Virus record (IMG/VR): IMGVR_UViG_3300001335_000125
Location: 9,891 to 73,890 of that record
Source: a virus
Lineage: Duplodnaviria > Caudoviricetes
Strand: one strand, 5' to 3'
DNA length: 64,000 nucleotides
Notes under the pieces: model-generated
Databases searched by the model: none
What the model was told of the DNA's origin: nothing
Seen by the model: the letters and a program-made list of their open reading frames with translations, nothing else
Shown: positions 1-64,000 of the stretch, piece by piece
How positions within the stretch are numbered: the stretch's first letter is position 1
Layout of the letters: each line of letters opens with the position of its first letter
Position numbers and translations under genes: made by a program

Positions 1-50
1 CAAGACATGGACACTGACAAAATGATCTATGTTGAATAAAGAGGATAGAG

Positions 51-305
51 ATGACAACCGTTCTAGAGAAATTAAAAGAGTTGAAAGAAGAGTACGATGA
101 GAGGATGGAGAAAATAGATAAGATTCTAGAAAATGCAGAAAAGGCAACTAATAGTATGGACAAAGCTATGAAACAAATGGAGAGTTCATTTATCGTATTA
201 AAAGCTAAGATAGAGAAATTGGATAGAGACTACGAATCTATGAAAGCATCTATGACCGAGTTAAAGAATAATAGATGGTTGAAATTATTTGGGGTGGATT
301 TATGA
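51..305 (+). CDS. hypothetical coiled-coil protein
   Basis: 84-aa ORF, E/K/M-rich heptad-like pattern, GAGG upstream. Confidence 0.6.
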   Translation: MTTVLEKLKELKEEYDERMEKIDKILENAEKATNSMDKAMKQMESSFIVLKAKIEKLDRDYESMKASMTELKNNRWLKLFGVDL

Positions 306-520
306 ATGGATATACCAATATAAAAATACCAGTTGGGTTATACAATAGATATAAAGATATGATGATTAACACAGAATACAAAACTGTTGAAGACTATATG
401 TTATATGTTTTAAGAGAAGAGGTAGCGAAGTATAACATGGTTGAAGATGGTTATGAATTAACAGAAGATGAAGAAGAGGCTATTAAGGTAAGATTAAGAG
501 CACTTGGTTATTTGGATTAG
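302..520 (+). CDS. archaeal-type ribbon-helix-helix (CopG-like) protein
   Basis: N-terminal IKIPVGLY..YKTVEDYMLYVLRE and C-terminal EEAIKVRLRALGYLD, as in archaeal CopG-like proteins; ATG at 302 overlaps the upstream stop. Confidence 0.7.
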   Translation: MNGYTNIKIPVGLYNRYKDMMINTEYKTVEDYMLYVLREEVAKYNMVEDGYELTEDEEEAIKVRLRALGYLD

Positions 521-525
521 ATATT

Positions 526-843
526 ATGAAAACAATATTTGTATATGGCATCTTACAGAAACATCATAGTGCATTAGACTTTGGTATGACAGACGATATG
601 TATAGAGGAGAAGCAACAATATCATCTTTTAAAAGAGAAAGTCTTGTACATATTAGTAAGACAGAAATTCCCAATAGTAAGGTACATGGAGAACTATGGG
701 AAGTTCCGGATGATATTGAAGAACACATATATCAGTTTGAAGCACAGTTTGGATATGAAAGAGTAAGTCTAATAGTTGAGGATGCTAATGGAGAGTATGT
801 AAATGCAATCTTATATTTGGTGGATTGGAAAGATGAAACATAG
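526..843 (+). CDS. gamma-glutamylcyclotransferase (AIG2/GGCT-like) family protein
   Basis: IFVYGIL N-terminal motif, VHGELWEV, FEAQFGYER. Confidence 0.75.
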   Translation: MKTIFVYGILQKHHSALDFGMTDDMYRGEATISSFKRESLVHISKTEIPNSKVHGELWEVPDDIEEHIYQFEAQFGYERVSLIVEDANGEYVNAILYLVDWKDET

Positions 844-1429
844 AATATTTATATATGATTTATTGATGAGAGGTGGATGTCCTGAAGAAGGAGGTCTAAA
901 AGACAATGACTATATAGGAACAGGATGTTTATATGGATATAAACGAGAGGGAGTATATTGGATAATTAAAACAGATAATCCAACAGCAATGACAATTGGT
1001 GATATATATGAAGTGGATGATGAAACATATAACAAGGTATCATCTTATTATAGCAGATTTGGATATCATCCAATCACTGAAAACATACCAACTCTAAAAG
1101 ATTTAGATAAAGGAACTGATTGTGAATGTACATTATTTGTTAAGGAGGATAAGAAAATGATAAGTAAAAATGAAATGGCAATATTTGGAAGTAGTGACCC
1201 GTTTGAATGGCTAAAGGAAAGTTTTGATATATTGAATAGCGAGTTTAGGGATCTGTATACAAAGAACTCTGATATTATACACTTTAAGACAACTAATATA
1301 GAAGACTTTAAAGCAGAGATTGAACAGTATATGAAGGATAATCCTAATGCGAAGGTGTATGCATCCGGATTCATAATGTCAACAGAAAATCCAGAGAACA
1401 ATAAATCCTTTAAGATAAGGAAAGAATAA
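833..1429 (+). CDS. degenerate GGCT-like domain plus unknown C-terminal domain
   Basis: IFIYDLL..IGDIYEVDDETY resembles the upstream GGCT; probable ATG at 833. Confidence 0.5.
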   Translation: MKHRIFIYDLLMRGGCPEEGGLKDNDYIGTGCLYGYKREGVYWIIKTDNPTAMTIGDIYEVDDETYNKVSSYYSRFGYHPITENIPTLKDLDKGTDCECTLFVKEDKKMISKNEMAIFGSSDPFEWLKESFDILNSEFRDLYTKNSDIIHFKTTNIEDFKAEIEQYMKDNPNAKVYASGFIMSTENPENNKSFKIRKE

Positions 1430-1430
1430 G

Positions 1431-1661
1431 ATGGGTTTTTGGGATGACGAAGCAACATCCGATACAACATATTTAAGAGCAAGATATTATTGCGTTGTAT
1501 GTGAAAAGTTTTTTGAATTGTCACCTATTGCTCCATTAAGATGTCCTACTTGTTTTACTGATGCTAGGAATATTATAGGTCCTATACCTGCAAAGGAATA
1601 TGATTTAAATAAATTAATTCGAGAAAATAAAAGGAAATATGGACATGCACAAAGAAGATAA
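1431..1661 (+). CDS. small zinc-ribbon protein
   Basis: CVVC...CPTC pair. Confidence 0.55.
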   Translation: MGFWDDEATSDTTYLRARYYCVVCEKFFELSPIAPLRCPTCFTDARNIIGPIPAKEYDLNKLIRENKRKYGHAQRR

Positions 1662-1881
1662 TGTGGAGATATATGGTGAACAAGGATGTGCTAGATGTTT
1701 ACAAGTGAAGAAACTTATAGAAAAAAGAAATATACCCTATGAATACATAAAGATTGAAGATTTAGAATACCCTGACCATATAATAGATTTAATAACATTA
1801 AATAATAATGATTTATATCCTCTAATTATGTATAAGGGAGAAATTGTAAGTTTAAAAGATGTATTAAGTATGAGGAAATAA
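1639..1881 (+). CDS. glutaredoxin (NrdH-like)
   Basis: VEIYGEQGCARCLQVKKLIEKRNIPYEY with CxxC; directly upstream of the RNR. Confidence 0.8.
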   Translation: MDMHKEDNVEIYGEQGCARCLQVKKLIEKRNIPYEYIKIEDLEYPDHIIDLITLNNNDLYPLIMYKGEIVSLKDVLSMRK

Positions 1882-1882
1882 A

Positions 1883-4800
1883 ATGTATTTACCTGTTTCA
1901 TATGACCAAGAATTTGACGATTTATTTATGTATCTTAAAGGAAAATATCCCAAAAAATTATTTGACTTAGATGGGATCGGTGATCAACTAGATTTAAGTA
2001 AATTTAGTAAAGAGTTCTTTTCATCAAAAACAACTGCAGATATAAGTGTAGATGATAATGCAAATGTTGACGATATAAGTGTCATTGCATATGTAAAGGA
2101 ATTACCAAAGCCATTCTTTAGGATAAATAGTTACTATATGTTATGGAAAGAATTAAGAAGATTATATGGAAAGGGAATTGCTAATGATATTGTAGATATG
2201 CAATTAAGTGGAGACATATATATAAATGATTTTCATGGATTAGGTTCCGGAATTTCTTATTGTTTCAATTATTCTACATATGATATTATGATGGAAGGTC
2301 TTCCTATGATAAACAAGATAACATCCACTGCACCAAATCATTTGTACTCTTTCAAATCTCAGATAGAACAATTCACTATTATAGCAGCTAATAGCACTCT
2401 AGGAGCAACAGGATTAGCTGATTTGTTAATAATTATGTCATATTATGTAAAGAAAATATTAGATACAAAAGAGGATGCTCATTTTAAATTTAAGACTGAT
2501 GAAGATGCATGGACATATATAAAGGAGAACCTCGTATCTCTGATATATACTCTTAATCAACCAACAAGAGGTAATCAATGCTTAAGTGATGATACAAAAA
2601 TATTAACTGAAAATGGGTGGAAGTCATACAACGAAATAATGCTCGGAGATAATATATATACAATGAATCTAAATAACAATAGATTAGAGTCTAAGAAAGT
2701 ATTAAATATGTTCATTAAAGATTATGAAGGAGAAATGTATAATCTTAAAAATAGAATACAAGATCAACTGATCTCTCCTGAGCATAAGGTTGTTAGAAAA
2801 GTGTTTAATACTAAAGATAACTATGTACTAGAACCAATAGAAGATGTATATAAACTAAAATCTCCACAAATAATTCCTATAGGATGTGACAACGATGAAC
2901 CAGATTATGATATAACTGATAATGAATTAAGATTAGTTTCATGGATTGTATCAGAAGGATCTGTAAGTAAAGATTATAGACTTACAATAAGTCAATCAAA
3001 AATAGAGAATCCTAATTACTACTATGAAATTAAAGAATTATTAAACACTTTAAATTATACTTATTCAGAGTTAGTTGTGAAGACTGGACTAGGAAATGAT
3101 ACTAATATATTTAGATTAATAAAGTCTGATTCACTAAAAATAATTAAGGAATTATTTGACAATAAAGGGATTAAATTTATTCCTGATTGGATAGGAAAAC
3201 TATCACAAAGACAAGCAAGAATATTTTTAGATACATATTTACAAGCAGATGGAAATATATCATCAAATACCATTGTTACCACAGTTCCTGAAGTTTTAGA
3301 TAATCTTGAAATATTGTGTGTAAAGGCAGGATATGGGTTTTCATCAAAACCAAAAAATATTGAACATAACAAACTATCTAAAAAACCACAATATCAGATA
3401 AGAATATTAAAACATAGGGATACGTATATTCAGAAGATAGAAAAAGTAAATTATAATGGTAAGATATGGTGTCCAACAACAGTTAATGGAACTGTTATAG
3501 CTAAGAGAAATGGAAAGGTGTTTATTACTGGAAATAGTTGTTTTACTAATGTATCTATATATGATAATGCATTCTTAGATCATCTTATACCTGACTATCT
3601 TTTCCCGGATGGTAGTACCCCAGATAAAGATATCATTAAAAAATTACAAGAACTATTGTTAGTAGTTCTCAATGAAGAGTTAAAAAGAACACCAATAACT
3701 TTTCCTATCGTAACTGCTTGTTTCTCGATAGATAAGGAAAATAATATACAAGACGAGGAGTTTGCTAGATTTATAGCAAAATATAATAAAGAGTATGGGT
3801 TTATTAATATATATTGTGGAACGTCTAGTACTTTATCATCTTGTTGTTTTCATCCAGATACTCCAATACTTGCAAAATCATCAAATGGGGTTAAATGGAT
3901 GTCCTTTAAAGATTATCATGCCCTAAATTGGGAAAAAGATAAGAAGAATACAACTATATTTCATAACGGAAGTTGGTGTAAAGGCAACTCATTAAAATTA
4001 CCGTATGGTAGAAAGTTATATAATATACAGACTTCCAATAATAAAGAAATATTAGTGACAGATGATCATATTCATCCAACAATAGAAGGAGATAAGCCTA
4101 CTACAGAACTTACAGAGAATGATTATTTGTTATTTAATAGCCTACCACTAAATACATTTCCAGAAAAGGACATGAAATTAACTTATGAACAAGGATATCT
4201 TATAGGACTCTATTTAGGAGATGGTTCAAAATATAAGAATGTAAAATATGAGTCTTATACAAATACGCTCTCAATGGGATTAAATGACTATGATATTATT
4301 CCTATAGTGAGAAAAGCACTAGATGATTGGGGAATAACAACACAGATTCGTGCTAATGAAGTCGATTATAATGTTCTTTCTATACAAGTATGCTCTAAAG
4401 TTTTGTTTGATATAATAAATGAATGGGTATACGGAAACTATGCTCATACTAAAGAGCTTAACATGCAATGTATAATTCAATCACTAAAATTTAGAGAGGG
4501 AATATTAGATGGATGGTATAAATCGGATGGGGGAAACTCCAATAGGATATATACAACTTCAAAGAAACTATCAGAATGTGGAGAACTATTAATAACATCA
4601 ATAGGAAAACAATCCATAATTAATATAGAGGATAGAACCAATGAAAAAATTGTTATAAGAGGAGAAGTATATAACAGAAACTATCCAAGTATATGTGTAA
4701 GGTGGTATGATTCTAAGAATAAACGAAGTATGTCAGGAGTATATAAAGTTAAAAACAACTCGATATACTATAAAATTAAGTCAATAAAGAAACTAGATGA

Positions 4801-5782
4801 AATTCAAGATGAGGTGTATTGTTTTGAAATGAAAAATGAAGAGGAACCATACTTTACATTACCTAACGGAATAATTACTCATAACTGTAGGTTGAGATCT
4901 GATACAAATAATGAGTATTTCAACTCATTTGGTTCGGGTTCATCTAAGATAGGGTCCCTTGGAGTTGTTACTATTAATCTACCACGACTAGCAATTAAAT
5001 ATAAATATGATGAAGAGAAATTCTTTTCTAAATTAAGAGATATGGTTAAGGTATGTTCTCAAGTTAACAATGTTAAAAGAAAATTAGTTCAGAAGAGAAT
5101 AGATAATGGAAATCATCCATTATACTCTTTAGGATTCATTAGTCTTGGTACTCAGTACTCTACCGTTGGATTGAATGGTCTTAATGAAGCAGTTAATATA
5201 TTAGGATATGATTTACTGGATGAGAAAGGACAGTCTGTAGCAGTAAATATAATGAATACTATTAATGATGAGAATGATAAGTATCAAAAACAATACAACT
5301 CTCCTCATAATTGTGAGCAAGTTCCTGGAGAAAGTTTGTCTGTGAAATTAGCAGATAAGGATAAATTATTAAAATACCAAGATACATATGATATATACTC
5401 AAATCAATTTATACCTTTGACAACTAATTCAGACATGTTAGATAGAATATACCTACAGGGTAAATTTGATAAACATTTCTCTGGAGGATCTATCTGTCAT
5501 ATTAATGTAGAGAGTAAAGTAGATAATGAAGACTATATAGTAGAACTTATAAAATCTAGTGCAAAGATGGGAGTTATTTATTTTGCATTAAATTACAATC
5601 TACAAAGATGTGTTAATGGACATCTTACAGTTGGTACTAAAGATAAATGCTCTGTATGTAATGGAGATATAGTAGATAATTATACAAGAGTGGTCGGTTT
5701 CTTAACAAATACTAAGAATTGGAACAAAACTCGCAGAGAAGTAGATTATCCAAATAGAAAATGGTATAGTGAAGTGGAATAA
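1883..5782 (+). CDS. nrdD: anaerobic (class III) ribonucleoside-triphosphate reductase with two inteins; spliced product about 633 aa
   Basis: SC|CRL thiyl-radical loop, C-terminal Zn site (CVNGH..CSVC), glycyl-radical motif YTRVVGFL; followed by nrdG. Confidence 0.92.
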   Translation: MYLPVSYDQEFDDLFMYLKGKYPKKLFDLDGIGDQLDLSKFSKEFFSSKTTADISVDDNANVDDISVIAYVKELPKPFFRINSYYMLWKELRRLYGKGIANDIVDMQLSGDIYINDFHGLGSGISYCFNYSTYDIMMEGLPMINKITSTAPNHLYSFKSQIEQFTIIAANSTLGATGLADLLIIMSYYVKKILDTKEDAHFKFKTDEDAWTYIKENLVSLIYTLNQPTRGNQCLSDDTKILTENGWKSYNEIMLGDNIYTMNLNNNRLESKKVLNMFIKDYEGEMYNLKNRIQDQLISPEHKVVRKVFNTKDNYVLEPIEDVYKLKSPQIIPIGCDNDEPDYDITDNELRLVSWIVSEGSVSKDYRLTISQSKIENPNYYYEIKELLNTLNYTYSELVVKTGLGNDTNIFRLIKSDSLKIIKELFDNKGIKFIPDWIGKLSQRQARIFLDTYLQADGNISSNTIVTTVPEVLDNLEILCVKAGYGFSSKPKNIEHNKLSKKPQYQIRILKHRDTYIQKIEKVNYNGKIWCPTTVNGTVIAKRNGKVFITGNSCFTNVSIYDNAFLDHLIPDYLFPDGSTPDKDIIKKLQELLLVVLNEELKRTPITFPIVTACFSIDKENNIQDEEFARFIAKYNKEYGFINIYCGTSSTLSSCCFHPDTPILAKSSNGVKWMSFKDYHALNWEKDKKNTTIFHNGSWCKGNSLKLPYGRKLYNIQTSNNKEILVTDDHIHPTIEGDKPTTELTENDYLLFNSLPLNTFPEKDMKLTYEQGYLIGLYLGDGSKYKNVKYESYTNTLSMGLNDYDIIPIVRKALDDWGITTQIRANEVDYNVLSIQVCSKVLFDIINEWVYGNYAHTKELNMQCIIQSLKFREGILDGWYKSDGGNSNRIYTTSKKLSECGELLITSIGKQSIINIEDRTNEKIVIRGEVYNRNYPSICVRWYDSKNKRSMSGVYKVKNNSIYYKIKSIKKLDEIQDEVYCFEMKNEEEPYFTLPNGIITHNCRLRSDTNNEYFNSFGSGSSKIGSLGVVTINLPRLAIKYKYDEEKFFSKLRDMVKVCSQVNNVKRKLVQKRIDNGNHPLYSLGFISLGTQYSTVGLNGLNEAVNILGYDLLDEKGQSVAVNIMNTINDENDKYQKQYNSPHNCEQVPGESLSVKLADKDKLLKYQDTYDIYSNQFIPLTTNSDMLDRIYLQGKFDKHFSGGSICHINVESKVDNEDYIVELIKSSAKMGVIYFALNYNLQRCVNGHLTVGTKDKCSVCNGDIVDNYTRVVGFLTNTKNWNKTRREVDYPNRKWYSEVE
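2579..3535 (+). mobile_element. intein NrdD-1 (319 aa) with LAGLIDADG endonuclease
   Basis: starts CLSDDTKILT, ends NGKVFITGN followed by Ser; WIVSEGS and YLQADG blocks. Confidence 0.9.
3845..4885 (+). mobile_element. intein NrdD-2 (347 aa) with LAGLIDADG endonuclease
   Basis: starts CFHPDTPIL, ends NGIITHN followed by Cys; IGLYLGDG and GWYKSDG blocks. Confidence 0.92.
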
Positions 5783-6243
5783 TGATAAGAATAGCTTCAA
5801 CACAATATTCTATTAATACCCAGTCATTTGAATTATATTTTTCTGGGTGTAAAGCAAATCCACACTGTGAAGATTGCCATAATCCAGAGCTATGGAGTTT
5901 TAATGTTGGGAAGGAATATACTCCAGAATTAAGGAACCGTCTTTTGAGAAAGATAAATGGATTTAATACCCTTATAGATAATATAAGTTTATTGGGTGGA
6001 GATCCAATGGATCAAGATTTAGACGAACTTATATCTCTTATAGATGATTTTGAGAGTTGTAAAAAGAAAGTATGGTTATTTACTAGATTCGAATTAGATG
6101 AAATACCAGATAAAATAAAATCTAAGGTAGATTTTATAAAGACAGGAAGATATCTACCCAGAGATAAATCAAATCATGTTGAATATGGAGTTGTATTAGC
6201 ATCAGCTAATCAGCATGTCTATAAACGAGGTAAAGACTTTTGA
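5782..6243 (+). CDS. nrdG: anaerobic RNR activating enzyme (radical SAM)
   Basis: FSGCKANPHCEDCHNPELW, LLGGDP, SANQ; TAATG overlap with nrdD. Confidence 0.88.
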   Translation: MIRIASTQYSINTQSFELYFSGCKANPHCEDCHNPELWSFNVGKEYTPELRNRLLRKINGFNTLIDNISLLGGDPMDQDLDELISLIDDFESCKKKVWLFTRFELDEIPDKIKSKVDFIKTGRYLPRDKSNHVEYGVVLASANQHVYKRGKDF

Positions 6244-6497
6244 CCAAACAAAAGATAGTAGAAGAAGAGATAACCGAAGAAGAAATAGACGAAGAAAATG
6301 AAGAAGAAGAAGAGGAAGATGAATATGAAGAAGTATCTGGATGTCCAAGACAAGTACATCTTGTTAATGGAATGAATCAAGTGATGCTATCTTCCCATGA
6401 TCCAACAGAAACAATGGACTTTCTTTCAGATAGAGCAATAACACTTCTTACTATGATGCGAGAAGAGCTAAAACTTATGGATGATGGATGTGAATAA
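6240..6497 (+). CDS. highly acidic hypothetical protein
   Basis: EEEITEEEIDEENEEEEEEDEYEE tract; overlaps the nrdG stop. Confidence 0.6.
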   Translation: MTKQKIVEEEITEEEIDEENEEEEEEDEYEEVSGCPRQVHLVNGMNQVMLSSHDPTETMDFLSDRAITLLTMMREELKLMDDGCE

Positions 6498-6499
6498 TA

Positions 6500-6700
6500 A
6501 TGTGGAAATATATAGAAGGAGCTACTAAGTCTGATATTATAGATGAATTGAATAAGATAGAAAAGACTCACAACATCTTAGACTATTCATTTGCTATAGA
6601 TAGATTTAGAATAGCTATTCTTCTACGTATTGAAGAAAAAAGATTGGAGGAATCAATAAATGAACTCAATGGAGAAAGCACTGTTAATATTGAAAGCTAA
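6500..6700 (+). CDS. hypothetical protein
   Basis: tightly packed operonic ORF. Confidence 0.5.
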   Translation: MWKYIEGATKSDIIDELNKIEKTHNILDYSFAIDRFRIAILLRIEEKRLEESINELNGESTVNIES

Positions 6701-6872
6701 ATTCTCAGATGATGAAGACCTTAAAAACCAAATCGATGCTATTATACAATTAAAGAGACCAGAGATATTGTTAAATAATGCTGAACAAAGTAAATTCCAT
6801 GAATACGCAACGGACTGGTATAATAGAGGATGGATTATCTATAATAAAGTATCGGAAGGAACAGAGGAATAA
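6660..6872 (+). CDS. hypothetical protein
   Basis: tightly packed operonic ORF with GGAGG upstream. Confidence 0.55.
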   Translation: MNSMEKALLILKAKFSDDEDLKNQIDAIIQLKRPEILLNNAEQSKFHEYATDWYNRGWIIYNKVSEGTEE

Positions 6873-6874
6873 AT

Positions 6875-7096
6875 ATGGCTAATGGAGGACAGACACTATC
6901 AGCAATCCTTAGAGACTCCCCAAAGAAAAAAGAGAAAAAGGTATTAGAGATAGATGAGGAGAAAGCTAGATTAATACACAATGACCTAGAGAAACTATGG
7001 AATGAAATAGTGAATTCAGATGATACAAAGAAACTCTATGGGAAATATATGTCTATTATAGAACGGTTTAAAGAGGATATTCTCAATGACCGATGA
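6875..7096 (+). CDS. hypothetical protein
   Basis: tightly packed operonic ORF with GAGG upstream. Confidence 0.55.
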   Translation: MANGGQTLSAILRDSPKKKEKKVLEIDEEKARLIHNDLEKLWNEIVNSDDTKKLYGKYMSIIERFKEDILNDR

Positions 7097-7466
7097 TATA
7101 GATGATATCTTTGATATGATGGATAGGGTGTTTGGGAGAACACCCAGACATTCTTATACACGACAAAAGCACATTAGTCCTGATAACTATGAAAGATTGA
7201 TGGATGATGACAATCTTTATTATACATTTGAATTAAGACAGTTTGATAAGGATGATGTTGGAGTAGAATATATAAAGAGCAAATCATCTATGGATACCCA
7301 CGGAACTATTAAGATTGTATTGAATGATGATACATATTCTCCAATGAATCTTAGATTACCGTATCCAATAGAAGATGATAAGATGAAAGTAACATTTAGA
7401 AATGGTATATTAGATATAATGTGTCCGTTAGATAAAGAGAGTATGAAAAAGTTAGAAATAGATTAG
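7086..7466 (+). CDS. small heat-shock protein (Hsp20/alpha-crystallin family)
   Basis: DDIFDMMDRVFG N-terminus; LRLPYPIE..KVTFRNGILDI; C-terminal KKLEID (IxI-like). Confidence 0.75.
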   Translation: MTDDIDDIFDMMDRVFGRTPRHSYTRQKHISPDNYERLMDDDNLYYTFELRQFDKDDVGVEYIKSKSSMDTHGTIKIVLNDDTYSPMNLRLPYPIEDDKMKVTFRNGILDIMCPLDKESMKKLEID

Positions 7467-7475
7467 GAGTATAAT

Positions 7476-8165
7476 ATGGATTGGGTTATTCTAGCAGCAG
7501 GAGAAGGAATGAGGTTACGACCCCTAACATACAACAAACCAAAATGTATGATAAAATTAAATGGTAAGAGTATTATTCATCATAATATTGATATCATTCT
7601 ATCCATGGATAAGAATGCTAGAATAATTATTGTCTCTGGATATAAATCGGATGTGTTGTATAAACACTGTAGGGGATATCCAGGAAAAAAGATATATAAA
7701 CAACAAGCAATACGAAATGGTACTTCTAATGCTATCTATATAGCAAAGGACATAGTAGATGATAGATTCATGGTTGTTTCTGGGGATACATGGATAAATA
7801 AAGATGATATGAAATTGTTGATGAAACATCCAAATAGTTTATTGTATTTTGAAAGAGAAGATAAATTAAACCAGTTCGGTACTATTGAGATGAAGAAAAA
7901 TAAAATATTAAGAATTAATGAGAAAGAAACGAATCCAATATCTAATAAGGTAAATACAGGATTATATCATTTTACAAGAGACATCTTTAAAGCAATAGAA
8001 CGAACTGAGATTGATAAGAGATTTAATGAGAAGATAATAACAAATAGTATTAATAGATATATTAAAGATGGAGGTGTGTTCTATGGATACCCTGCCAAAG
8101 ATATGTTAGAGGTTACAGATCCGAAAGATGTAGATGAAGTTGAGAGGATATTAGATGGTAGATAA
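7476..8165 (+). CDS. sugar-1-phosphate nucleotidyltransferase
   Basis: VILAAGEGMRLRPLTYNKPKCM, GTSNA, VVSGD, VNTGLYHF. Confidence 0.9.
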   Translation: MDWVILAAGEGMRLRPLTYNKPKCMIKLNGKSIIHHNIDIILSMDKNARIIIVSGYKSDVLYKHCRGYPGKKIYKQQAIRNGTSNAIYIAKDIVDDRFMVVSGDTWINKDDMKLLMKHPNSLLYFEREDKLNQFGTIEMKKNKILRINEKETNPISNKVNTGLYHFTRDIFKAIERTEIDKRFNEKIITNSINRYIKDGGVFYGYPAKDMLEVTDPKDVDEVERILDGR

Positions 8166-9069
8166 AAAAACAATTATAATCACTGGAGTATCAGGATTTA
8201 TAGGTAGACACCTATGTAAAAGATTACATAACGAGTATAATATTATAGGATATGATAAAGTTTCTCCACACAAAGACTTTATTAAATATATCGATAGATT
8301 CATCTTAAAAGATATTACAGATGAATTATTGCATCATCAGGATGTCTATGCAGTTATACATCTAGCAGCAAAAGCAGGAGTAAGAGAAAGTCAAACCCAA
8401 TATGAGCAATATGTTAAGGATAATATATTAGGTACTAAAAATGTATTAGATGCATGTGTACAGTGGTGGAAACCAAAAAAGATACTATTGGCATCGTCCT
8501 CTTCAGTATATGGAGATAGGAAAACACCAGGAAGAGAAACGGATATTCCTAATCCAAAATCTCTATATGCTGCATCAAAGTTAGCAATGGAAGATATATC
8601 TAAAGTATATAAGAATACTGGGATGATTAAAGATGATGTATGTAATATGAGAATATTCACTGTATATGGACCACATCAGAGAGAATCATTAGCAATACAT
8701 AAGTTTATAGATGCGGCATTAAAGGATGAGGAAATTACAGTATACGGTACTGGGGAGCAGAGTAGAGACTTTACCTTCATAGAAGACCTGTGTTTTACCA
8801 TAGAGCTGTTGTTGAGAAAACAACATCTACCAGATAAACTCAATGTTGGGTTTGGTAGTACAATAACAGTTAATGAGATACTGGATATCATATCATCTGA
8901 GTTAAATAAGAATCTAAAAATAAAGTATGAACCAATGAATATGTTTGATGTTATGACTACCAAATCAGATACTAGATTATTTAATAGGGTATTACCTGGA
9001 CACAAGCCAGAATTTAGTATACGACAAGGTATTATAAAACAGATAGAAGAAAGGAAGAAACATCTATGA
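8155..9069 (+). CDS. NAD-dependent nucleotide-sugar epimerase/dehydratase (extended SDR)
   Basis: ITGVSGFIG, HLAAKAGV, SSSSVYG, YAASK, FTVYGP. Confidence 0.92.
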   Translation: MVDKKTIIITGVSGFIGRHLCKRLHNEYNIIGYDKVSPHKDFIKYIDRFILKDITDELLHHQDVYAVIHLAAKAGVRESQTQYEQYVKDNILGTKNVLDACVQWWKPKKILLASSSSVYGDRKTPGRETDIPNPKSLYAASKLAMEDISKVYKNTGMIKDDVCNMRIFTVYGPHQRESLAIHKFIDAALKDEEITVYGTGEQSRDFTFIEDLCFTIELLLRKQHLPDKLNVGFGSTITVNEILDIISSELNKNLKIKYEPMNMFDVMTTKSDTRLFNRVLPGHKPEFSIRQGIIKQIEERKKHL

Positions 9070-9956
9070 ATTATGACATAACAATATCATTTGATAAAGC
9101 ATCTTATTTAAATCCAGAGATTTATATGTTAATAGATTCCCTAAAGGACAATATATCAAATAACACAATTTTACATGTAGTCACAAATAGAAATAAAAAT
9201 GACCCAATAAGAAAATATATTAAAGAAAACATTCCTAGTAAATTCTATTTTAAATCTCCCCCTCAAACATTACAATCACGATGTAAGATGATTCTCAATG
9301 CATTTCAGATAAAGAGTGATAAGGACTGGATATTGAAAATAGATGTAGATAACCTTTCATTAAATAAACTAGACTTTGATTTAGATGAAGAAAAAGATAT
9401 ATACATACAACCAGAAAATAGAAGAATTATATTAGATGATAATGTAGAAGAAAGAATTTGGAGAATAATATATAAAAATCTTGGGGTTGAACTACCAAAA
9501 ACTCGTATACCGTCTATAGAAGGTAAAGAAATGATGATGCCCCTATACAACACAGGAACAATATTAATTAACAAAAAACTTATTAGTGTCATAAATAATG
9601 AGTGGATTCCAATGACAGAAATATGTGAAAGATGGATTCATATGGGAATACATCCAAATGAATTTGCAATGACTGCTCTAATGAAAAAACATAATATGAA
9701 TATTGGAATACTCCCAGAAATATATAATTGGAATCCTATTGCACATTTTAGAGATGGAGAATTTCCATCAACGAAATTAATAGCCCAAGCAAAAACTCCA
9801 GATAATATAAAATTATTACATTATCATAAACCTAAGTGGTTACAGCATCTAATGACATATAATGAAGAGATAAATACAATAGTTAGTAATAGTCAAGTTC
9901 ATATTCCAGATAAATGGTGGGATTTGAGTAACCAAACATTTCAGGAGAAACTATGA
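9066..9956 (+). CDS. glycosyltransferase, GT8-like (GT-A)
   Basis: KIDVD (DxD), YNTGTILIN, YNW, LLHY. Confidence 0.65.
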   Translation: MNYDITISFDKASYLNPEIYMLIDSLKDNISNNTILHVVTNRNKNDPIRKYIKENIPSKFYFKSPPQTLQSRCKMILNAFQIKSDKDWILKIDVDNLSLNKLDFDLDEEKDIYIQPENRRIILDDNVEERIWRIIYKNLGVELPKTRIPSIEGKEMMMPLYNTGTILINKKLISVINNEWIPMTEICERWIHMGIHPNEFAMTALMKKHNMNIGILPEIYNWNPIAHFRDGEFPSTKLIAQAKTPDNIKLLHYHKPKWLQHLMTYNEEINTIVSNSQVHIPDKWWDLSNQTFQEKL

Positions 9957-10846
9957 ATATAGGTTATTTTAATGCTCAAGGATTTAATGGAATAGAATAT
10001 TGGTTTCAACTAGAGCAGGATGAACTAAGAAGAAGAGGACATAATGTGAGAACATTTTATTTGAAAGGACCACAACCAACAAAAGAAGATATTGAATGGA
10101 TGGACTTTGCTCATTTTCACTTTGCACATGTTGCAGATAGATATAAGAGGTTGGGAGTTCCATTTTGTGTAAGTCCTCATACCAATGATATATTTCCTGA
10201 TAGTGGTAAAAGATTAAAGAAAGTTAGTAATCATCCAAAATGTAAGTTTGTTACTTATCAATCACAATATCATCTAAAACACTTTTTTGAATGGGGAATA
10301 AAACCACCACTTGTACATCTTCCGATGTGCTGTAGAACTGAACTATTTACTAGAGAGAAATCCAAAGGTGATAGAATGATATGTGGTGGTAGATTAATAC
10401 CCCGTAAAGGTCTAGATAGAATAATGCATCTAGGCAATCTTATAGTATTTGGAGATGGACCATTAGAAAATGAACTTAAAGCAATGAACTCCACCAATAC
10501 ATTCTATGGAAGAGTAGATGGTAAAGAGTTAAAAGAGTTATTTGAAAAGTCGTATGTATATCTATTTCCAAATAGAATAGTTAATGATGGTAATAGAGAT
10601 GGTATCCCTAATACAGTGAAAGAGGCGTTGCTTATGGAATTATATGTAATATCATCTCCAGTAGCTGGATTACCAGAAGTGGATACTGTCATCTTAAATG
10701 AAGATTGGAGTAAAGAAGGAATACAAAGAATATTGGATACTATATCAATAGAGCCTAATAAGAAAGGAAGACAACACATCTTAGATAACTTTAGTCCAAA
10801 AGTGTGCATAGATAAACTAGAGAAAGCTATCGGAGAATATTTATGA
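9953..10846 (+). CDS. glycosyltransferase family 4 (GT-B)
   Basis: GRLIPRKG, GDGPL, DGIPNTVKEA, SPVAGLPE. Confidence 0.85.
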   Translation: MNIGYFNAQGFNGIEYWFQLEQDELRRRGHNVRTFYLKGPQPTKEDIEWMDFAHFHFAHVADRYKRLGVPFCVSPHTNDIFPDSGKRLKKVSNHPKCKFVTYQSQYHLKHFFEWGIKPPLVHLPMCCRTELFTREKSKGDRMICGGRLIPRKGLDRIMHLGNLIVFGDGPLENELKAMNSTNTFYGRVDGKELKELFEKSYVYLFPNRIVNDGNRDGIPNTVKEALLMELYVISSPVAGLPEVDTVILNEDWSKEGIQRILDTISIEPNKKGRQHILDNFSPKVCIDKLEKAIGEYL

Positions 10847-10914
10847 ATGTAGCAGTTTTAGCTAGAGGTAAAAGTTTAATTAATGTAGATAAATTTGATA
10901 ATCAACGAATCTGA
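10843..10914 (+). pseudogene. truncated 5' stub of a gene (MNVAVLARGKSLINVDKFDN...)
   Basis: GGAG RBS and ATGA overlap with the GT4 stop, then runs out of frame into the ThDP-like segment after 23 codons. Confidence 0.55.
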
Positions 10915-12181
10915 TTTTATAATCGCAGTTGGTGTACGACTTGGGTTAAGACAAATTGGTCATTATCATGAGAAATTTGCACCAAATGCATATCTAGTTC
11001 GTGCAGATATTGACCAAAGTGAACTAGCTCGTACAATTAAATCTGATGAAGAGAAAGTCTTAATAGATGCTAATGATTTTTTGCAACGTTTAATGGAGGA
11101 GGATATTCCTGATTATTCTGATTGGGCTGAGAAGTGTTTTAAACTTAGAGATTTTTTAGATGGATATGATGATGTAATTGGGAATCTAGCTTTGAAAAAA
11201 ATATCTTCTATGCTACCTGAAAACCCAATTGTTGCAGTTGATGTAGGACAGCATCAATGTTGGAGTGCTCAGTCATTAACTTTGAAAGGAGATAAAGGAA
11301 GAATACTAATAAGCGGAGGGTATGGTTCTATGGGATGTGCATTGCCATATGCAATTGGTGCTTCAATATCTCAAAATTATTGCAAAGTATTTTGTGTGAC
11401 AGGTGACGGTGGTTTGCAAATGAATATTCAAGAGCTGGAGACTATTATAAGAGAGAATATACCCGTGAAAATTCTTGTCATCAATAATCATGTACTAGGT
11501 AAGATTAGTGAAGTACAAGAAAAATCTTATAACTCAGCATTTGCCCAAACTACAGAATCTAGTGGATTTTCAGTACCAGATTTTAAAAAGATTGCAATTG
11601 CTTATGGAATTAAATGGTTTGCATCTGCTTGGGATATACCAAGTCAAGAATTCTTAGATAAATATGATTTAGAATATAATAAGATTGCATCCGCTATGAT
11701 AACTAACCTCCCCTTTATACTTTCTGTAGCTAAGAAAAGAAAACTTACATTTATATCTACAGGAATGACTACCTACAATGATATTGATAATGCAATTAAA
11801 ATATTTGAAGAAGAAAATTGTCCTTATGTTCTTATGTATTGTGTATCCATTTACCCAACTCCAAACGAATTACTAAACCTATCAATGATAAATACATTAA
11901 GAGAGAAGTATAATTGTGAAGTAGGATACTCTTGTCATCATAAAAGTATACTTCCTGCAGCATTATCTGTTATGTATGGAGTTAAATATATAGAAAAACA
12001 CATAACACTAGATAGAACAATGTACGGGTCCGACCAATCTGCATCTATAGAGCCAAAAGGGATGTTGATGTTAAGAGGATATGTAGATACGGCATTAGAA
12101 TCTATTGGTGATGGAATTAAAACAAATGTGAAAGGAGAAGACAAAATAGCAAATAAATTGAGGTATTGGAAAAATGAATAA
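10895..12181 (+). CDS. chimeric ORF: C-terminal half of an acetolactate-synthase-like ThDP enzyme fused to the C-terminal half of a NeuB-family nonulosonate synthase
   Basis: 10895-11614: DVGQHQ, GSMG, GDGGLQMNIQELET, NN (ThDP motif). 11615-12181: WFASAWD, ISTGM, CVSIYP, GYSCH, IEKHITLDR, GSDQSAS (NeuB). Both N-terminal halves are missing; TTG start without an RBS. Confidence 0.8.
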   Translation: MIINESDFIIAVGVRLGLRQIGHYHEKFAPNAYLVRADIDQSELARTIKSDEEKVLIDANDFLQRLMEEDIPDYSDWAEKCFKLRDFLDGYDDVIGNLALKKISSMLPENPIVAVDVGQHQCWSAQSLTLKGDKGRILISGGYGSMGCALPYAIGASISQNYCKVFCVTGDGGLQMNIQELETIIRENIPVKILVINNHVLGKISEVQEKSYNSAFAQTTESSGFSVPDFKKIAIAYGIKWFASAWDIPSQEFLDKYDLEYNKIASAMITNLPFILSVAKKRKLTFISTGMTTYNDIDNAIKIFEEENCPYVLMYCVSIYPTPNELLNLSMINTLREKYNCEVGYSCHHKSILPAALSVMYGVKYIEKHITLDRTMYGSDQSASIEPKGMLMLRGYVDTALESIGDGIKTNVKGEDKIANKLRYWKNE

Positions 12182-12569
12182 AATATTCGATGAACTTGTT
12201 ACTTTATTTAATAATAGCAAAGGAGAAATTGTAAAAAAATATTGGGGATTTGAGTATATCCCTACAAATAATAATAATTATTGTTTAAAAGGACTAGTAT
12301 TTTATAAAGGTCAAGAGATACCTAATCATTATCATAAAGTAAAAACAGAGTCTTGGTATTGTGTATCTGGAAAACTTAAATGTTTATTGGCAGATAAAGA
12401 ATTTTTTATTTTACCTGGAGATGTAATAGATATATTGGATGTAGAAGTCCCTCATAAATTATGGGCAATTGAAGATTCTATTATATTTGAAGTGTCAACC
12501 CATCATTCTGATTCTGATACTATACGATTAGATAATCCAGGAGAAAAGTATGAATCTAAACGGACTTAG
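12174..12569 (+). CDS. cupin-fold protein (sugar isomerase-like)
   Basis: KYWGFE, HYHKVKTESWY, VPHKLWA, EVSTHH. Confidence 0.75.
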   Translation: MNKIFDELVTLFNNSKGEIVKKYWGFEYIPTNNNNYCLKGLVFYKGQEIPNHYHKVKTESWYCVSGKLKCLLADKEFFILPGDVIDILDVEVPHKLWAIEDSIIFEVSTHHSDSDTIRLDNPGEKYESKRT

Positions 12570-13350
12570 TACAGTAAATATAGAATTAACATCTAGATGT
12601 AATAAAAATTGTTGGATGTGTGGTAGACGTAAAATTGATAAAGAATATCCAGAAATAGCAATGAATTATGGAGATATGGATTTTAATTTATTAAAAAAAC
12701 TCTCAAAACAAATACCAGAAGATATTGTAATTCAATTCCATGATAATGGAGAACCAACTTTATATCCTAAATTAGGGGATGCTCTTAAACTATTTAGTAA
12801 TAATATAAGAAATTTTGATACCAATGGAAAATTATTATTAGAAAAATCTAATGAGATTATTGGTAATCTAGAAACATTAACAATTTCTGTATTCGAAAGA
12901 GATCCAGAGGGAGACGAACAATATAATATTGTAAAAGAATTCTTAAAAATTAAAGGAGATAGAAAACCACATCTTATTTATAGATTATTAGGAGATGTAA
13001 GTGATTCAGAAAGATGGTATGAATTGCCTGGAGTAGTAGCAACTAGAATATTACATCATCCTTTAGGGAATTATAAATATAAAAAAAGAAATCCTACGGT
13101 TCCAGAAATAGGAATCTGCTTAGATTTATTAAGTCATTTAGTTATAGATAAGGATGGAAATGTTTTTCCTTGTGTTAGATTTGATCCTGAGAAAAAACAA
13201 TGTATTGGAAATATAAATGAAATGACATTAACAGATATATGGAATGGAGAGAAAAGAAAAACAATGATACTCGGTCATCTAAAAGGAGATAGAAGTAAGT
13301 TCCCAATATGTAAAGACTGCCAATATTGGGGAGTTCCTACAGGAATATGA
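12550..13350 (+). CDS. radical SAM protein with SPASM/twitch domain
   Basis: CNKNCWMC, GEPTL, DTNG; C-terminal GNVFPC..IGNI..CKDC. Confidence 0.88.
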   Translation: MNLNGLSTVNIELTSRCNKNCWMCGRRKIDKEYPEIAMNYGDMDFNLLKKLSKQIPEDIVIQFHDNGEPTLYPKLGDALKLFSNNIRNFDTNGKLLLEKSNEIIGNLETLTISVFERDPEGDEQYNIVKEFLKIKGDRKPHLIYRLLGDVSDSERWYELPGVVATRILHHPLGNYKYKKRNPTVPEIGICLDLLSHLVIDKDGNVFPCVRFDPEKKQCIGNINEMTLTDIWNGEKRKTMILGHLKGDRSKFPICKDCQYWGVPTGI

Positions 13351-13679
13351 AAAAAGTAGATAAAAGTTGGGGATATGAAGAGTGGTATGTAAATAATGAT
13401 ATGTATTGTTGTAAACATTTACATTTAAATAAAGGTTATATGTGTAGTATTCATTATCATAAAGAAAAGGACGAGACATTTTATATATTAAAAGGTAAAG
13501 TTAAAATGGAATTATTTGGCGAAACAAGGATAATGAAAGAAGGAGATTCACTTAGACTTAATCCATATACATTACATAGATTTATAGGATTAGAAGATTC
13601 TATTATATTAGAGGTATCAACTACTCATAAAGACTATGATAGTTATAGAGTTGTCGTTGGAGGAAAATCTAACATTTAA
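13347..13679 (+). CDS. cupin-fold protein (paralog of 12174..12569)
   Basis: KSWGYEE, SIHYHKEKDETFY, HRFIG, EVSTTH; ATG at 13347. Confidence 0.78.
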   Translation: MKKVDKSWGYEEWYVNNDMYCCKHLHLNKGYMCSIHYHKEKDETFYILKGKVKMELFGETRIMKEGDSLRLNPYTLHRFIGLEDSIILEVSTTHKDYDSYRVVVGGKSNI

Positions 13680-13716
13680 GAGGAATGAATATGAATAAAT
13701 TCATTAAATTGGAGAA

Positions 13717-14796
13717 ATGATTATGAATCCTAAGATTAGTATTATTTTACCTACTGCAACAAAACAATCAGATATCGAATTAAAATTAAATCAAATTAAA
13801 GAAGGAATAAAAAACACAAATGACACTATATTTAACGATGAATTTATTAATTTATGTAATGAGATAGTATTACCTGTAGAACACTTTTTAGAAATTACAT
13901 TATTGGCATTAAGAAAACAAATATTCAAAGAGTTTGAACTAATTATTGTACATAAATATCCAGAAGATGCATTAGATATAGTTAAAAAATATCCTGACAT
14001 TAAAGTTAAATTAATTAAAGAAAAGGATTCTGTATGGCATAAATATAAAAGACCCACTCATAGTGGATCTATTAATACAGGATTTATATATGCAGATGGA
14101 GAACTATTAATAAGATTAGATGATTTTGAGTTCTTTAATGAATTCTATCTACAAGAAATGTGGAATACATGGAAACAAAAGAAAAGTTATATTACATCTA
14201 AAGTAGTAAGGAGAATTAAGTATGATAAAGATAAATATGATGAACCTCGTAATATTGAATATATTGGCAATAAAATAAAAGTTATTAATAATGGATGGTA
14301 TGGTGTTGAAAAACCTATTAGTACAAATAAAGAGATAAGTAAACATATGACTTGGGGACATTCATCATCCGTTTCTCTTAGAGATATACTTAAGATTAAT
14401 GGTCACGATGAAGTATTTGATGGCAATATAGATGGTAATGATATGGAACTTGGTTATCGCTTATATTATTCAAGTCGACATAAAAGATATGTGAGTGATA
14501 ATTGGGTTTATGAATTGGACTGTTCAACTTCTAATAAAGGGAAAACAAAGTTTAGAGATGATATATATCTTAGAAATATAGTTAATCCTATTAGTGAATA
14601 CAATTTCCCTAGACATATTGTTGCTAATAAATACAAACCTAAAGAATCAGAATTGAAAGAGTATGAAACTTATCATAAAAAAATGTATGGAGAATTAAAT
14701 CCAAATTGGAAGAAATTTATGGAATCTCCAATGTATGATCTTAAAGAAGAGAGAAGAAAAAAGGTTTTAGGTAAGTTAATATATACAAATATATAA
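13717..14796 (+). CDS. glycosyltransferase family 2-like (GT-A)
   Basis: ISIILPT, FELIIV, RLDD (DxD), INGHDEVF..GNDMELGYRL. Confidence 0.75.
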   Translation: MIMNPKISIILPTATKQSDIELKLNQIKEGIKNTNDTIFNDEFINLCNEIVLPVEHFLEITLLALRKQIFKEFELIIVHKYPEDALDIVKKYPDIKVKLIKEKDSVWHKYKRPTHSGSINTGFIYADGELLIRLDDFEFFNEFYLQEMWNTWKQKKSYITSKVVRRIKYDKDKYDEPRNIEYIGNKIKVINNGWYGVEKPISTNKEISKHMTWGHSSSVSLRDILKINGHDEVFDGNIDGNDMELGYRLYYSSRHKRYVSDNWVYELDCSTSNKGKTKFRDDIYLRNIVNPISEYNFPRHIVANKYKPKESELKEYETYHKKMYGELNPNWKKFMESPMYDLKEERRKKVLGKLIYTNI

Positions 14797-14849
14797 TATA
14801 TTGAAAATATGTCAAAATACATAGAATGAGTTATAGGAGTTGAATAATT

Positions 14850-15416
14850 ATGTGGACTAAAGAAACATTAGAAGAATTTTTATTAGATAAACAAAACCGC
14901 TCCGTAGATGTTGAAGAATATTTACTTATGATTAATTATATAAATATACTAAAACCAACAACCATTATTGATATTGGTACATTTATGGGGACATCTGGTT
15001 ATATACTTGGTAAGTCTTGTCCAAGTATTAAAAAGATATACTCTATCGATAATATAAACTCTCCTGAATACTTTGAAAAGGACGATGCTACTAAAGCTGA
15101 CCATGGTAAATATCTACCAAATGATGCGGTGTTTCTTAAGGAGGGATATGAAAATGGAGTGTTAGAACAGATAGTAAATAACAATCCTAATTGCTTTGTG
15201 TTCTGGGATGCCGGGAAGAATCCTATTAAAGTTACAAGACAACTTGAACTATCAAAACAATTAGGTATTAAACATTTAGCAGTGCATGATACTGGATTAA
15301 AAAAAGTTAATAAAGTTATTGAGAGAATTAATAGATTTGGTTGGTACAAAACAGTGTTAGAAGACATAACTAGTTGCCCCAAGAAAGGAGTAACTATTAT
15401 GGAGTTAGTTGAATGA
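14850..15416 (+). CDS. class I SAM-dependent methyltransferase
   Basis: IIDIGTFMGTSG motif I, YSID, FWDA, AVHD. Confidence 0.75.
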   Translation: MWTKETLEEFLLDKQNRSVDVEEYLLMINYINILKPTTIIDIGTFMGTSGYILGKSCPSIKKIYSIDNINSPEYFEKDDATKADHGKYLPNDAVFLKEGYENGVLEQIVNNNPNCFVFWDAGKNPIKVTRQLELSKQLGIKHLAVHDTGLKKVNKVIERINRFGWYKTVLEDITSCPKKGVTIMELVE

Positions 15417-15904
15417 GAAAAGAAAGTGAATTAGAAAAAATAGCAAAAACCATTACAAAAATAGATGATAAACTATATATATCTGGTAGTATTAGTGATT
15501 ATAATGAATTAGAAAGACTGGGTATTAATAAAGTTATAAACTGCAGAGCTGAATGTCATGATGATATTTATGAACTTAGTAGAAGAGGAATTGGTTATTA
15601 TTGGATTCCAGTAAATGATTTTGAAGCTCCACGATTTGACCAGTTTGATGCAGTTGAAGATATTCTACGTAATGGAACTTCATTTGATAAAATACTAATT
15701 CATTGTGCTATCGGATTAGGAAGAGCAATTATTATATCTTCTATTTATATGATATATCATAAAGGGTGTACTATAGATGAGGCTTTAGAATGGTTAGGAC
15801 ATGAAAGAGGTATATTGTTCCCAACAAAAGAACAGAAAACAAAATTAGAAAAATATATAAAGTATGTTAATAATGGTAGAAAACTAAAAGAAATAAAAGA
15901 TTGA
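15413..15904 (+). CDS. dual-specificity protein phosphatase family protein
   Basis: LIHCAIGLGR (HCxxGxxR), IPVND, KVINC. Confidence 0.85.
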   Translation: MRKESELEKIAKTITKIDDKLYISGSISDYNELERLGINKVINCRAECHDDIYELSRRGIGYYWIPVNDFEAPRFDQFDAVEDILRNGTSFDKILIHCAIGLGRAIIISSIYMIYHKGCTIDEALEWLGHERGILFPTKEQKTKLEKYIKYVNNGRKLKEIKD

Positions 15905-16770
15905 GGAATATAATGGTTAGTATAGGAATTATAGGATATGGAATGGTAGGTAGAGCAATTCATTCTGGATTTGCCAAACAATGTGATTTTAGAATATATG
16001 ATATAGATGATACTATCTCTGAGAATACCTTTGAAGAAGTATCTATAGATAGTGACTATATCTTTGTATGTGTACCAACACCAATGAAGTCTACAGGACA
16101 ATTTGACTCGTCTATCTTAGACTATACAATAGATAAGTTAAATGAATATGTAAAAGATACTGATAAGATAGTTATTATAAAGTCTACATGTCTACCAGGA
16201 ACAACAAAAGGATACCAAGAAAAATATCCTAATAGCCATATAGTCTTTAGTCCAGAATTTCTTACAGTAAGAAGTGCTAGGTTAGATTTTATCAATCCAT
16301 CTAGAATAATCTTTGGACTCGATCAAAAAAATTATGAGAGAAATCAGTGGGAGATGAATGTTTTATATGAGTTATATCATCCTAGATTTCCATCTTACAA
16401 TCTACACTTTACAGATGCTACTACTGCTGAATTAGTGAAGTATGTATCTAATTGTTTCTTTGCCACTAAAGTATCATTCTTTAACGAGATGAAACAAATA
16501 TCAGATGCATTAGGAGTTAGTTATCCTAGACTATTGAAATATGTTTTAAAAGATGGTAGAATCGGTAATAGTCACTGGGAAGTTCCTGGTCATGATATGT
16601 TACATGGATTTGGGGGCCAGTGCTTTCCCAAGGATTTGAATGCATTAATACATCTAGAAAAAGAGTTAGGTATAAATCCTACTATGTTGGATGCGGTTTG
16701 GAAGAAAAATCTAGAGGTTAGAGAAAAAAGGGACTGGGAAGAAAATAAAAGTGCTTTTACGAGTGATTAA
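15901..16770 (+). CDS. UDP-glucose/GDP-mannose 6-dehydrogenase family (short form lacking the C-terminal domain)
   Basis: GIIGYGMVG, VCVPTP, KSTCLPGT, SPEFL, KYVSNCF, GFGGQCFPKD. Confidence 0.9.
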   Translation: MRNIMVSIGIIGYGMVGRAIHSGFAKQCDFRIYDIDDTISENTFEEVSIDSDYIFVCVPTPMKSTGQFDSSILDYTIDKLNEYVKDTDKIVIIKSTCLPGTTKGYQEKYPNSHIVFSPEFLTVRSARLDFINPSRIIFGLDQKNYERNQWEMNVLYELYHPRFPSYNLHFTDATTAELVKYVSNCFFATKVSFFNEMKQISDALGVSYPRLLKYVLKDGRIGNSHWEVPGHDMLHGFGGQCFPKDLNALIHLEKELGINPTMLDAVWKKNLEVREKRDWEENKSAFTSD

Positions 16771-16787
16771 TGGGGGTTAGGATACCC

Positions 16788-16830
16788 CGAAATTATCGCT
16801 GAGGATCCACGGAAACGGGTCTAGAATCGA
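16788..16830 (+). repeat. 43-bp GC-rich intergenic repeat, copy 1
   Basis: CGAAATTAT-N4-GAGGATCCACGGAAACG-N3-CTAGAATCGA; 36/43 identical by hand alignment to the reverse complement of 33728-33770. Confidence 0.85.
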
Positions 16831-16860
16831 CGCGGAGGTATTACCAATACATATATGTAT

Positions 16861-16886
16861 CCCCTTTCATTTTAGGGGTTTTCTTT
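16861..16886 (+). terminator. hairpin plus T-tract at the end of the + strand operon
   Basis: CCCCT-ttcatttt-AGGGG followed by TTTTCTTT, in the convergence zone. Confidence 0.5.
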
Positions 16887-16898
16887 ATATACTAAATC

Positions 16899-16931
16899 AA
16901 ATTTTCGTCGAGGAAGGCCGGAAACGACCCT
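16899..16931 (+). repeat. GC-rich repeat, partial copy 3
   Basis: AAATT..GAGGA..CGGAAACGACCCT with block spacing identical to copy 1. Confidence 0.7.
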
Positions 16932-16955
16932 CTAAGGCAAAAACTATTTTTAATA

Positions 16956-17297
16956 CTACCTTTTTCCACCAAAATATGCTATTGCATGCCCTTTTTCGAT
17001 AAGTTCTTGGTTGATATTAATATCATCTAAAAATATCTCAACAAGGTATCTTCCATACTTTTCTTGTTTGTATGTTTTGACCCTTACTGTCTTATTTAGG
17101 ACTCTTTCACGTAGATAGTCACGGGCTAGATATCCTCTTCTTTTCTCATCTAAATCTTTTGTTCTAATTTCAGGGGTATCTATACCATACAATCTACATT
17201 TTAATTTGATATGTACACTACATCCAAGATCAAATAGAATATTACAAGTATCACCATCATAAATTGATAATACTTCTGCATAATATTCATATACCAT
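16956..17297 (-). CDS. thermonuclease (SNase-like) family protein
   Basis: SIYDGDT, RLYGIDTPE, KYGRYL, NQELIEKGHA. Confidence 0.9.
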   Translation of the reverse strand: MVYEYYAEVLSIYDGDTCNILFDLGCSVHIKLKCRLYGIDTPEIRTKDLDEKRRGYLARDYLRERVLNKTVRVKTYKQEKYGRYLVEIFLDDININQELIEKGHAIAYFGGKR

Positions 17298-17833
17298 TAT
17301 AATTCAGAACTCCCAGAAACATATCCCTCAAGTTTAATATGTATCCAATCAGTGTAACTTACTGGGTGGGTAGTAATATTTTTTACATAGATGATAGTAT
17401 CATTTCTCATCTTATAAAGGGTGCTCGTATTTGTTCCTTGCCACTCATCACTAAATGTATCGTAAGATGTATATCTATTTGGTACTATACGTAATGTGTT
17501 GTTACCTTCCCATGTTTGGTCATACATATGAGGCCGTCCTAATATCTGATATAATTCTCCTGCTGCTCCCGGAACTATATTGTTTAAGATGGTGTTAAGT
17601 TCTGAGTCTGATACCCACGTTTCTATTGTTACGGAGAAGTCATCTACTGACCATCTTGAACACCAACAATCTATATAGTCTGTTCCTGTGAGTGAGTCGT
17701 AGTAGATAAGCAAATCGCCATCTACAGAAACCCAATTGGTATTTAACTCACCAAATGTAATTCCTTCGTCACTGTCAAAGTAGTAGGGAAAACTAAAGTG
17801 AGATGCATTAGGATGTGTATCAAAAGCAGACAT
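17297..17833 (-). CDS. putative tail-tip protein carrying the shared C-terminal module
   Basis: CWCSRW..PGAAGELYQILG..YDQTWEG..STLYKMRND module, also found in 19485..20852 and 21636..22625. Confidence 0.6.
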   Translation of the reverse strand: MSAFDTHPNASHFSFPYYFDSDEGITFGELNTNWVSVDGDLLIYYDSLTGTDYIDCWCSRWSVDDFSVTIETWVSDSELNTILNNIVPGAAGELYQILGRPHMYDQTWEGNNTLRIVPNRYTSYDTFSDEWQGTNTSTLYKMRNDTIIYVKNITTHPVSYTDWIHIKLEGYVSGSSEL

Positions 17834-17861
17834 TTAATAGCACCTTATTTATACTCTACCA

Positions 17862-18551
17862 TTATTGTATTGGATAAAGATTCCAGTAAGTAGCATTTCC
17901 ACTTCTACAATAATAGGAATTAGATGAATCCAACACTCCCCAAATAAAACTTTTTTTATCAACAGAATAAAGCATTGTATTATCACTATTATACTGACCT
18001 TGTTTCCAACTCCATCCTAACGAATTACCTACAGGAAGATTAAATGATGTTAATTGAGTAGAAGATCCTGAAGTAAGTGTTACATATAATTCTGGTCGCC
18101 ATCCAGTAGTTCCATCACTACCTCCACTTAATGGATTTTGACTAGAAAAATTTCCTCCTGGAGTAGTTGCGGAGTAATCAGCATCATAAAACCAATAATG
18201 AATCAAGGAGTTAGACATATTATAAAAATATACTTTTTTATCAACCTCATTTCCCCAAAATGCAATATAATAATTCTCATTTTTACTTATTGAAGATGGA
18301 CCAAATGCTCCACTTGCCCAGACGAATCCTCCATCTCCTACTATTTCTTCACTCTGTGCCACTAGATTACGATCAGAGTCGTATACTGCTCCCCTAACAC
18401 GTTGTCCAGACTGAAAGATTCCTGTAGCATACCAATAAAAATATTTTAAAGTTCCATTACAGTCAGAAGTTGCAGATATATATCTTATTCTATCTTGAAG
18501 GGTAGAAGATGTTGTACTTGTAGTATTTTGTCCAATTATACATTCTGTCAT
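17862..18551 (-). CDS. putative virion protein (beta-rich, S/T/G-rich)
   Basis: probable ATG at 18551; aromatic and Ser-rich composition within the tail module. Confidence 0.5.
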   Translation of the reverse strand: MTECIIGQNTTSTTSSTLQDRIRYISATSDCNGTLKYFYWYATGIFQSGQRVRGAVYDSDRNLVAQSEEIVGDGGFVWASGAFGPSSISKNENYYIAFWGNEVDKKVYFYNMSNSLIHYWFYDADYSATTPGGNFSSQNPLSGGSDGTTGWRPELYVTLTSGSSTQLTSFNLPVGNSLGWSWKQGQYNSDNTMLYSVDKKSFIWGVLDSSNSYYCRSGNATYWNLYPIQ

Positions 18552-18559
18552 ATTATCAC

Positions 18560-19339
18560 TTAGGTTGAGACTCCTATTTGAATCCACTCATATGAAGAAC
18601 CATTATAAACTGATATCCATACCCACGTACCATTTGCATTTCCTGATGTTCTTATTATCTCACCAGCATGATTTGCTGCAGTTGGTTTAGATGTATATAA
18701 TCTAGATATTAATTGGGTACCCGATATCTGACTACTTATTGTTGGGGTACCATAGAAGTTACCTCCTATTATTGTACCACCACTTATCTTAGATGATGAT
18801 ATATAACTTAAATTATAGATACCTTTACTATTCCAATCTTTATTAGCATTAATAGTTAAGTCCGATAAGTTACCAGCAGAGCCGACTTGTGAAGATATAA
18901 TTATTGTATTCAATCCTGAATAGACATAAGTAGTACCTTGTCCTGAAAAGTATATATTGTTACTACCATCAGTAGAAATTTCTTCATTATCTGGATACAC
19001 AACTGGTGTAAATCCTGTCCCTCCTCCAGCAGGTTCAGCCCAAGTACCATCAGATCTAAGATAATTAGTAGTTCCCCCTCCTAACTTAGGAAGAAGACCA
19101 TGTCTACCTGTAGTAGCATTTAAATCAGTATTATCATCTGGAGTAGCAAAATCATCTAATTTAGTGGATGTTGTTGCTGCACCTACATCAGCAGCAGTTA
19201 CTGAATGAGGATTAGAAGTATTAGCAATATGACTATGGACATTACTACTTATACCACCTTCTATGATGTATGTAACCATATTATTCCATTCATCATATGT
19301 TATGGTTGACCCACTTTCTGCAGTTTCGTACCATGTAAT
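18560..19339 (-). CDS. tail fibre-like protein, probably starting at ATT 19339
   Basis: SHIANTSNPHSVTAADVGA and NYLRSDGTW fibre-like motifs; frame open 20 codons upstream of the ORF-track ATG (ITWYETAESG...). Confidence 0.6.
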   Translation of the reverse strand: MTWYETAESGSTITYDEWNNMVTYIIEGGISSNVHSHIANTSNPHSVTAADVGAATTSTKLDDFATPDDNTDLNATTGRHGLLPKLGGGTTNYLRSDGTWAEPAGGGTGFTPVVYPDNEEISTDGSNNIYFSGQGTTYVYSGLNTIIISSQVGSAGNLSDLTINANKDWNSKGIYNLSYISSSKISGGTIIGGNFYGTPTISSQISGTQLISRLYTSKPTAANHAGEIIRTSGNANGTWVWISVYNGSSYEWIQIGVST

Positions 19340-19488
19340 TAGATTTTATCCTCTAAACTACATTGGTTGTTATGTAATTTTCTATGACATTTTTTACACA
19401 AAGTGATTCCATTATTAATATTCCATAATTCATCACACAAAAGGGAGGCTTCTCTTGTCTCTATATGATATTTAGTTAATTTATTCAT
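19339..19488 (-). pseudogene. HNH endonuclease remnant (49-aa mini-ORF)
   Basis: MNKLTKYHIETREASLLCDELWNINNGITLCKKCHRKLH matches the C-terminus of the HNH at 20989..21639. Confidence 0.75.
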
Positions 19489-20852
19489 AATACCGAACCA
19501 CTTATGTATCCCTCTATTTTTACAGCCAAATATCCTGATGCTCCAGCAATTGGAGATGTGGAGATATTTTTTACATAGATAATCTTATCATTACGCATCT
19601 TATATAATGTAGATGTTGAATTATCATTACTTGCTATTCTGAGTGTATTTTTTCCTTCCCAGGTTTGATCATAAAAGGTTGGGCTACCTAATATTTGGTA
19701 GAGTTCTCCTGCTGCTCCGGGGGTTATATTATCTCTCAGTGTTTTCAGTTGAGATTTTGTAAGCCACGTTTCTATTATTGTATCAAAATTATCTACATTC
19801 CATCTTGAACACCAACAACATATATAGTTGGGTGCTGATAAAGAACTATTATAATAGATAAGTAAATCTTTATCACAGGTTATTGCTGGTGCAGTTATAA
19901 ATTCTATAGATTCACTAGCCCAATCTTCACCAGCATCCCAACCATTACTTGATACATACGCCGTATAATAATACTGAGTAGATGGTGTAAATGGTGTAGT
20001 ATCTCCATCAACAGGTAAAGTTACTGACCATCCCCCGTCGGTATCATATTTTAATAATTTAGATGAAGAGTAATGCCAAGATGATTTTGTTGTACCACCA
20101 TCTGTATTACCATAGTAGATTTGGGTATTACCCGACCCTTTAGTTAATATAGCCGTTACGGTTGCTGTTGTATTGCCAGAGGATGTACATCCATTATAAG
20201 TTGTTATAACTAAATCTGGGCCTGTAGTGTAGTTCCATGTAGCAGACACAGTAACAAATCTTTGTTCTACTGGAGAATTAAATTTTATTACTTGTCCATC
20301 AGTAGATCCATCTATGATATACCCACCATTACAACTATTCTGGTCAGTAGTTTCAGCCGCTCCAAATAGTATTCCAGGAGAATCTATAGTAAGCGATACA
20401 GGTTCCCCATGTCCTATTGATGCAACTATCAAATTCTCTGAATTAGTAGGTGTTACAGTTGTTGATATTGAAGTTCCATACACATGATGAGTTTGTATAT
20501 CATTAGGAGCAGTTTGAGCTACATCATAAAAATCTGCTGACTTAGCTGCTGCCCATTCTCCATTAGTTCCAAAAGTTATCTCCACATCATTAGTTCCTGT
20601 ATCTGGATTTAATAAATAATATAATTCCGATGTAGTTGCATAACCAATATCGTGTATAGTTTGTGATACAAGTGTCATAGAAGTGCCATTATATTTCACT
20701 CCTTGAACATAACTTGCATCATTAGACCCCTCAACAGAAATAGAAACAACTAACAATCTATTTGAATTAGTACTAACATCATGACTAAATGTTACTACTT
20801 CAGATGGGAAATTCCATGAATCTCCACCATCATCATGAAAACTAACACTCAT
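19485..20852 (-). CDS. putative receptor-binding or tail-tip protein with the shared C-terminal module
   Basis: beta-rich S/T-rich N-terminal domains plus the conserved C-terminal ~128 aa. Confidence 0.6.
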   Translation of the reverse strand: MSVSFHDDGGDSWNFPSEVVTFSHDVSTNSNRLLVVSISVEGSNDASYVQGVKYNGTSMTLVSQTIHDIGYATTSELYYLLNPDTGTNDVEITFGTNGEWAAAKSADFYDVAQTAPNDIQTHHVYGTSISTTVTPTNSENLIVASIGHGEPVSLTIDSPGILFGAAETTDQNSCNGGYIIDGSTDGQVIKFNSPVEQRFVTVSATWNYTTGPDLVITTYNGCTSSGNTTATVTAILTKGSGNTQIYYGNTDGGTTKSSWHYSSSKLLKYDTDGGWSVTLPVDGDTTPFTPSTQYYYTAYVSSNGWDAGEDWASESIEFITAPAITCDKDLLIYYNSSLSAPNYICCWCSRWNVDNFDTIIETWLTKSQLKTLRDNITPGAAGELYQILGSPTFYDQTWEGKNTLRIASNDNSTSTLYKMRNDKIIYVKNISTSPIAGASGYLAVKIEGYISGSVL

Positions 20853-20992
20853 TGGGTATCAAGCCCCAATCCTTCTTTAGAGTGTATTAATGCTCTAGAT
20901 ACATTAAGTTGTTCTGCAATTTCGTTTTGTGAAAGCAAGTTTCCTAAATATAATGAAACGAGTAATTCTCTTTCTATTGGTATTTTTTTCAT
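20849..20992 (-). pseudogene. 47-aa HTH mini-ORF, probable homing-endonuclease remnant
   Basis: MKKIPIERELLVSLYLGNLLSQNEIAEQLNVSRALIHS; ATGA overlaps at both ends. Confidence 0.55.
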
Positions 20993-21639
20993 AATCTTAA
21001 TCCTTCTATCTGTCCTTTATGTAATTTAAGATGACAAGATCTACATAAAGTTACTCCATTGTTAATATCCCATAACTCATCACAGTAATAAATATCTTCT
21101 AAGGAAAGAATATTATTCTTATTCAATATTTCGATAAATGAATTAATATGATGTACATTTAGAAGGTTACCGTTCTTACCACATATTTGGCAAGTATAAT
21201 TATCTCTTCTAAATACTAAATCCCTCCAATTCATATATAAATTTGTTTTTCTTATACTCTCATGTAAATTAGAAACTCCACCATTCCATCCACTAGCATC
21301 TCTTCCATGTGGAATTCTATTATCCACTATGTGATTCTTTCCTTTATTCCAAGGTACCTGTCCAATTAAATAATCTCTATTAATAAGTTTACATGACTCC
21401 GATTTACTCCTTATTGGTATTTTATATCTCTTGAGATTTCTTATAATTGTATGATGGTTTGTGTTATATATTTCAGAAATTTTATCTTTTTTGCTGAGAA
21501 GACTCCTTCCGAAAGGGAGGGGTAGTTGACGTATATTACTACACTCTACACTACAAAATATATGATTATTTGTTTTATTAGACAGGTAATCGTAAAATAT
21601 TTTACCACATTCCTCACAAATAAATTTTAATTTACTCAT
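20989..21639 (-). CDS. HNH homing endonuclease
   Basis: FRRDNYTCQICG..VHHI..NNGVTLCRSCHLKLH; WNKG and WNGG motifs. Confidence 0.85.
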   Translation of the reverse strand: MSKLKFICEECGKIFYDYLSNKTNNHIFCSVECSNIRQLPLPFGRSLLSKKDKISEIYNTNHHTIIRNLKRYKIPIRSKSESCKLINRDYLIGQVPWNKGKNHIVDNRIPHGRDASGWNGGVSNLHESIRKTNLYMNWRDLVFRRDNYTCQICGKNGNLLNVHHINSFIEILNKNNILSLEDIYYCDELWDINNGVTLCRSCHLKLHKGQIEGLRL

Positions 21640-22625
21640 AACTCACTTAACTCTATTCCTTCAATTTTCACAGAGTATAAATCTTTGTTTAAAAAGCTAT
21701 CCGATATTGACTTTACTCCAATAGTCACACTTTCTCTTAAAGACGATAATCCGTAACCAGATAGACATTCAATTTTTAATGAGTTAGATGAAGAGTATGT
21801 TGTATCAATATAATATGGTTGTCCAAGTACTTTAAATAACTCGGCTACAGCACCCGGTACAACATTTCTAAATAAAAAATTCCTATCACATGGACTCATA
21901 AAAGTTTCTATAGTATGGTCATAGTTCCCACAATCCCATCTAGTATTCCAACACCTAATGTCTCTTGTTGTCCACACGGCTCCACTTATATATGCATGTT
22001 TTCCTATAGTTCCATAATCTTTAACATAATCAGGTTTTTCTGCACCATTAAATTTCCAATGAAATGTAGGAGATAAATCTAATCCATTGTATACTTGTTC
22101 TATTTGAGTATCAGTTAAACACGTACCACTGAATATTTGAACATCACATATATCTCCTGTATATTCAAAAGCAAATGCAGCACATCCATATGCCCCAATA
22201 TAAAGAGGATATGCAACAGATCCTATAGCATAAGTTGGAGTGGATTCTGTTATATCTGTTCCATTAATAATTACATCCAGACTAGTTCCTACATCAAATC
22301 TCATAGCTATATGCGACCAAACATTTAGTGGTATTGCATTGTCTGACGTAACAGAAGATGTATTTCCACCAGTCTTTACTGCACTATATACTTTTCTATT
22401 ACTATCTAATCCAAGGAAGTAATTATAAGATGATACATTAGTACCATTACATACAACCCCTTCTGATTCTGTTGTAGTAGGTCTTATCCAAGCAGTTACT
22501 GTTAAAGCAGTTTGAGAATAGAAAGATGTATCTGTACTACTAGATACATAAGAATTTTCTGCATTATATGTTAGAGATCGTTGTGGAACCTTTATCTTCA
22601 TTGAACCTTTATTAGTTACACTCAT
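21636..22625 (-). CDS. LamG/concanavalin-A-like domain protein with the shared C-terminal module
   Basis: LTVTAWIRP, WSHIA, LYIGA, GDICDVQIF, LTDTQIEQVY. Confidence 0.8.
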   Translation of the reverse strand: MSVTNKGSMKIKVPQRSLTYNAENSYVSSSTDTSFYSQTALTVTAWIRPTTTESEGVVCNGTNVSSYNYFLGLDSNRKVYSAVKTGGNTSSVTSDNAIPLNVWSHIAMRFDVGTSLDVIINGTDITESTPTYAIGSVAYPLYIGAYGCAAFAFEYTGDICDVQIFSGTCLTDTQIEQVYNGLDLSPTFHWKFNGAEKPDYVKDYGTIGKHAYISGAVWTTRDIRCWNTRWDCGNYDHTIETFMSPCDRNFLFRNVVPGAVAELFKVLGQPYYIDTTYSSSNSLKIECLSGYGLSSLRESVTIGVKSISDSFLNKDLYSVKIEGIELSEL

Positions 22626-22906
22626 AAAATTTCCTTACTCTTATCTACAAGTCCCTCTTTAGATGTTATAGTTTTATCACAATTAATCTCTCCTTTTACT
22701 TCTAGTGGAGAATCAATCTTTACATTACCAGATATATAAATACTACCATCTATTTGTATCTTAAAGATGCTTTTAGGAGATTTTATTTGCCAAGTACCTT
22801 GACCTGTTGATTCAATATATGTTGAAGTATCTCCTAGATATATACGTTCTACCTTCATATAAGGTATTTTACTCTTTTCTGCTAATTTCTCTGTATATCT
22901 ACTCAT
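22622..22906 (-). CDS. hypothetical virion protein
   Basis: ATGA-coupled ORF in the tail operon. Confidence 0.5.
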   Translation of the reverse strand: MSRYTEKLAEKSKIPYMKVERIYLGDTSTYIESTGQGTWQIKSPKSIFKIQIDGSIYISGNVKIDSPLEVKGEINCDKTITSKEGLVDKSKEIL

Positions 22907-25900
22907 TTTGATTGTTTATACTCCAATTCAGAAACTTTCTTGGCTAAATCAAAAGTATGACGTCCATATACAATTTCTGTAGTAAATCCCTTTTTATCTA
23001 TTCGTTGTGTATACTCTTTAATATCAAACTTCTCATCTATACCAAAGTTTGTAAGATTTGCTGAGAACATATATTCATTTGACATGTCTGTACGTCCTGT
23101 TATTACGAATTTACCCTTCTTTGGAACTTCTGTCATTCCAGATACTTCTAAGTCTGCTCGTGCTTGTGCACGTTCAAGAGTTGTTATTGTGCTATCATTT
23201 ATCTTCTTAAAGTGTCTACCATACAAATCTATAGATTCTTGGTTAGTTGCTGTTGCTTGTATTTCTCCTTGTGTCCATCCTAGTTGGAACCTCATATTAC
23301 CATCTGGAACTTCGGAAGGATAAGTTACATTAGACGACCATTTAACTCCACCATCCCAAGAATAAGAAATCTTACCATCATATTCAGAATTAGGATCATA
23401 AAAATAAGACCAAAACTTTTGAGAAGAAGTTACGATTATATTAATCTCATCTGCATATAAGTTAGCATGTCCAGTGTAATCATCATTAACTCTAAATCTT
23501 ATATCTATCAAATTATATGAAGAAATATCTGACTTATCTAAGGTACCAAAAGTTATATAAGATCCTTCTGGGCGATAATAATATCCAAACGATGTCCAAG
23601 AATCTGTACCAGTCGGTCTCCAATATACCCATACTCTAGCATCGTCATCTACTACGTTAACTCCTTCTACATACAGACTAGTTAGACCATCCCATACAGG
23701 AATGTTATATGCATATATATAAGCATTGGCAGTTCCAGCATAATTAAGAGATCCGAATCTAATTTCATTAGTTTCAAGTAATTCAACGTGACTAGAAGAA
23801 GCATCCCACTCATCTAATGTCTGGTTGAAATCTCCTGATACTACTTCATAATCTTCATCAGATGGAGAAGAGGAATGTTCAAATATCATCCAATAAGAAT
23901 CACCAGTAGTTAATCCAGATAATTTTGGACTAGTATATGTTTGCCAATTAGAATAATTTGGAGCATAAGGTAAATCATTATCAGTGAATCCTATATCATC
24001 AGACCACTCTATTTTAGAACCTGATTTTGGTATACCTCCTCCTTGAGTTGTTTCAACAGTGCAAGTAACAGAATCTATATTAGGAAATTTCACATTTCCA
24101 GAACCATTTCCTAAATAATTACTACTAGGTTGTATACAATACATAATAACAAGATTAGATCCAGGATTAGATATTAATGTAGAAGTATTTTTAGTTAATT
24201 TATCCCAATTAGCCCCACCATCTAAAGATCCAGAATATGTTATATAATTTCCATACGTTTCAGTTACATCTAATTTAATATAATAATATGTCAATAATCC
24301 TAAGTCATAATTAATTGATTTAGCAGTCCCAGCATAAAATCCCTCATTTGGAATTGTTATTGCTCTTAAATCATAATGTAATAACTTTCCAGGACCACCA
24401 GCACAATTATCTAAATTATTAAAATAGGATTGGATACCTTGCGTTCCACTATAGTATACATCTACATTAAATTTATAATATCCATCAACATTAGGACTAC
24501 CACCATGTGCACCTAACCAAAGATTACTTTTTTCATTCATTCTTGTAGTCCAAGTTGATGTATTAGATGACAATCTAATCCAAAAATCATCTATCATTCC
24601 ATCTCTTTGTAGGTCATATTTAAGTTTTACTCCACAGACAGTTAATGGTTTGTCAGTAAATATACAACTATCAACAAAATCAACAGGTTTATAAATATTA
24701 TCAACTAATGCGTATGTCCCAGTATTATTATCAAACATATAAGATGGATTGCTATCCCAGTCGCTATCATTTATTAGTGTATCGCTACCATCAACATCTC
24801 TTAATACTAAACCACTTATCATTAAAGCTGTTGCAGCAATATCACTATCAAAATTGTCTTCCCATCCTTCAGTTATTCTAAGACCATTTATAGAATTGGA
24901 AGATAGTTTAGTTTCATCACTAAAGTCATCTGTAAACACGACTTGATCCAATCCACCACTATCATCAGAAATAGTTACTGTAGCAGAATCTATTCTTGGA
25001 GTAAAATAACCATTAGATGAGAATTTATATTTAATATATGAACCTGCTGAAGATTCACTTCCAAAGTCTACCCAAGAACCATCTGTCATAGTTTTCCAAG
25101 TAGTTCCGCCATCATTCGTACCAGAGATATAAATTCGTTGGCTAGATACTACTCCTTCTAAATCGACTCTCATGTATTGTGTATCGTGTGTATAAGAATT
25201 AGATGAAGCATATCCTGTATCTGTCTTGAACTCTAACAAATCAAAAGTCATCCAACATTTACTTGTAGTTCCTCCTCCGTCATCAACCCATATAGTATAA
25301 TATCCATCATATTGACATTTATTGTGATCAGTAGCAGTTGCTATTTGTTCTATCCATACATTAGTATTAAAATCCCAATTTCCACCTAAAACAAGACAAA
25401 CAAATTCATCACTGTTAACTCTTACTTGTCTCGGATAGTAATATACCCAATCCCCAACTTTACATGTTCCTGATGTATATGCTTGACTTATATCAGGCTT
25501 ACCATCAGAACCACTCGGACAAATATAATATATTCCATTACGAGTAATAAATCCTCTGGTTCTAAATCTATGAAAACATCCATCGACATGAGATTTATGT
25601 CCAAACTCCCACTTTTTAGCACTGTGAGTTCCGCCAGCTTTACTCGGCCAAGATGCACGACAAGATGAAACTACAGATAACATCAAGAAATTATCTGTTG
25701 GTTCCAAATTAGTAGTTGTTGATAAATAATCTTCATTAGTAAAATCATCCTCAAAAACAACCATTTCTGTGTTTTCCCATATCTCAAACAATAATTCACT
25801 AGGAGCATCGTCTCCAGTACTTCTATTTAGATATAATCTAACAGCAGATAATACTGGATCTTCTGCATTAAATCTTTGAGCTATTAGTACTCCAGATGGA

Positions 25901-26598
25901 AATATTTTGGATGAAGTAGCCTTTGGAGATACTGTTGTTTTGACAGAATAATCACTACCTCCTAATACAAGTACATCATTAACTATATCTTCATCGGACT
26001 CTTCTATAGGATCCATTTCTATAATATTAGATTCTGTAACTGTAAAAGATGATGTAGTATTTGTATTCTTATAGTAATGTAATTCACCATTATTAACATA
26101 GAAACTATAACCATCTATATTAGTTAATTCTATAAGGGCATCCCCTACAGTAAGATTTGATAAATCTAAATCGTTAGTTAAATCTTCACCTGCGTCCATA
26201 TCGAATTGGTAAGCAGTAATATTTTCACAATAAGATGATACTAAACTAGATGCTATATAGAGAGTAGTTCCTGAGTAGAGTGCATATTCATCTGTATGAT
26301 ATCTCCATAAATCATATGTCTCTCCTATAAGTTGATAACGAGTAAGTGCTTTTCCTTTATTTATAGTTTGTTCTCGGCTAGATATATATCCAGAGAATTG
26401 TTGAGTATTATTTATTGTAACTAATACTGTATCATTAATATTATGTTGAGTTGCTACATCATAAAGTTCTATAAATCCAGATTGATAGTATTCATTGTCT
26501 GAATTAGATACTTCTAACATAGATAAATTATCACCTTTTGTATAGGTGGTTGCATCAATTTCACCCGAATTTATATAGATACTAAATGTTGTTGCCAT
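22903..26598 (-). CDS. baseplate hub / tail-tip protein with large inserted domains
   Basis: follows the tape measure gene; N-terminal hub-like region (GYSFYVNNGELHY, DIVNDVLVLGG) and C-terminal SIDLYG..ITTLERAQARA. Confidence 0.7.
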   Translation of the reverse strand: MATTFSIYINSGEIDATTYTKGDNLSMLEVSNSDNEYYQSGFIELYDVATQHNINDTVLVTINNTQQFSGYISSREQTINKGKALTRYQLIGETYDLWRYHTDEYALYSGTTLYIASSLVSSYCENITAYQFDMDAGEDLTNDLDLSNLTVGDALIELTNIDGYSFYVNNGELHYYKNTNTTSSFTVTESNIIEMDPIEESDEDIVNDVLVLGGSDYSVKTTVSPKATSSKIFPSGVLIAQRFNAEDPVLSAVRLYLNRSTGDDAPSELLFEIWENTEMVVFEDDFTNEDYLSTTTNLEPTDNFLMLSVVSSCRASWPSKAGGTHSAKKWEFGHKSHVDGCFHRFRTRGFITRNGIYYICPSGSDGKPDISQAYTSGTCKVGDWVYYYPRQVRVNSDEFVCLVLGGNWDFNTNVWIEQIATATDHNKCQYDGYYTIWVDDGGGTTSKCWMTFDLLEFKTDTGYASSNSYTHDTQYMRVDLEGVVSSQRIYISGTNDGGTTWKTMTDGSWVDFGSESSAGSYIKYKFSSNGYFTPRIDSATVTISDDSGGLDQVVFTDDFSDETKLSSNSINGLRITEGWEDNFDSDIAATALMISGLVLRDVDGSDTLINDSDWDSNPSYMFDNNTGTYALVDNIYKPVDFVDSCIFTDKPLTVCGVKLKYDLQRDGMIDDFWIRLSSNTSTWTTRMNEKSNLWLGAHGGSPNVDGYYKFNVDVYYSGTQGIQSYFNNLDNCAGGPGKLLHYDLRAITIPNEGFYAGTAKSINYDLGLLTYYYIKLDVTETYGNYITYSGSLDGGANWDKLTKNTSTLISNPGSNLVIMYCIQPSSNYLGNGSGNVKFPNIDSVTCTVETTQGGGIPKSGSKIEWSDDIGFTDNDLPYAPNYSNWQTYTSPKLSGLTTGDSYWMIFEHSSSPSDEDYEVVSGDFNQTLDEWDASSSHVELLETNEIRFGSLNYAGTANAYIYAYNIPVWDGLTSLYVEGVNVVDDDARVWVYWRPTGTDSWTSFGYYYRPEGSYITFGTLDKSDISSYNLIDIRFRVNDDYTGHANLYADEINIIVTSSQKFWSYFYDPNSEYDGKISYSWDGGVKWSSNVTYPSEVPDGNMRFQLGWTQGEIQATATNQESIDLYGRHFKKINDSTITTLERAQARADLEVSGMTEVPKKGKFVITGRTDMSNEYMFSANLTNFGIDEKFDIKEYTQRIDKKGFTTEIVYGRHTFDLAKKVSELEYKQSK

Positions 26599-26606
26599 TA
26601 ATTACC

Positions 26607-29600
26607 TCATCTAGATGAACTACGATATTTGTATTTCAAACTTTTAGCCAGTTCTTCTGTGTTGTTGGCTTGAACATATACAGGACCTAATACATTGTAA
26701 TTCTCATTATAATTTTCTTCATTAGCTATTTGTTGTTGACCACCACCAGTAAATAGTGCTCCCTGTTGGAACATTAAGTCTGGATAATACTCTGGAATGA
26801 TATGTTTAAGAAGTTGTTCACCATATTTTCTATTTGAACCCTCTAGAGGAATAATTGCCTCTGCTCCAGCCTCACCAAACATTCCAAGAGTTGGTGATGA
26901 ATATATTCCTCCTTGTGCATTTTGACGTACAGTTACAGATACTCTTATATTTCTTACTTTCTTTGCAAATGTATCTGCAGCACTAATAACTTTTTGAAAT
27001 AGAAGAATTCCTCCTACCTTTGCCGAAGTTGCAAGGAACGTTCCTGAATCACTAATAGAGGTTGATACGGATGATGTATTAGAGTAAAATTCAATTCCTG
27101 CAGAATCAACTAATCCTTTAAATGCAGAACTAGCTTCTGATAATGTTCCTGACATCATACTAACTGCATCCGTGCTTCCTTGTATAAATGATAAGATTGC
27201 ATTATTAAAATCATTAGCATCTACATAGATATTTACATTAACTACTTTACCACCTTGCCTTATATCTGCAGATGCTCCTAATGCTCCGGTACCTCCTTCT
27301 TCAGTTGTTGTAGATGTTACTGGTACCGAGATACCCATACGTGGAGTATATACAGGCTCTTCACCAATTTCTCCACCAGATATTCCAGTTAAAATACCTT
27401 CTATGTTATCTTTTAAGATTGTATAGATGTCTTTAAGAGTAGATAGCATATCATCAAATAATGTGGATTTATTAAGACCAGTCTCTCCATTATCTCCTAT
27501 TCCTACTACTCCCCCTTCAGCCATCATTGCTAAGTCTGGGAAGTAGCGGGGTATTATTTGTTGTAAGATGTTCTTACCATATTTGCGGTTAGAGCCTTCT
27601 AGAGGTATGACAGCTTCAGCACCATCCTCACCAATAATCGCTTGTTGAGGACTGGTTGTTATTCCTCCTTTTGCTTTCGGAATATAATTCTCATCTCCGT
27701 ATTGAATATGACCAAATAATCCAGGAAATATATCAGCGAATGATTGTTGTAAATTATCCCAAAATGATGGGGTACTGGATGCTTTATTATTAAAATATGT
27801 TTCTATCTCTAGTATAACCTTAGTTCTTTCTTCAGCTGGTAATTTATCAATTTCATCCCACAAGTCTTCAAGTGACTTCTTTGCATTATCAGAAGCAGTT
27901 ATTGCTGCGGAAGTATCAAATGTAAATGTATGGGTGTTTGTAATCCAATCATATACGTTTCCAAGAAGTCCCGGTTTAAAAAACTTAGCTAATTGTGGAT
28001 TATCTGCTGTTGGAAATCCAGCCTCTGATAAACTAGTTTCTAGCTCTGCGTTGATGTCTTCTATCGTTCCTATTGCTTCTGATGCAGATAAATCAAATCC
28101 ATACTCTTGCGATAATAATGTTATTAACTCATCTAATTTACTTATTAATCCATCTTCTCCGCCCAATGACTCTGTTAGGGTTCCTATTTTAGTAGCAACC
28201 TCATCTAATCCAGTTGTATCTCGTATATCTGATAGATTAGTTCCTACACTAGATAGCACATCATCTAATGTACCTAGATTAGACATATCTGGTAATGCTA
28301 AGATGTTCTCAAGTGACATTCCTTTTTTAATATCAACACCAAATCTTGACGCTGCAGTTGTTATAAGAGTTGCTGCTATAATTTGTTGTGCTGTAAAATC
28401 TTCAACTTGATCTTTTCCCTCTCCATACATAGTATTAAGAAAGTCAAGATTTGATGCATACATTGAAATAACACTATTAACTTCTGGAATGTTTGCTCTA
28501 AGATTTCTTAATGCAAGATTAGTATCCCATACCTCTTCTGCTCCATATACAACCAAATCAATTATTTGTGCATCTTGTAATCCATTTTGACTCCAACTAT
28601 CAATAACATTATCTAATATTTGTAATGTTGATATTGCATCAGTATCTCCCTCTACTCCTAAATTTATTAATAATTCTGGAGTTAATTCTAATTCATCTCC
28701 TATAAGATTACTAACTACATTCTGAATATTTAAGTCCTCTATACTGGATAAATCTGGTGGTAGAAATCCAGGAAACTCTAATGTTGGAGCATGTATATCC
28801 CATAATGAAGTAAATAAAGGAACTAAGTCAGTATATGTTGATTTTAATTCATCTTCTATATCTTCCTTTACTAATAATTCAACGTTTATTTCTAGGGGAA
28901 GTGATTCTACATCTGTCCATGCAGCCATTATCTTTTCTGGTAATGTTTCAAATGCTTCCATTGCTTCGACAATTGGCTCTACAATACCTTCAAATGCATC
29001 TGTATTTACTTCAAACATATATTCCTTTTCAGCAAAATCAGCTAATATATGTAATTCCGAAGAATCTAAAGATGGTATATTTAGACTTCCAAAAGCAATA
29101 TCAAATGCAGTTGCAGCATCAACCCCTTCGTCTCTAAGCTCTTTATAATATTCCTGTGCCTCTTCTACTCTTTTACGTTCATTTTCTGATAAATCATCCA
29201 TAACATTAAAATATGCAATGCGTGATTTAAACAACTCTGCCTCAGCAATCTTCATCTCCTTATAACCATCGATTATTTCATCATTAACTAATCCATATTC
29301 TGCTAATGCTTGGAATAACTCATCTAATCTCTTTGGTTGTTCTTGTCTTAGTTTATATAACTTCTCCTCAGCTTCAAGAAGTTTAAGCATTTGTTCCCAT
29401 AAATCCTTGGTATTTGCTTCAAACATCTCTGTCCAGTTTGCTTCTACATTTAAAAGATGTGCATGACGAGCCCTTAACTCAGCAAGCTCTTCTTGTTGAC
29501 TAATTATAAGTTGATTGGTCTCATAAATGTCCTGTGCAACATTTAGTCTTTTCTTTTCTACACTTGATAAATCACTCATACTTGTAGTATATGTTTTAGT

Positions 29601-32600
29601 CTTTTCATCTAAATCAGTAACCAAGTCACTATTCTCTATTTGTAACTCCATATATCTCCTATTAAGTGATTCATAATTCTCTAATGCAATGGATGCTTCT
29701 TCAGAGGTATCTCCATATTGTCTCTGTGCAATAAGATATTCATTCAATGCATTATTCACTTCATCTAGTGTCTTAACTTGATTTTCTCTATTTTGATTAA
29801 GTTTATACTCTGCTTCGTCCATATCAATATATGCAATAATAGATTTATCTAGGGATTCACTTGTACTCTTTAACCAATTTATAATTCCTTGTCCAGTCTC
29901 TAAGAATTTAGTTCTATTATCAGCAATATCCTTTTCTATTTCACCTAAACGTTTCATTGCACTAGAGTACTCTTCTGCTGATTCAACTCCCTTAACTTGC
30001 ATCTTAACAATATCCTCTGTAATTCTAACTCTCTGTACTTCTAAATTTGATATGTCTGTAAGTGTTTTTCTATAAGATACTAATTCCCTAGCTCGTTGTC
30101 TATCTAATGCAAGTTCCTCCCTTGATATTCCTATAAATTGTTTAAATGATTCAAATGCATTACCAACTGCTTTTGTTATTCCATCCCAGTTTTCCATAAT
30201 TGCAGTTAATGCAAACATTGCTGCTCCAACTCCTATACTAACTAAAGCAATCTTTAGTGCCTTTGCTGCAACAGTGGCAGCTTTCATTGAAATAGTAGAT
30301 CCTGTTATACTTAGTGTCATTCCTTGAATTCCCAAAGCTAGGGTGTTGGTTAATCCTGTACTGGTTTTAACAATTAAATTCCACACTTTCATTATCTTCC
30401 CAGAGATTTTCGTTGCTATACCATGTGTAACTGTTGCTAGAGTACTGGCTATTGTAGCGAGGGTGTGTTTTCTAGTTACTGTTGTTTGTCCTACTGTTGC
30501 TACAGTGCTCAGATTTTTATTAATTACATCTTTTGCTTGTACATTACTATGAATACTTAATGCTCCTGTCTCTGTTTGGATAGTAGAAACATTTGCTAGT
30601 CTTAGTGCTTGGTCAATTTCTGTATTTTTAAATCCAGCTCGTCTCATACGATTTGCAGTAACTTGGGATGCTATGTTATGAGTCATTGCTTCGTTCTCTA
30701 TTTCCATTGCTGCAGCAGTACCTAAATATGTTTTAATTTCTTCCTTACGTAAGGCTTGTCCAAACATTAATTGGGCGGTCTGTATCTTAGATACTGCTAT
30801 TTCTTTTATCTTAGCACCAATTAAATCTAATATTGATCTGTGTTCATTCATTGCATACATTGCTGCTACCCGGTGTGCTATAGATAATACAGTAAGTGCT
30901 CCAATAATGAAATAGATTGGACCTCTTAGTCCTTCAAATGATTCTGCAATTATAGTTAAAGGTAATGCAAATAATAAAAGACTTGAAAGGGTTCCGTGTA
31001 ATGTAGTTTTAAGTGTAGTTAGTCCGATACTTGCTGCTGCACTATCATATCCTAATTTCCTCATAGCTAATCCTGTTGCTGCTAGTGCTATAGAAAATGA
31101 GGCGAATGCAGGTACTACTGCAAATATAGATGATATAAATGGATTAATAATAACTACCAGTCCTTTGAGACCATCTCCAATAAATCCAATTCCTCCGTAG
31201 AGTGATTTCATAGATGGTACTACTTCTTGAGTAATTGTAGATGCAAACCAATGAAGAGCAGGAATAATAGCATCTCTAAGAGATAGTGCTGCTTCTTCCA
31301 TTTGATTACCCATAAGTTTAAGCTGACTATTCATAGTGGATAATTGTTTCTCTGCTATGGATTCTGTTAGTCCTCCTGTAAGTTCGAGTTGATTACGTGC
31401 TCTAGCAATAGCATCAACCTCATCTATAAGAATAAGTGCTGCTGCTGCAGTACGAGCACGGAAGAATGTTGCTGCATCGGCTGCATCAAATTGTGCAGCA
31501 CGTAACTTATAAAATATATCAGTAAGACTATTTGCATAGGGATTAATATCTGATAATGACAGTCCCATCTTATCAAGAACTTCTGTAGAGTCATCAGTTG
31601 GTTTAAGTAATTTAGTATAAATCATATTGAGACGTTGACCTGCCTGTCCTGCCTCCAATCCTCTATCATAAAGAACTCCTAAGGTTGCATTAAGTTCATT
31701 AAAGTCTTGACCTAATTCCCCAGCAATAGAACCAACATATTTATAGGACTCCACTAACTTATCAAGTGTGGCATAAGATGATGTAATAGTTCCCATAAAC
31801 GAATCTACAAGTGCTTCTGTATCTTCTGTTTGTAGACCAAATTGCTTCATTGCTTTAGTTACAGCTTGGAATGCAGTATCTAATTCAGAGTTAGTTGCTG
31901 CTGCATAATTAATAATTGGTATTAAATCTTCAAAATCTTTCTTAACAACATCTATACCAGCCGATGCTAAGTTATATAATGCTGATGCTGCAATATTTGC
32001 ACTATATCTGGTTTTCTCTCCTATTTCACTAGAGAGATTCATGATAGATTTTACTGCATCATCAAAAGATGCTCCGAGATAACCAGCCACCGAAGCAGTC
32101 TCATATGCAGATTTCTCAAAATCTATAATGGCAGATATCATACTTGAGAATGCTTGACGAACTGTCATAACTAATTGAACACCAATACTGAATGTTATGT
32201 AGTGAATTATCTTCTGTGCCATAGATGAAAAGTCTAATAGACCCATAATACCCATCTTATGTGCATCTCTAATATTTATCATAGATTTTACTGTTCCATC
32301 TGCCATCATCTTTAGATTTTGTTCGTAGGCTATTCTTGCATCAGTTGAACCAGCAACAAATTCATTAAATGATTTCTTATAAAAACCTACCTGTTGCTCT
32401 ACATTTTTAGCGGATGGTGCTCCAGAAGGAGTCTCTCCTTTAGCCCCGCCTGCGGGTTGTGTTTGTACCTTTACAGGAGTTCCTAGAGTTTCTTGCATCT
32501 TAGTCTTAAGTTTACCTAATTCACCAGCAAAGTGAGCTTCATCAAAGTGTAGTTTAATTGGTGGTATATTCTCTACCATCTTTTTAAGATCTGATACAGC

Positions 32601-33626
32601 TGGTTTCTGGGTCTCTTTTGTTGCTTTGGTTGTTTTTGGTGTTGCATCTATCTCAGTTGCTGGTTTGATATTAAGATTTTGTAAAGCTTGTTGTTGAGCA
32701 CCTGCAGTGCCCTGAGCCAATTGTGTGATAGTGTCATATGTTTGTCTTGCAAATCCTAAGATGTTTTTATAGACTTTATCAGCAGTGGATTGAATTTGTA
32801 ATAGAGCTTGTTGTTGTGGGGATGTAGTTTCTTTCGTTGTCTTTTCTGTAGTTTTTGATTTTTCCTTAGTTGACTTATTAGTGGTCTTTTGATCTTTATC
32901 CTTTAGAGTTTCAATTTCTTTTAATCTTTGTCTCAAATATTTAGTATCATAGTCCTTTGATAATTCTTTGGATATTCCTGGAGCCTTTCCTAAAGTAACC
33001 TCCTTAGCCATCATTTCTTGTTTTAGCTGAACACCATCTTTTATAAGTCTATTCATTTCTTGTTGTTGTTTCTCTGTGTATTTTAGTTCTCCATCTTTTC
33101 CTTTCTTAATTTTATTAAATAAATCCTTTTGGGCTTTTTCATTTGTATTAATATCTTTTTGTAATTCTTTTTTTGTTCTTGGACTCTCTAACCACTTTAA
33201 TTTTAATTGTTTATCATTATACTCTTCATTAAGTGCACTCATCTCAGATTGACTAGATTTGATTTGAGAGAGTTGTTTTTTGGAATTTCTTTTAGATGTC
33301 TTTAGTGCTTTATCACCAGCACTAGCTAATTTAGTATCGGATATTTTAGCAAGTTGTTCCATAGATGTTGATACAGAATCAACTACTGACTGTGCTTGGG
33401 TTGCTATAGATTTTAGAGCCTTATTTATATTTATCGATGCATCATTAATAGATTGTGTGAGGGTATTTAGAGAACCCTTGAAATCTCCACCAGCTATATC
33501 TATCTTTAAAGACTTACTTAGTGATTTTTGTATTTCACCTTTTATCTCTTCTAAATCCGATTTAAGTAAATCTTTGTGGGCTCGAAATTGAACCGAAATG
33601 CTACCGACATTCATATCATTTGCCAT
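26607..33626 (-). CDS. tail tape measure protein (TP901/PhageMin_tail core)
   Basis: about 2340 aa, helical; LASAG..YAAAT..GLEAGQAGQRL core; duplicated GEDGAEAVIPLE/GEAGAEAIIPLE; ATG 33626 with GGAG RBS. Confidence 0.92.
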   Translation of the reverse strand: MANDMNVGSISVQFRAHKDLLKSDLEEIKGEIQKSLSKSLKIDIAGGDFKGSLNTLTQSINDASININKALKSIATQAQSVVDSVSTSMEQLAKISDTKLASAGDKALKTSKRNSKKQLSQIKSSQSEMSALNEEYNDKQLKLKWLESPRTKKELQKDINTNEKAQKDLFNKIKKGKDGELKYTEKQQQEMNRLIKDGVQLKQEMMAKEVTLGKAPGISKELSKDYDTKYLRQRLKEIETLKDKDQKTTNKSTKEKSKTTEKTTKETTSPQQQALLQIQSTADKVYKNILGFARQTYDTITQLAQGTAGAQQQALQNLNIKPATEIDATPKTTKATKETQKPAVSDLKKMVENIPPIKLHFDEAHFAGELGKLKTKMQETLGTPVKVQTQPAGGAKGETPSGAPSAKNVEQQVGFYKKSFNEFVAGSTDARIAYEQNLKMMADGTVKSMINIRDAHKMGIMGLLDFSSMAQKIIHYITFSIGVQLVMTVRQAFSSMISAIIDFEKSAYETASVAGYLGASFDDAVKSIMNLSSEIGEKTRYSANIAASALYNLASAGIDVVKKDFEDLIPIINYAAATNSELDTAFQAVTKAMKQFGLQTEDTEALVDSFMGTITSSYATLDKLVESYKYVGSIAGELGQDFNELNATLGVLYDRGLEAGQAGQRLNMIYTKLLKPTDDSTEVLDKMGLSLSDINPYANSLTDIFYKLRAAQFDAADAATFFRARTAAAALILIDEVDAIARARNQLELTGGLTESIAEKQLSTMNSQLKLMGNQMEEAALSLRDAIIPALHWFASTITQEVVPSMKSLYGGIGFIGDGLKGLVVIINPFISSIFAVVPAFASFSIALAATGLAMRKLGYDSAAASIGLTTLKTTLHGTLSSLLLFALPLTIIAESFEGLRGPIYFIIGALTVLSIAHRVAAMYAMNEHRSILDLIGAKIKEIAVSKIQTAQLMFGQALRKEEIKTYLGTAAAMEIENEAMTHNIASQVTANRMRRAGFKNTEIDQALRLANVSTIQTETGALSIHSNVQAKDVINKNLSTVATVGQTTVTRKHTLATIASTLATVTHGIATKISGKIMKVWNLIVKTSTGLTNTLALGIQGMTLSITGSTISMKAATVAAKALKIALVSIGVGAAMFALTAIMENWDGITKAVGNAFESFKQFIGISREELALDRQRARELVSYRKTLTDISNLEVQRVRITEDIVKMQVKGVESAEEYSSAMKRLGEIEKDIADNRTKFLETGQGIINWLKSTSESLDKSIIAYIDMDEAEYKLNQNRENQVKTLDEVNNALNEYLIAQRQYGDTSEEASIALENYESLNRRYMELQIENSDLVTDLDEKTKTYTTSMSDLSSVEKKRLNVAQDIYETNQLIISQQEELAELRARHAHLLNVEANWTEMFEANTKDLWEQMLKLLEAEEKLYKLRQEQPKRLDELFQALAEYGLVNDEIIDGYKEMKIAEAELFKSRIAYFNVMDDLSENERKRVEEAQEYYKELRDEGVDAATAFDIAFGSLNIPSLDSSELHILADFAEKEYMFEVNTDAFEGIVEPIVEAMEAFETLPEKIMAAWTDVESLPLEINVELLVKEDIEDELKSTYTDLVPLFTSLWDIHAPTLEFPGFLPPDLSSIEDLNIQNVVSNLIGDELELTPELLINLGVEGDTDAISTLQILDNVIDSWSQNGLQDAQIIDLVVYGAEEVWDTNLALRNLRANIPEVNSVISMYASNLDFLNTMYGEGKDQVEDFTAQQIIAATLITTAASRFGVDIKKGMSLENILALPDMSNLGTLDDVLSSVGTNLSDIRDTTGLDEVATKIGTLTESLGGEDGLISKLDELITLLSQEYGFDLSASEAIGTIEDINAELETSLSEAGFPTADNPQLAKFFKPGLLGNVYDWITNTHTFTFDTSAAITASDNAKKSLEDLWDEIDKLPAEERTKVILEIETYFNNKASSTPSFWDNLQQSFADIFPGLFGHIQYGDENYIPKAKGGITTSPQQAIIGEDGAEAVIPLEGSNRKYGKNILQQIIPRYFPDLAMMAEGGVVGIGDNGETGLNKSTLFDDMLSTLKDIYTILKDNIEGILTGISGGEIGEEPVYTPRMGISVPVTSTTTEEGGTGALGASADIRQGGKVVNVNIYVDANDFNNAILSFIQGSTDAVSMMSGTLSEASSAFKGLVDSAGIEFYSNTSSVSTSISDSGTFLATSAKVGGILLFQKVISAADTFAKKVRNIRVSVTVRQNAQGGIYSSPTLGMFGEAGAEAIIPLEGSNRKYGEQLLKHIIPEYYPDLMFQQGALFTGGGQQQIANEENYNENYNVLGPVYVQANNTEELAKSLKYKYRSSSR

Positions 33627-33687
33627 GGTTTGCTCCAATTTCTAATTTTGCATTTAAAGGGGTCATACGTGCGATCTGACGAGGGTA

Positions 33688-33711
33688 CCCCTTACCCCTT
33701 ACCCTTACCCC
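33688..33711 (-). other. G-quadruplex-type tract GGGG-TAA-GGG-TAA-GGGG-TAA-GGGG
   Basis: read directly from the sequence, about 60 nt upstream of the tape measure start. Confidence 0.7.
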
Positions 33712-33727
33712 TCGGAAAGTATTACTT

Positions 33728-33770
33728 TCGATTCTAGGGTCGTTTCCGTGGATCCTCGTGCATAATTTCG
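33728..33770 (-). repeat. 43-bp GC-rich intergenic repeat, copy 2 (inverted relative to copy 1)
   Basis: CGAAATTATGCACGAGGATCCACGGAAACGACCCTAGAATCGA on the minus strand. Confidence 0.85.
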
Positions 33771-33826
33771 AAGGGGTCTTGATACTTTTCACAGAATTTA
33801 AGAAAAATGAGGAAATAGGGGTAATT

Positions 33827-34144
33827 TTATCCATTTTCGTATATAATATTTATAGCTTTACGTTGGATAATATTTTTGTATCCATAAGACCCACCAAGAT
33901 TATGCATTCCCTTCCAGACAACTACATACAAACCTAATGGATCTGTAGATGCTGTTTCAAAGTAATATGAATATTCACCAGTACCATCCCTAGTTGTGGA
34001 TGCATCCTGTACTAGATAAGTACCATCAGGTTTAATAACATCTACAAAAGCTTTGTTACCAGAGGGATCTGTGAGTACATCGTCCATCTTAAAATCAACA
34101 TTAGTCTTAATTGTATTTTGTCTCTCAAAATTTTCTAGTGTCAT
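33827..34144 (-). CDS. hypothetical virion protein (Ig-like or adaptor-like)
   Basis: DPSG..VIKPDGT..RDGTGEYSYYF..GLYVVVW pattern. Confidence 0.55.
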   Translation of the reverse strand: MTLENFERQNTIKTNVDFKMDDVLTDPSGNKAFVDVIKPDGTYLVQDASTTRDGTGEYSYYFETASTDPLGLYVVVWKGMHNLGGSYGYKNIIQRKAINIIYENG

Positions 34145-34182
34145 ATTGATTTATTTCCTTTATAATACATAGATAACATATT

Positions 34183-35958
34183 CTAATCAGCAGCATCAAA
34201 TATATCAGTTATCGTAAATAAATTAGAGTTAGTTATAGAAATACCATACAAATTAGAATTTGATATAGATATGCTATATAAATTATAGAAGTAGGACTTG
34301 CAATAATCAATCCATATCTTTCTAAATAACCACACATCAAATAGATTAGATATCTCCGTAGAACCAGAAGATTGCAATACAGTATCTATATTTAACGACT
34401 TAGATAGTTTAAATAAGATGTATGTATCAAATAGAGAACTTGTAGTTACTTCTCCATATGTCAGAAAGATATCAAAGAGATACGTTGAGGTTATTCCTAT
34501 TTTTTGTAGAATAGCATCTAATAAAAGTGTCTTTTGTTTTGTTGGGGATGTTATTATAGTATCTATAGATAGTGTATTGGAGTTTACCAGTGATAGAATA
34601 GTATCTATTAGTTCAGTCTTTTCTATAGATAAAGTAGATGATATCAAATCTATTTGTTGAGTAACTGTCATTGCTGGATGTTGTGCTATTAAATCAAATA
34701 TATATTGCTTTGGTATATTTATTTTGGATGTAAGAGTATCGAATAGATAATCCAAAGATATTGTTTGACTAAGTATAGTATTATATTCTTCCGTTTCATA
34801 TAGAGTTTGCTCTAATATAGTATCTATTAACTCTTGATTTGACTGTAATTTCTCTAAGATGGTATCTATAGATAAAGTCTGTTCTTGGAGAAGAGTAATA
34901 AAGGTATCAAATAACATTATTACTGACACTTCTGCACCAGAAAGAATGGTATCTAATGTTAAATGTTTAGTATTTATTCCTTCTAAGATGATATCCGACA
35001 AAATATCAATGGTTGGTATAGTTCCACTTGTAAGATAAATATCAAATAAATGTGTGATAATTAAATCTTGTTGAAGTATTGCGTCTATAAATTGAGATTT
35101 AATAGATGAGTGTAATAAAAGAGTATCAAATTGATATTTATTAATTATGGCTCTTTCAAGAATGATATTAAAAAGGTAATGTGTTGATATTGGTTTTTTA
35201 AGAATAGTGTCAAATAATTGCTCTTGAGTTATATCTAATCTTGCTAAGATAGTATCTATTGATTGATTTTGGATAGATATTGCATCTAGAATTGTATCTA
35301 TAAACATATTAATTTCTGGTGAACCAATTAATTGAAGATATGTATCAAACAATAATCCACTAGATTTGTATCCTTCTAATAAGGTATCTATTTGTTGTTC
35401 TGACATACCTAGTCTAGATAGGATGGTATCTATATTCATATCACTCGAGAGAGTTATAGATAGAATTATATCTATTAAATAATATGAAGCAAGTTGTTTT
35501 TCCAATAGAGCATCAAAATATTGTTGTTCTAGATTTGACCTTGATAGAAATGTATTTATATTTATATCAGTAGTATTAATAAGTTTTTCTAAGATAGTAT
35601 CTAGATATAATTTCTTATCTACTCCAAACTTTTCTAGGAGGGTATCTATTTGCATATCTGATTTAGCATATTCATTAGATATAATAGTGTCGAATAAAGT
35701 ATCTACTTCGCTATCTACATATTCTGTTATTATATCAAAAAGTATTTCTTTGGATTCTCTATCAGATTCAAGAATAGTATCTATAAGATTGCTTACCTCT
35801 ATTTCTCCACCTTTAAGAAATGTATCTATAGATATTTGATTTGTTTGTATCCCTTCTAAGATTGTATCTACAAGAATTCTCTTAAATAATTTATTAAAGT
35901 AAGAATAATTAAATCTTGCTTCAGAAAAGATAGCACTTTTATAGTTATCTTCTGGCAT
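34183..35958 (-). CDS. repeat protein with about 35 degenerate 15-17 aa (I/F)DT(I/L)L repeats
   Basis: periodic IDTILE/FDTLL motif along the whole ORF. Confidence 0.75.
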   Translation of the reverse strand: MPEDNYKSAIFSEARFNYSYFNKLFKRILVDTILEGIQTNQISIDTFLKGGEIEVSNLIDTILESDRESKEILFDIITEYVDSEVDTLFDTIISNEYAKSDMQIDTLLEKFGVDKKLYLDTILEKLINTTDININTFLSRSNLEQQYFDALLEKQLASYYLIDIILSITLSSDMNIDTILSRLGMSEQQIDTLLEGYKSSGLLFDTYLQLIGSPEINMFIDTILDAISIQNQSIDTILARLDITQEQLFDTILKKPISTHYLFNIILERAIINKYQFDTLLLHSSIKSQFIDAILQQDLIITHLFDIYLTSGTIPTIDILSDIILEGINTKHLTLDTILSGAEVSVIMLFDTFITLLQEQTLSIDTILEKLQSNQELIDTILEQTLYETEEYNTILSQTISLDYLFDTLTSKINIPKQYIFDLIAQHPAMTVTQQIDLISSTLSIEKTELIDTILSLVNSNTLSIDTIITSPTKQKTLLLDAILQKIGITSTYLFDIFLTYGEVTTSSLFDTYILFKLSKSLNIDTVLQSSGSTEISNLFDVWLFRKIWIDYCKSYFYNLYSISISNSNLYGISITNSNLFTITDIFDAAD

Positions 35959-36546
35959 CTAACAACACTTACTCCTTAATCTTACTTCATTACCATAATT
36001 AGTTTGGCTCATATAGAGTTCATTCCCATAGTTAGTTGAACTAATAGATATTTCTCCTGGACTATTACAATCTTCTTCTATTGGGTTGTAACTTACCTCT
36101 ATTTGAACCATAGAGCACTCTACATTATCTCCTGAAATCACCGAACTTATAACAACATCCAAATTGCTTATATCTGTCCATTCCCAACATCCTTCACCAG
36201 GTCCACTACTATCTTGTGTTATATCGTATACAGTTGTCCAAGCACCGGTTTCGGAAGTAGCAATGTATGGAGATGAAATTATACCCAGATTTGAACCATC
36301 AAAATATGGTCTAAATGTAACTCTTCCAGGAATAAAGAAATATCTTAGGTAAGCTCTTATTCCAACAGTCAATATGTCTCCAATTTGACTATCATAATTG
36401 TTACCTATCAATGTTTCCATATTTCCGTTTGTATTGGAAACTGCATGGTTACCTAAGTCTCCATCTACCATCCTTGAATAAGAAGTCCAATGACTTTTAC
36501 TTGAAGGATCTAAAGACGTATAATGTAAATATAAATTCTCAGTCAT
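35959..36546 (-). CDS. hypothetical virion protein
   Basis: beta-rich ORF abutting its neighbours. Confidence 0.5.
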   Translation of the reverse strand: MTENLYLHYTSLDPSSKSHWTSYSRMVDGDLGNHAVSNTNGNMETLIGNNYDSQIGDILTVGIRAYLRYFFIPGRVTFRPYFDGSNLGIISSPYIATSETGAWTTVYDITQDSSGPGEGCWEWTDISNLDVVISSVISGDNVECSMVQIEVSYNPIEEDCNSPGEISISSTNYGNELYMSQTNYGNEVRLRSKCC

Positions 36547-36548
36547 AT

Positions 36549-36893
36549 TTAATCACCTAGATTCATATCACTTTTAGAAAGACAATACATTATTAACCCA
36601 TTAGTACTAGCAAGATAAGATAGATAATTCAATTTAATTAATATTGGAGTATCTTTGAGTTCTTCTCTCTTTTCATCACAAAGATATGCTTTGCATCCAA
36701 GACATTTAGTTGTGCATCCAGTATTAGAGTGATATTTACATTCTACTCCACCTGGATAACAACATTTATAATTGTAAGGACAATCCTTACATATTTCACT
36801 CTCTTTGAATAACTTATCTAATTCTTCATAGAGAAAATCATATAAGAAAGATTTTTGTTCGTTAGTTAGATTCATATGATGAATATACACCAA
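36549..36893 (-). CDS. Cys-rich small protein (putative metal binding)
   Basis: CKDC..CC..C..C..C..C..C cluster. Confidence 0.5.
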   Translation of the reverse strand: MVYIHHMNLTNEQKSFLYDFLYEELDKLFKESEICKDCPYNYKCCYPGGVECKYHSNTGCTTKCLGCKAYLCDEKREELKDTPILIKLNYLSYLASTNGLIMYCLSKSDMNLGD

Positions 36894-39800
36894 CCTGTAT
36901 CATAGCTGTTCCATATCTATATCCCGCTCCCATCTCAGGAGTAGTAGTGTTACCAGAGTACATAAATCTTATTTCTATATAATCACCAGCATCCGATGAT
37001 GCTAATGGATTTCCTTGTTGTAATGTTGCTGAAGATGTTTTATAGATTGTATCTGCTCCATATAAAGGAAGTGATGATCCTGCTAAAACTTCTACATATA
37101 AATCACCTATGCCCGTTCCACCAGATCCACATGCATTTGCTTGGTATATATACGCCTTCTTTCCAGTTGGACACTTAAACCTACCTAAATTAATATTCTG
37201 ATTTGCAGATAACATAATATTAGCAATAGAATAAGTCATTGGAGCAATTCCCCTAAATACTTGAGATGAAATTCCATTACTACTAGATACTCCATAAGTA
37301 TATAAAGTTCTCCATCTTTTAGATAATGACCCCAAGTCATCTGTATTATCAGTATCCGATATAATGCTTGTATTTATTGATACCGTTCCTAAATTATTCA
37401 GATTATTTGTAGCCACACCTAAATCTAATATAACTTCTGAACAACTTCTACCTTCAATAGTATTTGAATCTGTAAACTTAGCAAAGTCACTTTTTACTGG
37501 AGTTCCAGAAGTATCTACAGTACCTGTATTTGTAGTCCAACCAGAATCATTATTAAAATCTGATAATGTCCACTCACTAACTAACTTTCTCTTTTGTACA
37601 CCATTATCTAAATATACTATTTCATCTTCTGAACCAACTATATCACTAGTTCCGTCTGTTAATTCTGTCAAATCTACATTAAATGTAGTTCCATCTAAAT
37701 CTAATAAAGAACCTGCAGTATAAGTAGTATTTGTATAATTACCAGTATGAATATTAGTATCACCTTGATCTACTGTCCAGTCTATATGTTTATTTGATTG
37801 TCCGGAATGTCCCCAAAATGCCACATTCAAATTATGACCAACGGATTGACCAACAGATGATGGATATGCAAGATAACTACCAGATACAGAATTAGTCCAG
37901 TTATATGCTGATTTTGTTTGAGATGATATTATTGTATAACCAGCAACATCCAATGAAACTCCGGTAGAACCACTAACACCAATAGAGCCTTCAAATGCTT
38001 CAAATCCAGTTCCAGCAGTTAGAGTAGTCCAATTAGTTGGAGTATCAGATATTGCATTAATATCTGTTCTTAAGTTACTAGAAATACTATCAAGAAGAGA
38101 ACGATTAATATTACTACTTCCTGCATAATTGTCATTTAAATCTGCTATTGCTGCTGTAGATACATCACTCCAAGCAACCTCATGGGGGTTATTTGTATTA
38201 CTACTATGACCAACATATTCAAGATATTGATTATGTCCTAATGAAGAAGGATAGTATTCAGAACCATCTAAAACATCCTGTTTACCATCTATTTTACTAT
38301 CTAAATTAGTTGATATCTGATAAAGATTAACCCCTGACGCTGAATACCAATTCCAAATAGACTGCCCAGATGTTTTTAAGAAGAAGTTACTAGATACTGT
38401 ATCTCCTGTTAATCCACCTACTGCACCAATCTTTGTATCTAATGCACCAGATACAATTTGAATATAGTCATATATTTGGTCTGCTGTTGATAGATGGGTA
38501 GTATCTCCTGCATTTGGTGTAGCGGTATCTACTGCAATAGTTGCTGCACCACCAAATACTTGTCTATCTGAAGTTACGGTTATTGGTGCTGTTGCAGATA
38601 ATGTTCCTTTACTTTCACCAATATCCGTTAAATCAATACTATGAGGATTTCCAGTTGTAGTATCAGCATGTGTTTTTCCTGATTTTGCATTAGATGATAT
38701 AGTTGTTCCACCAAGTGCAACTTCTACATCACTTGTAGAATCGTATTTGGCATCTAATTTAGTCTTAAGCTGTGCAGACGCAGCATAATCTGTAACACTT
38801 ATTTCATTAGTGGAGAATGTGATTCCTAATCCAGCAGTTGCATTAGTTTCAGTTAAATCTAATTTATCAGCAGTTATTTGTTGATCATTTATAGATATAT
38901 ATGACTCACCAGTTAAAGTGACCCTTGGATGTGCTAATGCTCCAGATGCTGATAACTTATTACTCGAATTAAGATACCAATTATATACTGTACCAAAATT
39001 ATCACTAGATGCATACCAATTTGATAACTTCTGAGATGAGTTATCATACCAAGTATCTAATATATTAACCATACTAGATACTGTGATATATCCGGTTGCA
39101 CCAGACCATCACCATGAGAATGAGTTGCTAATGCAAATACTCCAGTTGATGCTGATATATAAGCACTATGATACTTTGAACCAGATATTAATAGATGTTG
39201 TTGAGCTAGAGTTCCAGAAATGTTATGAATACTTAAATTGTTTTTATGTGATTGGAAAGCTCCAGAGCCTGCATAGTCATCATCAATAGATGATTTTGTA
39301 AAATGAATAGAGGAGTCTCCTATGTGAGAAGTGACTGAGTCACTTAAGGAATTTCCTAATGAAGATGTAAATCATCTTTAGCACCAGTTTCAACATCTGC
39401 CCAAACTACATTATGTGGATTATCTTCATTTATTATATGACTATGAAATGCTCCCGAGTTAGCATAATTATCATTGAGAGCAGAAGTTAAATCATCTTCA
39501 CTAGAATATGTTTCTGAGTAGAGTGCTATAGATGCACTAGCATATGCATTAGATAACTTAGATGAAGAGTTTGAATACCAATTTAGTAAAGTATTTACAT
39601 TACTTGATACTGATATATATTCCGATGCTCCTGACCATAATCCGAATTCATCGTGAGAATGGGTAGACAAAGCAAATACTCCTGTAGATGTTGATATGTA
39701 TGCTTTTGAGTATTTATTAGATGAATTACTATACCATATATTTAATGCATGAACTAATGATGAAACTGGATAAAACTCAGATGCTCCTGACCATGCTACA

Positions 39801-40039
39801 TCCGTTGTTGAAGTTTCTGCCCATGTTAATTTATCTGTAGAGTCTTTATACTGTAAAAAGTATCCATCACTTGGTGAATTGGATATCTTAAGTTGATATT
39901 CTTGGAGAGAGTTTCCGGAAATGGTACTAGATGGTAAATATCCACCTGCTCCACTTGCACCTATAACTTGATCCGCATCTACCATCCCAACAAAACCATC
40001 ACTTTTAGGAGAAATCTTAGATATTAGTTCTATAGGCAT
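36862..40039 (-). pseudogene. long tail-fibre-like gene split over three frames (40039-39368, 39368-~39110, ~39110-36862)
   Basis: the middle frame encodes TSSLGNSLSDSVTSHIGDSSIHF...YISASTGVFALATHSH, a repeat of the upstream YISTSTGVFALSTHSH; repeat 2 is 10 nt shorter than repeat 1; NPH fibre motifs. Confidence 0.7.
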
Positions 40040-40704
40040 AAGTCATTACCTCCATTCTTTTGGTATTTGTAAATGTCAGTAAGATGTTGGAATATCTCTT
40101 CTAATGAGTGTGTATATTTTAATCTATTACACTTGTCACAACAAGGAATACAGTTCTCTTTAATATATCCAATTTCATTATTCAATCTATCAATTCCAGT
40201 ATATTTATTACCATTTGTATATTTGCCACATATATAACACGGTTTAGAAGTTATATTATCAAATTCTTTTATTGTTAATCTAAATTCTTTTCCCCTTTTT
40301 TTGGCACTGGACTTGCAATGACTATACCTAAATGATAAATCAAACTCAATATTATCATATTTATTATGATAATTCTGGGATGCAATTTCATTACAGCACT
40401 CTTTACACTCTGTACACAATCCATCATGTTTTGATTTATTTTTATAAAACTTATCCAACGATAAAATCCGTCCACATCTCCAACACTTTCTTTTAGTTCT
40501 GTCTTTATTATATGTTGTAGTTACTTCTTTTAGACATCCACAACTTTTTGTACGCCCCATTGTTAGACTGCATAATCTAACTGTAATTATATTTCCACAA
40601 TCACAAATACAATCAAATGCTCTACGGTTAAACTTATCATAATTTTCCTTTAATATAGTCAATTTACCAAACCTATCCCCTTTATTAACTATTAATTTAT
40701 TCAT
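40030..40704 (-). CDS. HNH homing endonuclease
   Basis: FGKLT..CICDCGN..SCGC; CYICG..GIDRLNNEIGYIKENCIPCCDKCN. Confidence 0.85.
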   Translation of the reverse strand: MNKLIVNKGDRFGKLTILKENYDKFNRRAFDCICDCGNIITVRLCSLTMGRTKSCGCLKEVTTTYNKDRTKRKCWRCGRILSLDKFYKNKSKHDGLCTECKECCNEIASQNYHNKYDNIEFDLSFRYSHCKSSAKKRGKEFRLTIKEFDNITSKPCYICGKYTNGNKYTGIDRLNNEIGYIKENCIPCCDKCNRLKYTHSLEEIFQHLTDIYKYQKNGGNDLCL

Positions 40705-41990
40705 GTTGTAGTCACCACCGTAGAACCCAGATTAGAGTTCTCACTACGCCATACATAATAATCTTCACTAAATCCATTAGCATTAGTTACAGATACTGTT
40801 TCTGGAGATTCAAAGCCCCCCTCAAAGCCTCCAACCCAAAACGTAACCGTTCCTAATCTAACAGGAAATGCAAATAACATATATTCCCCAGCACCCGTTG
40901 TGATAGCACTCCATGTTTGTGTATTATCATTAGTTATAGTTGAAGTTGATAATCCCTCTACATCAGCCTCCGAGAAACTGGATGTTGTAGTTGTCTTTCC
41001 ATAATATAAATAGTTTCTAAGACTTACATCAGTTCTGAATGTATAATTTCCTAGGTTTGCTATTGTAGATGCAAATACTTTATAATTTTCTGTAAATCCT
41101 GCAGAGTTTGTTAAAGAAACTGTTTCTGGAGCATTCATTGCAACAACAAAACCATTAAAATCAAAGTCACAGTCTCCATCATCTTCATAATCATTACCAT
41201 AATCAAGTGTTGTATAGGATGCTGGATATGCAAAAACTAGATACTCTCCAGCACCAACATTTATAGAACCCCAACTTTGAGTAGTATCATTAGATATGGT
41301 GCTTCCAGCAAGTGATTCAACATCCGCCTCTGAGAAACTTGAACCTTTATTTAATTTACCATAATAGATATAATTTCTGAAATAGATGGATGTTTCTGTA
41401 GTTGAATCTGTATCGGTAGCACAATTAGCACTTAATCTAAATCTAAGATATTGGTCTTTAGATGCAGGATAGTTGATATCTCCTTCATCGTTAGTACCAG
41501 TTGTATAGGTAGATGCAGTCATAGAACCAACTTTTGAGTATGCACCACCATTATTAGACATCTGTACCCAAGCACCATCTGGTGGACCATTATTATAAGT
41601 TGCAGAGAATGTTATTGTACTATCAGACTTCCATACTCCAGTACCTATTAATTGAGTTGTAGATTCTCCATCACTAAAAGATTCTATGGAAAATTCAAAT
41701 GTAGTGTTATATGCTGCTGGTACCCAATTAGATCCATTCCATTTTAATACCTCATCTCTTGCTGGAGTATCGGATACGGTATCAACATCATTAAGTTTAT
41801 TTATAGATGCTGTAGTAGATATATAAATATTATTAAGCCAATTAGTTAATTGTGAAGAAGGAAAATGGATATTTTTATTTGATGAATGAGAAAAATAGTT
41901 GCCACTTACCCATTCTATAGTATTAGCCATATTAGTGAATTCTGTAGCATCTATCAAGTCATTAGGTAATTTTGAATCTTGCCATGACAT
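40701..41990 (-). CDS. fibre/spike-like virion protein with a duplicated C-terminal domain
   Basis: LNDVDT..DEVLKWNGSNWVP; RNY(I/L)YYGK..FSEADVE..GAGEY.(V/L)FA.P twice. Confidence 0.65.
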   Translation of the reverse strand: MSWQDSKLPNDLIDATEFTNMANTIEWVSGNYFSHSSNKNIHFPSSQLTNWLNNIYISTTASINKLNDVDTVSDTPARDEVLKWNGSNWVPAAYNTTFEFSIESFSDGESTTQLIGTGVWKSDSTITFSATYNNGPPDGAWVQMSNNGGAYSKVGSMTASTYTTGTNDEGDINYPASKDQYLRFRLSANCATDTDSTTETSIYFRNYIYYGKLNKGSSFSEADVESLAGSTISNDTTQSWGSINVGAGEYLVFAYPASYTTLDYGNDYEDDGDCDFDFNGFVVAMNAPETVSLTNSAGFTENYKVFASTIANLGNYTFRTDVSLRNYLYYGKTTTTSSFSEADVEGLSTSTITNDNTQTWSAITTGAGEYMLFAFPVRLGTVTFWVGGFEGGFESPETVSVTNANGFSEDYYVWRSENSNLGSTVVTTT

Positions 41991-42112
41991 CTTTATAGTC
42001 CTTATATTAATTACTTATAATTATTTAAAATACATTTAACGAAAAGATATTATAATACATTTCCAAGAGTTTATTGAAATAAAAACTGTAACGTCTATTC
42101 ATTAGATTTGTA

Positions 42113-42724
42113 TTATATTATCTCCGAATCTCCAGTCTCTTTAATATTTAAAAGAAACTTTGAGTTTCTACCGGATATCGTTTCTTGATACCCGATTATG
42201 TAGTCGATCCATCGTTTCTCACGAGAAGATCTATTAGATGTTATACGATTTCTCTGTAGATGTCCTTTACATACTGGACATAATCCATTGGAGGTTTGTT
42301 CAAAGTCATACTTCTTATCGCATCTATTACAATAGAAGTAGTCATGAGATTTACAATTTGGGCATATTGGAGATGGATATTGTGAATGAAATTCCATAGA
42401 TGAGTTATACTGAAATTCTGTGTTACAATCTTTACAGAAATGAAATTCTTCTGTTTGAATGAAGTTCTGACGATAATAGATTAGTCTTCTATCATCTATG
42501 AGATTAAGTGTGAAGGTTGGAAGAAAAGATACTGATTTAACATGTATCTTATCTTTATTAATTTCTTTCTCCTCTTCATATGTGAAGGGAGTTAATACAA
42601 ATTTTATTAATTTATCTTGATTAATTTTATTAAATGAATTTGGTTGTCCTTGAGTATATTGATGAAGTTCAGTTCCATCATTATAATAGCAAATCCATTT
42701 ATATACTATAGGTCTTATATTCAT
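42113..42724 (-). CDS. hypothetical protein with double zinc ribbon
   Basis: CKDC..CPNC..CNRC..CPVC. Confidence 0.6.
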   Translation of the reverse strand: MNIRPIVYKWICYYNDGTELHQYTQGQPNSFNKINQDKLIKFVLTPFTYEEEKEINKDKIHVKSVSFLPTFTLNLIDDRRLIYYRQNFIQTEEFHFCKDCNTEFQYNSSMEFHSQYPSPICPNCKSHDYFYCNRCDKKYDFEQTSNGLCPVCKGHLQRNRITSNRSSREKRWIDYIIGYQETISGRNSKFLLNIKETGDSEII

Positions 42725-42799
42725 AGAAATCTCCTAATGGGATGTTTACATCACTGTATCGTCCATTTTATTGGATAGATACTCCAGAAAGTTTCACAT

Positions 42800-43759
42800 T
42801 TAGAAATTAACAATCCTATTACATAAATCTTCATCTGACATTTGTTTCATATCCGATTCCCATATAACAAGAGTCTTAAATCCATATTTTCCATAGTGAT
42901 CTGATTTTGTCTTAATATCTTCCTCTTTATGCCAATAGTTACCAAACAACTCAATTAGTTTCTTTTCTCCATTACAATTTACAAAATCTGGGTTCTTTCC
43001 ATCTATCCAAAACTTAAAATCACCAGTATACTTGTATGGAAGATTATATTTCTTACATATATCAATTACCCGTTGTTCTATACTCGTTGGATTATTTGAA
43101 TTTGAAACTATTGAACTAAAGAACTTATCTTTTGATACTTTCATCCATTCCCAAGGTTTCATTCCTTTATTCCACCCAGCAATTAGACAAGTATTTTCGT
43201 GAGTTCTGTGGTATTCTCTTGCACCTTCGTTCATTTTTTGTAGGATTATTGAATCATCCTTCATCATTTTTATTCTGGACTCTTTAAGATGTTGTTTGTG
43301 CTTATTTGTAAGTCCGTGAGTTCGATAAGAATGAGGTCGTTTGAGTTTTATATTTCTACACTTATCACCAACAGATAAATCAGTTCTGTCTAGTATTTCT
43401 GCTATTTCTTTGTAATATAATCCTTCGTAGAAAAGAAAAAGTAATGAAGAAAGATTTTCATCTGTCCACATAACATCATTTTTGTGGAGACCTAATCGAT
43501 TTGCTTTGATACATATTGCTTCTTTATCTCTATTTATTTTGGATAGTATGTACTCCCATGGTTTTGTTGAATATACTCTTCTTAGGATTTCTAATTCTTT
43601 GTTAGTCCATTCACATCCTTTAGATAGATTTAATTTATTTGCCTTTATATAAATTGAGTATTCTGTCCTATTTAATAGAGCTGATATCTCATTTATTGGA
43701 AGAATTTGATAGTTTTCTTTTAGTGTTTCTACTTCCTCATCAGACCACAATTTACTCAT
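42800..43759 (-). CDS. homing endonuclease-like protein: Myb-like repeats plus a Vsr/DUF559-like nuclease
   Basis: WSDEE/WTNKE/WTDEN repeats; PTSIE..PDF..IELFGNYWH..GFKTLVIWE. Confidence 0.75.
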   Translation of the reverse strand: MSKLWSDEEVETLKENYQILPINEISALLNRTEYSIYIKANKLNLSKGCEWTNKELEILRRVYSTKPWEYILSKINRDKEAICIKANRLGLHKNDVMWTDENLSSLLFLFYEGLYYKEIAEILDRTDLSVGDKCRNIKLKRPHSYRTHGLTNKHKQHLKESRIKMMKDDSIILQKMNEGAREYHRTHENTCLIAGWNKGMKPWEWMKVSKDKFFSSIVSNSNNPTSIEQRVIDICKKYNLPYKYTGDFKFWIDGKNPDFVNCNGEKKLIELFGNYWHKEEDIKTKSDHYGKYGFKTLVIWESDMKQMSDEDLCNRIVNF

Positions 43760-43765
43760 ATAAAA

Positions 43766-44452
43766 TTATGCCTCCGAAAATGTCCATGTTGCAGTTTTAT
43801 CTTCTTTATTTCCCGCAGTAGCTCCACTACCAACTAACACTTGAGTTACTATACAATAGGTTCTTCCAGTTGTTGCACCTAATGCTTGACCAGATTGTAC
43901 CATATATGCATTTTCTAGACTATCAAAGTGTGTTATAGATACCATACCACCTGATGCTGGACTTGCTGCTCCAAGATAGAAAGCATGACCATTTGTTGCT
44001 GTAGAAATTCTATATCCACAAACACCCTCTGTACCTTCTGCTAAATCATAATTTCCTGAAGGAAATCCTTGTGTTAATATTTTTGCATTTGCAACAGTTG
44101 CAGATGATATTCCTATATAGAGTCCAGGACCGATACCTGCTCCTGCCCATCCTGCTCCTGCTAGAGACCAGTCTGAATTAGGACTAGTTGTCCATGTTTG
44201 ATAATACTTAACATCTTTGATATATGTATCTGGTGCAACGGTACAATTAAGACAATGAGTTACCCAATAAGAGCCACTAATACCATTTCCTACCGTTGGT
44301 ATTGGAATAGGATATGTAGTTAATGAACTGTCATATTGATCTGATGTCATATATCGAGTACCAGATTTACTTGCTACTGCATTAGAATCTCTAGTGTGAA
44401 ATGTCCCTGGTTCTGCTCCAGTAAGTTGTTCGATTACTATTGTTGCAACCAA
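43766..44452 (-). CDS. hypothetical virion protein
   Basis: TTG start with AGGTGA RBS; G/A/T/S-rich. Confidence 0.6.
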   Translation of the reverse strand: MVATIVIEQLTGAEPGTFHTRDSNAVASKSGTRYMTSDQYDSSLTTYPIPIPTVGNGISGSYWVTHCLNCTVAPDTYIKDVKYYQTWTTSPNSDWSLAGAGWAGAGIGPGLYIGISSATVANAKILTQGFPSGNYDLAEGTEGVCGYRISTATNGHAFYLGAASPASGGMVSITHFDSLENAYMVQSGQALGATTGRTYCIVTQVLVGSGATAGNKEDKTATWTFSEA

Positions 44453-44494
44453 TTATAATTCACCTATCCCTAAAATATAACATAAATACATACA

Positions 44495-44695
44495 TTAATG
44501 TCTACGTCTTGCTTTTGCTTTACGTTCTGCGTCTTTGTGTGCTTTTGCTTCTTGTTCCAATTTATGTATTATCATCCGTTCCATAAAAGATATACCTTCT
44601 CGGTTTCTTCTACGGGCGTATCCTAATTCATCTGGTGTACAAGATAGTAATTTACACACTTCGAACTCTAGATATCCTAATCCCGACTCAACGAA
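44495..44695 (-). CDS. frameshift extension (T part) of the tail assembly chaperone
   Basis: +1-frame ORF FVESGLGYLEFEVCKLLSCTPDELG...KARRRH begins inside TCC TTT CGT TGA. Confidence 0.65.
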   Translation of the reverse strand, partial: FVESGLGYLEFEVCKLLSCTPDELGYARRRNREGISFMERMIIHKLEQEAKAHKDAERKAKARRRH

Positions 44696-45161
44696 AGGAT
44701 TTTAAGTCTTCTTCAGGAACTTTATTACCAGATTGGAAAGATAATATAAGTTCTGATATGAAGTTTTGTAATGTTTCGAATGAGACTTTAGACTTCCAGA
44801 ATTCTTCATCTAGATGTTTATCAACAGACAATTCAGCAGCAATCTTATTTAAATCACCATATACTTCTAGAAGTCTTTTATTAGACTCCTCAGCATTGGA
44901 TGATTCGAGATTACTTGCTTCAATAGACAGTTTTAGAATCTTCAGAAACTCCTCCTGATTCGGCTTTTTAGCTAGAACTGCTCTCCTTGTATCAGGGGAG
45001 GTGTTAAAAGAAACTTTAAGGAAATCTTCATTAAAGTCTCTTTCTAGAAGCTCTCGAGTAGCTATTTGACGAGCAAAGTCCTCGTCTTTCTTAGACTTAC
45101 CATCATCAATCTTCTTTCTGAGGTTATCCATTTTTTCTTTTGGGGTTTTCTCTTCGGCCAT
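44688..45161 (-). CDS. tail assembly chaperone (G-like)
   Basis: directly follows the tail tube genes; ends KSFR* on a shifty site. Confidence 0.7.
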   Translation of the reverse strand: MAEEKTPKEKMDNLRKKIDDGKSKKDEDFARQIATRELLERDFNEDFLKVSFNTSPDTRRAVLAKKPNQEEFLKILKLSIEASNLESSNAEESNKRLLEVYGDLNKIAAELSVDKHLDEEFWKSKVSFETLQNFISELILSFQSGNKVPEEDLKSFR

Positions 45162-45195
45162 TTTTTAACACCTCAATATTACATTATATTTTTAT

Positions 45196-45654
45196 TTAAC
45201 AGTTTGATATATACTTTCCACCATGAGATCCATCACCATCTGTAATGGTTATCTGATATGGAGTCATCACAGAATAATCAACACTACCTTCAGTAATTGT
45301 ATCTGCATCACCAATGGATATATCAAATCCAGTGACAGCACAAGATACTAAATAGAAATGTAGTGAATTTGAACCACAGCTACCAGAAATTCTTACACGA
45401 TTACCATTAATTAATGCACCAATCAGGTAGTTACTACCATCTATTTTACAGTGGGTTAAGGATCCTTCTGCTGAAACTGACCCGCCGACTCGATAGTTTC
45501 CAGTCTCTCCAACTAATTCCTGTTCAACTACACCCTTATCGAATGTAAGACTGAAATCAGAAATAGCAAAGACACTATCCTCTACTGCAGTCGTTCCTGA
45601 GTATATAAAGATTGCTGCATCTTTACCTGTATAGGTTGTTGGTGTTCCTGCCAT
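45196..45654 (-). CDS. tail tube protein, paralog 2
   Basis: ISDFSLTFDKGVVEQELVGE..EGS, DADTITE. Confidence 0.7.
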   Translation of the reverse strand: MAGTPTTYTGKDAAIFIYSGTTAVEDSVFAISDFSLTFDKGVVEQELVGETGNYRVGGSVSAEGSLTHCKIDGSNYLIGALINGNRVRISGSCGSNSLHFYLVSCAVTGFDISIGDADTITEGSVDYSVMTPYQITITDGDGSHGGKYISNC

Positions 45655-45668
45655 ATTTTCTTACCTCC

Positions 45669-46136
45669 TTAATCCTCCATATGACCAGTGTCTAAAGTAA
45701 TGGTGACTTGACTTGGATGCATAACAACCCAATCAATGGATGCTTCTGTGATTGTATCTGCATCTCCGAGTGATATATCATATCCTGTAATTGCACAAGA
45801 TCTAAAGTACCAACTTATTCCCGTTTCAGAGTTTCCGGTATTTCCTGAGATAGTTATATATTTATATGAATCTCCACCAAACATATTGTCTAATGCTTCA
45901 TCTGCTCCAGATGCTGCAAATTTACAACATGTATAAGAGCCTTCTACTGATAGACTACCAAATGTAAAGTAGTTACCAATTTCTCCAACAAGCTCTTGTT
46001 CAACAACCCCTTTATCGAATGTGATACTAAAATCAGATATTCCATAAAGTGAGTGAGTTGACATAGTTCCTGTTGCAGCTCCTGCAGCATGAGATTTTAT
46101 TGCAATGTCTGCACTTGAACCTGTTACTGTTGCCAT
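45669..46136 (-). CDS. tail tube protein, paralog 1
   Basis: ISDFSITFDKGVVEQELVGE..EGS, DADTITE; follows the tail terminator gene. Confidence 0.7.
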   Translation of the reverse strand: MATVTGSSADIAIKSHAAGAATGTMSTHSLYGISDFSITFDKGVVEQELVGEIGNYFTFGSLSVEGSYTCCKFAASGADEALDNMFGGDSYKYITISGNTGNSETGISWYFRSCAITGYDISLGDADTITEASIDWVVMHPSQVTITLDTGHMED

Positions 46137-46172
46137 ATTATTATCACCAAATTTTTAACACATTTACATACA

Positions 46173-46586
46173 TTAATCATCGGAAATATGCCGATAATTC
46201 CAAACCTGTGTTTTATTATAACACTCTAAATCAGTTAGATAGTTATCATTATCACTTATCTTTCGATACCATCCATTATATATAAGTGCTTTATCAATTA
46301 TATCTCCTATTTTTTGGGATGATAACATTGTCCATCTATGAAATATATCTATCTGTATACTTGTTTCTTCCTGTCTTATACGTGAACCCGCTACAGATGT
46401 TCCATATCCAAGAAATCCCCACGAATTGCCTCCACCTTGATGAATTGTTATAGATGGTGTATAGAGGGTGTCTGTTTCGTATCCAACACGAATATATGAT
46501 GCAGGTACATAAGATAGTAAGTCACTGTCATTTGTTAAAAGATGACGAGTTGAGGAATATGCTACATAACTCATATTTTTGACCAT
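46173..46586 (-). CDS. tail terminator/completion protein
   Basis: position; PSITI..SIQIDIF pattern. Confidence 0.6.
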   Translation of the reverse strand: MVKNMSYVAYSSTRHLLTNDSDLLSYVPASYIRVGYETDTLYTPSITIHQGGGNSWGFLGYGTSVAGSRIRQEETSIQIDIFHRWTMLSSQKIGDIIDKALIYNGWYRKISDNDNYLTDLECYNKTQVWNYRHISDD

Positions 46587-47071
46587 CCTTTAAGATAAGC
46601 ATCTTTATATAGTTCTCTTAGAGTCTTTTTTATATAATTATTCTGTATAGACTCCGATACAAAATGTTTTGGATGTTGACCACGAACACTCATTGCTGTC
46701 ATATCAAATCCTGCATATTTAAATTTTAAGACCGATGCATATTTAGGTTCTATTGGTGTTGCTTCTAGAGTACCATATTCAACTGCTTGTGCATGAGGAG
46801 AAAAGTTATAAAGGGTCTTCACTAGTATATTACTATCTCCTACTACCGGATTATCTTTGTCCCAATTGTTAAAGATACTATCATTAGGTCTATCTTCACT
46901 AACTCCATATAGCTTTGCCTTTAATACTACATCGGCCAATTTAATAAACTCTTCTGCTGACTTATCTAATGCAATTGAAACATGTGGAGTCATAGTAGAA
47001 TTTATTCTTCGTATCTTTTTCATTACTTTATTAAGAGAAGATTTATCTAAAGAGTACTCTAAAGAAATCAT
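46571..47071 (-). CDS. neck protein (HK97 gp10-like)
   Basis: HAQAVEYGT..VRGQHPKHF. Confidence 0.7.
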   Translation of the reverse strand: MISLEYSLDKSSLNKVMKKIRRINSTMTPHVSIALDKSAEEFIKLADVVLKAKLYGVSEDRPNDSIFNNWDKDNPVVGDSNILVKTLYNFSPHAQAVEYGTLEATPIEPKYASVLKFKYAGFDMTAMSVRGQHPKHFVSESIQNNYIKKTLRELYKDAYLKGWSKI

Positions 47072-47072
47072 T

Positions 47073-47390
47073 CTATAACTCCTTTACTAAACACTCTATA
47101 TGATGTCCTGATGAATCATAATATCTTTGTCTTACTAGGTAGTATGTTGAACCATATTTAATCCTACTTCCTAGAGTTATTGCTGCTCCAGACTTAACAA
47201 AAACACGATATAATATATCTTGATAGTCTCCACCAAGTTCTCTCTTTTCCTCAAGGGTTATTGGATCAAATCTACAAGGAGTTTCTGTAGATGAATATGA
47301 CCACGTTTCTTTAGTTTCTCCAAACTCATTTGTTATTTCAGTTGCAGTACCTATATAGCAGGTGTGAATTAATAAACTATCATAACTCAT
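47073..47390 (-). CDS. head-closure protein
   Basis: NEFGE..W..TPCRF..ITLGSRI..YLV pattern; position. Confidence 0.65.
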   Translation of the reverse strand: MSYDSLLIHTCYIGTATEITNEFGETKETWSYSSTETPCRFDPITLEEKRELGGDYQDILYRVFVKSGAAITLGSRIKYGSTYYLVRQRYYDSSGHHIECLVKEL

Positions 47391-47396
47391 AATTTA

Positions 47397-47636
47397 TCAC
47401 ATACCATGTATTTGTTTGTGACATGATTCACATAAAGTTATAAGATTGTTAGTATTGTGAGAGCCACCGCGACCAACTGGAATTATATGATGACAATGTG
47501 GATGAGTTAAATGAGTTCTGCCACACATTTGGCATGTATAGTTATCTCTCTTAAACACATACCAACGAATTCTATTCCAATTCTTTGGGTATCTCTCATC
47601 TTCAAATCCGTCTGGTCTTCTTGGTCTTCTATACAT
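47397..47636 (-). CDS. small HNH endonuclease
   Basis: RDNYTCQMCG..CHHIIP..GG..NLITLCESCHKQIH. Confidence 0.85.
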   Translation of the reverse strand: MYRRPRRPDGFEDERYPKNWNRIRWYVFKRDNYTCQMCGRTHLTHPHCHHIIPVGRGGSHNTNNLITLCESCHKQIHGM

Positions 47637-47638
47637 AA

Positions 47639-48061
47639 CTAGTCATTCGCTTTTCGGACAATATATTCCGAAGGTGATTGCATTTTCTCTAACATTTCAA
47701 TAGCCATCCGATGCCATGTCTTAGTTATGATAAAGGGAGAAGATTGAATATCAAGTCCTCTTGAGATTGGTTCTGCTAACGTATAGCTATATGAACCTAA
47801 TTTTTCTGAACTAAGAGTATAATATTTTCTGGCTAGTGTTGGAGTACATATAAGATTGGAAATAACAAGAAGGAGAACCGGTATCTTAGCAGTTGCTGGA
47901 ACAGATCCTCCATCAAAGTACCTATACTTAAGATACGTTTCAACAGACTCTATTTTTAACAGGATCTCTTGTTTGGTAACGTCGTCATATTCTAATGGTG
48001 GTGTAACAAATGTACGAATATCATTTTCTGTTAAACCAGTTAATGGTGTATAGTCAGCCAT
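47639..48061 (-). CDS. head-tail adaptor/connector protein
   Basis: position after the MCP; SEKLGSYSYT motif. Confidence 0.65.
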   Translation of the reverse strand: MADYTPLTGLTENDIRTFVTPPLEYDDVTKQEILLKIESVETYLKYRYFDGGSVPATAKIPVLLLVISNLICTPTLARKYYTLSSEKLGSYSYTLAEPISRGLDIQSSPFIITKTWHRMAIEMLEKMQSPSEYIVRKAND

Positions 48062-48062
48062 A

Positions 48063-48317
48063 TTAGTCTCCTATTCGATTATCATAATCCCTAACATCTA
48101 ACCTCTTCTTTGGACGAACAGTAGTATTAATAGGATATGGATATTGTTTTATCTCAAAGTTATCGTTGTCGGTGTCTCCGCCACCAATATCTATTGAGTC
48201 ACAATCATATCTACTAATATCATCCGATGTATATTTTGTTCTATCTTCTCTTATCTTATTTCTCTTATCTTGAAATGTCTTTGTCATCCACTCTTCATCG
48301 CCGAGTCCTGTTAACAT
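48063..48317 (-). CDS. hypothetical protein
   Basis: operonic ORF. Confidence 0.45.
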   Translation of the reverse strand: MLTGLGDEEWMTKTFQDKRNKIREDRTKYTSDDISRYDCDSIDIGGGDTDNDNFEIKQYPYPINTTVRPKKRLDVRDYDNRIGD

Positions 48318-48325
48318 AAATCTAC

Positions 48326-48571
48326 CTACAACACTTCTCTAAATAAAGGTATATAATAGGATGTTCCACCATTATCATTTACTTTCCACCATGCTATTGC
48401 ACTTGGTGCTGGTAAGAATTTTTGTTCACATGATAATGCTCCACCAGAAACTCCTGTCCAAGATGCTACGTCAAAGTTTGTAGCATCATCATCAATGTAT
48501 AATCCTCTTCCACCAGATTCAAACCTCAATTTCTCAACTGAGACAACTGGTATTCTTGTTCCTTGTGCCAT
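48326..48571 (-). CDS. hypothetical virion protein
   Basis: operonic ORF with GGAG RBS. Confidence 0.5.
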   Translation of the reverse strand: MAQGTRIPVVSVEKLRFESGGRGLYIDDDATNFDVASWTGVSGGALSCEQKFLPAPSAIAWWKVNDNGGTSYYIPLFREVL

Positions 48572-48622
48572 ATTCTAATTCTCCTTTTACGGAACACATT
48601 AATAAAAAAAATAAAAATGGCC

Positions 48623-49597
48623 TTACTTGGCCAAAATAAGGTTGTTTGCGTTTGCTTGAATTGTTCCAGTACCATATCTCATTGTACAGGAAATACCTTT
48701 CAAGTCATGAATTGGATCATCATATTGTTCAACAGTCAAATCCCGTCTCATTGCAAGATAGGTAGATGCCTTTGAATCAATAACCAGTCCATAATAGTGA
48801 TTTGCACTATCAGTTGCATCCCAATATTTTGAAGTTGAACCAGTTGTTACCGTACAGGTATATGGTGTCATATTCATAATCTTAGGTATTTGTCCAGTTG
48901 TAAGAGGACCGGTGGTTCCAGCAAAGGCTGCATATGCAAGATTTGAATCTTGTAAGAGATATCCTTCTGCAGTTGGATGGAAAATCATCTTATCAGGCAT
49001 ATAGTTTGCAGCAGCAACTGCCGCTCTTGAACGTGCCAAATCAGATATTGAAATGTGTGCATCTGCAGGTTCGACTTCCGTAGTTCCTGCATCTGTCAGA
49101 ATCTCAAGAAGAACATCACGGTTAAGTTTGTTCTCCATTCTCATACCAGCTTTTTGAAGTTCAAGGTTCACGATATCAAAGAGACTGTCTTCGATTAACT
49201 CATTGGTGATGAGTGGTCGAGTACCAGTTTTCTTGATAACGATATCCTCCTTACTATATACTTGGGTATCAATTGGAACATTTGAACCTTCTGCAAGATC
49301 TTCTGCATAGGTTCCAGTTTCTCCCTTTACAACCCTTACTGAATAGGAATCTGTTCGAATGATTGGAACAATTTCCCTAAGACATTTCCAAGGTTCAGCA
49401 CCTTCTGAAATAGTGTTGTAGACTTCTTCTTGTAGAAGATTTGCTTGTTGTCTTGAATCTGATTGAAGTAATTCCTTCACATCTTTACCAAGGATTTTTT
49501 CTGTGGAATCCTTTCCAAGAAGTTCGCTTCTCTCAACATTTCCAGCATATGCTATTTCTAAAAGTTTTGTTAATTTATTACTCATGTTTATATCCAT
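48623..49597 (-). CDS. major capsid protein (HK97 fold)
   Basis: AEGSNVP..KKTGTRPLITNELIEDSLFD..; MIFHP; AMRRDLTVE..RYG. Confidence 0.85.
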   Translation of the reverse strand: MDINMSNKLTKLLEIAYAGNVERSELLGKDSTEKILGKDVKELLQSDSRQQANLLQEEVYNTISEGAEPWKCLREIVPIIRTDSYSVRVVKGETGTYAEDLAEGSNVPIDTQVYSKEDIVIKKTGTRPLITNELIEDSLFDIVNLELQKAGMRMENKLNRDVLLEILTDAGTTEVEPADAHISISDLARSRAAVAAANYMPDKMIFHPTAEGYLLQDSNLAYAAFAGTTGPLTTGQIPKIMNMTPYTCTVTTGSTSKYWDATDSANHYYGLVIDSKASTYLAMRRDLTVEQYDDPIHDLKGISCTMRYGTGTIQANANNLILAK

Positions 49598-49622
49598 ACT
49601 TTTTTAACAGTTTACATACTAT

Positions 49623-50021
49623 TTAAAGATTGTATCCATGTCCGAGAATTAATATTTCGCCATCTCCATAGTTAGAGGTGGCTGAGTTTGTTATGATTGC
49701 ACCACTATTGTAAGTGGCAGAGTCAGACACATAACCTCCAGCGATAACACCAACTTTGGTGCCTGCTGTTAATATTGATGAACTAGATAATTTACATTTT
49801 ACAATGTTACCTACACTATAGATAATAATGTCTTGACCATTGACTTTATTATACCCAGCAATGCCAAACATAATTTTATCGTTTGTGGTTGGTACTTTTA
49901 CAGTATATTCATCAACAAGGTATACTGCTTGTCCTTTATAGATACTACCAGATGCAGTATAGGTAAAACCTCCTGCGGGAGGTTGTATTATTACATCTTT
50001 ACTAACTTCTACAAAGGTCAT
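49623..50021 (-). CDS. capsid decoration-like protein (DUF2190-like), paralog 4
   Basis: TASGSIYKGQAVY..GIA. Confidence 0.6.
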   Translation of the reverse strand: MTFVEVSKDVIIQPPAGGFTYTASGSIYKGQAVYLVDEYTVKVPTTNDKIMFGIAGYNKVNGQDIIIYSVGNIVKCKLSSSSILTAGTKVGVIAGGYVSDSATYNSGAIITNSATSNYGDGEILILGHGYNL

Positions 50022-50407
50022 ATCAGTAAAACCTTACCTATTTTATTTGTTGTTGCAGTTTCAAAGGTATCTATAGATATTGCCATAGGACGTTCAGATG
50101 AGCATCTACTTGCTGACACAAATCCATTACTACTTGCATAGAGAAGTTCTCCAGGAGTTATTGACTCTGGGGATGTTGCGATTGCAAGGTTTCCTATTAA
50201 ATAGATTGTGCATTCGTCTCCATGGAGAGTGTAGTGGTCATTTATTCCAATACCATCACTACCAACAATAGTTGATGCAACAGTGTTGTCTGCTATTATT
50301 CTAACAGATTGACCACGATTCAGATTGCCACTAGCAGTAAAAAGGAAACCGAAGGTTCCTTCTTGATAGATTGTATCGTTTGTTAAATCTGAATTATCCC
50401 ATGACAT
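50018..50407 (-). CDS. capsid decoration-like protein, paralog 3
   Basis: TASGNLNRGQSV..GI. Confidence 0.6.
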   Translation of the reverse strand: MSWDNSDLTNDTIYQEGTFGFLFTASGNLNRGQSVRIIADNTVASTIVGSDGIGINDHYTLHGDECTIYLIGNLAIATSPESITPGELLYASSNGFVSASRCSSERPMAISIDTFETATTNKIGKVLLI

Positions 50408-50418
50408 AGACTATAACC

Positions 50419-50835
50419 TTATTTTAGCAGAACTTTAATAAATCCGTCTGCACCGCCACTGTCACTTAATGCTATTGCAGCACCGCTCATTGCAATTTCT
50501 TCAGCAGCACCATCAGTACAATCGTCCCAATCACCATCTGCAGCAACATATAACCAATCTCCAACAGAAACGGAGTCGTTTGATCTTGTCCAACATACTG
50601 CACCACAAGTGTAGACAGATATTGGGTTTCCAATTGTAGCTCCAATTGCTGCAATTCCTAAAGCTCTCTTATCCGCCCCAGTATTTCCGGGCATTACATA
50701 AGTTTGAGCAGATGCTCCAATTGTAGCTAGAGTAACTCCTTGACCTGCATAGATCGTTCCTGATGCCACACAATTAATTTTGTTCTCTTTACCTTGAATA
50801 CAGATATCTCTATCCGTTATAGCTGTCCATGCCAT
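50419..50835 (-). CDS. capsid decoration-like protein, paralog 2
   Basis: VASGTIYAGQGV..LGIA..VGDWLY. Confidence 0.6.
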   Translation of the reverse strand: MAWTAITDRDICIQGKENKINCVASGTIYAGQGVTLATIGASAQTYVMPGNTGADKRALGIAAIGATIGNPISVYTCGAVCWTRSNDSVSVGDWLYVAADGDWDDCTDGAAEEIAMSGAAIALSDSGGADGFIKVLLK

Positions 50836-50859
50836 AATAATTCTTCCTAATTTTATACA

Positions 50860-51264
50860 TTAATATAACATTACAGAGCATACATAATTTACTCCACTTG
50901 AACCTAATGTTGATTGTTCTAGAGTTATTCCGACAACCTTTTTAGAGTTACCTTTTGTAGATGTTAGAAGACCATCGTCTGTTGCATAAAGCAATGTGGA
51001 TGGATTATAAGATGAATCTACACAACATCTTACAATGTTTCCTTTGGTAAATACCCCAATTCTTCTTTCGCTTGTTGAATTTATAGATGCTATACCAATG
51101 GCATCACATTCATTAGCTGATGAGGTAGTTACTTTAACAGTCTTGGTATCACTAACATAAACTGCTTGCCCAGCGTATATCGTTTCTCCTGCAATAAAAT
51201 TAAATGCGTGATATCCATCCATATAGATGATATCATCCGTTACATCTGTAGTATACCAAGTCAT
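50860..51264 (-). CDS. capsid decoration-like protein, paralog 1
   Basis: IAGETIYAGQAVY..IGIA..VVGI. Confidence 0.6.
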   Translation of the reverse strand: MTWYTTDVTDDIIYMDGYHAFNFIAGETIYAGQAVYVSDTKTVKVTTSSANECDAIGIASINSTSERRIGVFTKGNIVRCCVDSSYNPSTLLYATDDGLLTSTKGNSKKVVGITLEQSTLGSSGVNYVCSVMLY

Positions 51265-51271
51265 AAATTAT

Positions 51272-53737
51272 CTACTCGTCTTTGTAGATTGTTCCAGGAC
51301 GTATTGGATCTCTCTTGAGTTTTGACTTAAATGACTTGTCTTTTATTTGATCTTTTACTTCTGGTACTTTATCAACTTTTGCTTTTGGCTTTTCTGCCTT
51401 TTCTAAGACTTCTATTCTCTTAGATAAAGCACTTATTTCATCATCTTTTGATTTTAGGGCTATTTCTAACTCGTCATTCTCTTTAGATGATTCAAATCCT
51501 TTAATAAGTTGCTCTATGGTAGATTTAAGCTCTTCAAAGTCTTTCTTTGTGGCATATGAATCTTCTTGTTCGGATTTCTCTTCTATAGTCTCTTCTGCCT
51601 TTTCTTCAATTGGTTCTTCGACTTCTAGAGACTCTTCTGACTTTTCTTCCATTAGCTCATCTTCTTCCTCTTCTTCTTCTTCCTCTTCCTCCTCTTCGTC
51701 CATTGGAGGTTCTGCTTTGAGGGTATCTAATGTGCCTTTGATGGCTTCGATTTCTTGAACAAGACTATTTATAATAGTTTTCATATCCATCTCTGAGTCC
51801 TCTGCTTTTTCTTCAGTAGGTGTCTCATCTTCTGGTTCTTCGGATTTTTCTTCAGTGCAATCTTTACACTCTTCCTTAGTAACCTCCGATTTTTCTTCTA
51901 CTGATTGTGGCTCTTCTTGTTCTTCGGACTTCTTAACACTTTTTCTTGCCATACTTTGTTCCCTTTCTTTATCACATATATCACATGATTTTGATATGAC
52001 TATAAACCCAGATTTCTCGTTTATTGGTTTGTCGCAATTATGAACAGAAATTAATGTTCCATTATATGAATTATCATCTTTAACTTCCAAATTCATAACT
52101 GTTCCATCATATCTAAATCTTTCTACAGACTTTATTGGTATATATACATAATCATTATCCCATTTTTCTAGGTGGTTCTCCTTTTTTGGATGTATTAATT
52201 CTTCACCCAATAGATTTCTTAGTGATGATTTCTCTAATCCAAGTGCCCATCCTTCTTGAACATGACATTTTCTTCCATCAATTGTGTGTATTCCTTCTTC
52301 TCTAGTTTTATACAATCCAACGAGAATACCAAACCTTAATAGAATTTCTTGGATAGACTTTAATAAATCCTTTGATACCGATGTGAACTTGTCACCACGG
52401 AAATAACCAATTAATAATTCTTTCTGAAATTCTAGTGGAAGACTATGAACCCATCTAGGAAAATATTTTTGTCCATACGTATATGGTTGTTTTTTGAACT
52501 GTTTAAGAAAATGATATGTTGCTTTGTCTCCAAAATCTATGTCAAATGTGTTTGTTTTTGTTTCTTTTTTATATGGTTTTCTTTTAATATTATTATGTAT
52601 TATTCCTAGAATATCATCAATATTTCTTTGTTCATGTTTTCCTGGATGTAGAATTATATGTCTGTTGTGTTCATTTTTACTTAAATTACCTTCTGCAATC
52701 CAATATCCAACAAACCTCCAAAAGTTTTTATCTAGTAATTGTTCCTTTTTTAATCCACCATTTTTATAGTTTCGAATTGATATCCATTCTTCATTCCATA
52801 AACTAAGAATTTCGTCATCATTCATTACCTTTTTATTAATTGGATATGCTAATAAATGTTCTGTTGGATTAATCTCTCCTGCTGGAATCCATTCACGAGA
52901 AAACTCTAATGGTTTGTATTCACACTCCCTCTTACAATTTGGCGTACAGGGTGTATTTTTCCATGATGGATATTTTTTACACATATTATATTTAGAAACT
53001 AAAACTCTATGATTTGGAGTTAATCTAAAATTATCAACAGTAAACCGTGGAGAAATGGATATCATATCTCCATGATACTCTCTGTTATATATTTTAGTTA
53101 TTGGTTTATAATTTCCCTCGTGCGTTTTAACTAAATCTCCTATTTTAAGACTTGATATTGGTTTACTGGATGAGTCACAAGTTATTAGTTGGTCTGGCGG
53201 AACGCATATCGAAATCTCAAATACATTCATTTTATCTATTACAGTAACACATTTTTCAGCATTGCATTCTTCGTGATCTAATAAAACTTCTGCAGCGATT
53301 GAGAAACCTGTTATTTCTTTAGATAATATACGATCCCACATATCATTAGCGATTTCTAAGTCATTTCTAATAGATGCTACTATGTATAATCCTTTGTCAT
53401 CTACATGGGTTTTTAAGTCTCCCCATGACTCCAATACTTTACCAATTTGAATATTATTATGAGTAATCATAAGATTTGCATAATCTGCATTTTTAAGGAG
53501 AGTTTGAATTCCATTCTCTAATGTAGATTTAGGAATGAGTTGATTCTCCCTATCAACTTCTATAACGGATGCATACCCTGCTATGATTCTATCCGATGAT
53601 TTATCGGCTTTTTCAATAATTCCTAGATTTCCATTAATAGATACAGGAACATGTGTATAGTTATCTTTCTTTTCAGAGTTATAAGAAATTTCTACATTAA
53701 CTCCGGTTTCTGGGTCAGTAAATTTAACTCGTTTCAT
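51272..53737 (-). CDS. prohead protease (HK97-type) with an intein and an acidic scaffold-like C-terminus
   Basis: IAGYAS..DRE..H..IG..GLY..GFSI..EISI|CDKPIN; E/K-rich tail. Confidence 0.85.
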   Translation of the reverse strand: MKRVKFTDPETGVNVEISYNSEKKDNYTHVPVSINGNLGIIEKADKSSDRIIAGYASVIEVDRENQLIPKSTLENGIQTLLKNADYANLMITHNNIQIGKVLESWGDLKTHVDDKGLYIVASIRNDLEIANDMWDRILSKEITGFSIAAEVLLDHEECNAEKCVTVIDKMNVFEISICVPPDQLITCDSSSKPISSLKIGDLVKTHEGNYKPITKIYNREYHGDMISISPRFTVDNFRLTPNHRVLVSKYNMCKKYPSWKNTPCTPNCKRECEYKPLEFSREWIPAGEINPTEHLLAYPINKKVMNDDEILSLWNEEWISIRNYKNGGLKKEQLLDKNFWRFVGYWIAEGNLSKNEHNRHIILHPGKHEQRNIDDILGIIHNNIKRKPYKKETKTNTFDIDFGDKATYHFLKQFKKQPYTYGQKYFPRWVHSLPLEFQKELLIGYFRGDKFTSVSKDLLKSIQEILLRFGILVGLYKTREEGIHTIDGRKCHVQEGWALGLEKSSLRNLLGEELIHPKKENHLEKWDNDYVYIPIKSVERFRYDGTVMNLEVKDDNSYNGTLISVHNCDKPINEKSGFIVISKSCDICDKEREQSMARKSVKKSEEQEEPQSVEEKSEVTKEECKDCTEEKSEEPEDETPTEEKAEDSEMDMKTIINSLVQEIEAIKGTLDTLKAEPPMDEEEEEEEEEEEEDELMEEKSEESLEVEEPIEEKAEETIEEKSEQEDSYATKKDFEELKSTIEQLIKGFESSKENDELEIALKSKDDEISALSKRIEVLEKAEKPKAKVDKVPEVKDQIKDKSFKSKLKRDPIRPGTIYKDE
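52037..53206 (-). mobile_element. intein in the prohead protease (390 aa) with LAGLIDADG endonuclease
   Basis: starts CVPPDQLIT, ends ISVHN followed by Cys; VGYWIAEG and GYFRGD blocks. Confidence 0.88.
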
Positions 53738-53741
53738 ATTA

Positions 53742-54014
53742 TCACAATATTGATGCTGTTATCCAACCTATAACAACAATTAGCATAGAAGTACCACCAG
53801 CAATTTCTGCAGTCTTAATATCACGTTTTCTGTTGTCAGAACGTATTTGAGAAATCTCTTTCTGCAGAGTTTCTTTTGTTGACTTTATTTCGACTTTCAT
53901 TTCTTTAAGTTCACAAGTTATATCCTTAAGTGCTTGTACTGTCTGACCTCTCCACTCTGCATACTCCATCCATCTGCTAAAATCGTTATCCATTTCTCTC
54001 TCCACTTTAAACAT
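53742..54014 (-). CDS. coiled-coil protein with a C-terminal transmembrane helix (holin/XhlA-like)
   Basis: IAGGTSMLIVVIGWITASIL hydrophobic tail. Confidence 0.55.
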   Translation of the reverse strand: MFKVEREMDNDFSRWMEYAEWRGQTVQALKDITCELKEMKVEIKSTKETLQKEISQIRSDNRKRDIKTAEIAGGTSMLIVVIGWITASIL

Positions 54015-54442
54015 TATTGGGGTACAAATATCTCTATGGCACCAGAAGTACCATTATATATGAGTGGTACACATATAATAAGATATTTTGTCCCCTTTTT
54101 GGATTCATAGTTTGATATATAAACTCGTCTTTCTTCTATAGATTTTTTAACAGCACAGTTATCACATACACTATCAATACCAAATATCTCTTTATAACAC
54201 AACTTTCCCATATGGAGTTGTTTCTTTCCCAAATCTTCTTCTATGTGTTTAAGGGATGCTTCATTCATATAGATGATTTTATAATCTTTAGATATTATTG
54301 CTGTTGGTGTTTTTATTTTACTTAAAATATCTATACAATAGGCATAGGACTTTCCGAATTGTTTCTCATTAACCTCACGGGCTAGACTATAGGTTAGTTT
54401 TTCTAAATCTATCAATCGATCTTCAAGAACTTCTAAAGACAC
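54014..54442 (-). CDS. stand-alone PAS-domain protein
   Basis: PTAIISKDYKIIYMNEAS..GKLCYKEIFGIDSVCDNC..YLIICVP; GTG start with GAGGTG RBS. Confidence 0.75.
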   Translation of the reverse strand: MSLEVLEDRLIDLEKLTYSLAREVNEKQFGKSYAYCIDILSKIKTPTAIISKDYKIIYMNEASLKHIEEDLGKKQLHMGKLCYKEIFGIDSVCDNCAVKKSIEERRVYISNYESKKGTKYLIICVPLIYNGTSGAIEIFVPQ

Positions 54443-54454
54443 TCTACCACCTCA

Positions 54455-54634
54455 TTATGGCTGGGTCATTGGCTCCCACATTCCTGATGTTGAATTCCAT
54501 ACATATAAGCAACAAGCTAATGCGTTGGAGTCCGTATGTCCTGATATCGGAAATCCCATAAAATTATAAATATGAGTTGTATATGCTCCTCCTGCCTTTG
54601 CACTAGATAGTTGATATCCTCCAATCAAACTCAT
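54455..54634 (-). CDS. 59-aa hypothetical protein (not in the ORF track)
   Basis: MSLIGGYQLSSAKAGG...WNSTSGMWEPMTQP; GAGGAG RBS; fills the gap exactly. Confidence 0.55.
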   Translation of the reverse strand: MSLIGGYQLSSAKAGGAYTTHIYNFMGFPISGHTDSNALACCLYVWNSTSGMWEPMTQP

Positions 54635-54647
54635 TTTCTCTCTCCTC

Positions 54648-54851
54648 TTATTTACATTTATCCAATAATAACTGTATTCTTTCTAAAGATTTGTATAAGG
54701 ATTCGTATATACTATGTTTCTTGCTACGTCTCCACATAGAATAACATATAGCAACTGCTTGATCTTTTGGTCTTCCTTCACGAATAACTACTGGAACACA
54801 TCTTCCAATAAATTCACTTTGAGTTTCTCCCTTGCGGGGTGGAGTCGGCAT
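54648..54851 (-). CDS. small head-module protein
   Basis: MPTPPRKGETQSEFIGRC..QAVAICYSMW. Confidence 0.55.
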   Translation of the reverse strand: MPTPPRKGETQSEFIGRCVPVVIREGRPKDQAVAICYSMWRRSKKHSIYESLYKSLERIQLLLDKCK

Positions 54852-54865
54852 TTTCTTTCCTCACT

Positions 54866-55159
54866 TTATCTTACAACAAACGCATGCCAATGGTCTTCTA
54901 CAATCATTGGTTTACATTGTAATCGGACAGATGCTCCATACAAATTTCTTGTTTCGTAGAGTATTCTGCCCCATAAACTATTGGATATCACATCTATATG
55001 GTCTCTAACCACAACAATTGGTGTTCTTTTACCCTCTATAATGACAAAATCGGATGATTTTAGGTTATCTTTATCTATAAATAGATATTTTTGACCTGAA
55101 TTTAAGAAAATTGAGCATAGAGGACACCCCTTAATGAGGTTGTGATTAATATCAACCAT
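54866..55159 (-). CDS. hypothetical protein (possible HIT/zinc-binding type)
   Basis: GCPLCSIF..HWHAF. Confidence 0.45.
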   Translation of the reverse strand: MVDINHNLIKGCPLCSIFLNSGQKYLFIDKDNLKSSDFVIIEGKRTPIVVVRDHIDVISNSLWGRILYETRNLYGASVRLQCKPMIVEDHWHAFVVR

Positions 55160-55163
55160 GGTA

Positions 55164-55373
55164 TCATATAAATCTTAATGTTTTCTCATCATCTTTCTTA
55201 ATAGAAAGGTAGTTTGAGATGTGTAATTCAGAGTTTAGGATGCAAATATCACATTTTTTATCACGATTTTGACAAATTTCGTAATAAATACAGTTAACTT
55301 TTGGTTTTTCCATTAAAATCACCTTATATGAGCGTCGGCACACGCTCCAAGGTCCCCATATATTACAGCACAA
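55164..55373 (-). CDS. small Cys-rich protein
   Basis: CIYYEIC..CDIC; start probably at the internal MEKPK. Confidence 0.4.
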   Translation of the reverse strand: MCCNIWGPWSVCRRSYKVILMEKPKVNCIYYEICQNRDKKCDICILNSELHISNYLSIKKDDEKTLRFI

Positions 55374-55726
55374 CCAATAAAATCGATATCAGTTGCAAAT
55401 AATTTGTTGGTTTCCGTGTCTCTTCTGTCTAAAGATTGTAATTCTACTGATAATGCATTAACTAATCCTGCATCTATGAGTGCTACCGTGTCTTTTCCGG
55501 CACTTGTAACAGTATTTATGTATAGATTTGCCTTTACTGCGTTATCTTCCCAATGTGGACTCTGAATTGTACCTATTGTATTGAGTACTTTCCACTCATG
55601 ATCAAGATTTAGAGTGTTTTTTAGCCATCTTGTAGATGCCGTTTGAAGTTCTCGTGGAGTATAATTAATTTCTGACCTAGATGCCATATCTGTCCATGCA
55701 CCGGGTGTTATAAGTGTAGCATTCAT
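55319..55726 (-). CDS. second prohead-protease-like protein
   Basis: GAWTD..Y....L..LNLDHE..IG..LSVE..FIGCAV pattern; probable ATG at 55726. Confidence 0.55.
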   Translation of the reverse strand: MNATLITPGAWTDMASRSEINYTPRELQTASTRWLKNTLNLDHEWKVLNTIGTIQSPHWEDNAVKANLYINTVTSAGKDTVALIDAGLVNALSVELQSLDRRDTETNKLFATDIDFIGCAVIYGDLGACADAHIR

Positions 55727-55745
55727 ATAGACTCTTGTGTTAGAA

Positions 55746-58130
55746 TTACTCTTTTGTATTATCTTCTTCTGGTACTTCAGTGGTATCTGAAGTTGATGTC
55801 TCGTCTTCTTCATCTTCTTCCTCATCTTCTTCTTCAACAGGAGCACCTTCATTTGGAGATGATGAATTATCTAGTAACTCATCAAGTCCTTTTATAGGAT
55901 CTAATCCAAATTGTGCTCTAAATTCGTTACCTGTAAATGGTATCTCCCCACGAAATCCACGTAGAATGTTACCCCACCATTTGGCTCGGAGAGCATCATC
56001 CTCTTCAGTAACGCTATTAAACTGAATATTAACCCAATTCTTTGGGTCTTCCATATCAAATCCATTCTCGTCAAGATATAATTTAAATAATTCATTCTCT
56101 AATGTTAAAGATAGTTTGTTTTGCAGACCTTTGATGGTACGTTCATAGAGAATTGCCTTTGTTATTGCTGTTGCATTCGTAGAATTTCCAGTAATAACAC
56201 ACTTTCCATTAAGTCTTGTAAGGATTAAACCATTATCTACTGTTACACAGTAAGCTTTTCCTTTATAGGGAACTAGCTTATGCATATCTACATGCCCATT
56301 GGCCTCTTTAATACAAATTTCTGGAGTTAGGTTATATTCATTTCTTGTTACGGTATATTGTAGAAAATTACATTTTCCAATAATATTATCACCAATTTTA
56401 ACGTCCTCTCCAATTCTATCTCTTACATAAATTGATGAACCGTATCCCATCTTTAGGATAATTTCTTGAACATCATCAGCTAATTGCTTGGAGGATGTAA
56501 AATAATTTTTCTGACAACCATCCCCAAACATAAGAGCATCATAAAGAATATTTAACTTATCTTTTGGAAGATTTTTAATGTGTTTTGGGATATATTTTTT
56601 ATTTGATTTACCAAATGGATAAAGAAATTCACCTAATTGTTTATCATAAATTCTAATACTATCCATATGTTTGTAGATTTTAAATGGAAGATTATTAATA
56701 TCCTCATATATCTTTTCCAAGTCTTCTTCATGAGTTTGTTTAATACTTATCGTATAGCTACCGTCCTTATCAATCGATGTTGAGCCTTCTGAAAGATAAT
56801 ATCCAAGGAACTTCAACCACAAATCCATAGAAATCTCTTTTTGAGGATATTCTCCAACAATAACAGAATTTTTATATTGATTTCCATGTATTCTTGGAAC
56901 TGATGGAATTATTTCAAACTCTAGAGGAGTCCCTTCCCATTCCATTCCTCCTACAATCATTTCAAATCTACTTGGTAACTCCTTTGCTTGACATATCTCA
57001 AAGTTATCCTTATGTTGCTTTCTATGAAGAACTCTATGATCCTGTGTACATAATAGATTGAATGTTTGGGCTTCTATATTAAATAAATCCTCATCCAAAT
57101 CATACTCCCAAGTCTTAAGATTTTGTTGCCATTCCATAGTATTTGTATCATTATTATACGTCATTATTATGTCATCGTCTTTGACTTGATTTATATTAAT
57201 AAATCCCCTTCCTTTTACCAATATTTCTGTATCAGGGTGCAAAATTCCACGACCCATTCCAAGGGCCTCTTCTGGACACATAAGTCCTACTATCATTTGA
57301 GTTTGGAATAAATCAAAATATTCACGTACACCTTGTATACCTTTTTCATCAATTGTATCTATCTTAATGAACCATGGTACTATGAACTCATTTTTAGATG
57401 TTATGTCCTCAAATTCTTCCTTAATGTCATCCATTATTGCTGATGGAGGTACTTGACCGTCCTTTTCCGATCCAACCGAGATGACATATTTTGCTGTATG
57501 TCGTTGAATTGCATTGAATAGGGATTCGTCGGTAGCTATCTTTCTATCTATGGTATCCATACTTGGTGCTAATAACGATAATCCATATGGAGATCCAGGT
57601 ATCGGGAATACCTTAAGATGGAGGATGTTTTCTGGTTTTAGAGGAGGCTCTATTAATCTACCACCAATATATTGTTGATAATCAACTATATCACCATATT
57701 CGTCACTATTGACAATCATTGTACGAGGATCAATAGTTTTGAGACGGGCTATTTCTTTCTTACCATTAAAAACTCTCTCAGTAAATGAGTCTCCGAAGAT
57801 AAGACTATTCTTAACCATCTCCTCTGCAACATTTAGTATTTTTACTTTTTTACAGAGAGCATCTATCATTTCTTGTGCTTTAGGATTTTCTGATTTAAGA
57901 ATAAATCCAACCATCACAGTATTTAGTGCCATACTGTTTATAGATGCAAATATAGTTCCTTCTCCAGCATAATAATCCCAATAAGTACGGAGTTGTGAGA
58001 TTGTTCTTTCTTTGGATGATATTTGTGATGTTTTTCCTTTTGATCCAGTACGAACAACGGATTTGGGTCTACCATCTTCTTTTAGGTATTTAATTTTCTT
58101 AGAGAATGGGTTAAGATTAACTCTCGCCAT
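55746..58130 (-). CDS. portal protein with an intein; spliced product about 440 aa
   Basis: IFGDSFTE, IDPRTM, ILHLK..PYGLS, PEEALGMGRG|STNATA, NEFRAQFGLDPI. Confidence 0.88.
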   Translation of the reverse strand: MARVNLNPFSKKIKYLKEDGRPKSVVRTGSKGKTSQISSKERTISQLRTYWDYYAGEGTIFASINSMALNTVMVGFILKSENPKAQEMIDALCKKVKILNVAEEMVKNSLIFGDSFTERVFNGKKEIARLKTIDPRTMIVNSDEYGDIVDYQQYIGGRLIEPPLKPENILHLKVFPIPGSPYGLSLLAPSMDTIDRKIATDESLFNAIQRHTAKYVISVGSEKDGQVPPSAIMDDIKEEFEDITSKNEFIVPWFIKIDTIDEKGIQGVREYFDLFQTQMIVGLMCPEEALGMGRGILHPDTEILVKGRGFININQVKDDDIIMTYNNDTNTMEWQQNLKTWEYDLDEDLFNIEAQTFNLLCTQDHRVLHRKQHKDNFEICQAKELPSRFEMIVGGMEWEGTPLEFEIIPSVPRIHGNQYKNSVIVGEYPQKEISMDLWLKFLGYYLSEGSTSIDKDGSYTISIKQTHEEDLEKIYEDINNLPFKIYKHMDSIRIYDKQLGEFLYPFGKSNKKYIPKHIKNLPKDKLNILYDALMFGDGCQKNYFTSSKQLADDVQEIILKMGYGSSIYVRDRIGEDVKIGDNIIGKCNFLQYTVTRNEYNLTPEICIKEANGHVDMHKLVPYKGKAYCVTVDNGLILTRLNGKCVITGNSTNATAITKAILYERTIKGLQNKLSLTLENELFKLYLDENGFDMEDPKNWVNIQFNSVTEEDDALRAKWWGNILRGFRGEIPFTGNEFRAQFGLDPIKGLDELLDNSSSPNEGAPVEEEDEEEDEEDETSTSDTTEVPEEDNTKE
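56184..57245 (-). mobile_element. intein in the portal (354 aa), atypical Ile at position 1, with LAGLIDADG endonuclease
   Basis: starts ILHPDTEIL, TQDH block B, LGYYLSEG, LMFGDG, AYCVTV block F, ends ITGN followed by Ser. Confidence 0.85.
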
Positions 58131-58404
58131 TATCCTTTCTCGTTCCTTTAATAATTATATCAATTGTACTTACATTTCTATCTTCAAATCCTTCACTTCC
58201 TATGATAACATCATACTCTGGATTTACAAGATACTGTCTTACAAGAATTGCTGCAACATCAATAGCACGTTTTATATTATTTCCTCGTGAAGTCAAAACG
58301 ATTTTATCAGACTTCCCCAATGCAAATAAACTTGCAGAGATATAGTTTTTAATCTCTTTACTACCTATGAATACACGTTCTTCACTGCCTTCGAGTTTCA
58401 TCAT
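58117..58404 (-). CDS. alba: Alba DNA/RNA-binding protein
   Basis: VFIGSKEIKNYI..IVLTSRGNNIKRAIDVAAI..IGSE..RNVSTIDI. Confidence 0.88.
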   Translation of the reverse strand: MMKLEGSEERVFIGSKEIKNYISASLFALGKSDKIVLTSRGNNIKRAIDVAAILVRQYLVNPEYDVIIGSEGFEDRNVSTIDIIIKGTRKDNGES

Positions 58405-58432
58405 ACTCTCTCCTTAATTATACATATATACA

Positions 58433-61400
58433 TTATATTTTATAGATTTTATAAGATTGCTTTGATGAAATTAAGTCCTTCACCTTGGAGTAATCTATAA
58501 AACCACTTGATTCAAATGTTTGAATTGCAAATGATAATGAGTCTGCACAATTATGGACTATCATACCATCAGCTATAAAACTATTATCATTTTCAATTGT
58601 TAAGTCGTATACATCCCCTTCGTAGTGATATTCATCAACTCCAATACTGTGTCCACCAAATTCATTTGTTCCTATTTCTTTTAAAGAGCATTGGTGAGTT
58701 CGTTTATATTTTATCGATACTGTATATACATCTTTACACTCAATATCATATCTATATACTTTTCTCTTATTAATTACTGCATACCACCCACGACTTAAAG
58801 CTATATCTCTCATAGATAGTGCTAATTTCTTACTAGTACTTTGACCATAGATATCATATATTTTTCTATTTGTTAATGTCCATCCATCTCCATCAAGCCA
58901 TCCATCTAGAGTATATTGTAAATCTTTACCAAGATGGTAATGATATGGTGGTAATTGCTTTTCTTTATCTTCATCATAACAGTCCTTAAATAAATTCCAA
59001 TATAATTTATTATTAATTCTAATGACTTTACAATGATTATCTTTATAGTGACTAATATATGAATTTATATTTCTGTCAGAGAAATAACTAATAACTTTAT
59101 TTATTAACTTTTCTTCAGTTTCATTAAAGGAAAAATTAAATTCATAATTTAAATTCCCTTGTCTATTTCTCCCATTACTACAATGACCCTCTGCAAGAAA
59201 CAATCCAAGTATATATGCAAAATCTTTATCTAATGTTATGGATTTGTAACTGGTATTATCACTCTTTTCTTTTATATAGTAATCTTCTTCATATAAAGTG
59301 TAGTTTTCATTTTCATTATATGATTCTATTGGTATAATATTTCTATATGTTTTGTGCCATTTGCTAGATTCTGTAAATTGCCTTTTTGTATCTTCTTTTA
59401 GGGGAACTTTACTATTTCCATAGGAGTGAGATGATGTATATATCTTATGATCTTCACTCAACTCTAAATTTAGTTGACCAACAAAGTTTCTTTTATGAAA
59501 TGTTCCATTGAATGGTTTTTTAATAGTTCTTATTACTGGTTGATATCTATGTTTGTGAGTATATACTAAATCACCTACTTGAACATCCTTTATTTTCTTA
59601 TATCCTTCTAAAGTTTTTACTAATGTATCCTCCCTAAAACAATCATCATGTCTACCTCGAGGATATATCATTAATTCATCTCGAAGATGAACAAACGCTG
59701 GATTCATATAGACTCTATTGGTTTCAAATAAAAGAGACATTCTGTCCATACGAGTATCTCTATCATTTACAATGGATGATTTTATTGGAATAATAGGTAA
59801 TTGGGGGTTACTTTGTATAATATCGTCAACAATGATTTTCTGTTGGGCTGAGGCCTCTAGCCCGATTCTCGATGGATGCCATTTCTCATCCATTGCTTTT
59901 ATAATTTCTAGTTGTCTATGTAGGGATGTGTGGGTTCTATAGTTATCGAGGATATAGATATCCCCCATTTCATCTACACCTACTACTGATAATGCAAAGT
60001 AATCGGATGTGGTATCTTCTCCACCGAAATCAACTCCCATGAAGAGTTTAAGATTTGTAGGAAGAATACCATCTAGTCTTATAAATTTATTGATTGAGTT
60101 TTCTAACCACTCTGGTTTGAATTTGGATATACCTGTGGATATTATCTCATTCTGGTATTGCATTTGGAAATGGAGTTCGCCTTGATGTTCCCTTACAAAT
60201 TTTAGGGTTAGTGCATCTTCAGGAATAAGTGGTTTACTTTCTTCCTTAAGTTTTATATTAAGCTCTTTAATCATCTCAACATCCCATGGAAGATGTGTAG
60301 GCCAAAGAACTTCTGCTTTCTTATTGGGTTCCTCTACAGGATCTATTAGTAGTGCTTTATATTTCATAAAGGTAAATCCTGCTTTGTTTCCAAGATACGA
60401 ATGAATATCATCTTCATGCCATTTTGTGTTATGAACAACCAATCCTTCTACAATGAAATTTTCATTATCTTCAATACTTAAATCAAATACTTCTTGTTTT
60501 CCAATTAAGGTTTTTGATTTTACCCTTTCAAATCCAAAGTCTTTATGTAGATTTACTTTACCTAATACACTATTATATCTTTTATCTTTGTTTCTATATG
60601 GAGTAAAACTAACTGCTGTATGATAGAAAGTATGATATTCGGCTGTTTTTGAGTTTGGTGCTTTAATCTTTCTTGTCCTAGTATACATAGGAGTTGATAT
60701 TAATCCTGTTATCTTACATAACCTTTTAATATCTTTTATTAAATTTTCAGAGACAGTCTCAATTGCATATCTATCAATCCCTGTTTTAGTCCCATCTGCA
60801 TCTAATAATCCTCTTAAGAACTCCTTTCTATATTCTATTGGTTGTGTGAAAACCCAAGACGGAATATCTTTATTTTTTGCACCAACATTTAAATTACACT
60901 TCTTCAAAGTTCTTCCAAATTCATTACGATAATATATACATTCACTTTCAGTTTCTTTAGATGGATTATAACCAAAGATATCATAGATTAGTTTCTTAGC
61001 CTTATTATTTAAATCTTCGTATATTCCCTTAGAGAATGTAACTATATATCTCATACTTCCTTGTTTATTCGGATGTTCAGTTACCCAACCATCTCCAGTT
61101 AGAAATCCAAATAACCACATATATTCTGGAGTTATATTCTTAAATGGAAGATTATTTAAGATATCTATTGAATTGTTACTTTCTTTAATTTCTTTTGGGC
61201 ACACTACAAAGTCATTCTTAGTTAAATTGATTAATTTCTTATATCCCAAACATCTTTCATCTTTATCCCAAACAAGAAAAGGATGATCATATGTAGCTCT
61301 TGTAATAGTATTTGATGTTCTTAATTCGTAAACCTCCTTTTTTCCTTGAGGTATTGATGCTATAACTTTCTTTTTTTCTAATCCATTAGAATTATAAGAA

Positions 61401-62515
61401 TAAACATATTCATTTGGCAGTACTTCATTTATATATTTATAAGTATTATCTGCCATTAGTACCTTTTCTGTCATAGGAATACACCCTATATTTATGAGAT
61501 TAGTATTAGACAGAAAAGTACCAACTAAAGAACCGTTATACCAATCCTCAAGCTCTTTACGTTGGTGTTCTGTTTTGGAATTATTGTTATCTGTTATATC
61601 ATCTAAGATGATAAGATCATAGTGAGCTGAAATGATTTTTGATGTTACCCCCAACACTTTTAATGTTGGTTCGTTATAGAATGTTTGATTATCATCAAAT
61701 GTCTTTACTCTTATTTGGTCACGAGACCAGTTTGAGAATCCTTTAAATTCTCCATATAGATTTATAAGTTTCTTATTCTTTGACAAATGTTCTTGAACAA
61801 ATGTCATCATACTGTTGGCTTTATCTTGGTTAATTGTCACTATAAGAATCCGTATATTACGATTCTTACAGATACGCCATAAGATGTAAGACCCAACTGC
61901 AGTTGTATTATGAGAAACAATACCATCTACTATATGATTATGGTATTTTTCTACTTCTATACCATATGTTTGTTGTTCTCCTACATACTCTATAGACTTA
62001 ATCCAGTCCCATCTGATAGAGTTACTACACAATCTTTTTAAATCATCACTTTTAGGAACAACAATTCTATCACCAACAGATAATCCATCGTCTATAGATA
62101 TCCACTCTTCTCCATTATAAAATGGATGATTAGACGTAACTGTTGTAGATTTATCAGAGTTAAGGGTTATTTTATATGTTGGTTTTATTCCATTATTAAT
62201 TGTGTTTGTTATTGTAGATGTTTTAAATGTATTATCTATCTCATCTATACAAATAACTTTATCACCAACTTTACAATCTTCAATTTTGGTAAAGGATCCA
62301 TCTTCCATAGTGACAAGCGAACCTGTCTGAAAGCATTTTCCATGACCTCTGGGAGCCAAGAGACACACAAATCTATTGTCTTCAAATGCCCCTAACCATT
62401 CTTGATGGAATGGTTCACAATCAAGTCCTAAGAGGTCTGTCATGAAAGCAACCGGGTCATTGGAGTATTTTAGAATTTCAATTTGTTGTTTTCCGAGTTC
62501 TTGCAATAATGTCAT
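58433..62515 (-). CDS. terL: terminase large subunit with three inteins; spliced product about 501 aa
   Basis: Walker A APRGHGK|TT, Walker B LIILDD, IG|TKWH, GVDFG, HDD|CADS. Confidence 0.93.
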   Translation of the reverse strand: MTLLQELGKQQIEILKYSNDPVAFMTDLLGLDCEPFHQEWLGAFEDNRFVCLLAPRGHGKCFQTGSLVTMEDGSFTKIEDCKVGDKVICIDEIDNTFKTSTITNTINNGIKPTYKITLNSDKSTTVTSNHPFYNGEEWISIDDGLSVGDRIVVPKSDDLKRLCSNSIRWDWIKSIEYVGEQQTYGIEVEKYHNHIVDGIVSHNTTAVGSYILWRICKNRNIRILIVTINQDKANSMMTFVQEHLSKNKKLINLYGEFKGFSNWSRDQIRVKTFDDNQTFYNEPTLKVLGVTSKIISAHYDLIILDDITDNNNSKTEHQRKELEDWYNGSLVGTFLSNTNLINIGCIPMTEKVLMADNTYKYINEVLPNEYVYSYNSNGLEKKKVIASIPQGKKEVYELRTSNTITRATYDHPFLVWDKDERCLGYKKLINLTKNDFVVCPKEIKESNNSIDILNNLPFKNITPEYMWLFGFLTGDGWVTEHPNKQGSMRYIVTFSKGIYEDLNNKAKKLIYDIFGYNPSKETESECIYYRNEFGRTLKKCNLNVGAKNKDIPSWVFTQPIEYRKEFLRGLLDADGTKTGIDRYAIETVSENLIKDIKRLCKITGLISTPMYTRTRKIKAPNSKTAEYHTFYHTAVSFTPYRNKDKRYNSVLGKVNLHKDFGFERVKSKTLIGKQEVFDLSIEDNENFIVEGLVVHNTKWHEDDIHSYLGNKAGFTFMKYKALLIDPVEEPNKKAEVLWPTHLPWDVEMIKELNIKLKEESKPLIPEDALTLKFVREHQGELHFQMQYQNEIISTGISKFKPEWLENSINKFIRLDGILPTNLKLFMGVDFGGEDTTSDYFALSVVGVDEMGDIYILDNYRTHTSLHRQLEIIKAMDEKWHPSRIGLEASAQQKIIVDDIIQSNPQLPIIPIKSSIVNDRDTRMDRMSLLFETNRVYMNPAFVHLRDELMIYPRGRHDDCFREDTLVKTLEGYKKIKDVQVGDLVYTHKHRYQPVIRTIKKPFNGTFHKRNFVGQLNLELSEDHKIYTSSHSYGNSKVPLKEDTKRQFTESSKWHKTYRNIIPIESYNENENYTLYEEDYYIKEKSDNTSYKSITLDKDFAYILGLFLAEGHCSNGRNRQGNLNYEFNFSFNETEEKLINKVISYFSDRNINSYISHYKDNHCKVIRINNKLYWNLFKDCYDEDKEKQLPPYHYHLGKDLQYTLDGWLDGDGWTLTNRKIYDIYGQSTSKKLALSMRDIALSRGWYAVINKRKVYRYDIECKDVYTVSIKYKRTHQCSLKEIGTNEFGGHSIGVDEYHYEGDVYDLTIENDNSFIADGMIVHNCADSLSFAIQTFESSGFIDYSKVKDLISSKQSYKIYKI
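58550..59641 (-). mobile_element. intein TerL-3 (364 aa) with LAGLIDADG endonuclease
   Basis: CFREDTLVK ... GMIVHN followed by Cys; LGLFLAEG and GWLDGDG blocks. Confidence 0.9.
60428..61483 (-). mobile_element. intein TerL-2 (352 aa) with LAGLIDADG endonuclease
   Basis: CIPMTEKVL ... GLVVHN followed by Thr; FGFLTGDG and GLLDADG blocks. Confidence 0.92.
61907..62335 (-). mobile_element. mini-intein TerL-1 (143 aa) in Walker A
   Basis: CFQTGSLVT..TSNHPF..GIVSHN followed by Thr; no endonuclease domain. Confidence 0.92.
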
Positions 62516-62576
62516 AATCTAAAGAAATACAGAGGAGATTTTTCTATCTCCTTCTGATAACAGAGGTTTAGAGAGT

Positions 62577-62756
62577 TTATTCAAACTTATCTTTAAAAGC
62601 TCCAACCATAACGCCAAGGAATAAACCAATTTCTGGTAATGCGGGAATCATAGAGAATATTTGAGTTGAATCAAGAATGATTGCAAGTAAATATCCTACT
62701 ATACCACCGAATATTCCATAGGCAAGCTTGGAACCAATATCCTTCGTTGTTGCCAT
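62577..62756 (-). CDS. 59-aa membrane protein with two TM segments (not in the ORF track)
   Basis: MATTKDIGSKLAYGIFGGIVGYLLAIIL...IGLFLGVMVGAFKDKFE; GAGG RBS. Confidence 0.6.
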   Translation of the reverse strand: MATTKDIGSKLAYGIFGGIVGYLLAIILDSTQIFSMIPALPEIGLFLGVMVGAFKDKFE

Positions 62757-62832
62757 AACAAAACCTCTTATTTAAAAACATTAAACTGAACATACAATGA
62801 TTAGCACCGTAGTTGTTACTACATTATTCTGT

Positions 62833-63045
62833 TTATGTTGCTGAATCGTTCCAGTGTTTCCATGTGTTTTCTAGTGCCACTAATACTGCTATAATAATCG
62901 GCACATAGAATAAAAGTTCTTGAGGCCAATCAAAGTCTTGTACATAGGATATCGTAAATGGTAGTATAATACCTATAAATGCAGTTAGCCATCCATAGGC
63001 AAATTTCTTAAGTGTTATGATTGGATTGTATCCATCTCCTGGCAT
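62833..63045 (-). CDS. holin-like membrane protein with two TM segments
   Basis: FAYGWLTAFIGIILPF and YVPIIIAVLVALENTWKH. Confidence 0.6.
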   Translation of the reverse strand: MPGDGYNPIITLKKFAYGWLTAFIGIILPFTISYVQDFDWPQELLFYVPIIIAVLVALENTWKHWNDSAT

Positions 63046-63046
63046 T

Positions 63047-63601
63047 CTATTCCTCCTTTTCGTTTTCTAATACCATATCTACTATTTTAGATCTACATGT
63101 TGGACATAGTTTATCTGAGAGTTGTATAAACATATTATTAATTTTTGTAAGATTGAGTGTTTGTGCCTTTTCTCGTGGTTTGAATTCGTTAATACCCCAC
63201 TGAATGAGATCTATCCAGTTTTTCTTTTGTTGATCCAAAGCTGCTAATGTATCTCGTGCTGCTTTAATTGTCTTAAAGTCATCTCCTTCTGTAATAATGT
63301 TCTTTAACGATTTCTTCATAATTAAATAGATTTCTTGAGTTTCATCTTCAAGATCGTCCATTTTATTACGAAAATCAACTCTCAGGTCTTCCCATAAATC
63401 CTCACCATTATCTATTTTTTCTGTCATCGTACCGACTTTATTGCTATCTAAAAATCTCTTAATAGACATAAAGCTAACCGAAACATCTTTGTGGTTTCGA
63501 TTTACAGCTTCTGCTATTTCACCATATCCTAGTCCAGAATCTCGTAAGTGTAATACTTCATCTTCTAATCCGTGCTTAATTATCTTATTTACTTTACTCA
63601 T
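63047..63601 (-). CDS. HTH/coiled-coil protein, candidate terminase small subunit
   Basis: LRDSGLGYGEIAEAV HTH, helical C-terminus; first gene of the operon upstream of terL. Confidence 0.5.
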   Translation of the reverse strand: MSKVNKIIKHGLEDEVLHLRDSGLGYGEIAEAVNRNHKDVSVSFMSIKRFLDSNKVGTMTEKIDNGEDLWEDLRVDFRNKMDDLEDETQEIYLIMKKSLKNIITEGDDFKTIKAARDTLAALDQQKKNWIDLIQWGINEFKPREKAQTLNLTKINNMFIQLSDKLCPTCRSKIVDMVLENEKEE

Positions 63602-63739
63602 AATATTTACCTCTATATGGATATTATAAATGCCCTCCCTGTCCCGTCATGCTTGACACTCCTATTGTATATAATATCAAATATATATATTACGGAACCG
63701 TGTTTTTTGTCCTATCTACATCCAACAGGAGGGACCAAC

Positions 63740-63754
63740 CGAAACCTTTATATA
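63740..63754 (+). promoter_or_regulatory. archaeal-type BRE-TATA element
   Basis: CGAAACC-TTTATATA in the non-coding end of the window. Confidence 0.45.
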
Positions 63755-64000
63755 GGGGGAGCTACCAAAGGTATAGGAAAATGGGGGTAAAATAGGGTAT
63801 TTTCCAATAGTAAATAGGGGTGAGGCGACTAGAGAAGAAGGTGTTCAAATCTCTTAGCGTTAAGATATAATTTTGTAACTAAGTTAGAGTATTCTAATTG
63901 ATTGGCTCAAGATTGGCGTATGCTTATGTTTATATACTAATATCATATTCTTATTATTGTCCTAATATGAAAGGATAGGAATATGATAATATGAAAGACA

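Follow-up and report, generated by a model that had tools for sequence, protein, structure and literature searches.

The window, a 64,000-nucleotide stretch of one 73.9-kb viral contig, contains between positions 7476 and 16770 an island of 12 co-oriented, densely packed plus-strand ORFs (~9 kb); the majority of junctions are overlaps of 4–25 bases, and the gaps measure 9–53 bases (Table 1). The initial annotation had described an overlapping operon of sugar enzymes, and every family it named was recovered by Pfam, NCBIfam or fold comparison, the methyltransferase weakly. The GC content of the island is 0.297 compared with 0.323 for the window. The tail genes are oriented oppositely, and the last island gene, encoding a short dehydrogenase, faces the tail-fibre module head-on. 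A terminator-like hairpin lies in the gap between them, but a consensus scan of the region found such sites no more often than by chance (4 observed, 3.1 expected).

Table 1. Features of the sugar island and its boundary with the tail genes
Feature	Position	Strand	Evidence and remarks
Sugar-1-phosphate nucleotidyltransferase, 229 aa	7476..8165	+	PF00483, E 6e-25
Extended SDR, nearest to UDP-glucuronic acid 4-epimerases	8155..9069	+	PF01370, E 4e-48
GT8-like retaining GT-A glycosyltransferase, 296 aa	9066..9956	+	Fold match to LgtC; very small family
GT4-type (GT-B) glycosyltransferase, short, 297 aa	9953..10846	+	PF13692, 40 bits (cut-off 27)
23-codon stub ORF	10843..10914	+	ATG overlaps GT4 stop; ends in TGA, out of the chimera's frame
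In-frame TPP-enzyme/NeuB chimera	10895..12181	+	Pfam TPP_enzyme_M, TPP_enzyme_C, NeuB
Cupin A, small metal-binding cupin	12174..12569	+	PF07883, E 7e-6
Compact radical-SAM enzyme, C-terminal auxiliary-cluster domain, BtrN-like	12550..13350	+	PF13186, E 6e-14; weak PF04055
Cupin B	13326..13679	+	PF07883, E 2e-11; likelier start ATG at 13347
GT2 (GT-A) glycosyltransferase	13717..14796	+	PF00535, 33.5 bits (cut-off 23.3)
Methyltransferase-like protein, weak assignment	14850..15416	+	PF01596, E 4e-4, under cut-off
Cys-based dual-specificity phosphatase	15413..15904	+	PF00782, E 5e-15; HCxxGxxR
NDP-sugar-dehydrogenase-like enzyme, short, two-domain	15901..16770	+	PF03721 + PF00984; conserved last gene
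Terminator-like hairpin + T-run	16861..16878	+	Gap between island and opposed tail genes; consensus scan only

At least 10 related large viral contigs have a sugar island in the same position, beside tail-fibre genes, and the relatives with this layout have MCPs that are 53–58% identical. Genes were counted in the 10 related loci that exceed 12 kb, and 26 related loci served as a wider comparison set. Homologs of GT2 were present in all 10 loci, of the dehydrogenase in nine and of GT4 in seven (at 37–58%); the methyltransferase and NeuB were each found in six, and the GT8-like protein and the nucleotidyltransferase each in five. The SDR–GT8-like–GT4 block recurs in the window's order at 45–58% identity, starting with SDR homologs at 45–51%, and in 6/10 loci convergent tail genes follow directly after the dehydrogenase. 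The lineage has a backbone of SDR, GT8-like, GT4, GT2 and short dehydrogenase genes, around which the remaining genes are swapped.

The nucleotidyltransferase consists of the N-terminal catalytic domain only, is about as long as AglF and carries a GxGxRL-type motif, AAGEGMRLRPLT. In NCBIfam, two archaeal models match it best (Arch_glmU, 157 bits; AglF, 112 bits), both under the equivalog cut-offs; two of the 10 related loci have homologs at 43–48%, and three others weaker matches (24–31%). The SDR contains ASSSSVYG and YxxxK motifs. Its closest solved relatives are the UDP-glucuronic acid 4-epimerase MoeE5 (6kv9, E 1e-43), with which it aligns over the full length, and then the 6zl6 series of such epimerases; the similarity is moderate, and a shared substrate is putative.

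The dehydrogenase, which likely starts at the ATG at 15913, has a Rossmann GIIGYGMVG motif and a catalytic GGQCFPKD motif, with the catalytic Cys, Lys and Asn motifs kept. Pfam detected no PF03720, so that the enzyme lacks the C-terminal UDP-binding domain. As every solved UGDH is at least 393 aa long and has this domain, with no solved form as short as the island's, its substrate may be something other than an NDP-sugar. The family search scored thousands of members, all 120 of the matches listed had 267–300 aa and the same two domains, and IMG/VR holds at least 594 members; atlas clusters of the family are 83–100% viral. An extended SDR lies near the dehydrogenase in 56 of 80 viral loci, and in one relative, L048, an intein immediately precedes the catalytic Cys.

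Three glycosyltransferases of different types could act downstream. The GT8-like ORF has no Pfam or NCBIfam match, and a search of 1.84 billion representatives gave only 27 hits at E <= 1e-3. However, as Foldseek ranks LgtC, a GT8 enzyme, first for its confident AlphaFold model (pLDDT 93; E 2.5e-10), followed by UGGT, LARGE1, XXYLT1 and GlyE, the GT8-like name given before holds; D95 in its DVD motif is invariant. The GT4 ORF additionally has weaker PF00534 and PF13439 matches. In GT2, the C-terminal half is lineage-specific, and the gene serves as a lineage marker; a word-indexed search returned one other real homolog only, and ~26 metagenome homologs at 37–45% were found, many on contigs of 46–145 kb. 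Its model is weak (pLDDT 60), and the N-terminal 250 residues match WrtF, TarS, RmlT and TarP (Z 14–15).

Among the remaining genes, the radical-SAM enzyme has its CX3CX2C motif at C17/C21/C24, and among solved proteins BtrN (4m7t, 270 aa, E 1.3e-12) is closest to it, with both cluster regions covered by the alignment. BtrN is a radical-SAM dehydrogenase of the same length whose substrate, in an antibiotic pathway, is an aminocyclitol, whereas the island enzyme is assigned from its sequence, at moderate similarity. Its homologs are rare (1/10 related loci, at 27%), apart from a 94%-identical piece on the related contig L122. PDB comparison left both cupins, the methyltransferase and the phosphatase without a specific assignment. 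Cupin A, with homologs in 3/10 related loci, matches generic cupins. Cupin B, with homologs at 37–61% in relatives, has the quercetin dioxygenase YxaG, a two-domain cupin, as its first-ranked but partial match, and its best match of the same size is KdgF, a uronate cupin of pectin degradation (5fpz, E 6e-8). The methyltransferase-like protein has no significant PDB match; it contains a motif-I-like string, IIDIGTFMGTSG, and its homologs (26–38%) adjoin GT2 in five of the six loci that have them. The phosphatase matches protein phosphatases (DUSP26, DUSP10), not sugar phosphatases, and has no counterpart in any of the 26 related loci, being unique to the studied contig. We regard it as generic, and a role in the sugar pathway is unsupported.

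The nonulosonic sugars proposed at first are at odds with the state of the NeuB gene. The TPP part of the chimera (10895–11614) corresponds, with 77% identity, to residues 67–306 of P0121, a 369-aa protein, and none of the 26 related loci has it; the NeuB part (~11615–12181) is the C-terminal two thirds, covering only model positions 43–241 of PF03102. Compared with the intact 278-aa NeuB of the relative G004 (48% identical), it begins at about residue 92, so that the first ~91 residues are missing. The reading frame is open only from 10889 onwards; its start codon is TTG, and a ribosome-binding site is lacking. No fused TPP–NeuB homolog occurred among 5.8 billion proteins. Upstream, the very short 23-codon stub resembles at its start the N-terminus of the G004 cytidylyltransferase (ARG-x-S pattern) and appears to be the truncated 5′ end of a gene since lost. 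A CMP-sugar synthetase (cytidylyltransferase) is missing from the island, whereas G004 keeps NeuB and cytidylyltransferase as an intact pair. The chimera is probably a non-functional scar, and the ulosonic-acid branch of the relatives seems to have been destroyed in the studied virus.

From this gene content, the family and fold assignments and the conserved positions, we infer substrates, an order of steps and an acceptor. The intact chemistry is plausibly a hexuronate route, in keeping with the activated uronic sugar and its transfer predicted initially. The nucleotidyltransferase would activate a hexose-1-phosphate, the short dehydrogenase would oxidise the activated sugar to an NDP-hexuronate, and the SDR would epimerise this at C4; the BtrN-like dehydrogenase, the two cupins and perhaps the methyltransferase may tailor a sugar further, before the three cytoplasmic transferases would equip an acceptor with a short acidic glycan. 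In Haloferax volcanii, the uridylyltransferase AglF (UTP-glucose-1-phosphate) and the UDP-glucose dehydrogenase AglM (NF041313, NF041297) likewise give hexuronic acids, and the Agl glycan bearing them is also methylated, which we take as a further likeness. Unlike this system, the island lacks AglB, a flippase and a dolichol-phosphate glycosyltransferase, and its dehydrogenase has two domains where AglM has three. Against the hexuronate route, both scores lie far under the equivalog cut-offs (112 vs 400 for AglF, 129 vs 670 for AglM). None of the island proteins contains a membrane segment, so that carrier-priming, flippase, polymerase and oligosaccharyltransferase functions are all missing; rather than being self-contained or near-complete, as had been suggested, the pathway would draw primary sugar phosphates and any membrane step from the host.

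An assembly artefact, or host DNA fused to the viral contig, is extremely improbable: independent assemblies from several samples repeat the identical junction of island and tail genes, the composition matches the remainder of the contig, and the recurrence in relatives marks the island as viral. More room is left for a landing zone of accessory genes that are shuffled independently and in part decaying, in which only the dehydrogenase and GT2 core would have a stable role. Relatives differ strongly in gene content, two fragments are joined in one chimeric gene, and the L122 radical-SAM piece is 94% identical while its neighbours are at 40–60%. Since no relative has the phosphatase or the TPP fragment, and few have the radical-SAM gene, part of the island may indeed be such cargo. 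As an account of the whole it is improbable, however, because the SDR–GT8-like–GT4 block, GT2 and dehydrogenase recur in the same order on many contigs and 11/12 ORFs are intact, with catalytic motifs retained, in an AT-rich genome. The island is most likely a genuine accessory cassette typical of the lineage, ending the virus's enzyme arm and abutting the tail-fibre module, and this reading together with the hexuronate route, leaving the acceptor aside, is reasonably probable. Its place next to the tail genes may reflect simply two convergent arms meeting there.

As acceptor we tentatively favour virion proteins over the host envelope, although at somewhat less than even chances, above all the tail and fibre proteins: Ser+Thr content is 20–25% in tail-module proteins and 11–16% in head proteins and enzymes. 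In giant viruses, glycan clusters with soluble glycosyltransferases and sugar-nucleotide enzymes decorate virion proteins in the cytoplasm. Mycobacteriophage glycosyltransferase genes are likewise reported to glycosylate virions (Freeman et al. 2023, cited as ref. 61 in PMC12801897). In both, virus-encoded soluble transferases act on virion proteins as proposed here, but hosts and enzyme sets differ and the glycan of the studied island is a predicted one. Alternatively, and rather less likely, the enzymes would alter or extend a glycan of the host envelope, for example the S-layer's lipid-linked N-glycan, changing receptors during infection and excluding competing viruses. In the Haloferax Agl pathway, soluble or peripheral glycosyltransferases can use lipid-linked intermediates. 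AglF- and AglM-type models are best matches of the nucleotidyltransferase and the dehydrogenase, and host-surface remodelling is the reading given for the equivalent pelagimyophage and cyanomyophage regions (PMC7029224, PMC12801897). The lack of membrane proteins speaks against it, as does the lack of an integrase in five contigs of the lineage, which makes classic lysogenic conversion unlikely. DNA glycosylation, in which sugars on modified bases would protect viral DNA against restriction, is a known activity of phage glycosyltransferases according to work cited in PMC7029224. Here it is very unlikely, since no thymidylate-synthase-family hydroxymethylase was found in the contig or four relatives, one estimated 87% complete, and the fold lists of the three transferases show no likeness to known DNA glucosyltransferases.

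The uncultured tailed virus, described at first as probably archaeal, has an MCP and a PolB nearest to those of haloarchaeal tailed viruses; an archaeal host is probable but not proven. ANME-1 viruses similarly combine a structural and an enzyme arm, multigene cluster insertions, NrdD and PolB, but the paper on them mentions no glycan genes, and no ANME-1 virus was among the matches when annotated virus records were searched with the MCP. Nor is the island of a new kind, as had been proposed. Pelagimyophages and cyanomyophages carry, by their tail-fibre genes, a variable region rich in glycosyltransferases (in pelagimyophages most commonly GT8), with UDP-glucose 6-dehydrogenase and NDP-sugar epimerases, its function known by inference only (PMC7029224, PMC12801897). 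These T4-like phages of marine bacteria share with the island the tail-fibre neighbourhood and the three enzyme types, whereas the island ends an enzyme arm instead of being embedded in the fibre module and adds the BtrN-like enzyme and cupins. In Poseidoniales archaeal viruses, glycosyltransferase genes near tail genes were read as glycosylating tail proteins (PMC11706807); those are single GT4-type genes only, compared with a donor-synthesis route and three transferases here, in a 12-gene block conserved across the lineage. The most interesting part of the island is its two-domain dehydrogenase, an enzyme that is mainly viral, unsolved at such length and, in one relative, interrupted by an intein.

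The sugar-gene island comprises 12 plus-strand ORFs, and adjacent ORFs mostly overlap by 4-25 bases. Profile searches recovered the families that the initial annotation had read from the sequence: a nucleotidyltransferase, an extended short-chain dehydrogenase/reductase (SDR), a GT4, a piece of NeuB, two cupins, a radical SAM/SPASM enzyme, a GT2, a dual-specificity phosphatase and an NDP-sugar dehydrogenase. For the methyltransferase on the same list a homology call exists, and that call is weak. The window is taken from a single 73.9-kb viral contig (bases 9891-73890), which by PHROG and Pfam matches encodes an HK97-type major capsid protein (MCP), portal, protease, terminase and tail genes, and several of its head and packaging genes are split by inteins. 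As inteins interrupt the terminase, which contains three Hint regions, similarity searches with this protein returned mostly intein matches.

The composition of the island agrees with the remainder of the contig. To find relatives, we searched viral contigs with the dehydrogenase alignment and then tested those contigs with the capsid protein; true relatives were contigs of 50-145 kb with MCP identities of 53-58%. All of them carry a plus-strand sugar block that ends with the short dehydrogenase and lies head-on with minus-strand tail, baseplate and fibre genes. Because a synteny comparison found this arrangement, with the same island/tail junction, in every true relative, the concern that the island is a host fragment misjoined to the virus can be set aside. 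Single-protein scans of viral contigs gave no match with the nucleotidyltransferase and one locus, without the island, with NrdG. CheckV estimated completeness at 45% for a 144.5-kb relative (G007, locus L008), 87% for a 137.8-kb relative (G002) and 64% for the 73.9-kb contig itself. Given the estimates for the two relatives, genomes of this lineage are probably well above 100 kb, and the 73.9-kb contig is incomplete. A scan for sigma-70-type promoters found fewer sites than in shuffled sequences.

Positions of the features discussed, in the window and in related loci
Feature	Sequence	Position	Strand
Sugar-gene island	window	7476-16770	+
Chimera ORF (TPP piece joined to NeuB piece)	window	10895-12181	+
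Short dehydrogenase	window	15901-16770	+
Gap between the convergent arms	window	16770-16956	
Terminator-like hairpin and T-run in the gap	window	16861-16878	
NrdD, interrupted by LAGLIDADG intein	window	1883-5782	
Prohead protease, interrupted by LAGLIDADG intein	window	51272-53737	
Portal, interrupted by LAGLIDADG intein	window	55746-58130	
Terminase, interrupted by LAGLIDADG inteins	window	58433-62515	
Short dehydrogenase with LAGLIDADG intein	L048 (IMGVR_UViG_3300028920_001945)	10016-11929	+
Cupin ORF with HNH endonuclease domain	L048 (IMGVR_UViG_3300028920_001945)	2722-3831	+
Island with TPP_enzyme_C protein	L002 (IMGVR_UViG_3300028920_000038)	5100-8700	+
Radical-SAM gene end, cupin and GT2	L122 (Ga0180433_10043995)	1-4252	
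Provirus on Thermoplasmatales-assigned contig	G010:C54	about 29.5-43.5 kb	
Locus of this provirus	L185	9502-10596	

A metagenome scan with the GT2 alignment returned ~26 full-length homologs. In the 10 loci longer than 12 kb, the GT2 used as query and an SDR were present throughout (10/10 each; SDR identity was 45-51% in five loci, the rest being paralogs at 24-32%), and the short dehydrogenase was present in 9/10. GT4 occurred in seven of these loci, the methyltransferase and NeuB in six each, the GT8-like protein and the nucleotidyltransferase in five each, the cupins in three to four and the radical-SAM enzyme in one; the phosphatase and the TPP fragment were found in none of all 26 loci. 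An SDR-GT8-like-GT4 block repeats among relatives in the order of the window at 45-58% identity. Other island ORFs of relatives encode further SDRs, a DegT aminotransferase, a carbamoyltransferase, a sugar C-methyltransferase, PEP mutase, APS kinase, a sulfotransferase, cytidylyltransferases and UDP-GlcNAc 2-epimerase. As gene presence varies and the additional ORFs of relatives differ, the island is a conserved core combined with interchangeable tailoring genes.

Individual loci gave further observations. On locus L122, the end of a radical-SAM gene is 94% identical to that of the window, and its neighbours, a cupin and a GT2, reach 60% and 40% identity, which suggests recent swapping of single island genes among members of the lineage. 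In another relative (L002), the island codes for an Fe-type alcohol dehydrogenase and for a TPP_enzyme_C protein of 167 aa. A single PEP mutase was counted among the island ORFs of the relatives, with no contig given for it; if this gene is in L002, a phosphonate branch would replace the middle genes of the window there. A third relative (L048) has an ORF of 370 aa whose start matches cupin A and which shows a second cupin match near its end; an HNH endonuclease domain lies between the two, so that a mobile endonuclease may have inserted into a cupin gene.

The last gene of the island encodes a dehydrogenase with an N-terminal Rossmann NAD-binding domain (PF03721, E 3e-19; motif GIIGYGMVG) and a central catalytic domain (PF00984, E 2e-22) that carries the catalytic Cys in GGxCxxKD; C241, K244 and D245 are invariant in 20 homologs. 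Unlike the three-domain UDP-glucose/GDP-mannose 6-dehydrogenase family, the enzyme of the window has no C-terminal UDP-sugar-binding domain (PF03720): the protein stops ~45 residues past the catalytic Cys, and the match to the family model ends at position 297 of 413. Solved homologs are all 393 aa or longer and all include the UDP-binding domain. A homolog search scored thousands of family members; all 120 listed had this two-domain make-up and a length of 267-300 aa, and the closest homologs were 76-80% identical to the enzyme of the window. In the Atlas, viral members make up 83-100% of the nearest clusters, and a fusion to a cytidylyltransferase-like domain occurs in one form. Judged from these homologs, the short two-domain form is a large, mainly viral family. 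We considered that the gene might be a truncated pseudogene and rejected this, as the ~280-aa form is a large conserved family. In L048, a LAGLIDADG intein interrupts the short dehydrogenase directly before the catalytic cysteine (GFGGL/C...HN/CFPKD, slashes marking the insertion), and because this cysteine also serves as the intein +1 nucleophile, the arrangement argues for a working, constrained enzyme. A literature search found no report of the two-domain architecture. The protein is common in viral contigs, with at least 594 copies in IMG/VR, and is named simply UDP-glucose dehydrogenase in the literature. In all solved family members the nucleotide is bound by the domain missing here, so that the true substrate may be a different one. 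This dehydrogenase is the underexplored element of the island.

The remaining enzymes point to a hexuronate route. The nucleotidyltransferase is similar to archaeal enzymes of the GlmU and AglF types. The SDR matches PF01370 over its full length, has the motifs TGVSGFIG, SSSSVYG and YAASK of an extended SDR with a glycine-rich NAD motif and a Ser/Tyr/Lys triad, and aligns end to end with the UDP-GlcA 4-epimerase MoeE5. Its nearest characterised relatives are MoeE5 (153 bits) and 6zl6 (128 bits), compared with 127 bits for 5u4q, deposited as dTDP-glucose 4,6-dehydratase, and 78 bits for UDP-GlcA decarboxylase; it thus appears closest to UDP-GlcA 4-epimerases, with a modest margin over other SDR types. 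From these two resemblances, and because the short dehydrogenase lies near an extended SDR in 56/80 viral loci, we infer a route from hexose-1-P to NDP-hexose, NDP-hexuronate and its 4-epimer. The radical-SAM protein has CX3CX2C at C17/C21/C24 and has its closest match in the sugar-alcohol dehydrogenase BtrN, which is of equal size (266 versus 270 aa) and to which it aligns over both cluster regions; motif, auxiliary Fe-S domain and compact length all fit a predicted BtrN-type dehydrogenase. Cupin B has KdgF uronate cupins as its best same-size matches. The radical-SAM enzyme and the cupins may tailor the sugar further, and the three soluble transferases would act last. The phosphatase resembles a protein phosphatase.

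One of these transferases, a 296-aa ORF, had been annotated as GT8-like. Its confident structural model (pLDDT 93), of the GT-A fold, agrees with this assignment: Foldseek ranked the GT8 enzyme LgtC first (E 2.5e-10, TM 0.55-0.58), with XXYLT1, GlyE and 3tzt also among the matches, and D95 of its DVD motif is invariant. As the ORF has no Pfam match at E <= 0.01, including to PF01501, we call it GT8-like by fold only. For the GT2, only the N-terminal core was used because of low model confidence (pLDDT 60).

Nonulosonic sugars, also proposed in the initial annotation, are not expected from this island. The NeuB piece is part of a chimera, in which residues 67-306 of a ~369-aa TPP protein (middle and C-domain type; 77% identical to the search homolog P0121) are followed, in the same frame, by NeuB, which begins at about residue 92 and runs to its natural end. 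The Pfam match covers NeuB model positions 43-241 only, so that a complete TIM-barrel domain is absent, and the first ~91 residues of intact relative NeuB are missing from the window, and the other frames hold no trace of them. At 10843, the proper ATG starts a stub of 23 codons in a different frame. The frame of the chimera is open only from 10889 and offers a TTG start that lacks a ribosome-binding site. In a relative (G004), NeuB is intact (278 aa) and precedes a cytidylyltransferase (PF02348); searching window positions 7001-17000 with the latter found no CMP-sugar synthetase partner. As NeuB is an incomplete chimera without a ribosome-binding site and has no cytidylyltransferase beside it in the window, the ulosonic-acid branch is, on sequence grounds, dead in this virus. 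A conserved functional fusion was rejected, since both halves are internal fragments and no fused TPP-NeuB form was found among 5.8 billion proteins. A compositionally foreign TPP piece was not supported either (GC3 0.19, like its neighbours). Its 77% identity to an outside family is far above that of other island genes. The donor of the fragment is a large family of ~370-aa TPP-dependent proteins (P0121-P0240), found on contigs up to 1.76 Mb, which consist of the middle and C-terminal domains only and lack the pyrimidine-binding domain at the N-terminus.

Several genes bear on the host. For both MCP and PolB, the best matches are haloarchaeal tailed viruses, with low identities. A provirus flanked by an integrase (loci L185 and L088), on a MAG contig assigned to Thermoplasmatales, carries a capsid gene 40% identical to that of the window, and its flank encodes FolD, an HPS/RraA fusion and a ValRS above the cut-off of PRK13208, the archaeal-type ValRS model; the capsid gene is the only one shared between this provirus and the window. 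Closer relatives sit in Planctomycetota and Saccharibacteria bins, on short contigs in which only viral genes were seen, and the only true terminase match is to a bacterial jumbo phage. In the records searched, all of them incomplete, PCNA, MCM and TFIIB were not found, and Hjc gave only a below-cut-off match. On balance, these similarities make an archaeal host the likelier one, with appreciable room for doubt.

Several features bear on the acceptor of the predicted glycan. Transmembrane segments are absent from all island proteins (hydropathy over 19 residues peaks at 1.78, at the phosphatase active site), so host enzymes would have to supply any step that is lipid-linked or extracellular. 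Unlike the Agl-type N-glycosylation pathway, the island has no AglB, flippase or dolichol-phosphate-linked glycosyltransferase among its Pfam/NCBIfam matches. Virion proteins are a candidate acceptor. They are favoured by the conserved position of the island next to the tail genes, by the solubility of its enzymes, by tail proteins that are moderately rich in S/T and by the finding of no integrase in five contigs, all of them incomplete records. Remodelling of the host envelope is the usual reading for phage counterparts (PMC7029224) and is likewise a candidate here. Viral DNA is an unlikely acceptor: ThyA-family searches of this contig and four relatives, again incomplete, found no thymidylate-synthase-family hydroxymethylase.

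Variable regions beside tail-fibre genes, with glycosyltransferases, UDP-glucose dehydrogenase and epimerases, are known from pelagimyophages and cyanomyophages (PMC7029224, PMC12801897), and the island is therefore not the undescribed kind of system for which it was first seen as a candidate. Like the regions in PMC7029224, it adjoins tail-fibre genes, varies among relatives and combines glycosyltransferases with sugar-nucleotide enzymes. Poseidoniales viruses have single glycosyltransferases near tail genes (PMC11706807); the present island is richer than such cases and belongs to a different and probably archaeal lineage. A more specific scheme is conceivable, although we consider it improbable. 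The two-domain dehydrogenase would be virus-specific, would have lost the UDP-binding domain and would act on a different activated substrate, as suggested by the fusions to cytidylyltransferase-like domains; under anoxic conditions it would, together with the BtrN-like radical-SAM enzyme and the cupins, produce an acidic sugar that is so far undescribed. Tail-fibre proteins of an archaeal virus would then receive this sugar directly from the GT2 and GT8-like enzymes, which are specific to the lineage, with the variable rest of the island diversifying the glycan coat from strain to strain.

If virion proteins are indeed the acceptor, a lineage of large, probably archaeal viruses of anoxic habitats would synthesise sugar donors itself and glycosylate the apparatus that recognises the host. 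Relatives would differ in this chemistry, with uronate in the present virus and, in others, ulosonate, phosphonate, amino, carbamoyl, C-methyl or sulfate functions. This is relevant to the ways in which viruses that infect uncultured archaea diversify the structures used for adsorption or modify the envelope of the host.
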